Shown here: positions 1 to 64,000 of the stretch, piece after piece
Layout: each line of letters begins with the position of its first letter
How positions within the stretch are numbered: position 1 is the first letter of the stretch
DNA from: Candidatus Aminicenantes bacterium UBA2199
GTDB taxonomy: Bacteria; Acidobacteriota; Aminicenantia; UBA2199
Reading direction: 5' to 3'
NCBI GenBank assembly: GCA_002327965.1
Contig: DCVB01000095.1
Location: 16,659-80,658, forward strand
Length of the DNA stretch: 64,000 bases
Made by a program: the position numbers and the translations under genes
The notes under the pieces: model-generated
The model's input: the letters and a program-made list of their open reading frames with translations, nothing else
What the model was told of the DNA's origin: nothing
Databases searched by the model: none

Positions 1-31
1 CAGGTTATTTTATTTTTATCCGCGGGGGGGA

Positions 32-59
32 TTGATTTTTCATTTTTTTGGATTAAGAT
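32..59 (+). promoter_or_regulatory. Candidate sigma70-type promoter for the TonB-dependent receptor gene
   Basis: TTGATT-16 nt-TAAGAT in an AT-rich stretch 44 nt upstream of the ATG. Confidence 0.25.
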
Positions 60-102
60 ATGCTTCATGTCAGAGCAACAAATTAAAAGGAGGAGTATAT
101 TC

Positions 103-3100
103 ATGAAAAGAGCACTTTTCGCAGTCCTGCTGTTCTGCCTCATCCTTCCCGGGCTGGTCACGGCCCAGGGCGTGACGACGGCAGCGTTCAACGGGCTGGT
201 CACCGACGTCGACAATAATCCCGTCGTCGGCGCCACCGTCACCGCCGTGCATACGCCCACCGGGACGGTCTATACGGCCGTCAGCCGCATGGACGGCCTG
301 TTCAACATCCCGGCCGTCCGCGCCGGCGGCCCCTACACGGTCACCATCGCCATGGAGCCCTTCAAGGCCCAGGAGATCAGGGGCATCACCCTGCGGCTGG
401 GCGAGGATCGCAACCTGAAGTTCCAGCTGGCGCTGGAGACCATCGCCGAGGCGGTCACGGTCATCGCCTCCAACCCGATCATCTCTGAAGGGCGCACCGG
501 CGCCGCCCAGAACGTCAGCACGGCCATCATCGAGAGCATGCCCTCGATCGGCCGCTCGTTCGACGACTTTGCCCGCCTGGCCCCGCAGGTGGACCCCCGC
601 GGCGGCGGCGCCTACTCGGCCGCCGGCAAGAGCAACCGCTACAACAACATCCAGATCGACGGCGCCGTCAACAACGACCTGTTCGGCCTCGGCTCCAGCG
701 GCACCCCCGGCCTGGCCGCGCCGATCTCGCTGGACGCCGTCCAGGAGTTCCAGCTGGTCATCGCCCCCTACGACGTCCGCCACGGCGGCTTCACCGGCGC
801 CAGCTTGAACGCCATTACCCGCAGCGGCACCAATACCTTCGCCGGGTCGGCCTATTACTTCGGCCGCAACCAGGACTTCGTGGGCAAGGGCCCGGACAAC
901 AAGGCCTACGGGACCTTCAGCGAGAAGCAGTACGGCTTCCGCGTCGGCGGCCCGGTCATCAAGGACAAGCTGTTCTTCTTCCTGAGCGGCGAGATGGGCG
1001 ACAACAAGGTCCCGACCAACTACGTCATCGACGACAGCGGTTCCTCCAACGATTTCGGCGGCAGCAACGTCAATAAGGCCGACGCCGACCGCTTCATCAG
1101 CATCCTGAAGAACAAATACGGCTACGACCCGGGCGGCTACGGCGAGGGCTACAAGGACGTCATCCAGGACAACTCCAAGCTCTTCCTGCGCATGGACTAC
1201 AACATCAGCGACAAGCACCGCCTGACCCTGCGCCACAACCTGGTCAGCGGCAGCCGGGACAACAATCCTTCCAAGGCCTCCAGCTACGTCTTTCCCTTCG
1301 CCGACGTCTACTATGAGCTGACCAACACCACCAACTCCACCGTCGCCCAGCTGAACAGCACCCTGGGCAACAACCTGTTCAATGAGTTCATCGTCAACTA
1401 CACCACCATCCGCGACAGCCGCGCCGTGGGCGACACCCTTTTCCCGCAGGTGAACGTGGCCATTGCCGGCGGCTACCGCCTGACGGCCGGCACCGAGCAG
1501 TACTCGGGCGCCAACAGCCTGGACCAGGACATCATCGAGATCACCGACAACCTGACCTGGTACAAGGGCAAGCACACGTTCACCATCGGCACCCACAACG
1601 AGTTCTTCAACTTCGCCAATGTCTACATCCGCAACTACTACGGCTACTGGGAGTTCAACAGCCTGAACGACTTCGAGATCGGAAAGTCCTCCCGCTACTA
1701 CCATGATTTCTACACCGCCGATCCCAAGCAGAAGTGGGCGGCCAAGTTCGGCGTCATGCAGCTGGGCGCCTATGCCGGCGACAACTGGGCCGTGCTGCCC
1801 AACCTGACCCTGACCCTGGGCGTGCGCCTCGACGTGCCGATCATCAACGACATCCCCCAGGCAAACCCGCTGGTGGAGCAGGTTTTCGGCATCAAGACCG
1901 ACCAGGCCGCTTCGGGCAACCTGCTGTTCTCGCCCCGCGTCGGCTTCAACTGGGACGTGAGCAAGGATAAAACCACCCAGGTGCGCGGCGGCATCGGCAT
2001 CTTCTCCGGCCGCACACCCTACGTGTGGATCTCCAACCAGTATTCCAACACCGGATTGGAGTTCACCCGCTTCGACCTGCGGAACCCTTCGTTCTCATTC
2101 GTCCCCGATCCTCTGAACCAGCCTGAGTCTGGCCCCGGCCTGGTCTCCGGCACCAGCGAAGTCGACGTCATCGACGACAAGTTCACCTATCCCCAGGTGC
2201 TGCGCACCAACCTGGCCGTCGACCATGAGCTGCCCTGGGGGATTATCGGCACCCTGGAGTTCATCTATTCCAAGAACATCAACGAGATCCTCTACAACAA
2301 CCTCAACCTGCGCAAGACCGGCGAGATCGGCCTGGGCGGCCGCGTCATGTACGCCCGCGACGTCAACCCGAAGTTCACCGACGTCATCCTGCTAACCAAC
2401 ACCTCCAAGGGCTACCAGTACACCTTGTCGGTCCAGTTCCAGAAGAGCTTCAACAAGAACTCCTGGGCCAACTTCTCCTACGCCTACGGCCAGGCCAAGG
2501 ACGTCAACTCCGGCACCTCCTCGCAGGCCTCCTCCAACTTCGTCTACAACAACATCCGTTACGACGCCAACGATCCCGAGCTCACCTGGTCCAACTACGA
2601 CGTGCGCCACCGCATCGGCGCCGCCGTCTCCTACACCTTCAACTTCCTCAAGGACGCCCCGACCAGCATCGGGTTGTTCTACGGCGCCCGCTCCGGCCGC
2701 CCCTACTCCACCACCTACAACTACTACGACGCCAACGGCGACCGCGCCACCGGCAACGACCTGGTCTACGTGCCCGCCTCGCTCAACGAGGTCATCATGG
2801 TCGACTCCAACGGCATCGTCCTGGCCGACCAGAACGCCGCCTGGAACTCCCTGAACGATTACATCGCCGGCGACCCGGCCCTGGCTGCCGCTCGCGGCAC
2901 CATCATCCAGCGCAACGCCAGCCGCGATCCCTGGTACCATGGCCTCGACGCCCGCCTGGCGCAGGACATCCCCATCCCCGGCCTGAAGGACCACCGCCTG
3001 CAGGTCACCCTGGACATCGTCAACGTGCTCAACCTGCTCAACAACGAGTGGGGCAAGTCCTGGTACGTCAGCAACCAGAATGACACTCCCTGGACGCTGA

Positions 3101-3222
3101 AGGGGATCGACGCCGCCACCGGCAGGCAGAAGGTCAACTTCTCGACGCGGGACCGCTTTGTCCTCAGCCAGCTCGGTTCGCGCTGGCAGATGCAGCTCGG
3201 TCTGCGCTACTCGTTCAACTGA
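103..3222 (+). CDS. TonB-dependent outer-membrane receptor with N-terminal carboxypeptidase-regulatory-like domain
   Basis: ORF 67..3222. AGGAGG lies 9 nt upstream of ATG 103, followed by signal peptide MKRALFAVLLFCLILPGLVTAQG. CarboxypepD_reg-like segment (VTDVDNNPVVGATVTAVHTPTG...), plug-like region, long beta-barrel ending LGLRYSFN. A strong terminator follows. Confidence 0.85.
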   Translation: MKRALFAVLLFCLILPGLVTAQGVTTAAFNGLVTDVDNNPVVGATVTAVHTPTGTVYTAVSRMDGLFNIPAVRAGGPYTVTIAMEPFKAQEIRGITLRLGEDRNLKFQLALETIAEAVTVIASNPIISEGRTGAAQNVSTAIIESMPSIGRSFDDFARLAPQVDPRGGGAYSAAGKSNRYNNIQIDGAVNNDLFGLGSSGTPGLAAPISLDAVQEFQLVIAPYDVRHGGFTGASLNAITRSGTNTFAGSAYYFGRNQDFVGKGPDNKAYGTFSEKQYGFRVGGPVIKDKLFFFLSGEMGDNKVPTNYVIDDSGSSNDFGGSNVNKADADRFISILKNKYGYDPGGYGEGYKDVIQDNSKLFLRMDYNISDKHRLTLRHNLVSGSRDNNPSKASSYVFPFADVYYELTNTTNSTVAQLNSTLGNNLFNEFIVNYTTIRDSRAVGDTLFPQVNVAIAGGYRLTAGTEQYSGANSLDQDIIEITDNLTWYKGKHTFTIGTHNEFFNFANVYIRNYYGYWEFNSLNDFEIGKSSRYYHDFYTADPKQKWAAKFGVMQLGAYAGDNWAVLPNLTLTLGVRLDVPIINDIPQANPLVEQVFGIKTDQAASGNLLFSPRVGFNWDVSKDKTTQVRGGIGIFSGRTPYVWISNQYSNTGLEFTRFDLRNPSFSFVPDPLNQPESGPGLVSGTSEVDVIDDKFTYPQVLRTNLAVDHELPWGIIGTLEFIYSKNINEILYNNLNLRKTGEIGLGGRVMYARDVNPKFTDVILLTNTSKGYQYTLSVQFQKSFNKNSWANFSYAYGQAKDVNSGTSSQASSNFVYNNIRYDANDPELTWSNYDVRHRIGAAVSYTFNFLKDAPTSIGLFYGARSGRPYSTTYNYYDANGDRATGNDLVYVPASLNEVIMVDSNGIVLADQNAAWNSLNDYIAGDPALAAARGTIIQRNASRDPWYHGLDARLAQDIPIPGLKDHRLQVTLDIVNVLNLLNNEWGKSWYVSNQNDTPWTLKGIDAATGRQKVNFSTRDRFVLSQLGSRWQMQLGLRYSFN

Positions 3223-3265
3223 GAACAATCGGATCCCCTGACCGGGATCCGAGCGGAAAAAGGGA

Positions 3266-3298
3266 CCCCCCGGCCGCAAGGCCGGGGGGTTTTTTTTT
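3266..3298 (+). terminator. Rho-independent terminator downstream of the TonB-dependent receptor gene
   Basis: CCCCCCGGCC-GCAA-GGCCGGGGGG perfect 10-bp GC stem, followed by nine T residues. Confidence 0.85.
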
Positions 3299-3374
3299 GA
3301 CCTGCAAAATGAGAACGCTCCGGGACCGGTGAGAGGCCCGCTTCGCGACAGCGGCCATCGTGCACCGCCCGCGC

Positions 3375-3403
3375 TTGACACCACAAGCGAATTTCCTCAG
3401 AAT
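3375..3403 (+). promoter_or_regulatory. Candidate promoter for the 5'-nucleotidase gene
   Basis: TTGACA-17 nt-CAGAAT. Confidence 0.35.
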
Positions 3404-3480
3404 GCTATTCTCAAGATGGGCCCGGGGGCAAGACAGGTTTTCCTGCGCATCGTCATCCCGGGACGGATCGGGGGTGCCCC

Positions 3481-5040
3481 ATGAGAATCCGCTCCATCGT
3501 TTTGGCGCTCATCCTCGCCTGCCTCGCCTCGCTGACGGGCGCCGCTTCGCAGCAACTCACCATCCTGCACAGCAACGACGTGCATGGCCATCTGCGGCCG
3601 TTCAGCTACCCGGACATCGCCTTGCGGGACAGCCGGCTCTCCGACCTGCCGGCACATCGCGACATCGGCGGCATCGCCAGGCGCGCCACTCTCGCCGCCC
3701 GCATTCGCGCGGAACTGGAGCCGCGCGGGACACCCCTCTGGCTGGTCGATGCCGGGGATTTCTATTACTACAGCCCCTTCTCGATCGAGTACCACGGCAG
3801 GGCGGACGTGGCGGCGATGAATGCCGCCGGCTACGACTTCGCGGCGCTCGGCAATCACGAGTTCGAAGGCTCGCTGGCGCAGCTCAGGGAGATGATCGCC
3901 TCCGCGCGTTTTCCTTTCCTTTGCGCGAACGTCACGGCTGCCGCGGACGGCCGGCCGCTCGCCAAAGCGTATGAGGTACGCCAGGTCGGAGACGTGCGCA
4001 TCGGCATTTTCGGCCTCGTCGAGAATGAAGCCGCCAAATACCCGGCGGCCAGGGAAGGCCTGGCGGTCGCCGATGTCTTCACGGTCGCGCCCGAACTCGT
4101 CGCGCGGCTGCGCGGCACCGAGAAGGCGGACATCGTTATTTTGCTGTCGCACTGCGGCCATGCGGATGACCGGCGCCTGGCGCGCAGCGTACCGGGAATC
4201 GACGTGATCGTCGGCGGCCATTCCCACACGCGTCTGCCGCAGGGCGAGACGGTCTGGTGGTCCGACGAGCTCAAAGCGGATGAAGTCAATGGCACGATCA
4301 TCGTGCAGGCGGGCCAGAGGGGCGGCGAACTGGGGCGGCTCGATCTACTTCTCAAGAAGAACGCGTCGGGGCAGTGGCGGGTCGGCCGTTATCAGGCGCG
4401 GCTGCTCCCGGTCACCAGCGCCACGCCCGATGATCCGGTTGTGACCGCCGAGCTGGACCGCCTGTGGGCGCCGCTGGCCGCCAAGTACGACGAACTCATT
4501 GCGACGGCAACGGCCGATTTCGCCAACCGCGGCGACGACAGCCCCCAGGTCCACTTCATCGCCGACGCGGTGCGGGCCGAGTTCGGCGTCGAAATCGAGT
4601 TCGAGAACCTGGCCGGCGTGCACCACCCGATCCTGGCCGGGCCGGTCACCCGGGCGCAGCTATCCGATCTCGATCAGCGCCGCTTCACCATCGTGACCTT
4701 TCGCATGGCCGGCCGCGAGATCCGGCGCCTGGTCCAGCGTTTCAAGCCGGTCGCTTCGGGGCTGCGCTACCGGATCTTCTGCGGCACGCTCCAGGAGATC
4801 ACGGTCGGCGGCGCCCCCCTGGCCGATGCGCGCCTGTATTCATGCGCGGCGAACTCGGCGCTGGCCGGCCGCCTGGCCGGTTTCGAGATGCTGGAGATGA
4901 GGGACACCAAGAGATCCTGGGCCGGAGTGGTGATCGACGCCATGCGCCGGGCGGGCACGATCACCCCGGCCTACGACGGCCGCCGCGTCGTGATCGAAGC
5001 GCTCCGTCGGGAGAGCGGCGGACAGGATGCGACTCAATGA
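3481..5040 (+). CDS. Secreted bifunctional metallophosphatase / 5'-nucleotidase (UshA family)
   Basis: Signal peptide MRIRSIVLALILACLASLTGAAS. Metallophosphoesterase motifs ILHSNDVHGH, DAGD, GNHEF, GGHSH. C-terminal 5'-nucleotidase substrate-binding domain. Confidence 0.85.
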   Translation: MRIRSIVLALILACLASLTGAASQQLTILHSNDVHGHLRPFSYPDIALRDSRLSDLPAHRDIGGIARRATLAARIRAELEPRGTPLWLVDAGDFYYYSPFSIEYHGRADVAAMNAAGYDFAALGNHEFEGSLAQLREMIASARFPFLCANVTAAADGRPLAKAYEVRQVGDVRIGIFGLVENEAAKYPAAREGLAVADVFTVAPELVARLRGTEKADIVILLSHCGHADDRRLARSVPGIDVIVGGHSHTRLPQGETVWWSDELKADEVNGTIIVQAGQRGGELGRLDLLLKKNASGQWRVGRYQARLLPVTSATPDDPVVTAELDRLWAPLAAKYDELIATATADFANRGDDSPQVHFIADAVRAEFGVEIEFENLAGVHHPILAGPVTRAQLSDLDQRRFTIVTFRMAGREIRRLVQRFKPVASGLRYRIFCGTLQEITVGGAPLADARLYSCAANSALAGRLAGFEMLEMRDTKRSWAGVVIDAMRRAGTITPAYDGRRVVIEALRRESGGQDATQ

Positions 5041-5094
5041 GCGAAATGAATGCCTGAACCCGTTTGACGATCGATGGCAATGAGGGATGAGAAG

Positions 5095-5118
5095 CCGCAA
5101 TGGTCCGCTTCATTGCGG
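5095..5118. terminator. Hairpin between the convergent 5'-nucleotidase and PNP genes
   Basis: CCGCAATG-8 nt-CATTGCGG. There is no clear U-tract, so the terminator role is tentative. Confidence 0.3.
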
Positions 5119-5123
5119 TGACT

Positions 5124-5144
5124 CATCACGGATCACGCATCACG
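5124..5144. repeat. Heptamer array (C/G)ATCACG x3
   Basis: catcacg gatcacg catcacg, directly downstream of the PNP stop. It is the reverse complement of the array at 6093-6113 on the other side of the PNP gene. Confidence 0.9.
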
Positions 5145-5195
5145 ACAGATCGGATCGATCACTGACATGAAGCAGCGAACGGCTTCAGCATGGAG

Positions 5196-6017
5196 TCATG
5201 CCATCTTGGGGATCACCATGCTCAGCAGACGCATGAAGAAGCTTTTGACCCGCTCGGCCGTCTCGGTCACTTCGCGGTGGCTGAGCGGCTGCCTGGAGAT
5301 GCCGGCGGCCAGGTTGGTGACGCAGGAGATGCCGGCCACGCGCAGCCCCATGTGGCGGGCGCAGATGGCCTCGGGCACGGTGGACATGCCCACGGCGTCG
5401 GCGCCCAGCCCGGCCAGCATGCGCACCTCGGCCGGCGTCTCGTAGGAGGGGCCGCTCAGGGCCAGGTAGACGCCCCGCCTGGGTTCCAGGCCGATCTGCG
5501 CCTGAGCGGCGGCGATGAGTTCCTGGAACTCCGGGTCATAGACGGTGCTCATGTCGGGGAAGCGCGGTCCCAGGCGCTCGTCGTTGCCGCCGCGCAGCGG
5601 GTTGAGCCCCATGCCGTTGATGTGGTCGCGGATGATCATCAGGTCGCCGGGCCGCAGTTCGTTGCCGATGCCACCGGCGGCATTGGTCAGCAGCAGGCTC
5701 GTGATCCCCAACTTGCCCAGGACGCGCACCGGGAAGACCACGTCCTCGATGGCGTGGCCCTCATAATAATGGTAGCGCCCCTGCAAAACCGCCGTGGCGA
5801 CGCCGCCTACCGTTCCCAGGACCAGGCGCCCGGAGTGGCCGGCGACACTCACCCTCCTGAAGTGGGGGATCTCGCCGAAGGGGATGGCCGCGGCGTCCTG
5901 GAGACGGCCGGCGAACTCTCCGAGGCCCGAACCCAGCACCACGCCGACGCGCGGCGCCAGCGCCGACCGCGAGCGGATGAATTCCACCGCTGCCATTATT
6001 TTATCGTATGGTTCCAT
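5196..6017 (-). CDS. punA: Purine nucleoside phosphorylase (trimeric PNP / PunA type)
   Basis: ORF 5196..6068. AGGAGG lies 4 nt upstream of ATG at 6017 (MEPYDKIMAAVEFIRS). Family motifs: GSGLG, VAGHSGRLVLG, GRYHYYEG, TNAAGG, GMSTVPE. Confidence 0.85.
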   Translation of the reverse strand: MEPYDKIMAAVEFIRSRSALAPRVGVVLGSGLGEFAGRLQDAAAIPFGEIPHFRRVSVAGHSGRLVLGTVGGVATAVLQGRYHYYEGHAIEDVVFPVRVLGKLGITSLLLTNAAGGIGNELRPGDLMIIRDHINGMGLNPLRGGNDERLGPRFPDMSTVYDPEFQELIAAAQAQIGLEPRRGVYLALSGPSYETPAEVRMLAGLGADAVGMSTVPEAICARHMGLRVAGISCVTNLAAGISRQPLSHREVTETAERVKSFFMRLLSMVIPKMA

Positions 6018-6092
6018 CGTGCCTCCTGAGTCCGGCCGAAACGTAGCATACGGGCCGGGGATTGTCAAAAAGAACCGCGCTTATCAGTGATT

Positions 6093-6179
6093 CGTGATGA
6101 GTGATGCGTGATGAGAAAGAATGTCAAAACGAAATCCCATCCGACTCCTCACTCTTTCTCATCACTCATCACTGAGCAC
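6093..6179. repeat. Inverted pair of heptamer arrays (NGTGATG x3 / TCATCAC x3) with GAGAAAGA / TCTTTCTC linkers
   Basis: cgtgatg agtgatg cgtgatg agaaaga - 32 nt - tctttc tcatcac tcatcac tgagcac. Predicted long imperfect hairpin between PNP and xdhC. Confidence 0.9.
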
Positions 6180-6197
6180 TGAAAGTTCGTTCACTCA

Positions 6198-7178
6198 TTA
6201 CGTCTGCTTCGGCCGGTTCTTCTCCTGGATGATCTCGGCGGCGATGCTGATGGCGATCTCCTCCGGCGTGTGGCTGTGGATGGCCAGCCCCACCGGGGCG
6301 CGCACCCTGCCCAGGGCCCGGCCGCTGAACCCTTTTTTCTCCAGGCGGGCGAAGATGGCGGCGTTCTTGGCCGGGCTGCCCAGCAGCCCCAGGTAGCGCA
6401 GTTTTTTGCGCAGCAGCTGGCCGAGAACCTTCTCGTCGGCCTGGTGGCCGTAGGTCATGATCACCACGTAGCTCATGTCCCCCTCCTCCACCAGGCGGCC
6501 GACGGAACGGAAGCTGACCACGTGCTTCTCCTGGGCAAAGGCATTGTCTGCCATCGTCGCCAGGTCCTCGCGGTCGTCAAGGACGCGGACATGGAAATCG
6601 AGTCCGGCCATCACCCGCGACAGGGCCAGGCCGACATGGCCGCCGCCGATGATGGTCAGGGTCGGGCGCTGCCCGGTCTCCTCGCGGTAGGTCCATTCGG
6701 CCGCCGAGCGGGCGGTAAAGGCGCCGCCCCCTTTTTTCCCCGGCTGGAACTCCAGCCCGCGCGGCGAAAGCTGCAGCCGGCCGGGGCGATTGCGCTTCAG
6801 GGCGAAGAGGAGCGAATCGACGGCGTCGCCGTCGCCGGCGTTCAGGGGCAGCAGGGCCACCTGCTGCCAGCCGGAGCAGATCATGCCGGAGCGCCTGCTG
6901 GCGGCGGTTTTTCCGGTCGGGCCCTCATGATGCAGCAGCTTCAGCAAACGCACGCGGCCGCTGCCGCGCGCGAGCAGCGCGGCCGCCTTGTCCGCCAGGT
7001 CTTTTTCCACGGCGCCGCCGCCAATGGTGCCGTGCCGCTCGCCGCGGATCGTCACCGCCATCTTGAAACCCGGCTTGCCGGGCGACGAACCGCCGCTGGC
7101 CACCACCAGCAGCAGCATCAGCGGCTCGCCGGCCCGGATGCCTTCATGGACGAATTCCCAGAAATGGACTTGGTTCAT
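6198..7178 (-). CDS. XdhC-family molybdenum-cofactor insertion chaperone for xanthine dehydrogenase-type enzymes
   Basis: N-terminal XdhC/CoxI domain (VASGGSSPGKPGFKMAV...GTIGGG) and C-terminal XdhC Rossmann domain (LTIIGGGHVGLAL). ATGA overlap with the upstream MocA-like gene. Confidence 0.8.
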   Translation of the reverse strand: MNQVHFWEFVHEGIRAGEPLMLLLVVASGGSSPGKPGFKMAVTIRGERHGTIGGGAVEKDLADKAAALLARGSGRVRLLKLLHHEGPTGKTAASRRSGMICSGWQQVALLPLNAGDGDAVDSLLFALKRNRPGRLQLSPRGLEFQPGKKGGGAFTARSAAEWTYREETGQRPTLTIIGGGHVGLALSRVMAGLDFHVRVLDDREDLATMADNAFAQEKHVVSFRSVGRLVEEGDMSYVVIMTYGHQADEKVLGQLLRKKLRYLGLLGSPAKNAAIFARLEKKGFSGRALGRVRAPVGLAIHSHTPEEIAISIAAEIIQEKNRPKQT

Positions 7179-7768
7179 TGATCTCTCCTGGCGCGCAGGG
7201 CGGCGTCGATCCGCTCCCGGTCGGCCGGCGTGTCCAGGTCGGCCAGGACGCCGGGATCGTCGACCTCGACGACGACGCTGCCGCGACGGCGGATGATGTT
7301 CCCCAGGTTGGAGCCCGGGGGCTCGGCGATGATGTCGGGAATGAGCGTGGCCGGCAGCAGGACCGGGTGGCCCCGGCGTCCCGCGCAGGCGGGAACGACG
7401 ATGTCGGCGTCATGTCCCGCATCCAGCAGCCGGCGCAGGACGGCGGTTCGCACCAGCGGCATGTCGCCGGGAAGGAGAAAGAAGCGCGGGGCCCGCACCC
7501 GGCGCGCCCCGGCCTGCACCGATGAAAGCATGCCGGTGGCGAAATCCTTGTTCACGACCAGCTCGACGCCCTGCAGGCCGGCGACCAGTTCTTCGACCTG
7601 ATCGGCCCCGGAGCCGGCCACGACGATCACGCGCGAACAGACGGCGGCCAGGGACTCCAGTGCCCACAGCAGCAGGGGCCTGCCGCCGACTCGCGCCGTC
7701 ATCTTGAACACCCCGGCGCGGCAGGAGCAGCCGCCGGCCAGCAGCACGCCGTCAACCGCGGCGCCCAT
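7175..7768 (-). CDS. MobA/MocA-like nucleotidyltransferase (molybdenum cofactor cytidylyltransferase-like)
   Basis: The in-frame ATG at 7768 gives MGAAVDGVLLAGGCSCRAG..., the typical LAGGxSxR NTP_transf_3 start. The longer track ORF (to 8236) runs antisense-frame through the hydantoinase gene. The stop overlaps the xdhC start. Confidence 0.7.
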   Translation of the reverse strand: MGAAVDGVLLAGGCSCRAGVFKMTARVGGRPLLLWALESLAAVCSRVIVVAGSGADQVEELVAGLQGVELVVNKDFATGMLSSVQAGARRVRAPRFFLLPGDMPLVRTAVLRRLLDAGHDADIVVPACAGRRGHPVLLPATLIPDIIAEPPGSNLGNIIRRRGSVVVEVDDPGVLADLDTPADRERIDAALRARRDQ

Positions 7769-9152
7769 TGTCGCCCTGCGCCCGGTCGTTTCCCAACCAG
7801 GCACCGCGGCCCGCCTCGGCCTCGATCCGGCCGTCGGCGAACACCGTTTCGCCGCGGCTGAAAACCCAAGCCGGCGCGCCGACGAGCTCAAGCCCCTCGT
7901 AAATGGCGTGGTCGCAGCGCTGCCACTGCCGGGCGGCGGCCACCGTCCATTTTCTGTCGCGATCCCACACCACCAGGTCGGCGTCGCTCCCGGGGCGGAT
8001 CGTTCCCTTGCGCGGATAGAGGCCGAACAGCTTCGCCGGGCGCGTCGCGACCAGGTCGACGAAGCGCGCCGGGCTGATCCCGCCGCTGCGGACGCCGAAG
8101 GTATGGAGCAGCGGCAAGCGGTACTCGATGCCGCCGGTGCCGCCGGGAACCCGGGTGAAATCGTCACCGGCATGGCGCCGCTTGTCGGCAAGGAGGAACG
8201 GGCAATGGTCGGTGCCGATCGTCTGCACCAGCCCACTGGCCAGCGCCTGCCACAGGGCCTGACGATGCTCCCCGCTCCTCAGCGGCGGGCTCATGACCGC
8301 GGCCGCCGCCGCGTCGCCTTCGGTTGCGTACAGGCTTTCATCCAGGAGCAGGTACTGCGGGCAGGTCTCGGCGATCGCCGTCTGCCCGGCTTGGCGGGCG
8401 GCGGCGACGGCGTCGATCCCCTGGCGCGTCGACACGTGCACGATGTAAAGCGGCACCCCGGCCAGTTGCGCCATCAGCAGGGCCCGGCGGATCGCGTCGC
8501 CCTCCACCTCGGGCGGCCGCGCCAGCGCATGATGGGCGACCGATGTCTTTCCCCCGGCCAGCAGCGTTTTCTGCAGGTAGGAGACCATGTCGCCCGCCTC
8601 GGCATGGACCAGGGTCAGGAACTTTAACTTGCGGGCGGCATCGAGGACGGCAAGGAACTCCCGATCCTCCAGGCCGATGGTCTCCTTGTAAGCCAGGTAA
8701 GCCTTGACCGAGACGATCCCCTGGCGGCGGCAGGCTTGCAGCTCGGAAAGCGTCCGCTCCCCCCAGGCGGTTACGCTCATGTGCAAAAGGTAATCGCAAA
8801 CCGACCCTCGCGCCGCATCCTTCCTGGCCGCCAAGGCGGCGGACAGGGACTCGTGGCGGCCCGGTGTGACAAAATCGATGATCGTGGTCGTGCCGCCGGC
8901 CAGGGCGGCGCGGGTGCCCGAGGCGAAATCGTCGCTGGAGGTGCCGTTGGCCGTCTCCAGCCCGAAGTGGACGTGGGGGTCGACTCCGCCGGGAAAAACC
9001 TCGCAACCCGAGGCGTCGATGACGCGGTCGGCGGCGGCTGGAGCGGCGAGGCCCTCCCCCACCGCGGCGATGGTTTCCCCCTCGACCAGGATATCGCCCC
9101 GGAAAGAGCGGCCGTCGGAGACGATCGTCCCGTTGCGGACCAGGGTCCTCAT
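7752..9152 (-). CDS. Cyclic amidohydrolase (D-hydantoinase / dihydropyrimidinase, HyuA-like)
   Basis: 466 aa. Metal-binding GGVDPHVHF, carboxylated-lysine context VKAYLAYK, and IGTDHCPF. Confidence 0.85.
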   Translation of the reverse strand: MRTLVRNGTIVSDGRSFRGDILVEGETIAAVGEGLAAPAAADRVIDASGCEVFPGGVDPHVHFGLETANGTSSDDFASGTRAALAGGTTTIIDFVTPGRHESLSAALAARKDAARGSVCDYLLHMSVTAWGERTLSELQACRRQGIVSVKAYLAYKETIGLEDREFLAVLDAARKLKFLTLVHAEAGDMVSYLQKTLLAGGKTSVAHHALARPPEVEGDAIRRALLMAQLAGVPLYIVHVSTRQGIDAVAAARQAGQTAIAETCPQYLLLDESLYATEGDAAAAAVMSPPLRSGEHRQALWQALASGLVQTIGTDHCPFLLADKRRHAGDDFTRVPGGTGGIEYRLPLLHTFGVRSGGISPARFVDLVATRPAKLFGLYPRKGTIRPGSDADLVVWDRDRKWTVAAARQWQRCDHAIYEGLELVGAPAWVFSRGETVFADGRIEAEAGRGAWLGNDRAQGDNGRRG

Positions 9153-9153
9153 C

Positions 9154-10635
9154 TCAGGACAAGGCCTTCAGCAGGCCCGTGCGCTCGTTGAATTCGGCGA
9201 TCATCTCGTCCCAGCGCCCGACCTGGCTGAAGATGCGCGGCCAGATCTCCCGGTCGTGCCAGAGCTGGTTGAGGTCGGCGATCTCCTTGGCCTGCTGCTC
9301 CACCCAGGTGAAGTACTTCAGGTTGTGGATGGCCTTGCGGTCGCTGTAGGTCAGCTCCTTGAAGAAATCCTCTCCCTGCCCCCAGAGACAGCGCTCCAGG
9401 TCGCAGCTTGCCTGCAGCGCGGTATACTCGCCGCGCTCGTCATGAAGCTCCCGCAGCCGTGAAGCATAGAGGTCGGAAGAATCGGTGGCCAGAGTGACCA
9501 GCACGTCGTCGCCGGTCATCTCGAAATGCTTGGCCGTCTTGATGGCCGCCAGGACGTTGGCGATCGAGGAGATGCCCAGCAGCGGCAGGCCGTCGACCTG
9601 CTCCTCCGCCAGGCCCAGTTCCAGAAGGCGCCGGCGCCCGGCCGGCTCGTTGAACAGGCGCAAGAGGCGCATGCAGTCCTCGTCGTCGATGGCGGCCACG
9701 GCGTCGGTATTGCGCACGTTGTGGATCCAGGGCACGTGCTTGTCGCCGATGCCTTCGATGCGGTGGCCGCCGAAGCCGTTGTGCAGCAGCGTCGGGCACT
9801 GCTGCGCCTCGGAAGCCACCACCTTGAGCGCCGGGTGGCTCAGGCGCAGGGCGTCACCGGCGGCGATGGTGCCGGCCGAGCCGGTGGCCGAAACAAAGGC
9901 GGCCAGGACCGAGCCGGGGCCGGCCAGCCGGTTGAAGATCTCCTCGATCGCGGCGGCGGTATTGGTGTGGTGCCACACGGCGTTGCCGAACTCGTCGAAC
10001 TGGTTGAAAATGACGCAATCGGGCCGCGTCTTGCGGATCTCCCAGCATTTGTCGTAGATCTCCTTGACGTTGGACTCGCAGCCCGGGGTGGCGATGACCT
10101 CGGCGCCGATCTCCCGCAGCCAGTCGAAGCGCTCGCGGCTCATCAGCTCGGGCAGGATGGCGACGGCGGTGCAGCCCATGAGGTACGAGTCGAAGGCGCC
10201 GCCGCGGCAGTAGTTGCCGGTCGAGGGCCAGACCGCCTTGTGGAAGGTTGGGTCGAAGCGGCCGCTGACCAATACCGGCGCCAGGCAGCCGTAGGCGGCG
10301 CCGACCTTGTGCGCCCCGGTGGGGAACCACTTGCCGACCAGCAGCACGATGCGCGCCTTGACTCCGGTTAGCAACGGCGGCAGTTCCAGGAAGTTGGCGC
10401 CGCCGAACAGGCCGCCCTTTTCCCGGGGCTCGTTCTTCCAGGTGATGCGGAACAGGTTGAGCGGGTGCAGGTCCCAGAGGCCGATGCCGCGCAGCCTGTC
10501 CTTGATCCGGGCCGGGATCCTCTCCGGATCGCGCTGCTCTGCGAAGGTGGGCAGGATGATGTTCTTCTCGCGGAAGCGGGCGACGGTCTTTTCCAGCACG
10601 GCCGGATCGACGACGCGGTCGATGATGGGGATCAT
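9154..10635 (-). CDS. Fold-type II PLP-dependent enzyme (TrpB/cysteine-synthase-like) with ~150 aa C-terminal extension, specific function unknown
   Basis: Lys motif FPTGAHKVGAA (TrpB-like) and glycine loop SATGSAGTIA. AGGAG lies 5 nt upstream of ATG 10635 (MIPIIDRV); alternative start at 10674. The first 28 codons of the track ORF read through a heptamer repeat and are discarded. Confidence 0.7.
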   Translation of the reverse strand: MIPIIDRVVDPAVLEKTVARFREKNIILPTFAEQRDPERIPARIKDRLRGIGLWDLHPLNLFRITWKNEPREKGGLFGGANFLELPPLLTGVKARIVLLVGKWFPTGAHKVGAAYGCLAPVLVSGRFDPTFHKAVWPSTGNYCRGGAFDSYLMGCTAVAILPELMSRERFDWLREIGAEVIATPGCESNVKEIYDKCWEIRKTRPDCVIFNQFDEFGNAVWHHTNTAAAIEEIFNRLAGPGSVLAAFVSATGSAGTIAAGDALRLSHPALKVVASEAQQCPTLLHNGFGGHRIEGIGDKHVPWIHNVRNTDAVAAIDDEDCMRLLRLFNEPAGRRRLLELGLAEEQVDGLPLLGISSIANVLAAIKTAKHFEMTGDDVLVTLATDSSDLYASRLRELHDERGEYTALQASCDLERCLWGQGEDFFKELTYSDRKAIHNLKYFTWVEQQAKEIADLNQLWHDREIWPRIFSQVGRWDEMIAEFNERTGLLKALS

Positions 10636-10710
10636 AAGAGCTCCTTTTTGCGCGAGGATATTTTCCTCTTTCATGCCGGGGGTGTCAAGGGTCAGGGAGA
10701 GGAACTCAGT

Positions 10711-10868
10711 GTAGGGTGTAAGGCGTAAGGTGTAAGGAAAGAGAAGAAACTGATCCAACTCAGTACTCCTTTTTAAAAAGCATGGTGGCGCTTTTAAAAA
10801 AACGCCGATGATCGATAGTATGCCTTATTCTTCCCCTGTGCCTTACGCCCTGCGCCCTGCGCCGAGCC
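10711..10868. repeat. Inverted pair: GTAAGGN x4 ... CCYTRCG x4
   Basis: gtagggt gtaaggc gtaaggt gtaagga aagagaagaa ... ttcttcccctgtg ccttacg ccctgcg ccctgcg ccgagcc. Same architecture as 53455-53556. Confidence 0.9.
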
Positions 10869-10885
10869 CCTTGTTCGGTTCAATA

Positions 10886-10894
10886 TGGTATAAT
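10886..10894 (+). promoter_or_regulatory. Extended -10 element; leaderless start of the TGS-uridine kinase gene
   Basis: TGgTATAAT ends 5 nt before ATG 10900. No SD. Confidence 0.5.
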
Positions 10895-10899
10895 TAATC

Positions 10900-12546
10900 A
10901 TGGGTAAAATCACTCTAACCTACCCCGACGGCAACACGATCACCGCGCCCCCCGGCAAGAACCTGTTCGAGCTGAGCCGCGGCGCCAGCGGCCTGGTGCT
11001 GGCCGCGCGGCTCGACGGCGACCTGGTGCCGCTGGACGTCGTCCCGGAGCGGGATGCCCGCCTGGAATGGGTGACCTACGGCGAGAAGGCCGGCGTGGAG
11101 GCCTACCAGCGCAGCGCCTCCTTCATCCTGAACATGGCCGTCTCCGAGCTGTTCCGCAACACGCGCCTGGTCATCGGCCACTCGATCTCCTTCGGCTTCT
11201 ACTACGACTTCGCCTGCGGCATCCCCGTCACCCAGGAGCTGCTCAACGAGATCAGCGCCCGCATGCGCGAGATCTGCGCCCGCGACCTGCCGTTCCGCCG
11301 CCGCCGGCTGCCGCGGCGGCAGGCCGTCGACTTTTTCGCCGGCCGCGCCATGAGCGACAGCCGGCGCCTGGCCGAGCACTTCCCGGGCGAAACGCTCCAG
11401 GTCTACGAGTGCGGCAATTTCGCCAACCTGGAGATCTATCCGCTGGCCTTTTCCACCGGCGCCGTTTCGCGCTTCGAGCTGAAGTCCTACAGCCCGGGCT
11501 TCGTCATGCTTTTCCCCGAACCCGATGACTTCACGGTCAACAGCCACATCGGCAAGACGCGCAAGCTTTTCCAGATCTACCAGGAGAGCAAGGAGTGGGG
11601 GAACATCCTCGGCGTCAGCGACGTCGGGCGCCTGGACCAGATCATCGCCCGCGACAACATCTCGGAGATCATCAAGGTGGCCGAGGCTCTGCACGAGAAA
11701 AAGATCGCGCGCATCGCCGACGCCATCACCGAGCAGCGCGACGACCTGCGCCTGGCGCTGGTCACCGGCCCGTCGGCCGCCGGCAAGACCACCTTCTGCA
11801 AGCGCCTGTCGGCCCAGCTGCAGGTCAACGGCATCCGGCCGCTGGCCCTTTCCATGGACAACTACTTCGTCGACCGCGAGGCCTGCCCTCGCGACGAGAG
11901 CGGCGAGTACGACTTCGAGGCCGTGGAGGCGCTCGATCTCGACCTCTTCAACCGCCACCTTTCCGACCTGCTGGAGGGGCGTGAAGTGCCCGTTCCCCGG
12001 TTCGATTTCGAGACGGGGCGCCGCGCCCCGGACCACCGCCTCACCTGGCTCGAGGACGACCAGGTGCTGCTGGTCGAGGGCATCCACGCCCTCAACCCGC
12101 GCATCAGCGCCGCGGTCGACGAGCAAACCAAGTTCCGCATCTACATTTCGGCGCTGACGCAGCTGACCATCAACGACCACAGCCGCATCTCGACCACCGA
12201 CACGCGCATGCTGCGGCGCATGGTCCGCGACAACCGCTACCGCAACTACAGCGCCGCCGAAACCCTGAAGCGCTTTCCCTCGGTCATCCGCGGCGAGCGG
12301 CGCAATACCTATCCTTTCCAGGAGAACGCCGACGTGATGTTCAATTCGGCACTGGTTTACGAATTGGCGGTGCTGCGCGACCTGGCCGTGCCGCTGCTGG
12401 AGGCCATCCCGCGCGACGACGAGGCCTATCCCGAGGCGCAGCGGCTGAGAAACTTCCTGCGGCTCTTCCGGCCGGTGGCCGCCGACGAGGTTCCCCCGAC
12501 CTCGATCCTGCGCGAGTTCATCGGCGGCTCCAGCTTCCGCTACTGA
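10900..12546 (+). CDS. TGS-domain / uridine kinase-type nucleoside kinase fusion
   Basis: N-terminal TGS-like fold (ITLTYPDGNTITAPPG), central ThrRS-SAD-like region, C-terminal P-loop kinase (GPSAAGKTTFCKRL, Udk-like). No SD. Extended -10 TGgTATAAT ends 5 nt before the ATG. Confidence 0.75.
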   Translation: MGKITLTYPDGNTITAPPGKNLFELSRGASGLVLAARLDGDLVPLDVVPERDARLEWVTYGEKAGVEAYQRSASFILNMAVSELFRNTRLVIGHSISFGFYYDFACGIPVTQELLNEISARMREICARDLPFRRRRLPRRQAVDFFAGRAMSDSRRLAEHFPGETLQVYECGNFANLEIYPLAFSTGAVSRFELKSYSPGFVMLFPEPDDFTVNSHIGKTRKLFQIYQESKEWGNILGVSDVGRLDQIIARDNISEIIKVAEALHEKKIARIADAITEQRDDLRLALVTGPSAAGKTTFCKRLSAQLQVNGIRPLALSMDNYFVDREACPRDESGEYDFEAVEALDLDLFNRHLSDLLEGREVPVPRFDFETGRRAPDHRLTWLEDDQVLLVEGIHALNPRISAAVDEQTKFRIYISALTQLTINDHSRISTTDTRMLRRMVRDNRYRNYSAAETLKRFPSVIRGERRNTYPFQENADVMFNSALVYELAVLRDLAVPLLEAIPRDDEAYPEAQRLRNFLRLFRPVAADEVPPTSILREFIGGSSFRY

Positions 12547-13817
12547 GCCAGCCGCTTCCAGAGCCGCTCGGCGCCGGCGCGGGTCAGCGCCAGCACCTCC
12601 GCCTCGTTGACGGTCAGCAGGCGGCGGTTCTCCACGATCAGCCGGCCGCGGGCGATGACGCTGTCGACGTGGCAGGCGCTCATGCCGTAAAACAGGTGAC
12701 TGAGGAAATTCCCTTCGTTCAGCGGCGTGGGCGCGGGGTAGTCCAGCACGACCAGGTTGTTCTCGCCGTCGCCGGCGAAGCCGTTCTCGGACAGGTAGTC
12801 GTGGACGCGGCGCAGGCGCGAATAGATCTCGGCCAGGTCGGCCCGCTCGGGGTCAATACCGCTGAAATAGGCCGCCTGGGCCGAGCGCAGCATGTCGGAG
12901 TGCATGCCGTCGGTGCCCAGCATGACGCGGCTGCTCAAACCGTCGGCGCGGAACAGGCCGACGCGGTTGTTCAGGTTGCTTTCCATGTTTTCCGCCACCC
13001 AGGCCGGCGAACCCTTGAGAATGGCCCGCTCCTCCCTGTCCAGGTGCAGGCCGTGGACCAGGATGGTGCGGGAGAAATCGAGGACGCCGGCCTCATGGAA
13101 GCGCTCGACCACCCGGCAGCCGTAGTGGGCGTAAGTCGTCTCCTGGTCGATGGCGTCCTCGGCGGCGTGCACGTGGAGGCCCGACATGTATTTGCGGGCC
13201 AGGGCGACGGCCCGGGTCAGCAGCTCGTTGCCGACGGTGAACGAGGCGTGCAGCCCCACCAGGCAGGGCTTGCCGGCGGCCAGGCGGTTGCCGGTCTCGG
13301 CCAGCCCTTTTTCGCTGGCGGCAACGCCGTCGCGGTCCGAAAGCTCCAGGCAGGGCAGCACGCCGATCCCCACCTCGGCGAAGGCGCCGGCGATGGCGTC
13401 CAGCGAGCCCTCGACGGCATTGGGCGAGGAGTGGTGGTCGATGACGTAGGTCACGCCGCAGCGGGCGCACTGCAACGCCGTGGCCAGGGCCGACAGCAGG
13501 ACCAGCTCGGGATCGAGGGCGCGGTCCAGCTTCCACCAGACGTATTCCAGCTTCTGGGCGAAGTCGGCGGGTAGTTTCACCGGCGGCGGCATGCCCCGGG
13601 AAAGGGCCGAATAGGCATGGTGGTGGCCGCAGGCGAAGGAGCGCGTGACCAGCTTGCCGCGGCAGTCCAGCACCCTGTCGCCCGGACCGGGATCCGCGGG
13701 GACCTCGCTGACGAATTCCAGTGCGCCGTCGTCGCCCGTTTCCAGGCGCAGGTGGCCGTGGGAGAATTTCAGCGTCCGCCAGTCGACGTAGGTCGCGTCG
13801 CGCAAATAAAGGCTCAT
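12540..13817 (-). CDS. ssnA: SsnA-like aminohydrolase (amidohydrolase superfamily, chlorohydrolase/deaminase type)
   Basis: HxH motif ACGHHHAY. Motifs recalled from E. coli SsnA: WWKLDRALDPE, VIDHHSSP, LHVHAAED, LGTDG. ATG 13817 forms an ATGA overlap with the xdhD-like stop. Confidence 0.8.
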   Translation of the reverse strand: MSLYLRDATYVDWRTLKFSHGHLRLETGDDGALEFVSEVPADPGPGDRVLDCRGKLVTRSFACGHHHAYSALSRGMPPPVKLPADFAQKLEYVWWKLDRALDPELVLLSALATALQCARCGVTYVIDHHSSPNAVEGSLDAIAGAFAEVGIGVLPCLELSDRDGVAASEKGLAETGNRLAAGKPCLVGLHASFTVGNELLTRAVALARKYMSGLHVHAAEDAIDQETTYAHYGCRVVERFHEAGVLDFSRTILVHGLHLDREERAILKGSPAWVAENMESNLNNRVGLFRADGLSSRVMLGTDGMHSDMLRSAQAAYFSGIDPERADLAEIYSRLRRVHDYLSENGFAGDGENNLVVLDYPAPTPLNEGNFLSHLFYGMSACHVDSVIARGRLIVENRRLLTVNEAEVLALTRAGAERLWKRLAQ

Positions 13818-16369
13818 GTGGATCTCTCCCGCCTCGCAAGCGGCAGCCGGAAGCGGCGCCGGCCGTCGAAGAGGCACAGGGCGTTGGCCACGGCGGCGGC
13901 AGTGGGCACCAAACCGATCTCGCCCACCCCCTTGGCGCCGTAGGGACCATGCTCGTCGGCCACTTCCACGGCGATCACCTCGATCCCGGGCACGTCGCCG
14001 GCCCTGAGCAGGCCCAGGTCGGCCAGGCGGCCGCTGGGCAGGCCGTCTTTCAAGGGCAGATCCTCGCTCAGGGCGTAGCCCAGCCCCATGACCACCGCCC
14101 CCTCGATCTGCCCCTCGAACAGGGTGGGGTTGACGACCCGGCCGGCATCGTGGGCGGCGACGACCCGGGAAACCCTGCCCTGGCCGTCGACCACCACCAG
14201 CTGGGCGGCGTAGCCGTAGGAATAATGGCTGACGGTGCGGCCGTCCGCCCGCGGCGTCGTCGTCCAGTCGCAGCGCCAGCGCCCGGGATAGACGCGGCCC
14301 GCCAGCGCGGCCAGCGGCTTTCTCCCCAGGTCGCGTTTCAGCGCCACGCAGGCGTCGATGAGGGCGTTGCCCACCAGCGAGGTGGCGCGGGAGGCCGTGG
14401 TCATGCCGCTGCGCGCCTCCGCGGCGGTATCGACGCGCACCTCCATGATCGCCGGGTCGAGGCCGGTTTCCTGGCTGACCACCTGGCGGGCCACGGTGTG
14501 CACCCCCTGCCCCATCTCGGTCCAGCCGTGATGAATGAGCAGCCGGGACCCGGATACGATCTCGATCTTCACCTCGGAGTCGTCGGCGATGCCGTTGCCG
14601 ATGCCGGTGTTCTTGATGCCGCAGGCCAGGCCGGCGTTCTTCTCGGCCAGGAACCTATCCTTGATGGCCAGCAGGCAGGCGCGCACTCCGACCCCCTTGC
14701 CCAGCACCTGGCCGCTGGCCGTCATGCGCCCGGCGTCCAGGGCGTTGTCGTAGCGAAATTGCCAGCGGTCGAAGCCCCCCTTTTCACAGAGCATGTCGAC
14801 GCAGCTTTCCATGGCGAAGGTGACCTGGTTGACGCCGAAGCCGCGCATGGCGCCGCAGGGGACGTTGTGGGTATGGACCGCCCTGGCCTCGATGTCGGCG
14901 GCCGGGACGTGGTAGGCGCCGCTGGCGTGCCCGGCGGCGCGCTCCAGCACCTTGGCCCCCACCGAGGCGTAGGCGCCGGTGTCGCCGATGATCCGCGCCC
15001 GCAGCGCCGTGAGTTTTCCCCGGCGGTCGCAGCCCAGGGCATACTCCATGACGAAGGGATGGCGCTTGGGGTGCATGCGCAGCGATTCGGGCCGGCTCAG
15101 GCGCACGCGCACCGGACAACCCAGCAGCAGGGCGAAGAGGGCGGCATGGCCCTGGGTGGTGAGGTCCTCCTTGCCGCCGAAGCCGCCGCCGTTGGCCACC
15201 TGGATGACGCGCACATTTTCCGGCTTCAGCCCCAGGAGCGAGGCGACCTGGCGCCGGTCCTCGTATACGCCCTGCCCCTGCGAATAGAGGCGCACGCCGC
15301 CGGCTTTCGGCAGCGCGACGGAAGCCTCGGTCTCGAGAAAGGCGTGCTCGATCATCTGGGTGCGGAAGACGCCGGAGGCGACGTGGGCCGAGGCGGCCAG
15401 GATGGCGTCAACGTCGCCGCCGCGGCGGATGACGCATTTCTCGAGCAGATTGCCCTGTTCATGGACGCGGATCGGGCTCCCCTCCGCCTGCAGGAGATCG
15501 GTCAGCGGCTCCAGCACCTCGTAGTCCACATCGATGGCGGCGGCGGCGGCCCGGGCCTGCTCCTCGCCGGCGGCGGCCACTCCGGCCAGGACATCGGCGC
15601 CGCAGCGGGTCGTTTCCCCGGCGGCGACCATCAGCGGCCAGTCGTCGACGACCAATCCCGTGTGGCGCCTGCCGGGGATATCGGCGGCGGTGAACACCCG
15701 CAGCACGCCGGGCATGGCCTGCGCCGTTTTCGTGTCGATGCGCCTGACAACGGCGCGGGCGTGGTCGGAGAACCTCAGGGCGCCGAAGACCATGCCGGGG
15801 AAGCGCAGGTCGGCGACGAACGGGCGGCGCCCCACGGCCGTTTCCCAGGCCTCATATTTCTGCTGGCGGCCGCCGATCCCCTGGTTGGGGTCGGGGGCGG
15901 TCGCTTCCTCCCCCGCCAGCAGGCGGGCGGCATGGTCGACGGCCTCGACGATCTTGACATAGCCGGTGCAGCGGCAGAGGTTCGGCTTCAGCGCGGCCAC
16001 GATCTGCTCGCGGCCGGGGCGCGGGTTCTTCTGCAGCAGGATCTTGGTGCGCATCAGGAAGCCGGGGGTGCAGAAGCCGCACTGCACCGCCCCCTTGCCG
16101 ACGAAAGCCTGGCCAAGCAGCTTGAGCAAATCCTCTGGCAGGCCCTCCAGGGTGACGACCCGGCCACCGGCGATCTTCTTCATCGGCGTGACGCAGGACA
16201 AGGCCGGCCTGCCGTTCAGCTCCACCAGGCAGGCGCCGCAGGCCCCCTGGCCCGAGCAGCCGTCCTTGACCGAGGTGATCCCCATGTCCCGGCGCAGAAA
16301 ATCGAGCAGCGAGCGGTCTTCGTCGCCCGGGTAGCGGACCGCTGAGCCATTGAGCTCGAACAGGATCAT
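13814..16369 (-). CDS. xdhD: Xanthine dehydrogenase-family molybdoenzyme with fused N-terminal [2Fe-2S] domains (XdhD-like)
   Basis: 851 aa. 2Fe-2S motifs GCSGQGACGACLV and CRCTGY/CGFCTPG, followed by a/b-hammerhead and MoCo-binding domains (GGGFGGK). No separate FAD subunit is present in the window. Confidence 0.85.
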   Translation of the reverse strand: MILFELNGSAVRYPGDEDRSLLDFLRRDMGITSVKDGCSGQGACGACLVELNGRPALSCVTPMKKIAGGRVVTLEGLPEDLLKLLGQAFVGKGAVQCGFCTPGFLMRTKILLQKNPRPGREQIVAALKPNLCRCTGYVKIVEAVDHAARLLAGEEATAPDPNQGIGGRQQKYEAWETAVGRRPFVADLRFPGMVFGALRFSDHARAVVRRIDTKTAQAMPGVLRVFTAADIPGRRHTGLVVDDWPLMVAAGETTRCGADVLAGVAAAGEEQARAAAAAIDVDYEVLEPLTDLLQAEGSPIRVHEQGNLLEKCVIRRGGDVDAILAASAHVASGVFRTQMIEHAFLETEASVALPKAGGVRLYSQGQGVYEDRRQVASLLGLKPENVRVIQVANGGGFGGKEDLTTQGHAALFALLLGCPVRVRLSRPESLRMHPKRHPFVMEYALGCDRRGKLTALRARIIGDTGAYASVGAKVLERAAGHASGAYHVPAADIEARAVHTHNVPCGAMRGFGVNQVTFAMESCVDMLCEKGGFDRWQFRYDNALDAGRMTASGQVLGKGVGVRACLLAIKDRFLAEKNAGLACGIKNTGIGNGIADDSEVKIEIVSGSRLLIHHGWTEMGQGVHTVARQVVSQETGLDPAIMEVRVDTAAEARSGMTTASRATSLVGNALIDACVALKRDLGRKPLAALAGRVYPGRWRCDWTTTPRADGRTVSHYSYGYAAQLVVVDGQGRVSRVVAAHDAGRVVNPTLFEGQIEGAVVMGLGYALSEDLPLKDGLPSGRLADLGLLRAGDVPGIEVIAVEVADEHGPYGAKGVGEIGLVPTAAAVANALCLFDGRRRFRLPLARRERST

Positions 16370-16431
16370 TGGGGCATTATATCACAAGAACAAAATGAAC
16401 CGGGATCGCAGGCAATGAAGGATTGTCATAC

Positions 16432-16918
16432 GTGACGAGTGACGCGTAACGCGTGACGAGGCAGAACGGAACTTGGCGTAAGGTTCAGGGCGTAAGGCTC
16501 AGGGCAAGACAATGGCAAAATTAAAGACGCAGTTCGATGTTCGACGTTCGAAGTTCGACGTAGAAAGATTGAACATGACATTGAAAAGCAAAAGTTGTTA
16601 AACAAGAAATGCACTTGGCCTAATCCTGCCACCGATTGTCGATGCATTCATGCTGACACTGTCACTGACACTGACACTTGCCTTGGCTTTCGTTTTGGAA
16701 ATTGGAATTTGGAGCACAGATCTGCACTTTAGGAGAATATTTCTACACTGAATTACATTTTCTTCACTAACACTATCACTATCACTAACACTTTTTCTTG
16801 AGGGATTTGGTGCTTGGGATTTGGAATTTAAGTCTTCCGATTGCCTCTTTTCTTTCCGTAAACCGTAAACCGTCAACCGATTGCTTTGATGTCTTGCTGA
16901 CACTGTCACTGACACTGT
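16432..16918. repeat. Gene-free mosaic of 9 short-period arrays
   Basis: GTGACGN x4 (16432-16459); GCGTAAGGYTCAGG x2 (16476-16503); TTCGANG x4 (16533-16560); CTGACA/CTGTCA x4 (16653-16678); TTGGAAN x3 (16694-16714); CACTAN x5 (16765-16794); GATTTGG-type x4 (16804-16831); CCGTAAA x3 (16856-16879); CTGACA x4 (16897-16918). Confidence 0.9.
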
Positions 16919-16927
16919 TGCTCATCT

Positions 16928-17941
16928 TCATATCTGCGTTCTGAATCGGGGATGCCGGGCCGCGGCCAGGTTCACGATGCGGCTGCCCATTTCCCCGTAG
17001 GAATAACCGGCATCGGCGGCGGCCTGGGTCAGCGAGGTCAGCGGGTTGATGTCGGGGTTGGGGTTGACGTCGATCACGTGGAAAATGCCGTCGCGCAGGC
17101 GGACGTCGATGCGCCCGTAGTCACGGCAGCCGGAAACCTGGTAGGCGGCCAGGACGATGCGCTCGAGCTCGCTTTCCTCCTCCGGCTCCAGCAGCGCCGG
17201 CACGTGCAGCGCGATCTTTTCATACAGACGGGACTTCGGATCGTACTTGGCCTCGTAGGTGAACAGCCGCTCGCGGATGTCGGCCAATTCGCAATAATCC
17301 ATTTCCGTCGCCGGCAGGGAGGAAACCCTGCCGTTGCCCCAGGCCCCCTGGTGCAGCTCTCGCCCGTCGATGAACTCCTCGACCAGAGCGGGCTGGCGAT
17401 GGGTTTCCAGGATGAAGGCTACACGGCGCTCCAGCTCGGCGGGCGACGTGACGACCGACTCGGTCGAGATGCCGATGCTGCAGTGCTCGTGGGCCGCCTT
17501 GACGATGGCCGGAAACATGTCCCATCCGCCCGTATCGGAAGCGTCGAATACGGCCCAGGGCGGCGTGGGCAGGCGCGCCTCGTCCAGGAGGCGCTTGACC
17601 CGCGGCTTGTCGTAGGACAGCGACAGCACGTCGCGCGAGGCACCGGTGAAAACGAAGCCCAGATTCTCCAGCACCGCGGCGACATCCGGCTCGCTGTGCG
17701 CGATGCCGGGGAGCTGCTCGCACCAGTTGAACACGATGTGCGCGCCGGGATCGTAACCGTTCAGGCGCTCGGCCAGCCGGCCGTCCTCGAGCGTCACCAC
17801 CTCTAGCGGATGGCCCACTTCCCGCAGGGCCTCGGCGAACGCCGTGACATCTTCCTGGGTCTCGCTGCGCTCTTCCGGCGTCCACTCGGGATTCATGTTG
17901 TGGAGCAGCAGGACGGGCAGGTCGCGGCGCAGGTCAGTCAT
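16928..17941 (-). CDS. ATP-grasp enzyme, D-alanine--D-alanine ligase family
   Basis: Start at ATG 17941 (MTDLRRDLPVLLLHN). ATP-grasp core (KPRVKRLL, PAIVKAAHEHCSIGI, LVEEFIDGREL, GRIDVRLRDG..VIDVNPNP). Flanked on both sides by repeat mosaics. Confidence 0.75.
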   Translation of the reverse strand: MTDLRRDLPVLLLHNMNPEWTPEERSETQEDVTAFAEALREVGHPLEVVTLEDGRLAERLNGYDPGAHIVFNWCEQLPGIAHSEPDVAAVLENLGFVFTGASRDVLSLSYDKPRVKRLLDEARLPTPPWAVFDASDTGGWDMFPAIVKAAHEHCSIGISTESVVTSPAELERRVAFILETHRQPALVEEFIDGRELHQGAWGNGRVSSLPATEMDYCELADIRERLFTYEAKYDPKSRLYEKIALHVPALLEPEEESELERIVLAAYQVSGCRDYGRIDVRLRDGIFHVIDVNPNPDINPLTSLTQAAADAGYSYGEMGSRIVNLAAARHPRFRTQI

Positions 17942-18075
17942 CGCCCCTGAGCGCCGCAAGCAATCGCAGCGTATTGTCTCTCGAAAAACAAATCTCTGCT
18001 CATTGTTTTCAGTATAACAAATTGCATCGATCCAGTTCAAGGAAATTCCGATTTTTATTTATAAAGATAAAGAAA

Positions 18076-18238
18076 GTGATCGTGATCGTGATCGTGTTAG
18101 TGAAGAAAGTATTTCACTGCAGTGATTTCTTTCACCTTACGCCTTAAACCTTGCACCTTAAACCAAGTCCCATATTTTCCGGCTAACACTGACACTTGTC
18201 TTTCTATTGCACTACTGACACTGACACTGTCACTGTTG
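18076..18238. repeat. Mosaic: GTGNNN hexamers x5, palindrome TCACTGCAGTGA, CCTTNNN heptamers x4, CTGACA hexamers x4
   Basis: gtgatc x3 gtgtta gtgaag (18076-18105); ccttacg ccttaaa ccttgca ccttaaa (18135-18162); ctgaca ctgaca ctgtca ctgttg (18215-18238). Confidence 0.9.
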
Positions 18239-18243
18239 GATCG

Positions 18244-19104
18244 TCAGGGTCTCTTCGCTTGATGCACGACCCTTTGCGGGAAAGGGATCTCGATCCCCTC
18301 GAGGGCGAAGGCGGCGAGGATGCGTCGGCGCACTTCACCGGCCACGTCCCACTGCTTCAGCGGCTGCGTGTCGCCGATGACCTTGATGACCACCGCCGAG
18401 TCGGCGAGATCCTGGACGCGCACGAACCGCGGCGCCGTGATGATCAGCGCTCGCCAGGCCGGGTCCTCGGCCAGTTCGCGGCCGACGCGATCCACCGTCG
18501 CGGCGACCCGCTCAATGTCCGAGCCGTAGGCCACGCCGATATCCAGGTTCACCCGGGAAAAGCTCTTGGAGAGATTGGACACGGCCTTGATCTCCCCGTG
18601 CGGAACGTAGTGCACCGTGCCGTCCAGGTCGCGCAGGACGGTCCGCCGCAGGCTGATGTCCTCCACCAGGCCGGCCGTGCCGCCGAATTTGACCACGTCG
18701 CCGATGCGGTACTGGTTTTCCAGGATGATGAACAGCCCGGAGATGACGTCGCGGATGAGGTACTGGCCGCCGAAACCGAAGGCCAGGCCGACGATGCCGG
18801 CGCCGGCCAGCATGGGCCCGATCATCAGTCCCAGCTCCTGGAGCAGCATCAGCACGGCCAGGGTGAGGATGACGACGCGCAGGGTGAGGGCGAAGATATG
18901 GATCAGCGTGTCCTTGCGCCTCTTCTCGGCCTCGGGCGAGGAGAAATCCTCGCTGCGCACGGCCAGGCGCACCGTCTTCTCGATGAGTTTGCGCGATATC
19001 TTGTTCAGCAGCCAGGCACCCACAATGATGAGCACGATGCGCGGACCGTGCACCAGCAGCCAGGGCACGATCGACTCAGCCCATTGAACGAACGATTCTT
19101 TCAT
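18244..19104 (-). CDS. Small-conductance mechanosensitive channel (MscS family)
   Basis: GGGAGAAAG SD upstream of ATG 19104 (MKESFVQWAE). Three TM helices, then the MscS beta-domain (YRIGDVVKFGGTAGLVEDISLRRTVLRDLDGTVHYVPHG). Confidence 0.85.
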   Translation of the reverse strand: MKESFVQWAESIVPWLLVHGPRIVLIIVGAWLLNKISRKLIEKTVRLAVRSEDFSSPEAEKRRKDTLIHIFALTLRVVILTLAVLMLLQELGLMIGPMLAGAGIVGLAFGFGGQYLIRDVISGLFIILENQYRIGDVVKFGGTAGLVEDISLRRTVLRDLDGTVHYVPHGEIKAVSNLSKSFSRVNLDIGVAYGSDIERVAATVDRVGRELAEDPAWRALIITAPRFVRVQDLADSAVVIKVIGDTQPLKQWDVAGEVRRRILAAFALEGIEIPFPQRVVHQAKRP

Positions 19105-19187
19105 GGTGATCTTTCTCCCGGCCAAGGATAAAGGAATTCCCCCGGCGATGCAATCCCGTCTCCATAAAAATCGCCTTTGTTTCCGGG

Positions 19188-19216
19188 TTGCCATGACCGG
19201 GAAAATTCCCTATAAT
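19188..19216 (+). promoter_or_regulatory. Promoter of kamA
   Basis: TTGCCA-17 nt-TATAAT, 37 nt upstream of ATG 19253, which has a GGAGGA SD. Confidence 0.55.
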
Positions 19217-19252
19217 CGGATCAGGACCGTTGGTGACCCGCTGGAGGACATC

Positions 19253-20785
19253 ATGAAGAAAACCAGAAGCATCCTGTTCGAACCGAGGAAATTCAATCAT
19301 ATCCGCCTGTGGCGCGGGGTGGACGAGATGCAGTGGAACGACCCGCGCTGGCAGCTGCAGAATTCGATCCGCAGCGTCGACCAGCTCAAGAAGGTCATTC
19401 ACCTGAGCGCTTTCCAGGAACGGGAGATCGCCCGCACCGTGGACACGCTGCGCTCCCAGGGCAAGCAGCCCCTGCGCATCACCCCCTATTACGCGTCGCT
19501 CATGCAGGAAGACCCCTTCCACCCCGAGATGCTTCCCGGGGAAAAGGCGCACAAGCGGCTCGATCCCGTCTTCTGGCAGAGCGTGCCCACGCCGGCCAAC
19601 CTGCTCTTTCCCGACACGGGCGTGGAGGGGGCCATGAGCGAGAGCTCGCGCAGCTTCGGCTCGGTCTACCAGCGCTACCCCAACCGCGTGGCCCTCTTCG
19701 TGGCCCAGAACACCAGCTGCGCCTCCTACTGCGTGCATTGCCAGCGGGCCAAGTCCCTGGACGACACGGTGGAGGTCAACCGCAGCGAGATCGACCGCGG
19801 GCTTTTCTACATCGGCTCCAATCGCAACATCAGCGAGGTGCTGGTCACCGGCGGCGACGCCCTGATGATCAGCCGTCCGCGTCTGCAGTACGTGCTGGAG
19901 GAATTGAGCCGCATCGAGCACCTGCGCGTCATCCGCATCGCCACCCGCGTCCCGGTGGTCCTGCCCATGGCCGTGACCGACGACCTGCTGGAACTGATCA
20001 AGGCTTCGGCCAACCGCCACTCCGGGTGCATCGAGAAGTACGTTTATTTCATGACCCACATCAACCACTACCATGAGATCACCGCCGACCTGGCCGTGGC
20101 CGTCCGCCGCATCCGCGCGCACGGCTTCACCGTGCGCAACCAGACCGTGCTGCTGAACCACGTCAACGATTACTACCGCACGCTGGCCGAGACCTTCCGC
20201 CGCATGTTCTGGATCGGCGTCCACCCCTACTATCTGCTGCAGTGCCACAAGGAGAAAGGCATCGTTCACTTCATCACCCCGATCCAGGTCGGCAAGCTGT
20301 ACATGAAGCACCTGCAGGGCTGGATGGCGGGCATCACCGTGCCCAAGTACGCCGCCAACGTGGAAGGCGGCGGCGGCAAGATCCTGCTGATGCCCAGCGG
20401 CCACGACACCCTGAACCTGGACGCGCCCATCGATTCCAAGATCTCGGAGAGCTGGGCCACGGTGACCACCTGGGACGGCCGCGAGCTCTGTCGCTACGAG
20501 GCGCTGGGACGGGCCACGCGCGGCGAATTCGCCGAGGCCGTGGAGATCATGGACGCCTTCATCGGCCGCCCGGAGATCTTCCTGCCCCGGGTGATCATCG
20601 TCGACGGCGACGGCCGGCACCTGGAAACGACCCACCGCACCAAGCTGCCGGGGCTGGAGAAGGTGAAGAAGGCGAGGCTGCTCGACTACGAGGTCCAGGC
20701 CGACGGCATGCCGCTGACCAATCCCGCCGACATCGCCGGCGAGCTGGAAAGAAAATTCCAACGCTCGAAGTTCGCCAAGTCATGA
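19253..20785 (+). CDS. kamA: Lysine 2,3-aminomutase family radical SAM enzyme (KamA) with ~100 aa C-terminal extension
   Basis: GGAGGA SD upstream of ATG 19253. KamA N-terminal WNDPRWQLQNSI, radical SAM CASYCVHCQR, and GGGK PLP lysine region. Confidence 0.85.
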   Translation: MKKTRSILFEPRKFNHIRLWRGVDEMQWNDPRWQLQNSIRSVDQLKKVIHLSAFQEREIARTVDTLRSQGKQPLRITPYYASLMQEDPFHPEMLPGEKAHKRLDPVFWQSVPTPANLLFPDTGVEGAMSESSRSFGSVYQRYPNRVALFVAQNTSCASYCVHCQRAKSLDDTVEVNRSEIDRGLFYIGSNRNISEVLVTGGDALMISRPRLQYVLEELSRIEHLRVIRIATRVPVVLPMAVTDDLLELIKASANRHSGCIEKYVYFMTHINHYHEITADLAVAVRRIRAHGFTVRNQTVLLNHVNDYYRTLAETFRRMFWIGVHPYYLLQCHKEKGIVHFITPIQVGKLYMKHLQGWMAGITVPKYAANVEGGGGKILLMPSGHDTLNLDAPIDSKISESWATVTTWDGRELCRYEALGRATRGEFAEAVEIMDAFIGRPEIFLPRVIIVDGDGRHLETTHRTKLPGLEKVKKARLLDYEVQADGMPLTNPADIAGELERKFQRSKFAKS

Positions 20786-20846
20786 GCGTGTCCCCGCCGC
20801 CGCCGTCTCTTTTCTTCCGGCAGGCGATGGGCTACAATCTATCACG

Positions 20847-22973
20847 GTGAATTCCCGGAGGTGCGTGATCGAGCGGATCAAGGTTCTTCTCGGATCGCTT
20901 CGGAATTTTCTGGACAAGGCCCGGGCCAGGATCCGGCCGGCGCTTGCCGCCGCGGGAGAGCGCTTGGCGGTACCGCGGCGCTTCCCGGCCCCCCGACGTC
21001 CGTGCACGGCCCTGCGGCATGCCGGCCTGATCGCGCTGGGCATCGTCGCTGCCTCGGCCCTGGCGTTCTTCGCTTTCCGCAACCTCGTCCTGCGCAACGT
21101 CCTCGACAACAGGATCCGCCACTTCACCCTGGGCCATCCTGCAATGACCGTCAAGATCGGCGGGGCACGATTCCGCGGCCTGGCCGGGATCGAGCTGCAG
21201 GAGATCCGGCTGCGGGCAAGCGACGGCTCGCTGGCGGTTTCCCTGGACCGGGCGCTGGTCGCCATGGCTCCCGGCAAAATGCTGCTGGGCAAGGTTCTCC
21301 CCCGGCGGCTGGCGCTGGACGGCCTGCAGGTCGACCTGCGGCCGGGGAATGCCCTGCCGTTGCCGGCGGCAGCCGCCGCGCCGGAAAAGTCCCAGGCGCG
21401 GGCGATGAAAGATCCGCCGGTTGCTGCCGGCCCGGCGCCGGACTTCGGGGCCCGGGTCGATCGCCTGCTGAACCTGTATTACCGCCTGATCCCCGACAGC
21501 GTACAGATCGACCGTTTCACCCTGCACAGCGTGATCGACGGCGTCCACCAGGCCCTTTATATCCCGAGGCTGGAATACCATGGGCCGGAGTTCGCAACCA
21601 CGGTCGAGGTGTTCGATCAGGGCCGTAAGTGGGCCTGCCGGGTTTCCGGCCTCGTCGAGCGCGAGCGGAAGCGGCTGGAGCTGCGCCTGCGCCCGGAACG
21701 TTCCACCCCCCTGCCATTCATGGAAAGGCAGTGGGGGCTTCGACTCGGCTTTGAATCGGCGAAGATGGTGCTGGCCAGCCGCGGCCGTTCCCGCGGCACA
21801 CTCACGCTCGAGGGTTCTCTGGCCTTGGGCGGCCTGGAGCTCAACCACCGGCGCGTGGCCGCCGACAACGTCATGGTGCCGATCGCCGTCCTCGACTATC
21901 GACTGGAGATCGGCCGCGACCATATTGAGCTGGGTGGGCCAACCCTGGCCCGGCTGCACAGGCTGCGTTTCCAGCCCCTCCTGCGCTTCGAGGCCCGGCC
22001 CGAGCGGCGCCTGCGCCTGCGCGTTCCCGAGACGCGCTTCGCCGCCGCCGACCTGTTCGCCTCGCTGCCGGCGGGCCTGTTCACCCGTTTGGCCGGCCTG
22101 CGCGCCGGCGGCGAGCTGGCCTTCCATCTCGACTTCGCCATCGACCTGTCGCGCCCCGAGGAGCTCGAGCTCGACGTCGACTTGAAAAAACACGGCTTCC
22201 GCATCCGCCGCTTCGGCAATGCCGATTTCCGCCACTTCGCCGACCCTTTCCAATATACGGTTTACGAGGGGGACCGGCCGCTGCGCTCCTTCGTGGTCGG
22301 CCCCGAGAACCCCGATTTCGTTCCCCTCAGCGACATCCCCGACTTCCTGAAGCACTCGGTGCTGATCTCCGAGGACGGCGCCTTCTTCAGCCACAGCGGT
22401 TTCCTGCTCGAGCCCTTCAAGGACTCGATCGCCGCCAACCTCAAGGCCGGGCGCTTCGTGCGCGGTGCCAGCACCATCTCCATGCAGCTGGTCAAGAACC
22501 TCTACCTGCGCCGGCACAAGACCATCGCCCGCAAGCTGGAGGAGCTGCTCATCACCTGGCTCATCGAGGCCAACCGCCTGGTCTCCAAGGAGCGCATGCT
22601 GGAAACCTACCTGAACATCATCGAGTGGGGGCCGGACGTCTATGGCGCCCGCGAGGCGGCCCGCTTTTATTTCGCCAGGGAGCCGGCGGCGCTGACCCTG
22701 GCCGAGGCCATATTCATGGCGGCGATCATCCCGCGCCCCAAGCGTTTCGCCGGCTTCTTCGGCGACGATCAAAAGTTGCGCCCCTGGCTGCAGGGCTATT
22801 ACATTGACGTTTCGCGCAAGATGCTGGCCCGCGGCTGGATCAGCCAGTTCGACTACGACATGCTGCTGCCCGAGGTCACGCTCACCGGCCCGGCGCGCTT
22901 GCTGCTGAAGGGCGCCGAAGCGGTCGAAGACGAACTGGTTCCGCCCACGCTGGATGAAAATGACCTGACGTGA
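20847..22973 (+). CDS. Peptidoglycan glycosyltransferase (GT51) with ~480 aa N-terminal membrane-anchored extension
   Basis: The C-terminal 220 aa carry GT51 motifs (ISEDGAFFSHSGF, GASTISMQLVKNLYL, RKLEELLITWLIE, ILETYLNIIEWG, GAREAARFYF). N-terminal TM segment followed by an AsmA-like repetitive beta-rich region. GTG start as given by the track. Confidence 0.75.
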   Translation: MNSRRCVIERIKVLLGSLRNFLDKARARIRPALAAAGERLAVPRRFPAPRRPCTALRHAGLIALGIVAASALAFFAFRNLVLRNVLDNRIRHFTLGHPAMTVKIGGARFRGLAGIELQEIRLRASDGSLAVSLDRALVAMAPGKMLLGKVLPRRLALDGLQVDLRPGNALPLPAAAAAPEKSQARAMKDPPVAAGPAPDFGARVDRLLNLYYRLIPDSVQIDRFTLHSVIDGVHQALYIPRLEYHGPEFATTVEVFDQGRKWACRVSGLVERERKRLELRLRPERSTPLPFMERQWGLRLGFESAKMVLASRGRSRGTLTLEGSLALGGLELNHRRVAADNVMVPIAVLDYRLEIGRDHIELGGPTLARLHRLRFQPLLRFEARPERRLRLRVPETRFAAADLFASLPAGLFTRLAGLRAGGELAFHLDFAIDLSRPEELELDVDLKKHGFRIRRFGNADFRHFADPFQYTVYEGDRPLRSFVVGPENPDFVPLSDIPDFLKHSVLISEDGAFFSHSGFLLEPFKDSIAANLKAGRFVRGASTISMQLVKNLYLRRHKTIARKLEELLITWLIEANRLVSKERMLETYLNIIEWGPDVYGAREAARFYFAREPAALTLAEAIFMAAIIPRPKRFAGFFGDDQKLRPWLQGYYIDVSRKMLARGWISQFDYDMLLPEVTLTGPARLLLKGAEAVEDELVPPTLDENDLT

Positions 22974-23103
22974 CGCATGACAAGTAGGCGAGAGGCTAGG
23001 GGCAAGGGGTGAGAGGGAAGAAGAAATGGCAATCGGTGTAAGGCGTAAGGTTTAAGGTAGCCCTCTTTTCTTCCCGTAAACCGTGAACCGTATACCGTAA
23101 ACC
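22964..23103 (+). repeat. Composite ~135-bp element, copy 1 (orientation opposite to copies 2-4)
   Basis: GTGACG-type units (overlapping the GT51 stop codon) - aagtaggcgagagg... - gggaagaagaaatggcaatcg - gtaaggc gtaaggt ttaaggt - tagccctcttttcttcc - cgtaaac x4. Near-identical to the reverse complement of 27010-27150. Confidence 0.9.
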
Positions 23104-23130
23104 AATTTCACTCAATGCCACTTAAGTTCA

Positions 23131-23316
23131 ATCTGATCTCCGGCTACCACTATCACTACCACTACCACTTATAACCCATTGAGTCTCTTGCTGACACTGA
23201 CACTGTCACTGACACTGAATTTCGCTCTGATCTCCTGCTACCACTATCACTAACACTAACACTTTTGCTCATAGAGCCTCTTGCTGACACTGACACTGTC
23301 ACTGACACTCAATATC
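23131..23316 (+). repeat. Tandem duplication of a ~94-bp unit (TACCAC/TATCAC hexamers + CTGACA hexamers)
   Basis: Unit 1 is 23131-23222 and unit 2 is 23225-23316. They align with few substitutions except a ~9-nt patch. A third, inverted, truncated copy lies at 26885-26950. Confidence 0.9.
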
Positions 23317-23325
23317 TGCTATAAC
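23317..23325 (+). promoter_or_regulatory. Extended -10-like element; possible leaderless start of panE
   Basis: TGcTATAAC ends 6 nt before ATG 23332. No SD. The upstream CTGACA/CTGTCA hexamer array supplies -35-like hexamers. Confidence 0.4.
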
Positions 23326-23331
23326 ACCTGC

Positions 23332-24240
23332 ATGGAGAATGCAACGGACAAGCGCAAGGTCGTGATCCTGGGTGGCGGGGCAATCGGTTCGGTCATCGCC
23401 GCCGCCCTGGCGCAAAAAGCGGAACTGGCGCCGGTTCTGATCGGCCGCCGCGACCACGTGCGGGCGATCCGCGACAACGGGCTGCAGGTCGAGGGCATGT
23501 TCGACGCTCCGGTCCGGCTCCAAGCCGGCGAAGCGGTTGACTTCCCCCTCGACGACACGCTGCTCGTGGTCACGGTCAAGGCCGGCGGCCTGCAGGCCTC
23601 GCTCCGCGCGCTGGCCCCCTGGCTGCGGCCGACGACCGCCGTTCTCCTGCTGCAGAACGGCCTGGGCATCAGGGAACTTGCCCTGGCGGCGCTGCGCGGC
23701 ACTCCGGCCCGCCAGGAGAACGTCTCAATCGGCATCGTGGCCATGGGCGCGACGCTCATCGGTCCCGGTCACGTGCGCTGCTTCAGCGGCAATGTCCGCG
23801 TCGAGCCGGCGTTCGCCGCGACACCGTTTTTCGCCATGCTGCAGGGCCTGGCGATCCAGGTCGTGGCCAGCAGGGACATCCAAAGGGACCTGTGGACCAA
23901 GCTGCTGGTCAACGCCGTGATCAACCCCCTGTCGGTGCTGCTGCAGGGGCACAACCGCCTGGTCGCCGAGGAGCGCTTCGACGCGCTCAAGGGGCCGATC
24001 CTGGCCGAGGGGCGCGCCGTGGCCGCCGCCGAGGGAGTGGAGATCGGCGTCGACGCCGCCTTCGTCAACCGCTTCGTCACCTCCGACAACATCACCTCCA
24101 TGCTGCAGGACTTCCGCCGCGGCCGGCCCACCGAGATCGACTTCATCAACGGCGCCATCGCGGAACTGGGCAGACGGCACGGCATCCCCACACCGGTCAA
24201 CGGCTACGTGACGGCATTGATCCATGCTTTGGAAGTATAA
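23332..24240 (+). CDS. panE: 2-dehydropantoate 2-reductase (ketopantoate reductase, ApbA/PanE family)
   Basis: ATG 23332 gives MENATDKRKVVILGGGAIGS (Rossmann GxGxxG) and a C-terminal ApbA_C domain (TSMLQDFRRGRPTEIDFINGAI). The upstream track codons read through a hexamer repeat. Confidence 0.85.
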   Translation: MENATDKRKVVILGGGAIGSVIAAALAQKAELAPVLIGRRDHVRAIRDNGLQVEGMFDAPVRLQAGEAVDFPLDDTLLVVTVKAGGLQASLRALAPWLRPTTAVLLLQNGLGIRELALAALRGTPARQENVSIGIVAMGATLIGPGHVRCFSGNVRVEPAFAATPFFAMLQGLAIQVVASRDIQRDLWTKLLVNAVINPLSVLLQGHNRLVAEERFDALKGPILAEGRAVAAAEGVEIGVDAAFVNRFVTSDNITSMLQDFRRGRPTEIDFINGAIAELGRRHGIPTPVNGYVTALIHALEV

Positions 24241-24253
24241 AAAACCTGATCTC

Positions 24254-24468
24254 GGTTGACGGTGTACGGTTTACGGTTTACGGGAAGAAAAGAGGACTAC
24301 CTTAAACCTTACGCCTTACACCGATTGCCATTTCTTCTTCCCTCTCACCCCTCGCCTACTCGTCACGCGTCACGAAGCTCGATGTCTTGTTCCTTCGCAT
24401 AACGCCTGACGCATGAAGACGGATCCTTTCTTTGCCGCCGCCGTACACCGTAAACCGTCCACCGTAAA
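24254..24468 (-). repeat. Composite element copy 2 plus GCATAAC-type array, bounded by inverted GGTTTAC / CCGTAAA arrays
   Basis: ggttgac ggtgtac ggtttac ggtttac (24254-24281) ... accttaa accttac gccttac ... tcgtcac gcgtcac (to 24374) ... gcataac gcctgac gcatgaa ... ccgtaca ccgtaaa ccgtcca ccgtaaa (24441-24468). Confidence 0.9.
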
Positions 24469-24474
24469 CGGTGA

Positions 24475-25131
24475 TCAATGGCCTCTTTCGGCGCGATAGG
24501 CTTTTTCCAGCAAATGCCGGATCAAAGGCCACAAGGCCGCGGGCAGGCCGAGGCCGATGAACAGCGGGTGCAGCGTGGGCAGGTCGAAGGCGAAGACGGG
24601 CCGGGTACCGAAAACGAAGGGGTGGAACTGCCAGAACTCGAGCCAGAAGACCGCCTGCACGATGAGGCAGAGGGCGCAGCCCTTGCCCACCTTGAAAACC
24701 TGGTAGGCCACCGAGAAGATCGTATAGGGCAGCGTCAGCAGGTTGAGCAGGCCCAGGTAGAGCGCCTGGTGGTAGAAGCCGGGGCTGAAGGCGGAAATGA
24801 GCAGAACCAGCAGCGTGCCGGCGAAGTAGAGCACCCCCAGGTCGGCCGTGTGGACGAGGCCGAGCACCGTTCCCGCCGGCGAGTCGATGACCCGCTTGCA
24901 GTCGAAGATGGGATTTCTCGGGCAGAAGCGCTTGAACACCGGTGCGTCCATGGTGCCCAGCACCAGCACGAAGGAGGCGAGCAGGCCGGCGACCTTCAGC
25001 AGCAGGATCAGGGCGCAGAGCTGCTCGTTGCCGCCGTGAAGGTAGAGGCGGACGAAGAAATAGCCCAGCAGCAGCATCAGGCCGGCGAAAGAAACGATGA
25101 GCGCGACGAAAGGCTTTCGCTGAACAGGCAT
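24475..25131 (-). CDS. Vitamin K epoxide reductase (VKOR) family membrane protein
   Basis: Polytopic membrane protein. Loop cysteine pair FCPRNPIFDC and in-membrane CxxC (GCALCL). Confidence 0.7.
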   Translation of the reverse strand: MPVQRKPFVALIVSFAGLMLLLGYFFVRLYLHGGNEQLCALILLLKVAGLLASFVLVLGTMDAPVFKRFCPRNPIFDCKRVIDSPAGTVLGLVHTADLGVLYFAGTLLVLLISAFSPGFYHQALYLGLLNLLTLPYTIFSVAYQVFKVGKGCALCLIVQAVFWLEFWQFHPFVFGTRPVFAFDLPTLHPLFIGLGLPAALWPLIRHLLEKAYRAERGH

Positions 25132-25150
25132 GATTTATTATAACACAGAG

Positions 25151-25178
25151 TTCGATGTTCGACGTTCGACGTTCGATG
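25151..25178. repeat. Heptamer array TTCGAYG x4
   Basis: ttcgatg ttcgacg ttcgacg ttcgatg, 17 nt upstream of the -35 box of the 25195 promoter. Same family as 16533-16560. Confidence 0.9.
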
Positions 25179-25194
25179 TTGAAGAAAACGGTCG

Positions 25195-25223
25195 TTGACA
25201 TTTTCTATCCCTGCTCTTAGAAT
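25195..25223 (+). promoter_or_regulatory. Promoter of the propeller-transglutaminase gene
   Basis: TTGACA-17 nt-TAGAAT. An SD (CAGGAGG) and ATG 25244 follow. Confidence 0.55.
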
Positions 25224-25243
25224 TAGTTTTCAGGAGGTCGTAC

Positions 25244-26860
25244 ATGAAAAAAATGACATTCACCGCCTTGGCAATTCTTTTCCTGGCGATCTTCCTGTTT
25301 TCCGGACCCGGCGCGGTGATCAAAAAGCTGCCCGCTCCGTCGCCCTGCGGCACCGGTCTGGCCTTTGACGGCCAGGCCTTCTGGACCGTGGACCGCGACA
25401 GCGACATGCTCTACCGCATCGATCCCTCCGATGGCAGGCTGCTGGCGTCGTTCGACGCCCCGGGCTACTTCTGCACCGCCCTGGCCTGGGACGGCAAGTC
25501 CCTCTGGGTGGCCGACATGGATTTCACCAACACCTCCGCCGAGGACTATTGCGGCAAGATCTACCAAATCGACCCGGCCAGCGGCCGCACCCTGAAGGTG
25601 ATCATGGCGCCGGGGTCCGACCCGCAGGGGCTGGCCTGGGACGGCAGGACCCTGTGGGTCTCCGACAACGGCAGCCGCGAGATCTTTCAGATCAGCCCCG
25701 AAGACGGGACGACGATCAGGACCCTGAAGGCCCCCGCCGGCGACCCGCGCGGCCTGGCCTGGGACGGGAATTACCTGTGGCTGGCCGACCGCTCGAAGGA
25801 CGAGCTCTACCGCATCGACCCGGTCAAGGGGCGCGTCATCATGGTCCTGCCCGCCCCCGGCCCCTATCCCTGGGGCATGACCTGGGCAAGGAACAGCCTG
25901 TGGGTCGCCGACTACCAGGATGACGAGATCGCCCAGGTCGCCGTCTTCGTGGACGGCGCGTACACGCGCGCCAAGGAGCGGAACGCCCTGGTTACCTTCA
26001 CCCACGACGTCATCAACTTCGGCCCCGGCACCGTGACCGATCTGGACGTCTACCTGGCCCTGCCCAAGCAGCGCTCCACCCAGGATATCCTGGCTGTCGA
26101 GTTCGCCGAGGTCCCGGATGCCAGGCTGACCGACCGCTGGGGCCAGGAGGTGGCCCGCTTCCGGAAAACCTCCCTCAAGCCCGGCGAACGCGCCTTGACC
26201 CGCATGCGCGTCAAGGCCAAAATTTACGACGTGATGTACCATCTCTTCCCGGAGAAGGCGGGAACGCTGAAGGACATCCCCGCCGACGTGCGCAACCGCT
26301 ACCTGGCCGATGACGACAAGTACCGCCTCAAGGATCCGGTCATTCAGGCGGCGGTCAAGGAGGCTGTCACCCGTCCGGACAACCCCTACTGGATCGCCCG
26401 CGACCTCTACGACTGGCTGCACGACAAGATGGTCTACCAGCGCATCGGCGGCTGGGATGTGGCGCCCACGGTGCTGCAGCGCGGCTCGGGTTCCTGCTCG
26501 GAGTACGCCTTCGTCTACATCGCCATGTGCCGCGCCGCCGGGCTGCCGGCGCGCTACGCGGGCTCGGTGGTCGTGCGCGGCGAGGACGCCAGCTTCGACT
26601 TCGTCTACCATCGCTGGGTGGAGGTCTACCTGCCCAACAGCGGCTGGGTGCCGGTCGATCCCAGCGGCGGCGACCAGGAGTCCACGCGCGACCAGGCCAT
26701 GTACTTCGGCCACCTGGAGAACCGCTTCCTGATCACCACCGAGAGCGGCGGCGGCTCCGAGTACCTGAAGTGGGACTACAACTCCTCGGAGAGCTGGCAG
26801 GCCGACGGCCGCGTGCAATTGCGGCTGGAAATGATCGCCGATTGGGACAGGCTCGAGTAA
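25244..26860 (+). CDS. Secreted beta-propeller (glutamine cyclotransferase-like repeats) fused to transglutaminase-like cysteine protease domain
   Basis: SD CAGGAGG and a signal peptide. Five repeats of the type GLAWDGxxLWVAD. C-terminal transglutaminase core GSGSCSEYAFVYIAMCRAAGLPARY...HRWVEVYL...VPVDPS (Cys-His-Asp). Confidence 0.8.
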   Translation: MKKMTFTALAILFLAIFLFSGPGAVIKKLPAPSPCGTGLAFDGQAFWTVDRDSDMLYRIDPSDGRLLASFDAPGYFCTALAWDGKSLWVADMDFTNTSAEDYCGKIYQIDPASGRTLKVIMAPGSDPQGLAWDGRTLWVSDNGSREIFQISPEDGTTIRTLKAPAGDPRGLAWDGNYLWLADRSKDELYRIDPVKGRVIMVLPAPGPYPWGMTWARNSLWVADYQDDEIAQVAVFVDGAYTRAKERNALVTFTHDVINFGPGTVTDLDVYLALPKQRSTQDILAVEFAEVPDARLTDRWGQEVARFRKTSLKPGERALTRMRVKAKIYDVMYHLFPEKAGTLKDIPADVRNRYLADDDKYRLKDPVIQAAVKEAVTRPDNPYWIARDLYDWLHDKMVYQRIGGWDVAPTVLQRGSGSCSEYAFVYIAMCRAAGLPARYAGSVVVRGEDASFDFVYHRWVEVYLPNSGWVPVDPSGGDQESTRDQAMYFGHLENRFLITTESGGGSEYLKWDYNSSESWQADGRVQLRLEMIADWDRLE

Positions 26861-26884
26861 CCGGCAAGAAACTCAACGAACTCC

Positions 26885-26997
26885 TAGTGTCAGCAAGCGG
26901 CCTTATGGGTATAAGTGGTAGTGGTAGTGATAGTGGTAGCCGGAGATTAGAAGGAACTCTTGTTCTTTCGCATAACACCTGACGCATAACGATAAGT
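26885..26997 (-). repeat. Inverted copy of the 94-bp unit (GTGGTA hexamers x4) followed by GCATAAC-type heptamers
   Basis: The reverse complement of 26885-26950 matches 23131-23200 (ctccggctaccactatcactaccactaccacttata...cttgctgacact). gcataac acctgac gcataac gataagt lies at 26970-26997. Confidence 0.85.
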
Positions 26998-27009
26998 ACC
27001 ATTGCAATT

Positions 27010-27150
27010 GGTTTACGGTATACGGTTCACGGTTTACGGGAAGAAAAGAGGGCTACCTTAAACCTTACGCCTTACACCGAATGCCATTTCTTCTTCCCAC
27101 TCACCCCTAGCCCCTCGCCCCTCGCCTACTTGTCACGCGTCACGCGTCAC
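27010..27150 (-). repeat. Composite ~135-bp element, copy 3
   Basis: ggtttac ggtatac ggttcac ggtttac - gggaagaaaagagggct - accttaa accttac gccttac - accgaatgccatttcttcttccc - (tcacccc tagcccc tcgcccc tcgccta) - ttgtcac gcgtcac gcgtcac. Confidence 0.9.
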
Positions 27151-27173
27151 AAAGATCGATCTCTTGCTCTTTC

Positions 27174-27262
27174 GCATAACGCATAACGCATAACGCTTAA
27201 CGCATAACGATAAGTACCAATGCCAGTCATTGCATTCGGTTCACGGTGGACGGATTACGGTT
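27174..27262. repeat. GCATAAC heptamers x6 followed by GGTTNAC heptamers x4
   Basis: gcataac x3 gcttaac gcataac gataagt (27174-27215); ggttcac ggtggac ggattac ggttcgt (27238-27262). This repeats the module order seen at 26970-27037. Confidence 0.9.
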
Positions 27263-27466
27263 CGTCATTCTTTTGACCTCCTGCCGCGTTCCTCCAATTT
27301 GGGACTCACTGATTTTCGCCGGAACCGCTTCATTGCGCTTCCCCGTGAACAAATGGCCGATCCGCTGCGTATATTTCCACAGCGTGTCAGGAAGATACCC
27401 CCCGGTCCCCAACGGCTTGATGCATGGAATCGGGAGGCTGGCGGCACGCGCAAGGAGAAACGGCAG

Positions 27467-28771
27467 ATGGGCAATGGAAAAAACGGTAGAAAAGTGAAGT
27501 CGCGCAAAAAAATCGTCTGGATCGCGGTGGGGAGCCTCATCCTCCTGCTGATACTGAAATCGGTCGTATGCGGCAAGAGGGATCCCGGCATCACGGTGCA
27601 GACCGAGAAGGCCGCCCGGCGGGACATCACCCAGCTGGTGTCGGCCACCGGTATCATCAATCCCGTCTACCAGGTCGTCATCACCCCGGAAGTGACCGGC
27701 GAGATCGTCGAGCTGCCGGTCCAGGAAGGCGATCGCGTAAAAAGGAACCAGCTGCTGATCCGCATCAAACCTGACTCCTATGCCGCCCAGCGCGATCGGG
27801 CCCAGGCCAACCTGGAATCAGCCCAGGCCAACCTGGGGATCCGCCGGATCGAGAAAGGATACATCGAAAGCAATTTCAAGCGCACCGAGGAGCTCTTCCG
27901 CAGCGGCGTAACGAACCAGCAGGAACTGGAAAAAATGAAGGCCGACCTGGCCTCCAGCATCGCCCAACTGGAGGCGCAAAAAGCCATGGTCCAGCAGGCG
28001 GAGGCGGCTCTTAAGGAGTCCAGCGAGAACCTGAAAAAGACCGCCATCTACTCGCCGATGGACGGCACGGTCAGCCAACTCAACGTCGAGCTGGGCGAAC
28101 GCGTGCTGGGCAGCGGCTTCAGTCAGGGCACCAACCTGATGACCGTGGCCGACCTGGGCAAGATGGAGGCGATCGTCGACGTGGACGAGAACGACGTCGT
28201 GCTGGTGTCGATCGGCGACACGGCCAAGATCGAACTCGACGCATTCAAGAACACCACGTATAACGGCGAGGTCACCCAGATCGCCAATTCCGCCAAGACG
28301 ACCGGCCAGGGCACCCAGCAGGAGGTGGTCAATTTCGCCATCAAGATCGCTCTCAGCGACTTCAATTCCCAAGTCCGGCCGGGCATGTCCTGCAACGCCG
28401 ACATCGAGGTCGAGACCAAGGACAACGTGCTGACGGTCCCGATCCAGAGCGTCACCGCCCGCTCCGCGGAGGAAGCCGCGGCCGGCACAACGCCGGACTC
28501 CAGCCGCGAGCTGATCGTTGGCAAGACCAGCAAGAAAAAGCAGTCCAAGCCCAAGGAGGTCGTCTTCGTGGTGGACAAGGACACCGTGGCCATGAAAGAG
28601 GTGAAGATCGGCATCAGCGACAACGAATACATCGAGATCATCTCGGGCCTGAAGCAGGGCGAGGAAGTGGTCAGCGGTCCCTACCGTGCCATATCCAGCG
28701 AGCTGCAGGACAAGACCAAGGTGAAGCTGGAAAGTAAGGGCAAAGCCGGGAAGGGCGGGAAAAAAAACTGA
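27467..28771 (+). CDS. macA: Efflux transporter periplasmic adaptor (HlyD/MacA family)
   Basis: AAGGAG upstream of ATG 27467. N-terminal TM anchor, coiled-coil hairpin, lipoyl and beta-barrel domains ([19 protein letters not shown]). Confidence 0.85.
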
Positions 28772-28790
28772 GGCCGCAAGCCGAGACAAC

Positions 28791-29501
28791 ATGAACATCA
28801 TTAATCTGGAAAACATTTCCCGGGTATACCAGGTCGGCTCCGAAGAAGTCCATGCCCTGGACGACGTGTCCCTGAAGATCGACCGCAACGAGTACGTGGC
28901 CATCATGGGTCCTTCGGGCTCGGGAAAATCGACACTGATGAACATCGTGGGCTGCCTGGACACGCCGACGAGCGGCTCGTACATCCTGAAGGGGACAAAT
29001 GTCAGCGACATGAGCGACAACGATCTGGCCGAGGTGCGCAACCGCGAGATCGGCTTCGTTTTCCAGACCTTCAACCTGCTGCCCCGCGCCACCTCCTTTC
29101 ACAACGTTGAACTGCCTCTGATCTACGCCGGCGTCCCCGCCGCCGAGCGCCGCGAGAAGGCCGAGCAGGCCCTGTCCAGCGTCGGCCTGAAGGAGCGCAT
29201 GCTGCACAAGCCGAACGAGCTTTCCGGCGGCCAGCGCCAGCGCGTCGCCGTGGCCCGGGCGCTGGTAGTCGGCCCATCGATCATCCTGGCTGACGAGCCG
29301 ACCGGCAACCTCGATTCCAAGACCGGCGAGGACATCATGGCCCTGTTCCACGAGATCTACCAGCTGGGCAACACCATCATCCTGGTCACGCACGAGGAAT
29401 ACATCGCCAACCACGCCAAGCGCGTCATCCGCCTGCTGGACGGCAAGGTGGAGAGCGACAAGACGGTAACGAACTGCACCGTTCCCAATCGGGGGAATTA
29501 G
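28791..29501 (+). CDS. macB: ABC transporter ATP-binding protein (MacB/LolD type)
   Basis: Walker [10 protein letters not shown], signature [15 protein letters not shown], Walker [12 protein letters not shown]. Confidence 0.9.
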
Positions 29502-29503
29502 CC

Positions 29504-30735
<1,232 letters not shown>

Positions 30736-30736
<1 letters not shown>

Positions 30737-31962
30737 TGAAATTCTGGGAAGTCCTGAAGGTCGCCTTCGCCTCGCTGCGCGGCAACAAGCTGCGCTCCTC
30801 GCTGACCGTGCTGGGTATCGTTATCGGCATTTTCTCCATCATCTCCATCAGCACCGTGATCACCATGCTGCAGAACTCCATCAACGAGGGGCTGTCGAGT
30901 CTGGGAAAAAACACATTCCAGATCCAGAAGTTCCCGGCCATGCAGCAGGGGCGCCTGAGCGACAAGATCCGCAACCGCAAGAACCTGACCATTGAGGAGT
31001 ACTACCGGCTGCGCGAGATGCTCGACGAGGCCAAGCTGGTCGGCGCCGAGCAGTGGCAGTTCGGCAAGCTCTTCAAGTCGCAATATGACGAGACCAACGC
31101 CAATATCCAGCTGGCCGGCGCCACCCCCGAGGCCATGCTGACCAACGACTGGCAGATCGCCGACGGCCGCTCAATCAACCAGGACGACATGGACCGCAAC
31201 CGGCGCGTCTGCGTGCTGGGCGTCGACGTGGCCAGGAAGCTTTTCCCACGCGTCGACCCGCTGGGCCAGGAGATCAAGGTCGACGGGTTGCGCCTGGACG
31301 TCATCGGCGTCCTCGTGACCCGGGGCGCTATGTTCGGGCAGTCGCGCGACGGCTTCGTGGTCGCGCCGCTCTCCACCTTCCAGGCCAAGTACGGCAAGAC
31401 CAGCCGCAGCGTCAACATCACGGTCATGGCCCACAGCCCGGTCACCTACAACCGCACCATCGACGCCGCCATCGGCCACATGCGCACCATCCGCAAGGTG
31501 GCGCCGGGAGAGGAGAACGACTTCGACATCTTCTCCAACGAGTCGCTGATCTCGCAGGTGGGCCAGATCACCCAGTACGTGCGCCTGGGCGCTATCGTCA
31601 TCGCTTTCATCGCGCTGCTGGCCGCAGGCGTCGGCATCATGAACATCATGCTGGTCTCGGTGACCGAGCGTACGCGCGAGATCGGCATCCGCAAGGCCAT
31701 CGGCGCCAAAAAACGCAACATCCTTTTCCAGTTCCTGGTCGAGGCCGTCACCCTGTGCCAGTTCGGCGGAATCATCGGCATCGTTTTGGGCCTGAGCGCC
31801 GGCAACCTGGCCGGCAAGGCCCTGAATGCCGCCCCGGCCGTGCCGCTCGACTGGGTGCTGGCCGGCATCGGCCTCTGCGTGCTGGTCGGCGTCGGCTTCG
31901 GCACCTACCCGGCCTGGAAGGCGGCCAACCTGGACCCCATCGAGGCATTGCGCTACGAATAG
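30736..31962 (+). CDS. ABC transporter permease, second paralog (MacB_PCD + FtsX)
   Basis: ATG 30736 overlaps the preceding TAA by 1 nt (MKFWEVLKVAFASLRGNKLRS). FtsX motif ERTREIGIRKAIGAKKRNI. The 812 aa track ORF (29524..) is a frame artefact upstream of this start. Confidence 0.85.
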
Positions 31963-32130
31963 TGAGGCGTAACGCGTGACGCGTGACGCGAAGTATGCAA
32001 AAGCAATTTCCGGACTGCTGAGTAATGGCAAATGAAAAACAACAAAGGATCTTTTGCCAACACGGGACCATTTCTCGGAAATCGGTTTTCTATTGCTTTT
32101 TCGCGTTACACGTTATGCGTCACGCGTCAC
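31962..32130. repeat. Inverted pair of GTGACGC-type arrays between convergent genes
   Basis: gtgaggc gtaacgc gtgacgc gtgacgc (31962-31989) and gcgttac acgttat gcgtcac gcgtcac (32103-32130). The second array encodes the last codons and the stop of gltS. Confidence 0.9.
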
Positions 32131-33499
32131 GTTGGCTCGTTCCGTCTCCTCCCGGCCACGGCTTCAGGCGGAACCAGCCGCTCAGCAGCGACACCAACCA
32201 GAAGAAGGCCATGATCCCGGCGGCGAGGGCCAGCGCCCGCCAGGCGCCATAGCGGACGATCAGGAAGGGGGCGGTGGCGGTGACCAGCCCGCCGCCCAGC
32301 AGCGGTTCGTAGACCATCTGCTTGAAGCCGAAGGCCTCGGCCGTGCCGGTGTCGTACAGCGGGTCGACCAGCCGCAGCAGCAGCAGGCCGATGGCGGTCA
32401 CGCCGCTCTGCATGCCGTACTCGGTGACGCCGCGCTCGAGCCAGTAGCGCGGGAACATGCGCGGCGCCAGCACGGCCAGGGTGAAGAACAGCCAGGCGAT
32501 GCCCGCGGCCATCAGCAGCAGGAACGGCCAGAAATTGGTCACGAAAAGATCGAGGCGCATGGTGGCGATGGCCGCCACCACCAGCAGGTCGATGGAAAAT
32601 CCGAGGATGCGCTCGAAGGTGTCGCGGTCGAAGTAGCGGTCGACGCGCAGCGGCCGCGCCAGCGCCTGGATGAGCAGGCCGCCGATCATGGCCAGGGGGA
32701 AGAGCGGGAAACCGCGCAGCAGCGGATGCAGGGCGCGCACGCCGCCCAGCATGATCCAGCCCAGGAGCACGGCCAGCGCCACCAGGGCGAAGTGGAAAGC
32801 GAACGGCTCCAGCGAATCCGGCGAGACCGTGGCGTGGGCGATCGGGAAACGCTGCTCCCGGCTCAGCAGGCCGGAAGAGGGGCGGCGCAACGCCGCACCA
32901 TGGCCCGGGCCCAGGGTGCGGTAACCCCGGCGCAGGGCGATGTTGATGAACAGGATGCCGCCGACCACGGCGGTGATGATGCCCACGGTGGCCGACATCT
33001 GCGCCAGGGCCGCTCCGGCCGGGAAACCGACCTCCTGGAAGACCCCGGCCATGCCCGCGGCCGTGCCGTGGCCGCCGGAAAAGCCGATCTCGAGGATGCA
33101 GGCAAAGACCGGCGGCACGCCGAAAACCGGCGAAAGAACCAGCAGGGTGAGCAGCAGGGCGACGACGTACTGGCCCAGCCCGGCCACCAGGCCGAAGCAG
33201 AGCTGTGCCCCGCCCTGGTTCCAGATGGCGCGCATCCCCGGCAGGGCGACGCCCAGGAACAGGCTGGCAAACACGATGTTGATCAGCAGCCCGGGGACCT
33301 GCGCCCACTCGCGCCCCACCCAGGCTGGCAGCAAATCGAGCAGATAGGGGCCGCAGGCCAGGGCGATGAAGCCGCCCAGGATCGAGGAAGGCAGGTAGAG
33401 GGTCTGGAACAGGCGCACGGCCACGCGCAGCGCCTTGCCGAGCAGGAGAAAGAGGCCCAGCAGGCAGAAGCTGAAGAACAGGGCGCTGGCTCCTTCCAT
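32120..33499 (-). CDS. gltS: Sodium/glutamate symporter (GltS family)
   Basis: 459 aa polytopic membrane protein. GltS-like N-terminus (LLGLFLLLGKALRVAVRLFQTLYLPSSILGGF). The last 4 codons and the stop lie inside a GTGACGC heptamer array. Confidence 0.8.
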   Translation of the reverse strand: MEGASALFFSFCLLGLFLLLGKALRVAVRLFQTLYLPSSILGGFIALACGPYLLDLLPAWVGREWAQVPGLLINIVFASLFLGVALPGMRAIWNQGGAQLCFGLVAGLGQYVVALLLTLLVLSPVFGVPPVFACILEIGFSGGHGTAAGMAGVFQEVGFPAGAALAQMSATVGIITAVVGGILFINIALRRGYRTLGPGHGAALRRPSSGLLSREQRFPIAHATVSPDSLEPFAFHFALVALAVLLGWIMLGGVRALHPLLRGFPLFPLAMIGGLLIQALARPLRVDRYFDRDTFERILGFSIDLLVVAAIATMRLDLFVTNFWPFLLLMAAGIAWLFFTLAVLAPRMFPRYWLERGVTEYGMQSGVTAIGLLLLRLVDPLYDTGTAEAFGFKQMVYEPLLGGGLVTATAPFLIVRYGAWRALALAAGIMAFFWLVSLLSGWFRLKPWPGGDGTSQRDA

Positions 33500-33656
33500 G
33501 GCGATGATACTCCGGGGCGGCCTTCACAACCGTCGCCGCCGCAGCTAACCTTAGCCGACCCAATGGGCGAAGTCAAGACAAGGGGATCCCCGGACAGGAA
33601 TGTGCCGCCGGTGATCGGGAATTCTTTTTCGACGTTCCCGGATTTCGTTGCTCCGC

Positions 33657-34436
33657 CTATTTTGCTTCGCGGATCGCCTGCTCCAGCCGGGGATTGATCC
33701 GGACCTTCTGCTGGCCGGCCCGCTCCAGCCACTCGCGCGCCTTGTCCAGGCGCCGGGTGACGAAATAGACGTTGATCAGGTTGTTCAGGCAGCGCTCGTG
33801 GGCGGGCTCGCTGGCCAGCGCCAGCAGGTACTGGCCCTCGGCCTCATCCAGGCGCCGCAGCTTGAAGAGAAGATTGCCGTGCAGGACCTGGAACTCGGCC
33901 GGGATCTCGAAGGGGGAAGCGGCGCCTCCGATGACCTCGGCGGTGGCCCGGCCGGTCTTCTTGCTCTCGTAGGCGCGGTCCACGGAGACGCAGGCCAGGC
34001 TGCTGGTGCTGCCGCCGATGCTCTGGGCGGCGAGCTCGCGCATGCGCTTCTCGTCCTCCCTGGACATCGACAGCCAGTTCGTTTTCTGATTTTCCCACAC
34101 CTGCTGCAGGGCGAGACAACCCTTCTCGGCCCGCTCGATCCAGGCGAGCGCCGCGGCGATCTCCCCCGCCTGGTTGGCGACGACCGCCTTGCCATAGGCG
34201 GCGTTGGGGTGCCCGGGCAGGATCGCCAGGCAGCGGTCGAGCTCCTTGCCGGCCTGCTCCCAGTTCCCGGCCGCCGCCAGCTCGAGACCGCTGTTCGCCG
34301 CCGGCAGGGCCGAGTGGTACTTGCGCAGCATATCAATGTCCTGTTCCAGACTGGTGCTTTTCTGGGCCGGGAGCGCCAGCGCGAACAAGAAGCAAACGCC
34401 GCAGATGGAAACGAGTCGTTGCTTGTTTTTCATCAT
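33657..34436 (-). CDS. Secreted TPR-repeat protein
   Basis: AGGTGA SD upstream of ATGATG 34436 and signal peptide MMKNKQRLVSICGVCFLFALALPAQ. Several TPR-like helical repeats (AAYGKAVVANQAGEIAAALAWIERA...). Confidence 0.7.
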   Translation of the reverse strand: MMKNKQRLVSICGVCFLFALALPAQKSTSLEQDIDMLRKYHSALPAANSGLELAAAGNWEQAGKELDRCLAILPGHPNAAYGKAVVANQAGEIAAALAWIERAEKGCLALQQVWENQKTNWLSMSREDEKRMRELAAQSIGGSTSSLACVSVDRAYESKKTGRATAEVIGGAASPFEIPAEFQVLHGNLLFKLRRLDEAEGQYLLALASEPAHERCLNNLINVYFVTRRLDKAREWLERAGQQKVRINPRLEQAIREAK

Positions 34437-34510
34437 GATCTCACCTGAATGAATTATACCATAGTGAGGTTCAAACCAACCGCTTCTGCAGGAATCAAGA
34501 CGATCCAAAA

Positions 34511-34746
34511 GTGTGAGTGATAGTGTTGGCGTTAGCGGGAACCAAGGAAATCGGTTTACGGTGGACGGTTTCCAAAGCAAAGAACAAGCGATTGTTGATG
34601 GGTAGAAGAGTAGAAGGGTTGATGGGTTAGCAGCCCTTGATTGGGCCATGCCTGAACCCTTCAACTCTTGAACTCTTTAACTCTTCAACTTTTTTGTTTG
34701 GGTCAAAGTCCCTGCCCGGGGAAATGTTAGTGACAGTGTCAGCAGG
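34511..34746. repeat. Mosaic including two period-8 arrays
   Basis: gtgtga gtgata gtgttg (34511-); ggtttac ggtggac ggtttcc (34552-34573); gttgatgg gtagaaga gtagaagg gttgatgg gttagcag (34593-34632); cttcaact cttgaact ctttaact cttcaact (34658-34689); gtgaca gtgtca (34730-34741). Confidence 0.85.
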
Positions 34747-34760
34747 AAATGAAAGGAATC

Positions 34761-34894
34761 GGTTTACGGTGGACGGTTTACGGTTTACGGGAAGAAAAGA
34801 TGGCTACCTTAAACCTTACGCCTTACACCGATTGCCATTTCTTCTTCTCTCTCACCCCAAGCCCCTAGCCTCTCGCCTACTCGTCACGCGTCAC
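34761..34894 (-). repeat. Composite ~135-bp element, copy 4
   Basis: ggtttac ggtggac ggtttac ggtttac - gggaagaaaagatggct - accttaa accttac gccttac - accgattgccatttcttcttctc - tcacccc aagcccc tagcctc tcgccta - ctcgtcac gcgtcac. Lies directly downstream of the DprA-like gene. Confidence 0.9.
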
Positions 34895-34910
34895 GATGGA
34901 TCCCGGGGAG

Positions 34911-35861
34911 TCAGAATAGCCGCTTCTGCTCCGGGGATTTCCCGGCCGCCGCGGCACGGACGACCTCGGCGATCGGCCCGGCCCCGGCGGCGGGGTCCCA
35001 GGATACCGCGCCCCTGCGAATCAGCTCCCGGTTCCCCTCGGCAGGGGTAGAGAAGCTGGCGGGCGCGGCCGCGAACACGGGGATGCCGAGCTGGAAGGCC
35101 GCCCGAGCGGCATTGAAAGAGCCGCTCATGCGCTGGTCGGCGTCGCGCTCGGGGCCGGAAATGACCACGACCAGCGCGTCGGAGAGGGCGGCAACGAGCC
35201 GGTTGCGCGCCATGGCCTGGAAAGCGGCCCACTTGGAATCGGGGGGGAACTGGGAGACCACCAGGATGTTGTCCACCGTCAGATGCTCCCGCAGTTCGGG
35301 CCGGGTCTGGAAACGGTGCAGTCCCTCGGCCAAGACAAGGGTGGTCGTGCCGCCCGCGCCCAGGGCGGCCGCGTGGGCGGTGCTGTCGATCCCCGCGGCA
35401 TAGCCCGAGACGACATTGGCTCCCCGCGCGGCCAGCCCGGCGGCCAGGGAAGCGGCGGCCGCCAGGGCATCCTCCCCGGCCTGGCGCTTGCCCACGATCG
35501 CCGCGCCCGGCCGCTCCAGCAGGGCGACGTTGCCCCTCACGTACAGCAGCGCCGGCAGCGGGAGCTTCTCCTCCAGGACACTGAGCCGGCGAGGGAAATC
35601 GGGATGGAGCGGGTGCAGCAGGGTCACGTCCCGCCCGGGAAAGCCCCCGCTGCCGTTGTTTTCATGGAGGGTAAGATCGGGAATGGCGAAGCCCGCCCGA
35701 CATACTCCCAGCGCTTCGCCGAGTTTTTCGGGATTCCCGACAAGCCAGGAGGCCGTCCTGCCGATGCCGGCCAGGTAAGCAGCGATGCGCCACAGCGCCC
35801 TGGGTCCCAGCCCCCTGACGGCGGCCACTGCGCGCCAGGCCCGGCCTTCGGGTGTGTTCAT
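34911..35861 (-). CDS. DprA/Smf-like Rossmann-fold DNA-processing protein (possible ShosA-like)
   Basis: DprA core IVGKRQAGEDAL...GANVVSGYAAGIDSTAHAAAL..TTLVLAEGL...ARNRLVAALSDALVVV..SGS...A...GIPVFA. The ATG overlaps the stop of the upstream PRTase gene (ATGA). Confidence 0.7.
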   Translation of the reverse strand: MNTPEGRAWRAVAAVRGLGPRALWRIAAYLAGIGRTASWLVGNPEKLGEALGVCRAGFAIPDLTLHENNGSGGFPGRDVTLLHPLHPDFPRRLSVLEEKLPLPALLYVRGNVALLERPGAAIVGKRQAGEDALAAAASLAAGLAARGANVVSGYAAGIDSTAHAAALGAGGTTTLVLAEGLHRFQTRPELREHLTVDNILVVSQFPPDSKWAAFQAMARNRLVAALSDALVVVISGPERDADQRMSGSFNAARAAFQLGIPVFAAAPASFSTPAEGNRELIRRGAVSWDPAAGAGPIAEVVRAAAAGKSPEQKRLF

Positions 35862-36454
35862 GACCTCGACCTCGTATACGTCGCGGTGAGCACCGACACG
35901 CTGCCTGCACGGCCGGCGAAAAGCAGGGCGGCGGTCGCCGCCTTCAGCGTCTCGCCCGAACGGAACAGGTCGTCAAAAAGCAGCAGGTGCATGCCGGCAT
36001 AGCGCGAGTCGGCGACGGCAAAGGCGTTGTCCAGTTCCGCGCGGCGTTCGCGCGTATCCTCCATGTTTTTCAGGGCCGGCGTGGCCTTGACCTTCAGCAG
36101 GTAGTCGTCGGGGGCGGGCAGGGAGAGCCCGGCGCCGATGGCCGCCGCCAGCTCCACGACAGGCTGGAATGCGCGGTCCATGTTCGACGGCGGCACCGGC
36201 AACACGGCGTGGATGGCGGCGAATTCGAGCCGGTTGCAAACGAATTCCGCCGCGGCGCGGGCGATGGGCTCGATCTGGCCCCGGTCCAGGCGGTATTTCA
36301 GGCGGTAGAGCGCCTCGCCGATTTCGCTGCGCTCGGTCGCGAAGCGGTCGTACTTCGAGCGTTCGCCGTCCCCCGGGCGGCTGCTGAGCGTGTGGCGGTC
36401 GAGGGCCCAGCCGTGGGCCCAATTGCCGTAAATCGGTTTGGGATTCAGTTCCAT
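35858..36454 (-). CDS. Phosphoribosyltransferase-domain protein (ComF-like core without N-terminal zinc ribbon; possible ShosT-like)
   Basis: PRPP-binding loop LLLFDDLFRSGETL. ComF-type fold, but no CxxC pairs in the N-terminus. Translationally coupled to the DprA-like gene. Confidence 0.65.
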   Translation of the reverse strand: MELNPKPIYGNWAHGWALDRHTLSSRPGDGERSKYDRFATERSEIGEALYRLKYRLDRGQIEPIARAAAEFVCNRLEFAAIHAVLPVPPSNMDRAFQPVVELAAAIGAGLSLPAPDDYLLKVKATPALKNMEDTRERRAELDNAFAVADSRYAGMHLLLFDDLFRSGETLKAATAALLFAGRAGSVSVLTATYTRSRS

Positions 36455-36586
36455 TTTGCCGCCAAGGATACATGATAATGGAATCGCTGCCGGGTGACAA
36501 GGGACGCGAGACGGGCAGGAGAAAGCGATCGGTGAACGGCGCAGGGTATCCGCTTCAGGGCAAGGGGAAACGTCAACTCAGGTTTG

Positions 36587-36895
36587 CTAATCTTCCAGTT
36601 GCACCTTGATCCCGCCGGTGATCGCCGTCACCAAGTTGAACAGGGCGGCCCCGATGAGGCCGGTAACGAAACCGATCACGGCGTACATGACGGGCAGGAT
36701 GATCAGCGCCGCCATGCCCAGGCCGGCACCGAAGGCGGGCAGGGCCTCGCCCCCTTCGATGAAGCGACCGGCGAATGCCTGCCAGATGAAGCCGAAAAAG
36801 GCGATCATGACTCCGATCAGCAGGCCGACCATGGCCAGCAGCACGGTCTGGAACTTGGCGAACGACAACACGTCGATCTTCCTCAATGTCTTCAT
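36587..36895 (-). CDS. Small membrane protein (3 predicted TM helices), unknown function
   Basis: Strong AAGGAGG SD 6 nt upstream of ATG 36895 (MKTLRKIDVLSF...). Glycine-rich hydrophobic helices. Confidence 0.6.
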   Translation of the reverse strand: MKTLRKIDVLSFAKFQTVLLAMVGLLIGVMIAFFGFIWQAFAGRFIEGGEALPAFGAGLGMAALIILPVMYAVIGFVTGLIGAALFNLVTAITGGIKVQLED

Positions 36896-36952
36896 TTTAT
36901 TCCTCCTTAAAAAAGCGGAGCATCGGGTCCTGGCCGCGCACGGCAAATGACC

Positions 36953-37759
36953 TCATCTCACGAAGCGGTTAAAGGCCCTCTCCGCCCCGATCGTCGTCGC
37001 CGGGCCGTGGCCGGGGAAGACCCGGGTCAGCGGGGGCAAAGGCAGGAGCCGCCTGCGAATGCTGTCGATCTCCAGTTGCAGGTTCGCCCGGCGCTGCCGG
37101 GGTGTCCCGCCGTGGCCCTTGCCGATGCCGCCGGCAAAAAGGGTATCCCCGGAAAAAAGGATATCCCCGATCTTTAGGCAGACGCTCCCCGGTGAATGAC
37201 CGGGCGTGCGGATGATCTCGACCTCCAGGCTGCCCAGCCGCAGGCGGCCATCCTCGGGATAATCGCTGAAAACGAACTCCGGGCCGGTGGTTTTCGCCGC
37301 CAGGGAGCGATCGGCGCGGTGCAGGTAAAAACGTGTCTCCAGGCTGGCGGCGATGCGGGCGTTGCCGCCGACATGGTCGTAATGGCCGTGGGTGTTCAGC
37401 ACGGCCAGCACCTGGAGCCCCTGCTTGCGGACGAAGTCCAGCAGCACCGGGGCGGGGGCGCCGGGATCGATGACCAGCGCCTGCCTCGTGCCGGGGTCCC
37501 AGACCAGGTAACAGTTCATCGTCCAGCCGCCGTCCAGCGACAGGACAAAGGCCTTCACCTGCGGGCCGGCCGCCGCTTCCTCGAAAAACCCGAGACCGGG
37601 GTCGGCCTGGGCCGCGAGGCCCGCTCCCAGAACAACCAGCAGCGTAAGGGTCCAAAAGGCACGCATCATGGCCGGTTTGTACCACGGCGGCAGCCGGTTG
37701 TCAAAACAGGGGAACGGAGGGCGGGTGAAAAAGGCCCGCATCAGCCCCAGCCGTTGCAT
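36953..37759 (-). CDS. MBL-fold metallo-hydrolase (glyoxalase II-like), probably exported
   Basis: HxHxDH motif LNTHGHYDHVGGN and TPGHSPGS. A GAGGA SD supports ATG 37759. The alternative start 37669 (MMRAFWTLTLLVVLGAGLAAQA) looks like a signal peptide. Confidence 0.8.
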   Translation of the reverse strand: MQRLGLMRAFFTRPPFPCFDNRLPPWYKPAMMRAFWTLTLLVVLGAGLAAQADPGLGFFEEAAAGPQVKAFVLSLDGGWTMNCYLVWDPGTRQALVIDPGAPAPVLLDFVRKQGLQVLAVLNTHGHYDHVGGNARIAASLETRFYLHRADRSLAAKTTGPEFVFSDYPEDGRLRLGSLEVEIIRTPGHSPGSVCLKIGDILFSGDTLFAGGIGKGHGGTPRQRRANLQLEIDSIRRRLLPLPPLTRVFPGHGPATTIGAERAFNRFVR

Positions 37760-37782
37760 TTCTTTCCTCGTCCCCCTACAAT
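37754..37782 (+). promoter_or_regulatory. Candidate promoter giving a leaderless transcript for small ORF 37789
   Basis: TTGCAT-17 nt-TACAAT, ending 6 nt before the ATG. Confidence 0.35.
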
Positions 37783-37788
37783 AACGCC

Positions 37789-38004
37789 ATGAACGAAACC
37801 AACAAAAACTTCTTCTGGGGAGTCGTCCTCGGCGCCGCGGCGGCGGCCCTGGCCGGAGCCGTGGCCTTGGCCAGGTCGTTCCGCAGTTCCACCAGCGGCG
37901 GTCAGACCATGGCGCCGCCCGCGCGAAAAAAGAGCGCATCGCCGGCGCGCCGGTCCAGGTCCTCAACGGCCGCGGTGAAAAAGACCACCCGGCGCATGGC
38001 CTAA
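37789..38004 (+). CDS. Small hypothetical protein with one TM helix and basic C-terminal tail (YtxH-like appearance)
   Basis: 71 aa ORF (FFWGVVLGAAAAALAGAVALA, then an R/K/S-rich tail). No SD, but TTGCAT-17-TACAAT ends 6 nt upstream of the ATG (leaderless arrangement). Confidence 0.4.
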   Translation: MNETNKNFFWGVVLGAAAAALAGAVALARSFRSSTSGGQTMAPPARKKSASPARRSRSSTAAVKKTTRRMA

Positions 38005-38138
38005 CCTGAAAGCACCGCAGCGGGCGGCCGGCGGAGGCATTTTTCTAAAAAATTCTGGCCGGCGCTAACCCTTTGGCCTCCGGGGCCGTATATTGGACAA
38101 TGGCCCAGAAAACCAGACCGCTGCCATGGAGGACATTC

Positions 38139-41100
38139 ATGAACCTTTCCATTGACAAGGCCCTGAGATCGTTCTGCACTGCGTTCCTTTTCGCCTGGAT
38201 CCTGGGGGCGCTGCCGCTCCCGGCGCAGGACCAGCCCCTGTGGCTGCGCTACCCGGCGATCTCCCCCGACGGTTCCAGCATTCTCTTCTGCTACCAGGGC
38301 GACATCTACAAGGTACCCGCCGGCGGCGGCCAGGCCGTGCCACTGACCATCGGCGAGTCCCACGAGTTCGCCCCGGTCTGGAGCCATGACGGCCGCACCA
38401 TCGCCTTCGCCTCCGACCGCCACGGAAATTTCGACGTCTTCGTCGTTTCCGCCGCCGGCGGCGAAGCCCGGCGCCTGACCTTTCATTCGCGCAACGACAT
38501 CCCCAGCGGTTTCAGCGCCGACGACCGGAGCGTCTTTTTCAACCAGGTGCGCAAGGACCTGGCCAGCGACGCCCAGTTCCCGACCCCGGCGCTGCCGGAG
38601 CTCTACAGCGTCCCGGTGCAGGGCGGCGAGATCGCGCTGGTCCTGACCCACGCGGCGATCGCGGCCACGGTCAGTCCGGACGGCGGCAGGATCATCTACC
38701 ACGACCAGAAGGGCTACGAGAACGACTGGCGCAAGCATCACACATCCGCCGTGACGCGTGATATCTGGGTCCATGACCTGCAGGCCCGGACGTATACGAA
38801 GCTCACCGACTTCGCCGGCGAGGACCGCAACCCCGTGTTCGCCGCCAACGGCGACGATTTCTACTACCTCAGCGAGCAGGGCGGATCGTTCAATATCCGC
38901 AAAAGTTCGCTGCGCAACCCGGCGGAGTCCGTTGCCCTGACCCACTTCACGAAGAATCCCGTCCGCTTTTTGAGTTGTTCCGCCGCCGACCGCCTGTGCT
39001 TCGGCTACGACGGCGAGATCTACACCCTCGATGCCGGCGCCGCGCCGCGCCGGGTCGACGTGCGCATCGCCCAGGACGGCCGGCAGGTCCTGGTCAAGCC
39101 CGTGCCGGTCGCCGGCGGCGTCACGCAGATGCGTCTCTCGCCCAATGGCAAGGAGATCGCCTACGTTTTCCGCGGCGAGATCTTCGTCGGCAGCGTCGAA
39201 GGCGGCGTCGGCAAGCGCATCACCCATACTCCCGGGCAGGAGCGCAGCGTCAGCTTCAGCCCTGACGGCCGCAGCCTGGTCTACGCGGCCGAACGCGACA
39301 ACAACTGGAACGTGTACACCACCTCGATCGTGCGCCGGGAGGAGCCCTATTTCTACGCCGCGACCCTGCTCAAGGAGGAGCCGCTGGTGGCGACCGCGGC
39401 CGAGGAGTTCCAGCCCGAGTACTCCCCCGACGGCAAGGAGGTGGCCTACCTCGAGGACCGGGTCGTTCTCAAGGTCATCAACCTGGCCTCAGGGAAGACG
39501 CGGACGATCCTGCCGGCCGAGCACAACTATTCCTATGCCGACGGCGACCAGGATTACGCCTGGAGCCCCGACGGCAAGTGGTTCCTGGTTCAGTTCGGCT
39601 ACGTGCGCCTGTTCACCGCCCAGGTCGGGCTGGTCGCCAGCGACGGCAAGGGCAAGATCATCAACCTCACCAAAAGCGGCTTCGACAACTTCGGCGCCCG
39701 CTGGGGCATGGGCGGCACCATGATGTTCTACGGCTGCACGCACGACGGCGCGGCCAACGTCTCCGGCTCGCCGGTAACCTACGACATCTACGGCATGTTC
39801 TTCACCCGCGATGCCCATGACCGCTACCTGCTCTCCAAGCCCGATCTCGCGCTGCTGAAGGAGGGGGAGGAGAAGGCCAAAGGCGAGACGGACAAGGCCA
39901 GTGAAGGGAAGGGGAAGGAGGCCAGGAAGGCGGAAGCCAAAAAGGACATCGTCATCGAGCTCGAGGGGCTCGATCAGCGCAAGGCGCGCTTCACCATCCG
40001 TTCCGCCGATATCGCCGGCGCCGCGCTCAGCCTGGACGGAGAGAAGCTCTTCTACCTGGCCCGCTTCGAGAATGGCTACGACTTGTGGCAGACCGAGCTG
40101 CGGTCGAAAGAGACCAAGCTTTTGACCAAGCTCAACGCCGAGCGGGCGGCCATGGAACTCGCGGCCGACGGCAAGACCCTTTTCGTGCTGGCCGAAGGCC
40201 GGGTCAGCAAGATCGACCTCGAAAGCGGCAAGGCCGAGCCCGTCGCCATCGGCAATGAAATGTTCCTTGATGCCGGCGCCGAAAAGGCCTACATGTTCGA
40301 TCACATGTGGCGGCAGATCCGGCAGAAATTCCTGGTCGCCGACCTCTACGGCGCCGACTGGGACTTCTATTATGAAACCTACCGCAAATTCCTGCCCCAC
40401 ATCACCAGCAACTACGATTACGCGGAGATGGTCAGCGAGATGCTCGGCGAGCTGAACGCCTCCCACACCGGCTGCTACTACTCCCCGCCGCGCGCGCCCG
40501 AGGCCGATGCCAGCGCCTCCCTGGGCTTTTTCCGTGACTACGGCCACGCGGGCCCGGGCATCCGCATAGCGGAGATCCTGCCCGGCGGCCCGCTCGACAA
40601 GGCCGCCCTGCGCATCCGCGCCGGCCACGTGATCGAGAAAATCGACGGCGCGGCCCTGGACGGCAGCTTTGACCACGCCCGGCTGCTGAACCGCAAGGCC
40701 GGCCAGCTCATCCTGCTCTCGGTGTTCGATCCGGCCGCGAAGCAGCGCTGGGATGAGACGGTCAAGCCCATCGACCTGAACGAGGAGGCGCCGCTGGTGT
40801 ACCGCCGCTGGGTTCGCGCCCGCCGCGCCGAAGTCGAGCGCCTCTCCGGCGGCCGCATCGGCTACGTCCACGTGCGAGGCATGAACGATGCCAGCATGCG
40901 CACGGTGATCGAGGAGGTGCTCGGCCTGAGCATCGACAAGGAAGCCCTGATCGTCGACACGCGCTTCAACGGCGGCGGCAACCTCCACGACCAGCTGGCC
41001 GATTTCCTCGCCGGCAGGAAGGTCTTCGACATCGTCCCCCGCGGCCAGCTGGTCGGCTACGAGCCCTACGACAAGTGGATCAAGCCCTCGATCGTCGTGA

Positions 41101-41405
41101 TGGGCGAGGGCAACTACTCCGACGCCCACCTGTTCCCGGTGGAATACAAGATCCGCGGCATCGGCAAGACGCTGGGCATGCCCGTGCCCGGCACGGGGAC
41201 ATTCGTCTGGTGGGAGCGGCAGATCGACCCGACCCTGCGCTTCGGCATCCCCCAGGGCGGCTGGCGCACCCCGGAGGGCATCCTCTGCGAGAACAACCAG
41301 CTCGAGCCCGACATCCCGGTCAGGAACGATCCCGACGTCCTGGCGCTCGGGCGCGACCAGCAGATCGAGGCGGCGGTAGCAGAGCTGTTAAAAGAAAGGA
41401 AGTGA
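38139..41405 (+). CDS. Tricorn protease homolog (beta-propellers + PDZ + S41 peptidase)
   Basis: GGAGGA SD upstream of ATG 38139 and a signal peptide. TolB-like repeats (YPAISPDGSSILFCYQGDIYKVPAGGG), PDZ (GIRIAEILPGGPLD), S41 core (LIVDTRFNGGGNLHDQL). Confidence 0.85.
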   Translation: MNLSIDKALRSFCTAFLFAWILGALPLPAQDQPLWLRYPAISPDGSSILFCYQGDIYKVPAGGGQAVPLTIGESHEFAPVWSHDGRTIAFASDRHGNFDVFVVSAAGGEARRLTFHSRNDIPSGFSADDRSVFFNQVRKDLASDAQFPTPALPELYSVPVQGGEIALVLTHAAIAATVSPDGGRIIYHDQKGYENDWRKHHTSAVTRDIWVHDLQARTYTKLTDFAGEDRNPVFAANGDDFYYLSEQGGSFNIRKSSLRNPAESVALTHFTKNPVRFLSCSAADRLCFGYDGEIYTLDAGAAPRRVDVRIAQDGRQVLVKPVPVAGGVTQMRLSPNGKEIAYVFRGEIFVGSVEGGVGKRITHTPGQERSVSFSPDGRSLVYAAERDNNWNVYTTSIVRREEPYFYAATLLKEEPLVATAAEEFQPEYSPDGKEVAYLEDRVVLKVINLASGKTRTILPAEHNYSYADGDQDYAWSPDGKWFLVQFGYVRLFTAQVGLVASDGKGKIINLTKSGFDNFGARWGMGGTMMFYGCTHDGAANVSGSPVTYDIYGMFFTRDAHDRYLLSKPDLALLKEGEEKAKGETDKASEGKGKEARKAEAKKDIVIELEGLDQRKARFTIRSADIAGAALSLDGEKLFYLARFENGYDLWQTELRSKETKLLTKLNAERAAMELAADGKTLFVLAEGRVSKIDLESGKAEPVAIGNEMFLDAGAEKAYMFDHMWRQIRQKFLVADLYGADWDFYYETYRKFLPHITSNYDYAEMVSEMLGELNASHTGCYYSPPRAPEADASASLGFFRDYGHAGPGIRIAEILPGGPLDKAALRIRAGHVIEKIDGAALDGSFDHARLLNRKAGQLILLSVFDPAAKQRWDETVKPIDLNEEAPLVYRRWVRARRAEVERLSGGRIGYVHVRGMNDASMRTVIEEVLGLSIDKEALIVDTRFNGGGNLHDQLADFLAGRKVFDIVPRGQLVGYEPYDKWIKPSIVVMGEGNYSDAHLFPVEYKIRGIGKTLGMPVPGTGTFVWWERQIDPTLRFGIPQGGWRTPEGILCENNQLEPDIPVRNDPDVLALGRDQQIEAAVAELLKERK

Positions 41406-41413
41406 AGCCCCAA

Positions 41414-41499
41414 GTAACGAGTGACAAGTGACGAGGAACAGCAGGGTTCGATCTCCTGCGGCTTCCTTCCCTTGTCACTCGTCATTTTTCACTTGTCAC
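41414..41499. repeat. Inverted pair GTRACRA x3 / TNGTCAY x4 downstream of the tricorn gene
   Basis: gtaacga gtgacaa gtgacga (41414-41434) - 37 nt - ttgtcac tcgtcat ttttcac ttgtcac (41472-41499). cgagtgacaag pairs with cttgtcactcg. Confidence 0.9.
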
Positions 41500-41526
41500 C
41501 AGGATTAGTCCCGATCAGGCGCTGGG

Positions 41527-41555
41527 TTGCCAATCGTCCCGGCGCCGGCTAGAAT
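41527..41555 (+). promoter_or_regulatory. Promoter giving a leaderless transcript for the HExxH protein gene
   Basis: TTGCCA-17 nt-TAGAAT, ending 5 nt before ATG 41561. No SD. Confidence 0.5.
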
Positions 41556-41560
41556 GAGCC

Positions 41561-42364
41561 ATGGAAAAAATAACCCTGGACGGCATTACGCTGTTCTTTG
41601 CTGCCCGGGATCGCGAGGCGGCCGGATGGATGGGCGCCGCCGCCGGGGAGGCGCTGCGCCTGGTTCGCGAACGCTGGGGGCTGGCGCCGCGGGGCGGGTT
41701 CCAGGTCCACGCCATGACCTCGTGGGCCGGATTTCTCGTCGCCACCGCTCCCTGGTCACTGCGCCCCTGGCTGGTCCTCTCCCTGCCCCTTTGGGTTTCC
41801 CGGGTCGCAAAGACCTGGAGAATGGCCGGCGGCTGGACGCAGCGCTTCGGCAGCAGGGTGGCGGTGGGAGTCAAGCCGCCGCGCCTGCTACTGGCCGCCG
41901 ACCGCTCCCTGGGCGAGCGGCTTTTCCTGTCCGAGCCCGACGTGCAGGGCAAAGTGCGGCAGATCACCTGGCACGAAACGGTCCATGCCTGCTCGCTCCA
42001 TCACAAGCTCCCTGCCTGGCTGAACGAAGGGCTGGCCATGGTTGCCGTCGACCGGCTCGCAGGCAAGCCGACCGTCCGCCCCGAGACCCTGTCCTGGCTT
42101 TTGGAGTCGGCCAAGACGAAGCCGGGCCGCCGCTATCCGTCCCATTATCGGGGCAACGGCGAGGCATTCCTGAGCCTCTACGCCCGGGGCTACTGGCGGG
42201 TGCGCTTCCTGGAGGAGACGCGGTCCGGGCTGCTGAAGGAGCTCCTGGCCGTGAGACGCAGTCCAGATGAATGGCTGCCCCCTTTCGCCGAAGCCTGCGG
42301 GCTCCCTGATGGCTCCGGCTGGGCGGAAGTGGACCTGGCTGTGGTCAGGCACTTCGAGCAATAG
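41561..42364 (+). CDS. Putative zinc metallopeptidase (HExxH, peptidase-MA-like)
   Basis: HETVH motif followed by NEGLAMV, as in gluzincin-type proteins. Full TTGCCA-17-TAGAAT promoter ends 5 nt before the ATG (leaderless). Confidence 0.55.
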   Translation: MEKITLDGITLFFAARDREAAGWMGAAAGEALRLVRERWGLAPRGGFQVHAMTSWAGFLVATAPWSLRPWLVLSLPLWVSRVAKTWRMAGGWTQRFGSRVAVGVKPPRLLLAADRSLGERLFLSEPDVQGKVRQITWHETVHACSLHHKLPAWLNEGLAMVAVDRLAGKPTVRPETLSWLLESAKTKPGRRYPSHYRGNGEAFLSLYARGYWRVRFLEETRSGLLKELLAVRRSPDEWLPPFAEACGLPDGSGWAEVDLAVVRHFEQ

Positions 42365-42378
42365 CCCCGGCGTGTGGC

Positions 42379-42478
42379 TTAAGGCGTAAGGTGGAATTCC
42401 TTTCTTCCCATAAACCTTAAGCCTTCTACCTTAAACCGATTTCATCTCAAGGCAGTCACCGTCTACCGTAAACCGATT
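42379..42478. repeat. Mosaic: TTAAGGC/GTAAGGT, CTTNNNC heptamers x4, ACCGTNN heptamers x3
   Basis: ttaaggc gtaaggt (42379-42392); cataaac cttaagc cttctac cttaaac (42409-42436); accgtct accgtaa accgatt (42458-42478). aaaccgatttc occurs twice. Confidence 0.85.
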
Positions 42479-42508
42479 TCAAGAACAGCAAATGACACTG
42501 CCTTCGAT

Positions 42509-43591
42509 TTAGGGCAATTGCAATTCTTTCCTCAGCAGCATATGCAAACGCCGGCGCACGACATTGAAATCCTCCTTCTTCACCCGCGGGTGGACGCGGT
42601 TGCTGAAAATGATCCATTGGCGCTCGCCCGCCGCCTCCAGCCAAAGCGACGTGCCGGTGAAGCCGTTGTGGCCGGCGGCCGAAGCCGGCAGGGCCCGGCC
42701 CGCCGACGTGCGCGGAGTGGAGTTTAATTGGAACCCCAGGCTCCGTCCGGCGCCCAGGCCGGGGGTCAGGTCGCGCCAGAAGAGGGCGACGGTCTCCGCC
42801 TTGAGCAGGGTGGCGGCGGCGGGAAAGAATTCCCTCCCCAACTTGAATACATCGTGGGCAGTGGCGAAGAGGCCGGCGTTGCCGGCGCTGCCCCCGGCGT
42901 AGAAGGAATTGGCGTCGTGGGTCTCGCCGCGGATCAGTCCGCAGCGCCAGCGGAAGCGCGCCGCGGCCGGGTCGTGTTCGCCGCGGCACATCCCTTTCTC
43001 ATAGCGGTTGCCGACCTCGGTGGGCGCGCAGCGCGCCTGCAGCCCGGGCGGCGCTCCCAAAAAAGTGGCGCGCAATCGCAGCGGCTCGAAGATCACCCGC
43101 GCGGCCAGCTCAGGAAAACGGGCGCCGGATACCTTTTCCAGCAGGTGCTTCAACAGGATGTAGCCGACGTCGGAATAGACCACCCGCGTCCCCGGCGCGG
43201 CGGCGTCGCAGAGCGGCGTTGCCTGGGCCAGGTCGCCGAGGGGGCGGTAGAGGTAAAATGGGTGCCAGGGCCGCAGCCCGGCGCTGTGAGTCAGCAGCTG
43301 CCCCAGGGTGACCGGCAGCGCCCGCAGTTCCGGCAGGAAGCGGCGCGCTTCGTCCTGCAGCCGCCATTGCCCCCTTTCCAGAAAATGGGCGGCCAGGAAG
43401 GCGGTGACCAATGGTTTGGTCAGCGAGGCCAAATCGTAGAGGGTATCGCCATCCAGCGGCTCGGGGTCGGGCCAGGAGGCGCGCCTGCCGAAGCAGCGCT
43501 CGTACAGGATGCGCTCGCCGGCGGCAACCAGGATGGACACGCCCGGAAAGGTCTTTCTTTCGATCTGGCGCCGGATGAAAAACTCAAGCAT
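42509..43591 (-). CDS. Serine hydrolase, beta-lactamase class C / PBP4*-like family
   Basis: ATG 43591 (MLEFFIRRQIERKTFPG). SxxK motif LASLTKPL and a YSD/YSN-like motif (VVYSDVGY). Confidence 0.8.
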   Translation of the reverse strand: MLEFFIRRQIERKTFPGVSILVAAGERILYERCFGRRASWPDPEPLDGDTLYDLASLTKPLVTAFLAAHFLERGQWRLQDEARRFLPELRALPVTLGQLLTHSAGLRPWHPFYLYRPLGDLAQATPLCDAAAPGTRVVYSDVGYILLKHLLEKVSGARFPELAARVIFEPLRLRATFLGAPPGLQARCAPTEVGNRYEKGMCRGEHDPAAARFRWRCGLIRGETHDANSFYAGGSAGNAGLFATAHDVFKLGREFFPAAATLLKAETVALFWRDLTPGLGAGRSLGFQLNSTPRTSAGRALPASAAGHNGFTGTSLWLEAAGERQWIIFSNRVHPRVKKEDFNVVRRRLHMLLRKELQLP

Positions 43592-44501
43592 CCGCGGTAG
43601 ACTGCAGCGCGGCGGAGATGGCCAGCGCCAGCTCGAGTGCCGCCCGGCCGTCGCGGCCGCTGACGACGAACTCGCCCTCGCCGGCGACGGTGCGCCGGAA
43701 ATTCTGCCACAGGCTGGCCAGCGGCTCGACATCCTCGATGCGCGGGTACTCCTCGACGATCCGGCCCTCGCGCAGCTGGAACATCTTCACGCTGCGTTCC
43801 TTGTAATCCACCGAGAGGTAAAGGTTTTTCTGGAACAGGCGCAGTTTGCGCGTCTTTTCCTGGGAAACGCGGCTGGCGGTCACGTTGGCCACCAGGCCGG
43901 AATGGAACTCCAGGCGCACGTTGGCGATGTCGATCCGCCGCGAGATGATCGGCACGCCGCTGGCGCGGATCTCGCGCACCCCGGAGCGGTCCCACTGCAG
44001 GATGATGTCCAGGTCGTGGATCATCAGGTCCATGATGACGTCGATGTCCAGCGAGCGCGGCGAAAAGGAGCCCAGGCGCTGCACCTCGATGAACAGGGGG
44101 CTGGCGACCAGCCGCCCGGCATACTCAACCGCCGGGTTGAAGCGCTCCAGGTGGCCCACGGCCAGTACCCGCCGGTTCGCCGCGGCCAGGGCGATCAGCT
44201 CATCGGCTTCCGCCAGCGTGCGGCTGATCGGCTTCTCGACCAGAACGTGCTTGCCGTTCTCAAGGAAGAGGCGGCAAAGGGCGAAGTGCTCCAGGGTCGG
44301 CGCCGCCACGACGACGGCATCCACCAGCGGCAGGGCCTGGCGGGGGTCCTGCAGCAAGGGGATGCCGTAGGGCCCGGCGTTCTTCTCCAGGTTCGCCGCC
44401 AGGACGTCGACGGCGCAGGTCAGCCGCAATCCGGGGGTTTTCGCCAGCACGCGCAAATGATTGGCGCCCATGGCGCCGGTCCCGATCACTCCGATCCTCA
44501 T
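43584..44501 (-). CDS. Gfo/Idh/MocA family NAD-dependent oxidoreductase (GnnA-like position in the lipid A cluster)
   Basis: ATG 44501 (MRIGVIGTGAMGANHLRVL), EKP motif (HVLVEKPIS). ATGA overlap with the lpxI stop. The upstream part of the 526 aa track ORF is an artefact. Confidence 0.8.
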   Translation of the reverse strand: MRIGVIGTGAMGANHLRVLAKTPGLRLTCAVDVLAANLEKNAGPYGIPLLQDPRQALPLVDAVVVAAPTLEHFALCRLFLENGKHVLVEKPISRTLAEADELIALAAANRRVLAVGHLERFNPAVEYAGRLVASPLFIEVQRLGSFSPRSLDIDVIMDLMIHDLDIILQWDRSGVREIRASGVPIISRRIDIANVRLEFHSGLVANVTASRVSQEKTRKLRLFQKNLYLSVDYKERSVKMFQLREGRIVEEYPRIEDVEPLASLWQNFRRTVAGEGEFVVSGRDGRAALELALAISAALQSTADA

Positions 44502-45307
44502 GTTCTCCCCAATAGGATGATCTTGCTTCGCCGCGCCCGCTCGGCCAGTGAGGCGGGATCGAGCAGCAGCGTCCGGCCCGCTTCCAGCACGAATGCCGCC
44601 GCCCCGGCCGTGGCCAGCACATCCAGGGTGCGCGGGCCCGCCACCGGCAGGTCGAAGCGCATGTCCTGGCCCGGCCGGCTGACCTTGGCCACGACCAGTC
44701 CGGGTCCGGCGATGGCCGCCGCCCGCTCGATGGCGCGGTCGGTCCCTTCCATGGCTTCCACGGCCACGACGGCCCTGTCCTTGACGCACACCGTCTGGCC
44801 GATATCCAACTGAGCGAGGCCCCAGGCCTTTTGCCAGGCAAAATCGATGTCGGCGCGCAGGGCCTTGGTCAGCCGCAGGCGCGGGGTGTAGTTCTGGGCC
44901 GCCACCAGGTGTTCCTTGAGAAAGAAAGAAGAATCGATGATCTCGATGCCCTCGCCGGCCAGGAAGTCGGCCAGCGCCGCCAGCAGCGACGTGGTGGTGC
45001 GGTCGCGGACGCCGGCCAGGAAGCGCAGGAACTTGGCATCGGCCGCCATGGCCGAGAAGACCGACGCGTGCGGGACGCGGCCGATCATCAGCGCCCGCTC
45101 CACGCCGCGGCTCTTGAAATAGCGGATAAGCCCGCCCAAGCGGCCGAGCGGGAATTCGGCCCATTCGTCGGCTTCCGCGGCCAGGTCGGCTGCGGCGGCC
45201 CCGCGGACGGAGGCGACCACGGTACGCCAGCCCAGGCGCCGCGCCGCCTGGCAGGTCAGCAGCGGCAGGGGCGGCTCGCCGGCGATGATGCCGATCGTCT
45301 CAGCCAT
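44498..45307 (-). CDS. lpxI: UDP-2,3-diacylglucosamine diphosphatase LpxI (DUF1009)
   Basis: 269 aa. MAETIGIIAGEPPLPLL start and the two-domain LpxI pattern. Located immediately downstream of lpxA. Confidence 0.75.
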   Translation of the reverse strand: MAETIGIIAGEPPLPLLTCQAARRLGWRTVVASVRGAAAADLAAEADEWAEFPLGRLGGLIRYFKSRGVERALMIGRVPHASVFSAMAADAKFLRFLAGVRDRTTTSLLAALADFLAGEGIEIIDSSFFLKEHLVAAQNYTPRLRLTKALRADIDFAWQKAWGLAQLDIGQTVCVKDRAVVAVEAMEGTDRAIERAAAIAGPGLVVAKVSRPGQDMRFDLPVAGPRTLDVLATAGAAAFVLEAGRTLLLDPASLAERARRSKIILLGRT

Positions 45308-46106
45308 CGGAGCGGAAATTCTTCAGGATGCCTCGCTTGGTTTTGCTGATGAAGTCGGTGATCACCCGGGCTTCCTCGCTGCCGGCGTGCTGCTCGCCGA
45401 TCTTGTGGACGGCCTGGGTGGTGTTCAGGTCGGAGTGGTAGAGGATGCGGTAGATGTCCTTGACGTTCTCGATGAAATCGCGGCTGAGCCCGTTGCGCAT
45501 CATGCCGATGGCATTGGGGCCGTACAGGCTGAACGACTCGCGGCTCTGGGCCACCTTGGCGAACGGCAGGATATCCTGGCAGACCACGCTGTAGCCGCCG
45601 ATGTAGGCGTTGCGGCCGATGCGCACGAACTGGTGCACGGCACAGAAGGCGCTGAGCACGACATAGTCGCCGATCTCGACATGGCCGGCCAGGGTGGCGC
45701 CGTTGCTGAGGATGATGTGGCTGCCGAGCTGGCAGTCGTGGGCCACGTGGGTATACGCCATGAGATAGTTGTCGTCGCCCAGGCGCGTGTGGCCGCCCCC
45801 CTTCGGCGTGCCGCGGTTGATGGTGGTGAACTCGCGGATGATATTGCGATCGCCGATATGCACGAAAGTCTCCTCGCCCTTGAAGGTGATGTCCTGGGGG
45901 TCGGTTCCCAGCGAGGAAAAGGGGAAAATGTGGCAGCCGCTCCCGATGACGGTGTTGCGGTCGATGGTGGCATGGTGCTTGACCACCGTGAGGTCGCCGA
46001 TGCGCACGCCGGGCCCGATGACCGAATAGGCGTCGACCTGCACATCCCTGCCGAGCTCGGCCTTGGGGCTGATGACGGCGGTGGGATGGATCAGCGGCTG
46101 CCTCAC
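45300..46106 (-). CDS. lpxA: Acyl-ACP--UDP-N-acetylglucosamine O-acyltransferase
   Basis: Left-handed beta-helix hexapeptide repeats (IHPTAVISPKAELGRDVQVDAYSVIGPGVRIGD...) and a C-terminal helical domain. Confidence 0.9.
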   Translation of the reverse strand: MRQPLIHPTAVISPKAELGRDVQVDAYSVIGPGVRIGDLTVVKHHATIDRNTVIGSGCHIFPFSSLGTDPQDITFKGEETFVHIGDRNIIREFTTINRGTPKGGGHTRLGDDNYLMAYTHVAHDCQLGSHIILSNGATLAGHVEIGDYVVLSAFCAVHQFVRIGRNAYIGGYSVVCQDILPFAKVAQSRESFSLYGPNAIGMMRNGLSRDFIENVKDIYRILYHSDLNTTQAVHKIGEQHAGSEEARVITDFISKTKRGILKNFRSDG

Positions 46107-46537
46107 TGGGTCACCATGCAGCTCATGGTCGCTTCGACCGCCAGCTGGCCGTCCACCGAGGCCTTGCCCTCGATGACGGCGAACCTGCCCCGGTCGCGAA
46201 CCACCAGCACGTCGAGATCCAGACGGTCTCCCGGCACGACGGGCTTCTTGAAACGGACTTTCTCGATGCCGGCGAAATAGGCATACACCTTCTGGCCGAC
46301 GAAGCGCTGCATCAACAGCACCGCCCCCAGCTGGGCCAGGGCCTCGATGATCAGCACCCCCGGCATGACCGGGTTGCCGGGGAAATGGCCCTGGAAAAAA
46401 TCCTCGTTGCCGGTGACGTTCTTGTAGCCCTGGATGGTCTGGCTCCCGTCGCAGGCGGTCACGCGGTCGACCAGCAGAAAGGGATAGCGATGGGGCAGGA
46501 TGCGCTTGATGCCCTCGATATCCAGAGGCAGGTTCAT
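46103..46537 (-). CDS. fabZ: 3-hydroxyacyl-ACP dehydratase
   Basis: [14 protein letters not shown] and [23 protein letters not shown] motifs. Confidence 0.95.
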
Positions 46538-47052
46538 TTCTTGGCGGCGGCGGCGGACTGGGCGTCGTAGGACTTGACCACCTTCTCGGTGAGGTCGATG
46601 GTGGGATCGAAGAAGGTGACGCCGGCCGTGTTCAGGTCCAGGACCAGGGAAAAGCCATTCTCCGTGGCGACCTTCTCGATGATCGGCATCAGGTCTTTCT
46701 GGATCGCCTCGAATTCCTTCTGCTGGGCGGCCATGCTTTCCTTCTGGGCGTCCTCGGCGAAGCGCTTGATCTCGGTGCGCTTGTTGGCCAGGTCCTGGGT
46801 CTTGCGGTCGCGGGCCTCGGCGTTCAGCGCCGGGGAGAGGACTTCCTTCTCCAGGGCATCGATCGCCTTCTGCAGCGACTCGTACTTCTTCTGCTTGGCG
46901 GTCGTCAGCGCCTGCAGGCGGCCGATGGCTTCCTTGCCCTTGACCGAGTTCTGCAGGACGACCTGGGGATTGATGATGCCGATCTTGAATTCGGCGAAGG
47001 CGAACGCGCTCAGGGCCACCAGGGCCGCGATCAACAACAGGTGTTTTTTCAT
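46534..47052 (-). CDS. skp: Periplasmic chaperone OmpH/Skp
   Basis: Signal peptide, coiled-coil-rich ~170 aa protein immediately downstream of bamA. Confidence 0.85.
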   Translation of the reverse strand: MKKHLLLIAALVALSAFAFAEFKIGIINPQVVLQNSVKGKEAIGRLQALTTAKQKKYESLQKAIDALEKEVLSPALNAEARDRKTQDLANKRTEIKRFAEDAQKESMAAQQKEFEAIQKDLMPIIEKVATENGFSLVLDLNTAGVTFFDPTIDLTEKVVKSYDAQSAAAAKK

Positions 47053-47073
47053 GGTTATCTCCTTATTGAAATC

Positions 47074-49389
47074 TTAATAAAACGACGGACCAACGGCGAA
47101 CTTGAAGACAAAGTGCGAATCGCCGACATTCAGCAGCCGCGGGTTGTAGGCGAAGATCAGGCGGAAGGGGACATTGAGCATGGGCACGAAGACCTTCAGC
47201 TCCAGGCCGGTTGACGTGTAGACGTCCTTCAGCCGGATCGGCGTGCCGGCGTCGTAGGAATTGCCCATGTCGTAGAAAAAGACGAAGGAGAACTGCTGGG
47301 TCAGGGGGATGGCGTATTCCAGGTTGAACAGGAACGACTTGGTCCCGCCCAGGACGCTGCCGTTCTTGTCGCGCGGGCCGATGGTGTAGATGTCAAAGCC
47401 GCGAAGCGAGCGTTCGCCGCCCAGGAAGTACTTCTCGTAGAAGGGGACCCGGCGGTTGGCGAACGGCGACAGGCCCTCGTAGGCCAGGTGCAGGCCCAGC
47501 ACGTGCCGCTTCCACAGGGGCTGGAAGCGGACGAGCTCCAGCTTCAGCTTGTGCAGGTAGATGTCCCCGCCCAGGAAGCCGCCCGAATAGCGGTAAGTGG
47601 CCAGGACCTTGCTGCCCTGGGAGGGAAAGATCGGCGAGTCGACGGTGGAATAGTACAGGGTGGGCGAAAGGGCCGAGACGCGCCGCTTGCCCTCGCTGTA
47701 GTAGTACATGTAATAGGAGCTGATGTACTGGTAGCTCTCGTTGACGTCGCTGATCTCGATGTCCTCCATGCTGTACACCAGCTGGCTGCCCCAGTAGGTC
47801 CAGAAACGGGCCGAGCTGGAGATGTTGAAGCCCTGCCCCTTGCGCGTGTACATGTAGGGGTATTCATAAGTGGTCTTGAACAGGTCGATACCGAAATTGG
47901 CCGGCAGGTTGAACAGGTAAGGCTCGGTGAAGGCGAACTGGTAGTTCTTGGCGCGCGTGCCCTGCTGCAGATTGAGCGTGAAGGCTTCGCCCATGCCCAG
48001 GAAGTTCTGCGTGGAATAGCCGGCGGCGATGAACCAGCCCTCGTAGCCGCTGTAGCCCACGTTGAAGTTGATCATCTGCCGGTTCATCTCCTTGACCTCG
48101 GCGATGATGTCGATCTTCTGGGGGTCCTGGGGGTCGGCCTTGATCTCGGGCATCTTCTCCACGGTGACCAGGCCCAGCTGCTTCATGCGCTTGATCGAGT
48201 CCTCCAGGGCGTTGATGTTCAGGCGCTTGCCCTCGCGCAGGAACCACTCGCGGCGGATGACGTGGTCCTTGGTGAAGGTGTTGCCGGTGAACTCGAGCTT
48301 GCCCAGGTAGACGACCTCGTTCTCCTGGATGCGGATGGTCAGGTCGGCGATGCGCCGTTCCGGGTCCAGGTTCTCGCTGGGCACGACCTGGGCGTAGAAG
48401 TAGCCGATGCCGCCGTAGAACTTCTGCATGCTCTCGATGATCTTGTTGCGCTTCTTGATGTTGTACACCTGGCCCTTCTTGAAGCCGACCAGGCTCTTGA
48501 GGAAGTCGGTGCGGATGACCTTGTTGCCCTCGATGGCGATCTCACCCATGCGGTAGCGCGGGCCGAGATCCACCGGAATGCTGAGCTGCAGCATGTTCTG
48601 CCGGTGACCGAGGATCGTTTTCCGCTCCATGGTGGCGAATTCCGGCGTGCCGACCTTGGCCTCAAGATATCCCTTCTGCTGCAGGCGCAGGCGGACCTCC
48701 TCAAGGTCTTCCTCGATCTTCTCGCGGTTGTACACATCCTTGCCGGCGACGGCCGAGAGGATGGCGTGCACCTGGTTGTTTTTGAGCCCGCGGCGCAGGA
48801 ATGACGGCGAAACCGAGCCGGGGGTGAGGCCGGGGAAAACCACCTTGGCGATGCGCGTCTTGTAGCCGGCATCGGCGCGGACGGTCAGGGCGATCTGCCC
48901 GTTCTCCTCCTTCTTCTCGTCGATGGTCACGTCGGCCTGGTTGTAGCCCTTCTCCAGGAGCATGTCGGTGATGAGCTTCTTCACCCTGCGCACCTTGGAC
49001 GGGCTGTAGTAGGAGAAGGGCTGCAGCAGGATGTTGCTGCCCTGCAGCTTCTCGTTGATGTCGCTCTCCTTGACCTTCTTGCTCAGCTTGTAGGTGACCG
49101 AGGAGATCAGCGGGTTCTCGACCAGCACCAGGCGCACGATCTTGCCGTTGGCGCCGTTCTCCTCCTCGATGCGGATGTTCTCGAAGAAGCCGGTGGCCCA
49201 AAGCGACTGGAAATCCTCCTTCAGCTTCTGCGGGTCATAGACGCCGCCCTCGCGTGATTTCATGTAGAACTGGATGGTCTCGCGCGAGACCTTGCGATTG
49301 CCTTCGACCTGGATCCTTTCGATGATGTCGGCGCACAGCCATTGGGCGCCGAGCAGCATCATGACCAGCCACGGCATTTTTTTCAGCAT
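47074..49389 (-). CDS. bamA: Outer membrane protein assembly factor BamA
   Basis: 771 aa. Signal peptide, five POTRA-like repeats (IERIQVEGNRKVSRETI...), C-terminal Omp85 barrel ending FKFAVGPSFY. Confidence 0.95.
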   Translation of the reverse strand: MLKKMPWLVMMLLGAQWLCADIIERIQVEGNRKVSRETIQFYMKSREGGVYDPQKLKEDFQSLWATGFFENIRIEEENGANGKIVRLVLVENPLISSVTYKLSKKVKESDINEKLQGSNILLQPFSYYSPSKVRRVKKLITDMLLEKGYNQADVTIDEKKEENGQIALTVRADAGYKTRIAKVVFPGLTPGSVSPSFLRRGLKNNQVHAILSAVAGKDVYNREKIEEDLEEVRLRLQQKGYLEAKVGTPEFATMERKTILGHRQNMLQLSIPVDLGPRYRMGEIAIEGNKVIRTDFLKSLVGFKKGQVYNIKKRNKIIESMQKFYGGIGYFYAQVVPSENLDPERRIADLTIRIQENEVVYLGKLEFTGNTFTKDHVIRREWFLREGKRLNINALEDSIKRMKQLGLVTVEKMPEIKADPQDPQKIDIIAEVKEMNRQMINFNVGYSGYEGWFIAAGYSTQNFLGMGEAFTLNLQQGTRAKNYQFAFTEPYLFNLPANFGIDLFKTTYEYPYMYTRKGQGFNISSSARFWTYWGSQLVYSMEDIEISDVNESYQYISSYYMYYYSEGKRRVSALSPTLYYSTVDSPIFPSQGSKVLATYRYSGGFLGGDIYLHKLKLELVRFQPLWKRHVLGLHLAYEGLSPFANRRVPFYEKYFLGGERSLRGFDIYTIGPRDKNGSVLGGTKSFLFNLEYAIPLTQQFSFVFFYDMGNSYDAGTPIRLKDVYTSTGLELKVFVPMLNVPFRLIFAYNPRLLNVGDSHFVFKFAVGPSFY

Positions 49390-49421
49390 GAAAACCTCGC
49401 AAAATTCGAGTTGAATGGTAT

Positions 49422-49450
49422 TTTATAGCACAAAACGCCATAAATTACAA
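49422..49450 (-). promoter_or_regulatory. Candidate promoter of the bamA-skp-fabZ-lpxA-lpxI operon
   Basis: The minus strand reads TTGTAA-17 nt-TATAAA, about 30 nt upstream of the bamA ATG (GAGG SD). Confidence 0.45.
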
Positions 49451-49507
49451 TTCCTCTTTACTGGATAGGACGTCCTGGAAGCAGAAAAAAGTTTCAGCGG
49501 TTTTTTA

Positions 49508-49536
49508 TTGACAGCCGAAAGCGATTGTGCTATAAA
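49508..49536 (+). promoter_or_regulatory. Promoter of the fmdB-like gene
   Basis: TTGACA-17 nt-TATAAA, 30 nt upstream of ATG 49567. Confidence 0.55.
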
Positions 49537-49566
49537 AAAAAGGTCCATCACGCGGAGGAAGTGGCC

Positions 49567-49812
49567 ATGCCGATCTACGAATACAAATGCTCGAAATGCG
49601 GCAGAGTTTTCGAGCATTTGCAGTCCGTAGCGGCCGCGCCGCTCCGCAAATGCATTTACTGCCGGGGCCGGGCCGACAAGATCATCTCCCAGAGCTCATT
49701 CCAGTTCAAGGGCTCGGGCTGGTACATCACCGATTACAGGAAGAAAGGCGCCAAGAGCGCCGCGCCGGCCAAGCCCGCGGAAAAAGTCGAAAAAAATGTC
49801 AAAGCCAGTTAG
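49567..49812 (+). CDS. FmdB-family zinc-ribbon putative regulatory protein
   Basis: MPIYEYKCSKCGRVFE...CIYCRG (CxxC...CxxC). GGAGGA SD. TTGACA-17-TATAAA promoter upstream. Confidence 0.85.
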   Translation: MPIYEYKCSKCGRVFEHLQSVAAAPLRKCIYCRGRADKIISQSSFQFKGSGWYITDYRKKGAKSAAPAKPAEKVEKNVKAS

Positions 49813-49865
49813 CCTTTCCATCTCTCCCCCCTTAATATAACCATAACCCCCACCCTACAAAAACA

Positions 49866-49888
49866 CCCCCCCCGCTACATGGGGGGGG
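49866..49888. terminator. C8/G8 hairpin, possible bidirectional terminator between fmdB and the dtd string
   Basis: CCCCCCCC-GCTACAT-GGGGGGGG. On the minus strand it is followed by TGTTTTTG. On the plus strand it is followed by CCCGCCTTTTG. Confidence 0.5.
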
Positions 49889-49920
49889 CCCGCCTTTTGT
49901 CACTGCCAGTAGATAGAATC

Positions 49921-50198
49921 GGTTTACGGTAGACGGTTCACGGTTTACGGAAAGAGAAAAGGCAATATGAAGACTTAAATTCCAAATCCCAAGCACCAAA
50001 TTCCAAACAAATTCCAAGCTCCAAATTCCAATTTCCAAAACGAAAGCCCCTTGGAATGGCATTTTCTTCGTTTTGGTCATTGAATCAAAGTCCCCGCTAA
50101 GGGGATTGGAATTTGGAATTTATTTGGGATTTGGGATTTGGTGCTTGGAATTTAATTCTTCACTTGTCACTTGTCACGCGTCACGCGTTACGCGTCAC
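49921..50198 (-). repeat. Variant composite element: same termini as copies 2-4, but the cargo is replaced by an inverted pair of ATTCCAA / TTGGAAT arrays
   Basis: agaatc ggtttac ggtagac ggttcac ggtttac (49921-49948); period-7 CCA arrays 49982-50005 and 50014-50037; mirrored TGG arrays 50104-50120 and 50122-50152; tcttcac ttgtcac ttgtcac gcgtcac gcgttac gcgtcac gatagatcc (50157-50198 and following). Compare the copy 4 ends, ggaatcggtttacgg ... gcgtcacgatggatcc. Confidence 0.9.
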
Positions 50199-50222
50199 GA
50201 TAGATCCTCCCTTTGCTGCCGC

Positions 50223-50684
50223 TTACCGCAAACAGCCGGGCTCGTCACCTGTCTTTTCCAGGATGATGGTCACCGGCCCGTCGTTGACCGAGCTCACTTC
50301 CATCATGGCGCCGAACTCCCCTGCCGCGACCGGGACGACGGCCCGCAGCAGCGAGTTGAAGCGCTCGTAGAGTTCCCGGGCCCGTCCGGGCTCCTCGGCG
50401 CGGGTGAAGTCGGGGCGGCGCCCCTTGCGGTTGCGCGCCGCCAGGGTGAACTGCGAGACCGAGAGGATCGCTCCCCGCACCTGCTGGACATCGAGGTTCA
50501 TCTTCCCCCCTTCGTCGGCGAAGACGCGCAGGTGCAGCACTTTATCGGCCAGGAAGGCGATCTCCTTATCGCCGTCGCCCTTTTCGATGCCCACCAACAG
50601 AAGAAGCCCCCGGCCGATGCGGGCCATCTCCCGCCCCGCGACGTCGACACTTGCCTGGGATACCCTCTGGATTACGAGGCGCAT
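50223..50684 (-). CDS. dtd: D-aminoacyl-tRNA deacylase
   Basis: MRLVIQRVSQASVDV...SQFTL...GRRP...NDGPVTIIL motifs. The track ORF extends upstream artefactually. Confidence 0.9.
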   Translation of the reverse strand: MRLVIQRVSQASVDVAGREMARIGRGLLLLVGIEKGDGDKEIAFLADKVLHLRVFADEGGKMNLDVQQVRGAILSVSQFTLAARNRKGRRPDFTRAEEPGRARELYERFNSLLRAVVPVAAGEFGAMMEVSSVNDGPVTIILEKTGDEPGCLR

Positions 50685-50688
50685 GGCT

Positions 50689-51552
50689 TCACCACGGGCT
50701 GCCAACCGTGCTGCCCCGCTCCGACGGGGCGGGAGGCAGATCCCTCCTCTCGCTGCCCCGGGGGGGAGGGGGTTCGACTCTCCGCAACAGCAGGGGCGAA
50801 TCAAGGTCGATCCGCAGGCCCTCGTTTTCCCCATTTCCCCCGGGCAGAGGGGCGCCGCCGCGTATCCAGCCGGAGATGCGGCAGACCAGCCAGGCCCGGG
50901 AATGGGGAAGATCGGGCTCCAGGTGCAGGCGGACGATCTCCAGCCGGCTCTCGTCCCACGAGACATGATTGATGAATCCCAGCAATGCCGGCAGCGGCGC
51001 CATGGCGACGACGCAGACGGAGCGGTTCGCGGGCTGGCCGCATGGCGAAGGCTGTCCGCCGAGCAGGCCGCGCCAGTAAAAGCGTCCCGGGTCACGGGCC
51101 CGCGAAAAACCCTCCTGGATGGCGACGGTTTGGCCGCCGATCCAGCCGCGGAGGGGATCCCCTCGTTCCGGGCCGGCGCTACCCAGCTCGGGCGCATCGG
51201 TCATATTGCCGAACAGGAACCGGGCATGGGGAATGCCGTCCAGGAGGATCCGTTGCTGCAGGCCGGTCAGGGCCACGGCTCTCCAGCCGGCGTCATCGTC
51301 CACCGGCGGCAGCGCCTGGAAGGCCCGGGAGTCCATTTGCGCCAGGAGATCCTCTTCAGCCGCGTCGGGAAATTCGAGATCAACGGCCTTGGCGCCGTAG
51401 TTCCTGATCTTCCGATCCCAATCGCCGCGCTCGCGGCGCAGGCGGCCCAGGTCCCTGACGGTCGGATACCAGTCCAGGGCGACGAAGGCGGCCGCGACGG
51501 CGAGCGCCGCCAGGGCCTGGAGCAGGGAGCGCGCCAGTTTCCCCCAGCTCAC
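50689..51552 (-). CDS. Hypothetical membrane-anchored protein (PilO/GspM-like topology)
   Basis: N-terminal TM (LLQALAALAVAAAFVAL), then a charged helix and a globular domain. 4-nt overlap with the upstream gene. The functional call is weak. Confidence 0.5.
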   Translation of the reverse strand: MSWGKLARSLLQALAALAVAAAFVALDWYPTVRDLGRLRRERGDWDRKIRNYGAKAVDLEFPDAAEEDLLAQMDSRAFQALPPVDDDAGWRAVALTGLQQRILLDGIPHARFLFGNMTDAPELGSAGPERGDPLRGWIGGQTVAIQEGFSRARDPGRFYWRGLLGGQPSPCGQPANRSVCVVAMAPLPALLGFINHVSWDESRLEIVRLHLEPDLPHSRAWLVCRISGWIRGGAPLPGGNGENEGLRIDLDSPLLLRRVEPPPPRGSERRDLPPAPSERGSTVGSPW

Positions 51553-52058
51553 GGCTGCAACTCCACCCGGCCGCGGACGGCGAAGAGGCGCGGCCCGCTG
51601 CCGGGGGCAGGCGCCGGAGTCGCCATGATATCGAAAGCCGCGGCCGCATTCCCCAGTTGCTCCAGGAAATCATCGAACCCGCGCCGGGCGACGGTATCCG
51701 CTTCGATCGCCAGCTCGAAGCTCATGTCGTGCAGACCGGGATCGATGCGGACCGAGACCAGCCGCAGCGGCGCCGCGATGCCGTCCAGGCGGCGGACGAG
51801 ATCGGCGGCGGCGTAGGACGCGGCCATGGGATAGTCGAGAAAATAGCGGAGCTGATGGAAGCGGGCGCGCCGGGCCTTGGTCGCGGCGACCGGTTGTTCG
51901 CGCACCAGCTCGCCGTAGCTCCGTTTCATCTCCGCGGCCTCCCGGGCGCGGCTGAAGCGCACCGCGTGCAGCAGCAGGGAGATGACGGCCAGGAATGAAA
52001 ACAGGAACAGCGGCCAACGCCGCCGGCGGCGAAGCGGGCGATCGTCTGGCTCGTTCAT
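51549..52058 (-). CDS. Hypothetical membrane-anchored protein (PilN-like topology)
   Basis: Basic N-terminus, TM (WPLFLFSFLAVISLLLHAV), helix, then an alpha/beta domain (LRLVSVRIDP...SFELAIEA). The functional call is weak. Confidence 0.5.
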   Translation of the reverse strand: MNEPDDRPLRRRRRWPLFLFSFLAVISLLLHAVRFSRAREAAEMKRSYGELVREQPVAATKARRARFHQLRYFLDYPMAASYAAADLVRRLDGIAAPLRLVSVRIDPGLHDMSFELAIEADTVARRGFDDFLEQLGNAAAAFDIMATPAPAPGSGPRLFAVRGRVELQP

Positions 52059-52067
52059 GGCCGGGGT

Positions 52068-52472
52068 TCAGCCGCCGACGAACTTCAGGAAGACCCGCCG
52101 CTGGCGCGGGCCGTCGAACTCGCAGAAATAGATCCCCTGCCACGAACCGAGGATCGGTTCGCCGTTGTTCACCACCAGGGCCTCGGAGGCGCCCACCAGG
52201 CTGGACATGATGTGCGCCGGCGAGTTGCCCTCGCCGTGCCGGAAATAATCGTGCCTGGGCGCCAGGCGCTTGAGGAACTCGCCGATGTCATGGGGCACGT
52301 CCGGGTCGGCGTTCTCGTTGATGGTCACGGCGGCGGTGGTATGCGGCGTGAAGACCAGCAGGATGCCCGAGTTGCATTTGCCGTCGCGCAGCATCTCGCG
52401 CACCTGGGCGGTGATATCGATGAATTCAATCTTTTGCGTGCTCTTCAGCTCGATGGCATGGTAGGCGCTCAT
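52068..52472 (-). CDS. YjbQ/UPF0047 family protein (secondary thiamine-phosphate synthase)
   Basis: GGAGGA SD upstream of ATG 52472, with ATGA overlap with the AMMECR1 stop. Motifs TPHTTAAVTINENADP and GNSPAHI. Confidence 0.85.
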   Translation of the reverse strand: MSAYHAIELKSTQKIEFIDITAQVREMLRDGKCNSGILLVFTPHTTAAVTINENADPDVPHDIGEFLKRLAPRHDYFRHGEGNSPAHIMSSLVGASEALVVNNGEPILGSWQGIYFCEFDGPRQRRVFLKFVGG

Positions 52473-53032
52473 GCTTCCTCCGCGTGCTTTTTTTCGCCGA
52501 AAACGACCGCCTGGAAGGTCTCGATGGTCACTCCCCTTTTCCACTCGTCGGCTGCCAGCCCCGCCTTGCGGCAGCCGTAGGAAACGTACTGCTCCAGGTC
52601 CCAGCCCTGCTCGAGCGGCACCTGGGGCAGCAGCAGGCCGCGATTCACCCCCTTGCTGACGATGATGCCGTCGACGCCGACCCGCACGTCCCCCGGGCCG
52701 GATACGGGCCGCGGAACGGTCAGGACCGAGATCTCGATATCGAGCCCGGGCAGTTCATCGCCGTTGACGGCGGGAAAGCGCGGGTCCTCGAAAGCGGCGG
52801 CCAGGGCCATTTCGCGAACAGCCTCCCAGAGCGGCTTCACGGGCAGCGGGTAACCGATGCAGCCGCGCAGCTCGCCGTCGCGATGCAGGGTGACGAAGAC
52901 GCCGCGTTTCTCCAGGAACACCGGCTCCGGAGCCGGTTCACCGCCGCGCTCCCTTGAGGCCAGGTATCTGCGGATGGTCTCCCGGGCCAGCGCCAGGAGC
53001 GTTTTTCCTTCCGCGCCGCTCAATTCAGCCAT
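52469..53032 (-). CDS. AMMECR1-domain protein
   Basis: Hallmark LRGCIG motif (GELRGCIGYP) and a size of 187 aa. Confidence 0.85.
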   Translation of the reverse strand: MAELSGAEGKTLLALARETIRRYLASRERGGEPAPEPVFLEKRGVFVTLHRDGELRGCIGYPLPVKPLWEAVREMALAAAFEDPRFPAVNGDELPGLDIEISVLTVPRPVSGPGDVRVGVDGIIVSKGVNRGLLLPQVPLEQGWDLEQYVSYGCRKAGLAADEWKRGVTIETFQAVVFGEKKHAEEA

Positions 53033-53394
53033 TCCGCCCCGGTTTCTTCCGCAAGCGGCGCCAGGCGCGCCTTCTTCACGGCCGGATCGAATTCACAGGT
53101 GAAAGCCCGGATTTCCCTGAGACGCACGGCGAGGACCAGGCCGCCGATGGACCATTCCCGGGCCCGCGGCGGCTTGCGGCAGAAGAACGTCCCCTGCAGC
53201 CGCTCGCCGTATTGCCGGCAGGCGGCGGCATGGACGGCGTCGCTGCCGGCCGTGCCGAAATCCAGTGGCAGGAGCCGCTCGACCAGGATCGAACGACCGA
53301 TCCCCGTCCCCAGCAGGAAGCCCGCCCCGCGGTAGCCGGAGGCGCGCAGGACCGCGATGTCCTCCAGCGCCGTCGGCAGCAGTTGCACGTTCAT
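53020..53394 (-). CDS. Hypothetical protein
   Basis: 124 aa ORF, first gene of the AMMECR1-yjbQ-dtd co-directional string, with a 13-nt overlap with AMMECR1. No recognisable motif. Confidence 0.4.
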   Translation of the reverse strand: MNVQLLPTALEDIAVLRASGYRGAGFLLGTGIGRSILVERLLPLDFGTAGSDAVHAAACRQYGERLQGTFFCRKPPRAREWSIGGLVLAVRLREIRAFTCEFDPAVKKARLAPLAEETGAEWLN

Positions 53395-53454
53395 GTGCAG
53401 TAATTACCACATAAAGGAACTCAAGACAATATCCGGGAGCCTCGTGCACTCGGC

Positions 53455-53556
53455 GTAAGGTGTAAGGCATAAGGTTCAGGGTGAAGAAAGGGCAATTCCT
53501 TGATTCCAGAGCTCGTTTTCACCCTCCGCCTTGCGCCCTGCGCCCCACGCCGAGAT
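53455..53556. repeat. Inverted pair GTAAGGN x3-4 / CCYTGCG x4
   Basis: gtaaggt gtaaggc ataaggt tcagggt gaagaaaggg ... ccttgcg ccctgcg ccccacg ccgagat. The right arm is nearly the same as 10841-10868. Confidence 0.9.
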
Positions 53557-53557
53557 C

Positions 53558-54862
53558 CTACTTTTTCTTCTTGAGCTCTTCTTTGACCTTGCGCCAATAG
53601 GCCATGCGCTCGCGGATGTGCTTCTCGAAACCCATGGAGCCGGGCTGGTAGAAATCCTTCTCCCTGACCCCGTCGGGCAGGGTCTGGAGCAGCGAGGTCT
53701 TCTCGGGCAGGTCGTGGGCATAAACGTATTCCCGGCCCGCCCCCTTGCCGGCGGCGATGAAGTTGTCGGGGTTGACGATCGCCAGCGGCACGGGCAGCAT
53801 CCTGTACTTCTCGGCGAGCTTCTTCAGCTTGCCGTCGGCCGCGTACAGGGCGTTGCTCTTGGGCGCCAGCGCCAGGTAGACGGCCGCCTCGACCAGGAAC
53901 AGGTCGCCCTCGGGCGAACCCAGGAACTCGTAGGCCTCCTTGGCGTTGAGGCAGACGCGCAGGGCGTCGGGGTCGGCCAGGCCGATGTCCTCCACGGCCA
54001 TGCGCACCAGGCGCCGCAGGATGTAGAGCGGGTCCTCCCCCCCCTGCAGCATGCGGTACAGCCAGAACAGGGCGGCATCGACGTCGGAGTTGCGCACGCT
54101 CTTGTGCAGCGCCGATATGGTCTGGTAGCGGTCGTCGCCCGTGCGGTCGTAGCCGGCGACCTTGTTCTGGATGATGTCGAGGACCGCCGCCTCGTCGACG
54201 GGCTTTCCCGCTTCGGCCGTCTGGAAAACGATCTCCACCAGGTTGAGCAGGCGGCGGCCGTCGCCGCTGCCGTAGCCGATGACCACCGCCTCGGCTTCGG
54301 GGGTGAAGCGCACCTCGACCCCGGCCCGCTCGCGGATGAAGGCCAGGGCCTTGTCCAGGATGCGCCGCAGGTCCCCGGGCTGAAGCGGGAACAGCTCCAG
54401 GATCTTCAGCCGCGACAGCAGGGCGCGGTTGATCTTGTAGGCCGGGTTCTCGGTGGTCGTGCCCAGCAGGATGACGTCGCCGCGCTCGACATAGGGCAGG
54501 AAGGCGTCCTGCACGCTGCGGTTGAAATGGTGGATCTCGTCGACGAACAGCGCCAGGGGCCGCTTCGTTCCCAGGCGCGGCGTCCTGGCGCCGGCCATCA
54601 TCTTCTTGATCTCGGCGATGCCCGAGACCGTGGCCGAGAACTCGGTCGACGGGTAGCCGGCCTCGCGCACCAGGATGCGCGCCAGCGTCGTCTTGCCCGT
54701 CCCCGGCGGCCCCCAGAAGATCAGCGAGGCCAGGTTGCGGCCCTGCGCCAGGGCCTGGACGACCTTCTGTTGCCCGGTCAGGTGCTCCTGGCCGATGAAC
54801 TCGGAAAGTTGCTGCGGCCGCAGCCGGTCGGCCAGGGGAAACATGTCGCTGCGAGGATCCAT
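53558..54862 (-). CDS. rarA: Replication-associated recombination protein A (AAA+ ATPase RarA/MgsA)
   Basis: Walker A GPPGTGKTTLA, Walker B LFVDEIHHFN, and a C-terminal MgsA_C domain (ISALHKSVRNSD). Confidence 0.95.
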   Translation of the reverse strand: MDPRSDMFPLADRLRPQQLSEFIGQEHLTGQQKVVQALAQGRNLASLIFWGPPGTGKTTLARILVREAGYPSTEFSATVSGIAEIKKMMAGARTPRLGTKRPLALFVDEIHHFNRSVQDAFLPYVERGDVILLGTTTENPAYKINRALLSRLKILELFPLQPGDLRRILDKALAFIRERAGVEVRFTPEAEAVVIGYGSGDGRRLLNLVEIVFQTAEAGKPVDEAAVLDIIQNKVAGYDRTGDDRYQTISALHKSVRNSDVDAALFWLYRMLQGGEDPLYILRRLVRMAVEDIGLADPDALRVCLNAKEAYEFLGSPEGDLFLVEAAVYLALAPKSNALYAADGKLKKLAEKYRMLPVPLAIVNPDNFIAAGKGAGREYVYAHDLPEKTSLLQTLPDGVREKDFYQPGSMGFEKHIRERMAYWRKVKEELKKKK

Positions 54863-54877
54863 GGCTGGCGGGGGGGC

Positions 54878-55831
54878 TTACGGGTGGCGGTTCAGGATCA
54901 TGGCCGCCAGCAGCGGCACCAGGATCTCGTGCGGGCCGACGAAGTAGAAGCCCTTGCCGCCGCGGGTGGTCGGCCGCCGGCAGACGTTCTCCCGAGGCCG
55001 GTAGAGGCGCTGGAAATCGAACACGGCGGTGTGGAATTTCTGCAGCGCGATCCCCTGGGCGGCGCAGTAGGAGACGGCCTTGAGGAACACCTCGGGCAGG
55101 ATGACCGCCGAGCCGATGTTGAGGAAGACGCCGCCGTCGCTCAGCTCGGAAACAATCGAGGCCAGCAGCTGGAAATCGCGCTCGGCCAGGGCACCGCTGA
55201 CCGCGCCGGAGAACATCGGGTGGTAATGGATGAAATCGGTGCCGATGGCCGGGTGGATGGTCACCGGGATGTTCAGCCGGTAGGCGTTGAAGAGGACGCT
55301 GTCCTCCAGGTGGGGGAACTGGGCCTGGATCAGGTAGTGCCCCACCGCCTCGCCGGCGCCCATGCCCTGGGCCAGCCCGTCCTTCAGGGCCAGGTTCAGG
55401 AAGAGCCCCGTCTCTTCGGTGTTGCCGTAGGTGCCCTGCAGCAGGTTGCCGTCGACGTCCTCGGAGGTGTGGCCGACCAGGGCGAGCTCGAAGTCGTGGA
55501 TCATCATGGCGCCGTTGCTGGCGATGGCCGACACCCAGCCGCGCTGCATCAGGTCGACGAGCAGCGGCCCCAGGCCCAGCTTGACCACGTGGGCGCCCAT
55601 GGCCCAGATGATCGGCCGGTTCTTCTTCCTGGCCTGTCCCAGCAGATCCACCAGCTCACGCAGGTCGCGGGCGGCGAGGTAGGGGGGCAGGGAGTCGAGG
55701 AACTGGCGGAAGTCGGCGCCGGGCAGGCAGGGCTTGGGGAAATCCTTCAGGTGGACCAGGGAATGCCGCTCCTTGATGGAGACGGTCTTCATCTTTCTGC
55801 GCTCCAGCGGCCGGTATTTCGGGTAGGGCAT
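54878..55831 (-). CDS. Deoxyhypusine synthase-like family protein
   Basis: ATG 55831 (MPYPKYRPLERRK...). DHS-like Rossmann pattern as I recall it for bacterial DHS homologs (GAHVVKLGLGPLL..ASNGAMMIHDFELA..GNTEETG). The assignment is from memory and needs an HMM check. Confidence 0.55.
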   Translation of the reverse strand: MPYPKYRPLERRKMKTVSIKERHSLVHLKDFPKPCLPGADFRQFLDSLPPYLAARDLRELVDLLGQARKKNRPIIWAMGAHVVKLGLGPLLVDLMQRGWVSAIASNGAMMIHDFELALVGHTSEDVDGNLLQGTYGNTEETGLFLNLALKDGLAQGMGAGEAVGHYLIQAQFPHLEDSVLFNAYRLNIPVTIHPAIGTDFIHYHPMFSGAVSGALAERDFQLLASIVSELSDGGVFLNIGSAVILPEVFLKAVSYCAAQGIALQKFHTAVFDFQRLYRPRENVCRRPTTRGGKGFYFVGPHEILVPLLAAMILNRHP

Positions 55832-55833
55832 GG

Positions 55834-56379
55834 TTATTTCTTGACGGGGCCGCTGAGGCGGATGATGTACTCGACGCCGCTGTAGAGGGTCAGGAAAACG
55901 GCGATGTAGAGGACCGCGTTCCCCAGCAGCCGCAGCTGGTCCGCGAACGGCAGCTTGCGGTGGATGATCAGGATGGCCAGGGCGACGATCTGGAAGGTGG
56001 TCTTGAGCTTGGCCGGCAGCGAGGCCGAGAAGGAGGCGGCATGGACCAGGTAGTAGAAGCGGAAGACCGAGATGAACAGCTCGCGCAGGATGATGATCGC
56101 CGCCACCCAGGTCGCCACCTCCTGCAGGTAGACCAGGGCGATCAGCGCCGCCGCCACCAGCAGCTTGTCGGCCAGGGGATCGAGGAACTTGCCCAGGTCG
56201 CTGACCTGGTCGTACTTGCGGGCGACATAGCCGTCGATGGCATCGGTCACCGCGGCGATGACGAACACGGCAAAGGCGATGATCTCCTTGTTCTCCATCT
56301 CGGTCAGCAGGATGACCAGCACGAAGGGAACCATGATGATGCGGACGATGGTGATGATGTTGGCCTTTGTCATATGCAC
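55834..56379 (-). CDS. pgsA: CDP-diacylglycerol--glycerol-3-phosphate 3-phosphatidyltransferase
   Basis: CDP-alcohol phosphatidyltransferase motif DAIDGYVARK...G..LDPLADK. Confidence 0.9.
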   Translation of the reverse strand: MHMTKANIITIVRIIMVPFVLVILLTEMENKEIIAFAVFVIAAVTDAIDGYVARKYDQVSDLGKFLDPLADKLLVAAALIALVYLQEVATWVAAIIILRELFISVFRFYYLVHAASFSASLPAKLKTTFQIVALAILIIHRKLPFADQLRLLGNAVLYIAVFLTLYSGVEYIIRLSGPVKK

Positions 56380-56435
56380 CCCGGGCTATTGTACCGCGCG
56401 CCCGGGCGAAATGCAAACCGGGGCGCGTTCGGCGT

Positions 56436-57056
56436 TCACAGGCCGAAGGGCTCGGTCGGACCCGCTCCATGGCGAATGATAGCCGGGGCGGGTCCACTCA
56501 GGTCGATGATCGTGGACGGCACGTTGGCCAGCACGCCGGCGTCCAGGACCAGGTCGATGTCGTGGCGGAAGGTGGCGGCGATCTCCTGCGGGTCGGTGAA
56601 GTAGTCGTCCGCTCCCTGGGGCACCGAGGTGGAGAGCAGCGGCCGGCCCAGCTCGCGCGCCAGGCCCAGGGCCACCGCCGAGTCGGGGATGCGCACGCCG
56701 ACCGTCGGCCGCTTCTGCAGCAGGATCTTGGGCACCCGCTTGCTGGCGCGCAGGACGAAGGTGTACTTGCCCGGGGTGACCCGGCGCAGGATGCGGTAGG
56801 AGCTTGTGGGCAGGTAGGCCCAGTCGGCCACGGCGGCCAGGTCGGGGCAGACGAAGCTGAGCAGCTTGTGCGCGGAGGCCTGCTTCAGTTTGAAGATGCG
56901 CGCCATGGCCCCCTTGTTGAACAGGTCGGCGCCCAGCCCGTAGATGGTGTCGGTCGGGTAGACGATCAGGCCGCCGTTCTCCAAGACGCGCGCGGCGTGC
57001 TGCAGCAGCCGGCGGTGCGGATGGTCCAGGTCGATGTGCTGGATGTCGACGGCCAT
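56436..57056 (-). CDS. tsaC: L-threonylcarbamoyladenylate synthase (YrdC/TsaC domain)
   Basis: YPTDTIYGLGADL, the KLKQ...K segment and VRIP motifs. 206 aa single-domain form. Confidence 0.9.
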   Translation of the reverse strand: MAVDIQHIDLDHPHRRLLQHAARVLENGGLIVYPTDTIYGLGADLFNKGAMARIFKLKQASAHKLLSFVCPDLAAVADWAYLPTSSYRILRRVTPGKYTFVLRASKRVPKILLQKRPTVGVRIPDSAVALGLARELGRPLLSTSVPQGADDYFTDPQEIAATFRHDIDLVLDAGVLANVPSTIIDLSGPAPAIIRHGAGPTEPFGL

Positions 57057-57081
57057 GGCGCCCCCCCCTGCGCCGGCGGCC

Positions 57082-60615
<3,534 letters not shown>

Positions 60616-60748
60616 GATGGTTGTTCTCCTTTGTGTTTCGGGTAAAGCCCGGGAAACGCGAGCCATGGAACCCCAGCGGCCTTTCCGGGATGAATCAAGA
60701 AAAATGGTAACATACTATTGCAAAGGCTGTCAAATGGCCTTGCCGGCA

Positions 60749-61630
60749 TCACGGTCGATCCGACGCCTCAAAAATGAGCAGGGAAACCGAGAAGACGCCG
60801 CCAGGAAAGCCCGTTTTCCATCCCCAGACGACCCCGACGGCCAGGGCCTCGATTCCGGCGCCGAGCATCTCTTTCTCCAGCTCGGAGAGGATCCTGTCCA
60901 GTTCATTGAAACAGATGTTGACCGTCCGCATCTTGCCGGGGCTGGGGAAATCCATGCTGATGGGAATGCCGGCCAGTTTCTGCTGGGCGGAAACCCTGGC
61001 CAGGGTGCGCGCCGCCACGGCGATCACCGGCGTCACGCCGAATTTTTCCCGGTAGAACCGGCAGAGGCTGTTCTCAATGGCAACCATCACCTCCGGCGCC
61101 GACGGGCATTCGATGATGGCGGCGAACTCCTCGCTGACATAATAGCGGTTTCCCGCCCGGCAGACGCCGATCCCGGCCTGGAGCATGCGCTCGTCCAGGA
61201 TGTTGATCCGGTGCCGGACGCTGTCCATCAGCGCCGCGTGAATGAATTCGGCGCCGGGGGTCGGGCTGCGGGCGACATTCTCGCTGCTGGCGAGGAAACA
61301 GGCGTTGGCCTGGCGCAGTTTCTGCTCCGGCGTCGGCCAGCCGGGGAAATGGTGGCTCAAAAGCCCCTCGGCGGCCATCTTGGCACTGTGAGCCCTGGCG
61401 ATCTCCTGCAGGAGCGGATGCAGCTGCAGCGCCCTGCGCCCGAGGCGTTCGCGCTCGCGGTTGACCAGCTCCAGGAGCTCTGTCTCGATCTGCTCAGGAC
61501 CGGGCGGCACGTAGCGCTTGACGTCGGCGGCTGCCGGCGCCGCCAGCCATGCCGCGAGAACCAGCACCGCCAGCGGACGGCGGCACCGCCCGTTGGCGGC
61601 GGCCCGCTGGGATTTCCCGGTTTGACGCAT
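60749..61630 (-). CDS. Secreted CAP/SCP (YkwD-like) domain protein with uncharacterised C-terminal domain
   Basis: Signal peptide (LAVLVLAAWLAAPAAA). CAP-like segment LELVNRERERLGRRALQLHPLLQEIARAHSAKMA...SHH. Confidence 0.6.
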   Translation of the reverse strand: MRQTGKSQRAAANGRCRRPLAVLVLAAWLAAPAAADVKRYVPPGPEQIETELLELVNRERERLGRRALQLHPLLQEIARAHSAKMAAEGLLSHHFPGWPTPEQKLRQANACFLASSENVARSPTPGAEFIHAALMDSVRHRINILDERMLQAGIGVCRAGNRYYVSEEFAAIIECPSAPEVMVAIENSLCRFYREKFGVTPVIAVAARTLARVSAQQKLAGIPISMDFPSPGKMRTVNICFNELDRILSELEKEMLGAGIEALAVGVVWGWKTGFPGGVFSVSLLIFEASDRP

Positions 61631-61690
61631 GGTGTGCTTCTCCGATTCAGGGACGGATCAGGATACTGCGGTCACGGTCCATCCCCATTC

Positions 61691-62860
61691 TCAATCGCGG
61701 CGGAACAGGCGCTGCAGAAACCCGATGATGCCCTTTCTTGCCGTTCGCCGCGAAGAGCCGCCGGCGCCCTCCAGGGCCCTGAGGATCGCTTCGGCGTCCA
61801 CCTGCCGCGTCACCATCTCGATGATCGAGGCGATCTTGTCATTTTCATCGGGTTCCGTCTTGAACAGGTTGCGGGAAAGCTTCAGCGCCGATCCCTCCAG
61901 GCTGCTTTCGGTGAAGTAAAGCGGGATTTCCGCGGCTCCGCAGGCGGCCTGCCGCCGATGATCGGGAGCCCCCCCGCATACCACCATCACCGGAGGGCAT
62001 GGCCCGCCCGAGAGCCGTGACACGATCACGGCGTCCATCACCTCGGGCCTGGTATGGCTCACCAGCAGGGCCTTGCCCGCCTCGGATTCCAATTTCCTGA
62101 GTACTTCTTCCGAAGAATCAAAGGCCGCGATGAATCCCGAGCCGCCGCCTGCGGGGGCGGCAGCGGAGCTGAAGAGGGGCGAGGCGCCGATCTCCCGGGT
62201 GATCGTGGCGATGGACGGCCGGGCGATCCGCTCCTCGAAGGGAAGTATGCCGAACACGGGGATGCCCTGGCCGCCGAACCACTTTCGCAGTACCGCGGCC
62301 ACGGCCTCCATTTTCGCGGGGAGCACCCGGTTGATCACCACCCCGAGCAGGGGAACGCCATGAGTCTTGAACAGCGCCTGGCAGAGGCAGAAACTGTCGA
62401 TGGTGCTTCCCACCCCCCCATCCAGGACCAGCACGACCGGGATCCCCAGCCCGGAGGCCACCCTGGCGTTTCCCAGGTCGAAAACCGACCCGACACCCGG
62501 GTGACCGGTTCCCTCCACCAGGACCAGGCCGCTGTTCTTCTGATAGTTTTTGAATGACCGTTTCACGGCGTCCCGCATGCCGCGCGGCTCGCCGGTTCTC
62601 ACATATCTCTCGGCAGCGCCCCGGGATGCCAGCAAAGGGGTCGATTCCATGCGGGAAAAGGAAAGCCCGAGGGCCTTGGAGATGAACCAGGCATCCTGTC
62701 CCACCGATTCGCCGTCGACCACCGTGATCTTCTGCCCCAGGGGCTTGAAGAAGGACACGCCGCCCTCGACCAGCTTGTTGAAGACTTCGGCGAGGCCCAG
62801 GCAGAGTGTCGTCTTCCCCGCGTCCTTGCCCGCACCCGCGATGTAGATCCCCCGGTTCAT
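61691..62860 (-). CDS. P-loop (CobQ/BioD-like) + DRTGG domain protein resembling the N-terminal half of long phosphotransacetylases, no PTA catalytic domain
   Basis: GIYIAGAGKDAGKTTLCLGL P-loop and LVEGTGHPGVGS. Central DRTGG-like region (LLVSHTRPEVMDAVI..VVCGG). Confidence 0.6.
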   Translation of the reverse strand: MNRGIYIAGAGKDAGKTTLCLGLAEVFNKLVEGGVSFFKPLGQKITVVDGESVGQDAWFISKALGLSFSRMESTPLLASRGAAERYVRTGEPRGMRDAVKRSFKNYQKNSGLVLVEGTGHPGVGSVFDLGNARVASGLGIPVVLVLDGGVGSTIDSFCLCQALFKTHGVPLLGVVINRVLPAKMEAVAAVLRKWFGGQGIPVFGILPFEERIARPSIATITREIGASPLFSSAAAPAGGGSGFIAAFDSSEEVLRKLESEAGKALLVSHTRPEVMDAVIVSRLSGGPCPPVMVVCGGAPDHRRQAACGAAEIPLYFTESSLEGSALKLSRNLFKTEPDENDKIASIIEMVTRQVDAEAILRALEGAGGSSRRTARKGIIGFLQRLFRRD

Positions 62861-63012
62861 GCGCCCCCCGCGTCAGGGGAACCATCCCGGAACCTAACGA
62901 AAAGAGCGGAGGAACCGCTCCCGGTGCCGGCGATCGGGACGCAACGGCCGGCCATCCGGAACGGCAGAAACGGCCTCTTTTCGCTTTGGGCGATCTCCAG
63001 GTTTTCGGCCAT
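62857..63012 (-). CDS. Small hypothetical protein (51 aa) translationally coupled to the DRTGG protein
   Basis: GGAGGTG SD 4 nt upstream of ATG 63012 (MAENLEIAQSEKRPFLPF...). The stop overlaps the downstream ATG (ATGA at 62857-62860). Confidence 0.4.
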   Translation of the reverse strand: MAENLEIAQSEKRPFLPFRMAGRCVPIAGTGSGSSALFVRFRDGSPDAGGA

Positions 63013-63093
63013 GAGGCACCTCCAGGACCCGATTCTAGCGCAAAAAAGGGGCTCCGGCAAACAGCGGGGAACTTCCCTTGCCAGACAAGGTGA

Positions 63094-64000
<907 letters not shown>

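Follow-up and report, generated by a model that had tools for sequence, protein, structure and literature searches.

Mosaic heptamer-array cassettes at gene 3' ends in the intergenic DNA of a Candidatus Aminicenantes genome

The window, a stretch of 64,000 nt from Candidatus Aminicenantes bacterium UBA2199, has a G+C content of 65% and finds its nearest relatives among Candidatus Aminicenantes MAGs. It carries four look-alike segments (Table 1), all located where the initial annotation had placed them, with pairwise identities of 91.9-95.6% across the shared ~135 nt. Within a 77-nt core, GGGGTGAGAGGGAAGAAGAAATGGCAATCGGTGTAAGGCGTAAGGTTTAAGGTAGCCCTCTTTTCTTCCCGTAAACC, any two copies show 1-4 differences (about 97-99% identity). 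The family is recognised by nhmmer at E = 1e-43 to 1e-50, and the similarity of the copies far exceeds chance. Their modules follow one another in the order first described, which in copy 1 runs from GTGACGC-type units through AGTAGGCGAG, GGGGCNA units, the arm GGGAAGAAGAAA, a TAAGG array and the arm TCTTTTCTTCCC to GTAAACC x4. The TGA stop codon (22971-22973) of the transglycosylase gene upstream falls in the first unit of copy 1; like copy 4, copy 1 is a 5'-truncated form, and both start at or just past a stop codon. Unit number varies, as reported earlier, by whole heptamers: copy 2 is short by exactly 14 nt, that is, two GGGGCNA/CCCCT-type units, and copy 3 carries a third GTGACGC unit in addition to the two of the other copies, in agreement with the 2-3 units previously counted in the GCGTCAC run. 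The relative orientations originally assigned are correct; the strand labels were swapped, since the string that begins with GGTTTAC reads on the + strand in copies 2-4 and on the - strand in copy 1.

Table 1. Positions of the type A copies, their extensions and related array elements in the window
Feature	Position	Strand	Remarks
Long sibling mosaic, same end modules	16428-16883	+	antisense to neighbour genes
Copy 1, type A composite, 5'-truncated	22964-23103	+	stop codon of upstream gene in first unit
Higher-order tandem, 93-bp unit x2	23143-23331	+	downstream of copy 1; CTACCA and CTGACA hexamer arrays, linkers
Complete nested form enclosing copy 2	24245-24475	-	fills convergent panE/VKOR spacer; ~230 nt
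Copy 2, type A composite, two GGGGCNA units fewer	24254-24374	-	within complete nested structure
Copy 3, 3' extension	26900-27009	-	AATTGCAATGGTACTTATC, GTTATGC-type units, AAAGAACAAGAG, CTACCA hexamer array
Copy 3, type A composite	27010-27150	-	antisense to both + strand neighbour genes
Copy 3, GTAAACC x4	27010-27037		+ coordinates
Copy 3, 3' arm	27038-27049		+ coordinates
Copy 3, TAAGG array	27056-27077		+ coordinates
Copy 3, 5' arm	27087-27098		+ coordinates
Copy 3, GGGGCNA units	27100-27120		+ coordinates
Copy 3, GTGACGC x3	27130-27150		+ coordinates
Copy 3, 5' extension	27151-27260	-	CCGTNNN array (27237-27260), linker, GTTATGC x6 (27173-27213), AAAGAGCAAGAGATCGATCTTT linker
Hairpin of inverted GTGACGC x4 / GCGTCAC x4 arrays	31962-32131	.	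fills convergent spacer; z = -6.7
Copy 4, type A composite, 5'-truncated	34761-34894	-	sense; starts 17 nt past dprA stop
'Type B' relative, 5'-truncated	42360-42478	+	E = 1e-10; starts at upstream gene's stop codon
Sibling composite, same end modules	49918-50199	-	fold z = -7.4; orthologue in L025

The copies are not a stand-alone element, and the ~135 bp represent only their common denominator. Copy boundaries differ from copy to copy; copies 2 and 3 also share a ~55-nt 5' extension, consisting of a GTTATGC-type array plus an AAAGARCAAGA-ATCGA-CTT linker, and a ~47-nt 3' module, CTRATCTCCGGCTACCACTATCACTACCACTACCACTTATA(A)CCCAT, is common to copies 1 and 3. The 5' extension of copy 3 and the stretch 26960-27009 together make up ~1.5 copies of a ~215-nt higher-order unit, and the last module of its 3' extension recurs in the DNA downstream of copy 1. 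Related elements use similar modules in other arrangements. The type B relative, whose subtype matches the copy found at the copy-1 site in the relative L009, is composed of TAAGG units, GGAATTCC, CTTTCTTCCC, a CCTTAAG-type array and a CCGTNNN array. The sibling composite reads GTGACGC x5, a long AAATTCC/GGAATTT inverted repeat, CCTTTTCTCTTTCC, GTAAACC x4 and GATTC; a stop codon lies 24 nt upstream of it and a canonical terminator downstream, which means that the composite does not serve as the terminator at this site. The long sibling mosaic consists of GTGACGA x4, GGCGTAAGG units, GTTCGAN x4, CTGACA x4, TCACTA x5, GGAATTT units, CCTCTTTTCTTTCC and GTAAACC x3. In the hairpin of inverted GTGACGC arrays, both flanking stop codons touch the arrays or fall inside them. 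The initial annotation had envisaged that these four copies might be the only ones and derive from a local segmental duplication. The family proves wider, being present elsewhere in the window and in other Aminicenantes genomes, but the clustering of the copies within 12 kb and the longer duplicated segment in copies 1 and 3 indicate that local duplication contributed.

Arrays of this kind are concentrated in intergenic DNA. Over 150 kb, 101 arrays of period 6-8 occur in the 15% that is intergenic versus 26 in the 85% that is coding, a ~22-fold higher density, and period 7 prevails (80 of the 101 intergenic arrays; median 4.1 units). Of the 24 spacers in the window that measure 60 nt or more, 15 contain arrays. 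Per kb, convergent spacers have 8.6 arrays, co-directional ones 7.0 and divergent ones 2.8. Such depletion in promoter regions is equally expected of tolerated selfish or neutral DNA. Gene 3' ends are enriched: most GTGACGC arrays start 0-42 nt past a stop codon of the same orientation, and three stop codons fall within arrays. A shared set of units is used (GTGACGC, GTAAACC or more generally CCGTNNN, GTAAGGN, GGGGCNA, GTTATGC, GTTCGAN, AAATTCC and CTGACA), in imperfect form, mainly as heptamers with some hexamers and octamers, separated by short unique linkers in a recurring order; the same units and order recur at sites unrelated to one another and in several different genomes. The elements face either way with respect to genes; copy 3, the long sibling mosaic and their orthologues lie antisense. 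Palindromes of 6 bp are present in many units, namely ACGCGT in GTGACGC arrays and TTCGAA in GTTCGAN arrays, and also in linkers (GGATCC and ATCGAT).

The nested form at copy 2 is predicted to have an outer stem in which the GGUUUAC array pairs with the GUAAACC array, and two inner hairpins, one formed by the GUUAUGC-type and GUGACGC arrays and dependent on G.U pairs, the other being the core hairpin. The region folds with z = -4.54 (0 of 200 shuffles were equally stable), and the opposite strand is 17.7 kcal/mol weaker, a difference explained by the G.U pairs present in both the GUUAUGC x GUGACGC stem and the core stem. The orthologous region in the related genome L001 folds similarly (z = -4.31) and is ~92% identical by column, compared with 77-83% for the flanking genes; just two indels occur in 250 nt, each of exactly 7 nt and in two arrays, which excludes a coding role. 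Only 1-3 of the 77 core positions differ from L001, a conservation above that of the flanking genes, and core similarity between genomes equals that within one genome. As copy 2 shares its site with a relative whose flanking genes have diverged this far, and as the core is equally similar within and between genomes, the recent spread previously suggested by the high identity of the copies is unneeded. Slippage within the arrays, also proposed, fares better in part: the whole-unit indels relative to L001 support it, whereas five strain assemblies show no polymorphism. In other relatives the convergent panE/VKOR site is occupied by a different array hairpin, GTTCGAN x4 ... NTCGAAC x4 or ACGG x4 ... 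CCGT x4; here the hairpin is retained and the sequence replaced.

Comparable retention and reshuffling are seen at other sites. The sibling composite is retained in L025, where the whole locus is 72% identical, and the copy-1 and copy-3 sites in L009 and L011 hold related elements in unchanged orientation, type B occupying the copy-1 site in L009. In UBA2190 the left half of type A is fused to the AAATTCC inverted repeat, and in L026 a diverged full composite adjoins a tRNA gene. Most other orthologous spacers are 32-59% identical, with flanking genes at 76-95%. Divergence of neighbouring genes between lineages is itself mosaic (76-96% identity), so that part of the apparent constraint could reflect recent recombination. 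Four other assemblies, from four samples, match the locus at 99.9-100% identity; the locus is neither an assembly artefact nor a contingency locus.

With roughly even confidence, the four copies can be regarded as a single haplotype ('type A') within a mosaic intergenic repeat system that is specific to a clade in a Candidatus Aminicenantes group, with a presumptive cis role at gene 3' ends. Intergenic DNA is built from ~four-unit heptamer arrays drawn from a small shared unit set, with complementary arrays serving as the arms of long nested hairpins. Copy 2 represents the complete type A, copies 1 and 4 are truncated versions, and copy 3 lies antisense within a tandem duplication of higher order. 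Cassettes probably spread and reshuffle through tandem or segmental duplication together with recombination or gene conversion between the arrays and linkers they share, rather than by transposition. The hairpins could act in cis at gene 3' ends, protecting or insulating transcript ends, whilst periodic single-stranded heptamers and invariant linkers would offer putative sites for a sequence-specific factor, e.g. OB-fold proteins, which have a footprint of ~7 nt. Several results weigh against such a role: the mixed orientation, the finding that over 38 co-directional spacers folding is no better on the sense than on the antisense strand (14 vs 24, p = 0.2), the unstable folds of copies 1, 3 and 4, the separate terminator behind the sibling composite, and the excess of broken over compensatory pairs between the window and L001.

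An unlikely alternative is a structured non-coding RNA, in which the GUGACGC-to-GUAAACC strand would be transcribed, from a gene of its own or as a 3' UTR-derived regulator, and a hairpin would display three UAAGG motifs to a protein or RNA. The hairpin foreseen in the initial annotation, with arms GGGAAGAAGA/UCUUUUCUUCCC and the UAAGG array in its loop, is indeed predicted in all four copies; the stable, strand-biased fold of complete copy 2 (z = -4.5), the exclusion of a coding role and the 97-99% conservation of the core between genomes with ~80% identical genes are also consistent with this model. However, the 135-nt copies fold no better than shuffles (z = -0.96 to +0.28), and copies 1, 3 and 4 with their whole spacers reach no significant stability, which leaves three of the four with 'orphan' arms. 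RNAalifold gives a negligible covariation term (0.07), and comparison of the window with L001 yields one compensatory and three one-sided changes versus six broken pairs, with unpaired columns better conserved than stems. Sibling elements keep the pyrimidine tract and lack the purine arm, and in type B the TAAGG array is predicted to form a stem arm paired with the CCTTA array rather than an exposed loop. No Rfam match was obtained even at E = 10, and copy 3 and the other antisense elements have no recognisable promoter. The earlier suggestion of a structured RNA is thus not upheld for the copies as such.

Equally improbable is a neutral by-product, namely functionless heptamer microsatellites born of replication slippage, which reportedly affects 7-nt units readily, and spread by local duplication to harmless gene 3' ends. 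Among the long simple repeats of many bacteria, heptamers are the most frequent class, and slippage has been proposed as their cause (Mrazek 2007, per PMC4679880 and PMC4692102); the whole-unit indels between orthologues, the higher-order tandem duplications, the clustering of all four copies, the rapid turnover of most orthologous spacers and the orphan arms would all fit. Independent local slippage, however, cannot be the source of the same few units and unique linkers at dozens of unrelated sites in several genomes. Nor does neutrality readily accommodate a core and linkers more conserved than flanking genes, the narrow array length of about four imperfect units, the absence of length polymorphism across the strain assemblies, or a panE/VKOR hairpin kept despite sequence replacement.

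The heptamer arrays and linkers could, with still lower probability, be putative binding sites in double-stranded DNA, recognised by a nucleoid-associated, methylation/restriction, uptake or recombination protein; orientation relative to transcription would then be irrelevant. Their mixed orientation, the absence of a sense-strand folding bias, the conservation of primary sequence rather than pairing, the 6-bp palindromes and an integrase island within a GTTCGAN array in L009 agree with this; the preference of GTGACGC arrays for one orientation just past co-oriented stop codons, a stem that forms solely via G.U pairs on one strand and the lack of a known candidate protein do not. Very improbable is a MITE- or REPIN-like miniature transposon, non-autonomous and of recent insertion at the four sites. 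In its favour, there are four dispersed, near-identical copies in both orientations, other genomes carry copies, and an independent assembly, L008, breaks at them (ends at 24323 and 26958). Against it, terminal inverted repeats are absent (7-8 of 20 positions match), as are target-site duplications, for which a search had been proposed, and no transposase was seen adjoining any copy; copy boundaries vary, module-wise chimeras occur, copy 2 is orthologous in L001, and the copy-1 and copy-3 sites in L009 and L011 carry related elements in unchanged orientation.

The favoured clade-specific mosaic repeat shares with intrinsic (Rho-independent) terminators its location immediately past stop codons and in convergent spacers, and its complete forms are predicted to be very stable hairpins. 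However, the hairpins of copies 1-4 lack a following U-tract, and a terminator consensus scan of 16-36 kb detected no terminator-like site at the copies and fewer such sites overall than shuffled sequence contains. Pneumococcal BOX elements reportedly comprise boxA, boxB repeated n times (internal unit ~45 nt) and boxC, and are said to be intergenic, to be transcribed with their neighbours into stable structures, and to have mutually complementary ends and MITE-like behaviour. The mosaic resembles them as a modular composite of variable internal unit number, but its units are of 7 nt, its ends are not complementary and it lacks target-site duplications.

REPs are repetitive extragenic palindromes, BIMEs the bacterial interspersed mosaic elements of E. 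coli, and REPINs mobile REP pairs. In common with REP/BIME elements of Enterobacteria and REPINs of Pseudomonas (PMC3116915), the repeats described here are species-specific, intergenic, placed at gene 3' ends and in convergent spacers, hairpin-forming, and arranged as mosaics with fixed linker motifs, variable composition and clade-uniform sequence. They differ in that their arms are tandem heptamer arrays rather than a single 20-40-nt palindrome, many arrays have no inverted partner, and their spread points to duplication or recombination, not excision and insertion. No RAYT (REP-associated tyrosine transposase), as known from REP systems, was seen here.

Short tandemly repeated repetitive (STRR) heptamer sequences of cyanobacteria have long been known and are unexplained. 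With these, with the GGGNATC arrays of Xanthomonas and Nostoc (PMC4692102), the TAACTGA arrays of Beggiatoaceae (PMC4679880) and the long simple sequence repeats of Mrazek 2007, the present arrays share the confinement of tandem heptamers to non-coding DNA. GGGNATC repeats prefer four units, lie within 50 bp of stop codons, are depleted between divergent genes, and occupy the same sites in relatives with variable patterns (PMC4692102); for TAACTGA repeats, the heptamer footprint of cold-shock (OB-fold) proteins has been proposed (PMC4679880). Here too, arrays of ~four units lie near stop codons and are rare between divergent genes, their sites are occupied in relatives with variable pattern, inverted arrays can form stem-loops, and there is neither a tie to particular gene functions nor a known function. 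In contrast, none of the published STRR-type heptamer units occurs here, and >15 different units are joined by invariant unique linkers in recurring order into composite cassettes, 135-450 nt long, which are copied as entire blocks. The copies, with 2-4 G-tracts, show no conserved G-quadruplex potential, and no published report of such repeats was found for their host, an uncultured Aminicenantes clade. On the best reading, the mosaic is constrained sequence resembling STRRs and BIMEs, rather than a jumping element or a proven RNA gene, and its proposed role at gene 3' ends would be analogous to that of REP/BIME elements and cyanobacterial STRRs.

The four near-identical copies with a common module order that were proposed in the initial annotation are borne out by reading and by alignment of all four type A composites (see table). 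On the canonical strand, which is plus in copy 1 and minus in copies 2-4, each element starts with two or three GTGACGC units, followed by AGTAGGCGAG, one to three GGGGCNA-type units and GGGTGAGAGGGAAGAAGAAATGGCAATCG, and continues through GTGTAAGG CGTAAGG TTTAAGG and TAGCCCTCTTTTCTTCCC to four GTAAACC-type units. The relative orientations first reported stand, although the strand labels were inverted with respect to the module string that accompanied them. Pairwise identity between copies is 91.9-95.6%, with one to four differing positions in the 77-nt core, and the variation in unit number is equally real, as copy 2 lacks exactly 14 nt (two units) and copy 3 carries one additional 7-nt GTGACGC unit. 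A four-copy profile (nhmmer) recovered its own copies at E = 1e-43 to 1e-50, together with a fifth, 5'-truncated relative (type B, in which TAAGG units pair with a CCTTAAG-type array; E = 1e-10) and fragments elsewhere. A GTTATGC-type array with its linker forms a 5' extension in copies 2 and 3, a 3' CTACCA-array module is common to copies 1 and 3, and a higher-order unit of ~215 nt, present in ~1.5 copies, encloses copy 3. Copy 2 alone is complete. In ~76 kb of the source genome all type A copies lie inside 12 kb, which indicates that local duplication played a part, and the additional 12 kb of source genome covered by that search contained no further type A copy. Downstream of copy 1, array modules are themselves duplicated as a higher-order tandem.

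Positions of the repeat elements and associated features (window coordinates unless a locus is named)
Feature	Position	Strand	Setting or composition
Type A copy 1	22964-23103	+	transglycosylase gene / panE
Type A copy 2	24254-24374	-	panE / VKOR-family gene, convergent; sense, downstream of VKOR
Type A copy 3	27010-27150	-	transglutaminase-like gene / HlyD-type gene; antisense to both
Type A copy 4	34761-34894	-	dprA / TPR gene; start 17 nt past stop codon
Type B relative	42360-42478	+	
Sibling composite	49918-50199	-	interior: long AAATTCC/GGAATTT inverted repeat
Sibling composite	16428-16883	+	450-nt string, eight arrays
Higher-order tandem	23143-23331		93-bp unit x2, 84% match; CTACCA and CTGACA hexamer arrays
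GTTATGC array	27173-27213		x6
Inverted 8-mer arrays	34594-34690		spacer downstream of copy 4; GTTGAAGA-type x4.5 and imperfect complement x4.4, forming a hairpin
18-nt unit	37131-37169		CCGGAAAAAAGGATATCC x2.2
GCCGTG hexamer	37834-37872		x6.5, in or near divergent spacer
Inverted-array hairpin	31958-32135		z = -6.7
Inverted-array hairpin	49915-50205		z = -7.4
Stop codon	22971-22973		TGA in first GTGACGC unit of copy 1
Stop codon	31960-31962		in or directly against GTGACGC array
Stop codon	32120-32122		reading frame enters GTGACGC array by 9 nt
Bidirectional terminator	49866-49905		canonical, G+C-rich; GGCGGGCCCCCCCC-ATGTAG-CGGGGGGGGTG then T-run
Small convergent gene	49525-49812		
Units and linkers with 6-bp palindromes (examples)	24400-24420; 27155-27170; 31962-32131; L011:9925-10075		
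Tandem hairpins	L017:7990-8260		~110-nt hairpin x2; arms of ACGG and CCGT heptamer arrays; terminus GGCTTTCC-CGTAAACC; acetyltransferase gene / transglutaminase-like gene
Island	L009:11033-19850		8.8 kb between panE and VKOR; phage-type integrase, HTH_17 (excisionase-like) and AAA_25 genes; GTTCGAC-type units at both ends

The four copies are pieces of a much larger repeat system. Tandem Repeats Finder resolves the intergenic DNA across the window, whose overall G+C content is 65%, into arrays of about four imperfect 6-8-mers, and of the 24 window spacers that are 60 nt or longer, 15 contain at least one array. A census of 150 kb, comprising the window and seven related loci, placed 101 arrays in the intergenic 15% of the sequence against 26 in the coding 85%. 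The period is seven in 80 of the 101 intergenic arrays, with a median of 4.1 units (3-4.9 units in 58 of the 80), and octamer arrays are rare (4/101). Convergent spacers have the highest density, at 8.6 arrays per kb, followed by co-directional (7.0) and divergent ones (2.8). The same units (GTGACGC, CCGTNNN/GTAAACC, GTAAGGN, AAATTCC, CTGACA, GTTCGAN and GTTATGC) recur at unrelated sites, in repeated order and joined by identical unique linkers; thus a pyrimidine tract, (A/G)TTGCCTCTTTTCTTTCC, precedes a CCGTAAA-first array and then ATT(G/T/C)C, and GTTATGC units precede AAAGARCAAGA-ATCGA-CTT and then GTGACGC units. The two sibling composites share the ends of this architecture, a GTGACGC array first and a pyrimidine tract, GTAAACC array and GATTNC last, and differ in the interior. 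Outside the main unit set are an 18-nt repeat and a GCCGTG hexamer array, whilst the spacer downstream of copy 4 contains a pair of inverted 8-mer arrays. Palindromes of 6 bp, of a kind typical of restriction/modification sites, also occur in many units and linkers: GTGACGC arrays include ACGCGT, GTTCGAN arrays include TTCGAA, and the linkers include GGATCC, ATCGAT and GAATTC. The motifs AAGGTAGCC, CCGTA and TAGGGG may resemble the 3' end of 16S rRNA, a likeness that is not relied on here.

A gene map derived from codon usage and checked with Pfam places all four copies in intergenic DNA between unrelated housekeeping genes, and a scan of the window for tRNA and tmRNA genes returned none. The arrays are closely associated with gene ends. 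In a manual count over the arrays and composites that were read, the GTGACGC array starts 0-42 nt past a co-oriented stop codon in ~12 of ~20 cases, and copy 1 starts at the stop codon of its upstream gene, the TGA being supplied by its first GTGACGC unit. Three real genes have their stop codon inside a GTGACGC array or immediately adjoining one. Among relatives the transglycosylase differs in the length and sequence of its C-terminal tail, which in the window terminates within copy 1. The provision of stops in all three frames is not a general reason for heptamers, a stop being found in 43 of 80 units against 47.5% expected; it does hold for GTGACGC and GTAAACC, which means that genes are able to end inside such units.

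The high identity of the dispersed copies had been read as a sign of recent spread or concerted evolution. Recent spread is not supported, since orthologous sites keep the elements. When one genome per species was scanned for exact matches, the core 24-mer turned up only in two Candidatus Aminicenantes metagenome-assembled genomes, and a first metagenome scan with the same 24-mer found nothing; syntenic loci of relatives (L-numbers) were obtained through PanE homologues and their contigs. The strain is represented by four other assemblies, drawn from four samples, which match the window at 99.9-100% identity over 2.6-18 kb and have equal unit numbers, so that the copies are neither an artefact nor a fast-slipping locus. 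At the copy 2 site of L001 the entire spacer is kept at ~92% column identity, flanked by genes that are 77-83% identical, and contains just two indels, each of exactly 7 nt, in two arrays. Three other relatives (L009, L011 and L014) carry a different hairpin, GTTCGAN x4 ... NTCGAAC x4, at the same convergent site. In L017 and L019, where panE converges with an acetyltransferase gene and not with VKOR, the site holds ACGG x4 ... CCGT x4 around a short loop, and its panE-proximal end is that of the window; from this the type A interior looks to have been added inside an older CCGT hairpin. Between the acetyltransferase gene and the transglutaminase-like gene of L017, a CCGT hairpin lacking the type A interior occurs twice in tandem. 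In L009 the GTTCGAN-array hairpin appears to have received an 8.8-kb island in its 3' arm, and the array may be the attachment site of that island.

At the copy 1 site, L009 has a diverged composite of type B, oriented as in the window and 12 nt past the stop codon, and L019 a GTGACGC array; L011 and L014 have neither, although these are not true empty sites since gene content differs between the transglycosylase gene and panE. The copy 3 site of L011 contains GTGACGC x5 ... GTAAACC x2, likewise antisense but with a different interior. In UBA2190 the left half of type A, identical over ~45 nt, is fused to the AAATTCC inverted repeat in three occurrences. A second metagenome scan, with the 3' module as query, yielded two loci: L026, with a diverged full composite adjoining a tRNA gene, and L025, an orthologue of window 46.8-50.2 kb at 72% identity, which retains a sibling composite and the adjacent terminator at ~80% column identity. 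Most other orthologous spacers are 32-59% identical, against 76-95% for the flanking genes, and module-by-module comparison reveals blocks gained and lost. Array density falls with divergence, from 3-15 per 10 kb where PanE is at least 72% identical to that of the window to 0.9 at 68% and 0 at 58%, and the system is therefore specific to this clade. Divergence from L011 is itself strongly mosaic across window 24241-32119, with panE at 78% nucleotide identity and the nearby transglutaminase-like and FtsX genes at 95-96%; these alignments suggest frequent recombination between the Aminicenantes lineages. As neighbouring genes range from 76 to 96%, the apparent constraint may be inflated by recombination.

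The GGGAAGAAGA/UCUUUUCUUCCC hairpin proposed to enclose the CCTTAC array is real and sits inside a nested structure at copy 2, where the whole 231-nt spacer folds at -88 kcal/mol (z = -4.54; 0/200 shuffles as stable). In this fold the upstream GGUUUAC array is paired with the GUAAACC array, and a GUUAUGC-type array with the GUGACGC array via G.U pairs. The opposite strand is 17.7 kcal/mol weaker, and one stem, which needs G.U pairs, is confined to one strand. The L001 orthologue has the same fold (z = -4.3), and two further inverted-array hairpins in the window are highly significant. A structured RNA is nevertheless not supported, the copies alone folding no better than shuffles (z = -0.96 to +0.28). 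Copies 1, 3 and 4 are without partner arms, and no excess was found for copy 3 with its 5' extension (z = -1.1) or for the whole spacers of copies 1 and 4 (z = 0.2 and -1.7). Among the 72 pairs of the copy 2 structure compared with L001, 62 are unchanged, one is compensatory, three are one-sided and six are broken, with substitutions in 12 of 144 paired and 4 of 87 unpaired columns; the RNAalifold covariation term is 0.07 for seven diverged hairpins, few for such a test. Sense-strand structure is not favoured in 38 co-directional spacers (sense more stable in 14 vs 24, p = 0.2), several composites are antisense, and Rfam gave nothing at gathering score over the 64 kb, its one match up to E = 10, around copy 3, being at chance level (E = 6.9). 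Judged from sequence comparison, what is visibly conserved is the primary sequence of the linkers and core, not pairing.

A canonical intrinsic terminator is contradicted by the lack of a U-tract after the hairpins, the core hairpin being followed by CCGUAAACC, and a consensus scan of 16-36 kb found 13 sites against 17 expected, none at the copies. A canonical bidirectional terminator is present elsewhere in the window, between a sibling composite and a small convergent gene, and is almost unchanged in L025 despite the 72% overall identity of that locus. Transposon-like mobility, as of a MITE, is ruled out by the ends of the elements, which have no terminal inverted repeats (7-8 matches in 20 positions when the 5' end is set against the reverse complement of the 3' end), no target-site duplications and variable boundaries. 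Orthologous sites are not empty but retain the element, a relative of it or a different array hairpin, and in ~76 kb of source genome no transposase lies nearby and no REP-associated tyrosine transposase (RAYT, IS200-like) gene adjoins any copy. Searches of plasmid and phage collections returned only a chance match, in which the GTTATGC array is 95% identical over 41 nt to heptamer arrays on several Klebsiella pneumoniae plasmids. The plasmid stretches concerned carry no annotated features, and the similarity probably arose when simple repeats converged by chance. A nine-codon mini-ORF in the core, GAGGG-N9-ATG GCA ATC GGT GTA AGG CGT AAG GTT TAA (MAIGVRRKV*), keeps its N-terminus in the UBA2190 variants, but L026 and type B lack the ATG, and orthologues are separated by 7-nt indels, which excludes a protein-coding role. 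A phase-variation or contingency locus is at odds with the constant length in the four other assemblies and with the unrelated housekeeping neighbours. Independent slippage cannot yield identical units and linkers at dozens of sites, and a G-quadruplex in the GGGGCNA run can be dismissed, with just 2-4 G-tracts in the copies and no conservation of the feature.

The best explanation is that the four copies represent one haplotype of a mosaic intergenic repeat system specific to this clade. Long nested hairpins at gene 3' ends would have complementary heptamer arrays as their arms, whilst the unique linkers and the type A core would be under sequence constraint. Cassettes are proposed to be multiplied by tandem or segmental duplication and through recombination between the arrays they share, and their length changes by whole units. 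They may act in cis on transcript 3' ends, protecting or insulating them, with the periodic single-stranded heptamers and invariant linkers as putative protein-binding sites. Cold-shock (OB-fold) proteins have been proposed to occupy ~7 nt each on other heptamer repeats (PMC4679880). A far more speculative extension, which we consider improbable, is a genome-wide 'heptamer code'. Its vocabulary would be a small number of 7-nt words, placed past stop codons in fixed order and always about four at a time, and its readers would be dedicated single-strand-binding proteins that cover ~7 nt per monomer (cold-shock, S1 or Rho-type OB folds). Through these proteins the code would govern how the transcripts of many of the clade's operons, a large share of the total, are processed at the 3' end, stabilized or terminated, with the invariant type A core as a high-affinity site for one such factor. 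If true, it would provide the first mechanistic explanation for the short tandemly repeated repetitive (STRR) heptamers of cyanobacteria and similar repeats.

The repeats also have practical consequences. They break metagenome assemblies, as in L008, one of the four other assemblies of this strain, which ends at the copies. Real genes take stop codons from them, and anyone looking for non-coding RNAs or mobile elements in this phylum would be misled by them. This Aminicenantes clade is an unusually rich case, with many unit types, recurring order and invariant linkers. Its arrays are anchored at stop codons, are conserved above neighbouring genes and are swapped as whole hairpins at orthologous sites, a combination through which comparative genomics and metatranscriptomics could distinguish transcript-end signals from protein-binding platforms and from tolerated junk.

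Intergenic heptamer arrays have been recognized in cyanobacteria since 1990 and later in Xanthomonas and Beggiatoaceae, and we know of no accepted function for them. In open-access papers and preprints searched in full text, Aminicenantes are not mentioned together with these repeat terms. The published units CCCCAGT, TTGGTCA, CAACAGT, TAACTGA, GGGAATC and GGGGAYT have no tandem occurrence in the window. Among known systems, those nearest to this one are the STRRs of cyanobacteria and the arrays of GGGNATC and TAACTGA, with the mosaics of repetitive extragenic palindromes (REP) and bacterial interspersed mosaic elements (BIME) also close. With STRR-type arrays, the Aminicenantes arrays share head-to-tail tandem 7-nt units, a length of few units, a strong non-coding bias, placement at gene ends and under-representation between divergent genes. 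GGGNATC arrays favour four units, lie near stop codons, are depleted between divergent genes and vary in pattern from relative to relative at conserved sites (PMC4692102), four features common to both systems. In REP, BIME and REPIN elements the basic unit is a short imperfect palindrome in inverted pairs, assembled into mosaics with linker motifs; Aminicenantes mosaics with fixed linkers and inverted arms do occur, yet the arms are heptamer arrays and copies 1, 3 and 4 have no partner arms. In contrast to all of these systems, the Aminicenantes units are different, more unit types co-exist, and fixed order and invariant linkers make them into block-copied composites.

Follow-up and report, generated by a model that had tools for sequence, protein, structure and literature searches.

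The BOX repeats of Streptococcus are intergenic composites with the structure boxA-(boxB)n-boxC, and families are found in S. suis in which boxA/C or boxE/F ends stand around shared inner modules (PMC3049150). Each BOX module is a ~45-130-nt unique sequence, and terminal inverted repeats and target-site duplications have been reported for BOX; co-transcription of the repeats in UTRs is common and no dedicated transposase is known (PMC3049150). A REP consists of one GC-rich palindrome, 20-40 nt long, whose GTAG/CGTC end is conserved, and is associated with a RAYT gene; extragenic and highly repeated, REPs form with other short motifs mosaics such as the BIMEs of E. coli, located between convergent genes or within operons, and roles in mRNA stability, termination and protein binding have been proposed for them (PMC3333891, PMC3116915). 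Intergenic arrays of heptamers are described in PMC4692102 and PMC4679880 as STRR in cyanobacteria (Calothrix/Anabaena) and with the units GGGGAYT in Nostoc, GGGAATC in Xanthomonas and TAACTGA in Beggiatoaceae, and polymerase slippage has been proposed as the source of the bacterial heptamer excess (Mrazek et al. 2007, as cited in PMC4692102 and PMC4679880). MITEs such as Nezha, Correia and RUP are small, non-coding, multi-copy elements with strong folding, built as AT-rich islands of unique sequence. Very small repeats nested in the heptamer arrays of Nostoc were reportedly described by Elhai et al. in 2008. No report of such repeats for Aminicenantes was found in the literature searched.

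We analyzed a 293-bp element (49915-50207) within a 64-kb stretch of the genome of Candidatus Aminicenantes bacterium UBA2199, hereafter the window (~65% G+C), together with ~300 kb of DNA from relatives. On balance we lean towards reading this element as one copy of a lineage-wide family of mosaic intergenic repeats, comparable to BOX and BIMEs, in which the arrays would slip and the modules would be reshuffled by array-anchored recombination.

A strict detector found 25 arrays of period 6-8 in the 5.87 kb of spacers of the window (15 of period 7, 9 of period 6 and 1 of period 8) and none in ~58 kb of coding DNA, while shuffled spacers gave a mean of 1.46 arrays and a maximum of 4; arrays were present in 13 of the 24 spacers of at least 100 nt. 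The units belong to families that we named by letters, a prime marking the inverted orientation: GGTTTAC (A), ACCTTAC (B), GTCACGC (C), ATTCCAA (D), CTGACA (E), CTACCA/TCACTA (F), GTTCGAC (G), CGCATAA (H), an AAAAG-type unit found in relatives only (K), and others. They occur in both orientations, often as inverted pairs. A CRISPR array was considered and rejected, the units being 6-8 nt long and contiguous, not spaced repeats of 24-48 nt.

In substance, the closest described system is the intergenic heptamer arrays: both have many loci confined to intergenic DNA, 7-nt units, copy number and sequence that vary among close relatives, and occasional inverted pairs able to form stem-loops (PMC4692102, PMC4679880). 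Nevertheless, one or few units dominate in the STRR-type genomes described there, whereas at least 10 families (7-mers, 6-mers and some 8-mers) share the 64 kb, with no one or few dominant units; unlike the STRR-type arrays, those of Aminicenantes are connected through fixed linkers, giving recurrent composites that follow a syntax, and are swapped as blocks.

When species-representative genomes were scanned with the left-end pattern of the element, hits were obtained in the nearest genomes, Candidatus Aminicenantes UBA2190 (five loci) and UBA6072, and one UBA2190 locus (L013) is orthologous to window positions 45373-53385 with 92% identity. The proteins of the window likewise have homologues labelled Aminicenantes or Acidobacteriota. 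Module A with its (A)ATC flank is also present in UBA2190, UBA6072 and other relatives.

The element, composed of A-linker-D..D'-C, occupies part of a 411-nt spacer that separates two convergent genes, one encoding an FmdB-type zinc-ribbon protein (49568-49812, plus strand) and the other dtd, D-aminoacyl-tRNA deacylase (50223-50684, minus strand). Read on the plus strand, it begins with AGAATC, the fixed flank of module A (49915-49920), followed by the imperfect array of this module, 4.3 units of GGTNNAC (49921-49950; GGTTTAC, GGTAGAC, GGTTCAC, GGTTTAC and GG). A purine-rich linker, AAAGAGAAAAGGCAATATGAAGACTTAA (49951-49978), connects this array to the D arm; its first ~10 nt are common to a 135-bp family of A-B-C copies present elsewhere in the window and its remainder is always accompanied by a D arm, the portion GAAGACTTAAATTCCAAATCCCAAGCACCAAAT having an identical copy at 16805-16837 on the minus strand. 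Eight NNNCCAA heptamers (ATTCCAA, ATCCCAA, GCACCAA, GCTCCAA and others) make up the D arm (49979-50038), the left arm of a palindrome whose 67-nt centre (50039-50105) is the site of an inner stem (50029-50044 with 50067-50082) and of an 18-nt mini-hairpin, AAAGTCCCCGCTAAGGGG (50087-50104), the pattern of which was not enriched in the window (2 found against 1.37 expected, with up to 3 mismatches). The right arm, D' (50106-50151), consists of TTGGNNN heptamers; their order is not the mirror of that in D, and the arms pair via the common CCAA/TTGG core. The right end (50152-50207) comprises TTAATTCT, two TCACTTG units (50160-50173), the module C array of 3.5 GTCACGC units (50174-50198) and the fixed flank GATAGATCC (50199-50207).

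The ~190-nt interior is an imperfect palindrome with 57-nt arms (49968-50024 and 50106-50162) that are 81% complementary, and the RNA fold predicted for the element region reached -147.7 kcal/mol, with z = -8.55 against shuffles. The main stem comes from these interior arms and not from pairing of module A with module C, which sets the element apart from the BOX pattern, in which the end modules pair as the main stem. By visual comparison, the mismatches between D and D' are not compensated either in the window or in a distant relative (locus L022), and since the arms also differ in unit order, covariation alignments would be ambiguous. No Rfam match at the gathering score was obtained in the window, the best scores within 49400-50300 being 12-25 bits against thresholds of 40-100.

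Just 3' of the FmdB stop codon, ~90 nt are common to all the orthologous spacers, including a terminator-like C8-GCTACAT-G8 hairpin with T-runs on both strands (49864-49898), and a terminator scan located a minus-strand terminator at 49889-49865, downstream of the element. The element thus has the stop codon of dtd on one side and this conserved bidirectional terminator on the other, which puts it in the likely dtd 3' UTR. From this location, transcription of the element as a large hairpin of the dtd-operon 3' UTR is probable, and it could play a role there comparable to that of REP/BIME or BOX elements, whether in protecting mRNA 3' ends, in termination or in binding proteins. The predicted folding upon transcription is a further likeness to BOX, as are the UTR co-transcription common there and the lack of a known dedicated transposase (PMC3049150).

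Four copies of the 135-bp family, all A-B-C, were located in the window: 22969-23110 (minus strand, subtype 1a, 95% identical to 27003-27144 and 90% to 34745-34895), 24247-24375 (plus strand, followed by an H array and an inverted A' array at 24441-24469), 27003-27150 (plus strand, with an additional CCCCTCG array) and 34745-34905 (plus strand, ending in GCGTCACGATGGATCC; copy 4 of the original prediction), the last of these having been replaced in UBA6072 by another subtype, the ends of the copy marking the breakpoints. Mutual likeness among the four is 90-95%; this similarity, taken with five UBA2190 loci that match the left-end pattern and have no B of that subtype behind it, also fits a recent transposition burst, a point against our preferred explanation. 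No folding beyond that of shuffles was detected in the 135-bp copies (z from -1.4 to +0.9), nor did they show an orientation bias relative to transcription, two of the four being antisense to the flanking genes; this occurrence in both orientations relative to the neighbouring genes speaks against a 3'-UTR role.

The original prediction held that the 293-bp element shares both of its ends with the 135-bp elements, and that between them heptamer blocks and their inverted counterparts are placed around a centre. Both claims stand, the second in all its sequence statements. The left-end 21-mer GGTTYACGGTTTACGGRAAGA, which spans the 3' end of module A, has 6 occurrences in the window against 0.00 expected (none in 100 shuffles), and the right-end 21-mer CGTCACGCGTCACGAWRGATC has 3 against 0.01 expected (up to 3 mismatches); in a self-BLAST of the window the leftmost 43-46 nt aligned to all four 135-bp copies with 84-91% identity, both ends recurring far above chance. 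The match of both flanks to copy 4 was found as proposed over the 43-46 nt on the left, and on the right it is present but only ~21 nt long. The TTGGAAT sequences at 16.7-16.8 kb, taken at first for independent occurrences of the module, turned out to belong to further copies of parts of the element. A second copy of A, the linker and the start of the D arm is located at 16802-16884 on the minus strand (16802-16879 being 91% identical to 49927-50004) and runs via an 86-nt insert that carries a TCACTA array into 16685-16715 (minus strand), which carries the inner end of the D arm and AAACGAAAGCC and is 100% identical to 50018-50048, and then into a TGTCAG array.

Local slippage combined with chance similarity of abundant arrays, or misassembly, could be invoked for such resemblances, given that heptamer arrays are common in this genome and that 3 of the 5 short-read contigs end inside the element (at 49974, 50171 or 50174). 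However, the similarity continues through non-array linkers and flanks, which disposes of mere array abundance, the refuting alternative named in the original prediction, and the pattern counts lie far above those of shuffles. Moreover, two independent metagenome assemblies span the element without gaps at no less than 99.97% identity over ~15 kb, and the orthologous genome agrees with them; with two spanning assemblies and a copy at the same site in a related genome, the structure is not an assembly artefact. Slippage alone, chance or misassembly is therefore already refuted and keeps hardly any probability.

UBA2190 carries the element at the orthologous site, with 96.6% identity across 268 aligned positions; the mini-hairpin region contains an 18-bp indel, and UBA2190 has one TCACTTG unit (7 bp) fewer. 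At four-fold degenerate sites the identity between the two genomes is 88.8% for BamA and 81.5% for dtd. In the distant locus L022 (BamA 72.6% nucleotide identity, ~0.57 at four-fold sites) A-linker-D..D' is retained directly after the same terminator, while in L029 the same D..D' palindrome is found between AAAAG and CTTTT arrays (K-D..D'-K'). In L025, K and the first D unit remain and unrelated arrays come next, and in L026 and L027 the arrays are different throughout; for L025 and L026 the distance to the window is no greater than that of UBA2190 (BamA four-fold identity 0.887). At the FmdB-dtd site, the inner palindrome is thus the old part, around which the outer arrays have been exchanged, the whole element having been replaced in some close relatives.

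These comparisons bear on a second reading, according to which the modules are selected cis-acting elements, either operator-like sites for array-reading proteins (cf. heptad arrays and ribbon-helix-helix proteins) or structured RNA, their modularity providing combinatorial regulation. It would account for an element more conserved than synonymous sites with respect to UBA2190, for an A-D..D' kept at the same site in a relative with ~72% nucleotide identity, for a GTTCGAY array that in three genomes keeps its copy number and its place immediately 5' of a -35-like TTGACA, with varying unit sequence, and for the similar (GGTTTAC)n-purine linker hairpins of Omnitrophota and Wenzhouxiangella. However, L025 and L026, no more distant than UBA2190, have a fully replaced spacer, an argument against any essential function that depends on the specific sequence; more than 10 unit families spread over half of all the spacers are unlike regulons, unit-by-unit complementarity of the arms is maintained neither in the window nor in L022 (by eye), copies lie in both orientations and Rfam gave no match. 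Conservation above synonymous sites in one lineage and wholesale replacement in another may be read for or against selection; on the whole, we regard selected cis-acting elements as an improbable explanation.

Block exchange was also seen at other orthologous spacers. In the TPR-DprA spacer, the window and UBA6072 are 95.9% identical over the 314 nt left of the element, 61.9% in the A-B-C element itself and 85% in the right flank; the alignment of the element has 29 gap columns and breakpoints at GGAATC| and inside the C array, and the UBA6072 copy is of a different subtype, resembling a UBA2190 paralogue. At the same position L033 carries centre-D'-TCACATG-C, which by eye is ~95% like window 50106-50207; with the whole D'-TCACATG-C-GAT junction recurring in a different spacer of another genome, the D'-C junction is itself a repeated composite. 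The ApbA-VKOR spacer reads A-linker-B-C-H-A' in the window and A-linker-D..D'-C-H-A' in L032, with ~200 nt of further modules between D and D' and a C-H-A' part that is 85.5% identical, and in L019 a GTTCGAC/GTCGAAC hairpin is found instead. The PBP-ApbA spacer has A-B-C in the window and A-D..D'-B-C in L032, and in L017 a B'..B hairpin takes the place of the palindrome (an inversion), while the TGase-MFP spacer has A-B-C in the window versus A-X-C in L019, X being 60 nt of other sequence. L016 had been considered as an ortholog of the PBP-ApbA spacer and was dropped, its flanks being unlike those of the window; an impression that the 32.0-kb spacer was far more conserved than its genes was dropped as well, L019 being ~93% identical throughout the region.

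The four orthologous-spacer comparisons show that alternative interiors do occur within a genuine A...C frame, which behaves as a discrete unit, and that the breakpoints lie at module edges. With respect to the original prediction of conserved ends around an exchangeable interior, the A...C unit with alternative interiors is confirmed and the single fixed pair of ends is not. The proposed comparison of orthologous spacers for insertion boundaries did reveal breakpoints at module edges, but only replacements and internal gains or losses, with no clean empty site. Breakpoints of this kind fit a site-specific mechanism equally well, a point against the array-anchored recombination that our preferred explanation supposes.

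Further composites place the element in a larger repertoire. The D..D' palindrome with A/A' ends forms a complete hairpin of ~270 nt in L009 and L015, and the A-D half is joined to a TGTCAG array (A-D-E') in ~7 module strings, according to an approximate regex annotation, which also placed TGTCAG and/or TGGTAG arrays (E'(F')) 5' of A in ~11 of 21 cases. The composite A-D..D'-B-C was found at two non-orthologous loci (L016 and L032); since B and D..D' co-occur there, the 135-bp element and the 49915-50207 element look like two shorter derivatives of it. Module order is non-random. The end modules reassort, the ends of the palindrome being A/A', K/K', A/E' or A...C in the loci compared, with no fixed pair.

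The closest architecture is that of the BOX repeats, E. coli BIMEs being also close. BOX and Aminicenantes repeats are both intergenic composites with recognisable end modules and variable inner modules, and in both different end pairs stand around the same inner module (PMC3049150); fixed ends with a variable interior are found in the A...C frame, which holds B, D..D', D..D'+B or X. On the other hand, the Aminicenantes modules are arrays of 6-8-nt units and not longer unique sequences, neither terminal inverted repeats nor target-site duplications were found in the Aminicenantes element in contrast to those reported for BOX (PMC3049150), and the host differs, belonging to another phylum and having 65% G+C. 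With REP/BIME the repeats share an extragenic, highly repeated, palindromic nature, the mosaic association with other short motifs and locations between convergent genes or within operons (PMC3333891, PMC3116915). Extragenic mosaic clusters are present in the window too, which makes this a working likeness and not membership: unlike REPs, the Aminicenantes units form tandem arrays, the hairpins are of ~190-270 nt and no RAYT was found in the window or related loci. Likewise, no family of REP-type GC-rich palindromes of 20-40 nt with a GTAG/CGTC end was detected, the repeats being tandem 6-8-mers and long composite hairpins.

The remaining alternative to a reshuffled mosaic family is a non-autonomous, MITE- or REPIN-like cassette, in which A...C units would be copied or exchanged by a trans-acting transposase or an HUH/RAYT-type enzyme recognising terminal arrays or hairpins, with the interiors as passengers. 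The multiple copies that are 90-95% identical in the window, the discrete boundaries between the window and UBA6072 and the related composites at non-orthologous loci of different genomes would all be expected of such a cassette, and so would a subtype apparently amplified in this genome only: none of the five UBA2190 loci, picked by the same left-end pattern, has B of the window subtype after the left end. An additional, tentative lead is that A and B units both contain TTAC, the cleavage and target tetranucleotide of IS608-type TnpA.

Nonetheless, the ends formed by modules A and C are not inverted repeats, only the internal D/D' arms having been found, although the sibling copies in L009, L015 and L029 do end in inverted arrays as full palindromes. 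On inspection (not a formal scan), no target-site duplication was seen at the six window copies or at the copies in the loci of relatives, and no true empty site was encountered, only replacements; the ends reassort freely (A/A', K/K', A/E'). Apart from an unrelated phage-integrase island, neither the window nor the annotated related loci contain a transposase or recombinase gene, Y1_Tnp gave no hit among the window proteins scanned or annotated neighbours, neither a RAYT nor a parent IS with matching ends was found in the 64-kb window or related loci, and BLAST against plasmid and phage collections gave no match. Small size, lack of coding capacity, multiple copies and strong folding are shared with MITEs, from which the elements differ in having no target-site duplications, no terminal inverted repeat in this copy, no parent IS found, and a construction from arrays. 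The suggestion in the original prediction of a cassette mobilised by a transposase is consequently not upheld, since the ends vary and terminal inverted repeats, target-site duplications and an enzyme are all missing from the window and related loci. The data give no evidence for a new mobile-element mechanism, and we consider an enzyme-driven cassette plausible but rather unlikely.

Returning to the mosaic family that we favour, a module is an imperfect array of 2-8 units of 6-8 nt together with a short fixed flank or linker, and more than 10 module types are present in the window. Modules are strung in non-random order, often as nested inverted pairs able to fold into long imperfect hairpins. 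Changes at two scales can be seen. At the smaller one, the window and UBA2190 differ by one 7-bp unit, and the array upstream of the TGase gene shows a concerted change between conserved flanks, with four GTTCGAY units in the window, four GTTCGCC units in L019 and the series GAC-GCC-GCC-GAT in L017; unit-sized steps and concerted unit change are the signature of slipped-strand mispairing. At the larger scale, close relatives differ by the gain, loss, inversion or replacement of entire modules, the breakpoints falling at module edges, and copies occupy different loci in different genomes. We infer that such block changes may arise via ordinary recombination, gene conversion and template switching, for which the shared arrays of ~25-45 nt would provide homology and the hairpins would act as fragile or priming structures. 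Excision of palindromes and inverted duplication could be part of this reshuffling, a dedicated transposase being unnecessary. Long perfect palindromes are unstable in bacteria owing to SbcCD; this instability fits the 81% complementarity of the arms and the frequent half-palindromes.

A more speculative proposal is that the arrays are the recognition and exchange sites of a dedicated system of Aminicenantes, and perhaps of other phyla, copying or swapping blocks between spacers, which would amount to a novel type of array-guided cassette exchange or mobile element, or that they are read combinatorially by a family of array-binding proteins. If either were true, it would account for the fixed syntax, for an element better conserved than synonymous sites and for the presence of (GGTTTAC)n-purine linker hairpins in unrelated phyla, but we find this very doubtful.

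What distinguishes these repeats from the described systems is the combination of many unit families in linker-joined composites with a syntax, nested palindromes and block swaps between close relatives. If this description holds, an uncultured and environmentally widespread phylum has spacers tiled by a grammar of short-array modules, which turn over faster than genes in places and slower than synonymous sites elsewhere, thus offering a compact natural system in which to study the origin, spread and upkeep of bacterial intergenic repeats, an open question for REP, BOX and the cyanobacterial heptamers. On the practical side, these elements break short-read assemblies, as seen in the contigs that ended inside the element, and their variable content could serve as strain markers.

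Beyond the close relatives, a metagenome scan with the left-end pattern recovered four loci, of which only L022 was useful. In the viral scans the left-end pattern had no match and one D-like palindrome was found, while hairpins similar to that of this lineage, with (GGTTTAC)n, the purine linker and an inverted array, also occur in genomes of Omnitrophota and Wenzhouxiangella.

Three of the five public contigs of the same strain end inside the composite repeat element (49915-50207), at positions corresponding to 49974, 50171 and 50174 of the window; repeats of this kind therefore fragment short-read assemblies and can be expected to be under-represented in genomes assembled from metagenomes. 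At the centre of the element, an 18-bp indel in the region 50083-50104 distinguishes the window from UBA2190, the related Ca. Aminicenantes genome that carries the element at the same site, and overlaps a mini-hairpin, AAAGTCCCCGCTAAGGGG (50087-50104). Similar hairpins follow TTTGGGTC in two further copies, one in the window (34705-34722) and one in locus L016 from another genome (4165-4182), and in locus L012 a GTCACGC array is broken by a related hairpin, CCCCTGGCGGGG. When the mini-hairpin pattern was counted in the window alone, its occurrence was not above chance.

The stretch that separates the FmdB-type gene from the element was also compared among relatives. About 90 nt located immediately 3' of the FmdB-type stop codon (49810-49898) are at least ~95% identical across all syntenic relatives, and this conservation persists in those whose flanking genes show a four-fold site identity of only ~57-62%. 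The stretch comprises TAGCCTTTCCATCTCTCCCCCCTTAATATAACCATAAC..., followed by a C8-GCTACAT-G8 hairpin that resembles a minus-strand terminator. A 41-codon antisense ORF (49696-49821) is opened on the minus strand by a purine-rich stretch and an ATG.

Other arrays and inverted repeats were observed elsewhere in the window. A four-unit array (25150-25180) lies directly 5' of a promoter-like TTGACA...TAGAAT site, its position and copy number being kept in three genomes (the window; L019, 10738-10768; L017, ~20533-20563), among which the unit sequence shifts in concert, as GTTCGAY, GTTCGCC and a mixed intermediate. At 31962-32131, inverted GTGACGC and GTCACGC arrays flank a 110-nt core with an inverted repeat of its own, GCAAAAGCAAT...ATTGCTTTT; this core is near-identical in L019, where the neighbouring genes are ~93% identical. 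Directly upstream of the ApbA-like gene, a 93-bp unit composed of a CTACCA-type array and a CTGACA array is tandemly duplicated (23112-23316, 84-85% identity), and the reverse complement of this array pair is found again at 26886-26958.

In the relative represented by L017, an island of ~6 kb (13923-19307) carrying a phage-type integrase, an HTH gene and an AAA_25 gene is located between the ApbA and VKOR genes, a spacer where a remnant GTTCGAC array is also present. Within coding regions, the two halves (29530-30739 and 30747-31965) of the long ORF with MacB/FtsX permease domains (29524-31962) share 59% identity, in line with a tandem duplication, and the relative L019 has two separate FtsX genes in place of this single ORF. 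The transglutaminase-like gene contains internal repeats of ~120 nt (25354-25930); both cases are ordinary coding repeats with no relation to the arrays.

Hairpins that combine (GGTTTAC)n with a purine-rich linker (GRAAGA) and with an inverted heptamer array of near-complementary sequence, the mismatches recurring periodically at one per unit, are present in unrelated phyla. They were found in an Omnitrophota SAG (L006; 249-321, 996-1066 and 1482-1548), in Wenzhouxiangella (L014/L023; 5115-5275) and in L024 (~2700-2830). The Wenzhouxiangella hairpin lies just 3' of a gene resembling rplA, probably in the rplA-rplJ spacer. A contig classed as viral, with 57% G+C (L034, IMG/VR UViG_3300046710_000270), contains between two genes a short palindrome of the NNNCCAA/TTGGNNN type, ATTCCAAATCCCAAGCACCAAATCC...GGGATTTCG... 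(6883-6990).
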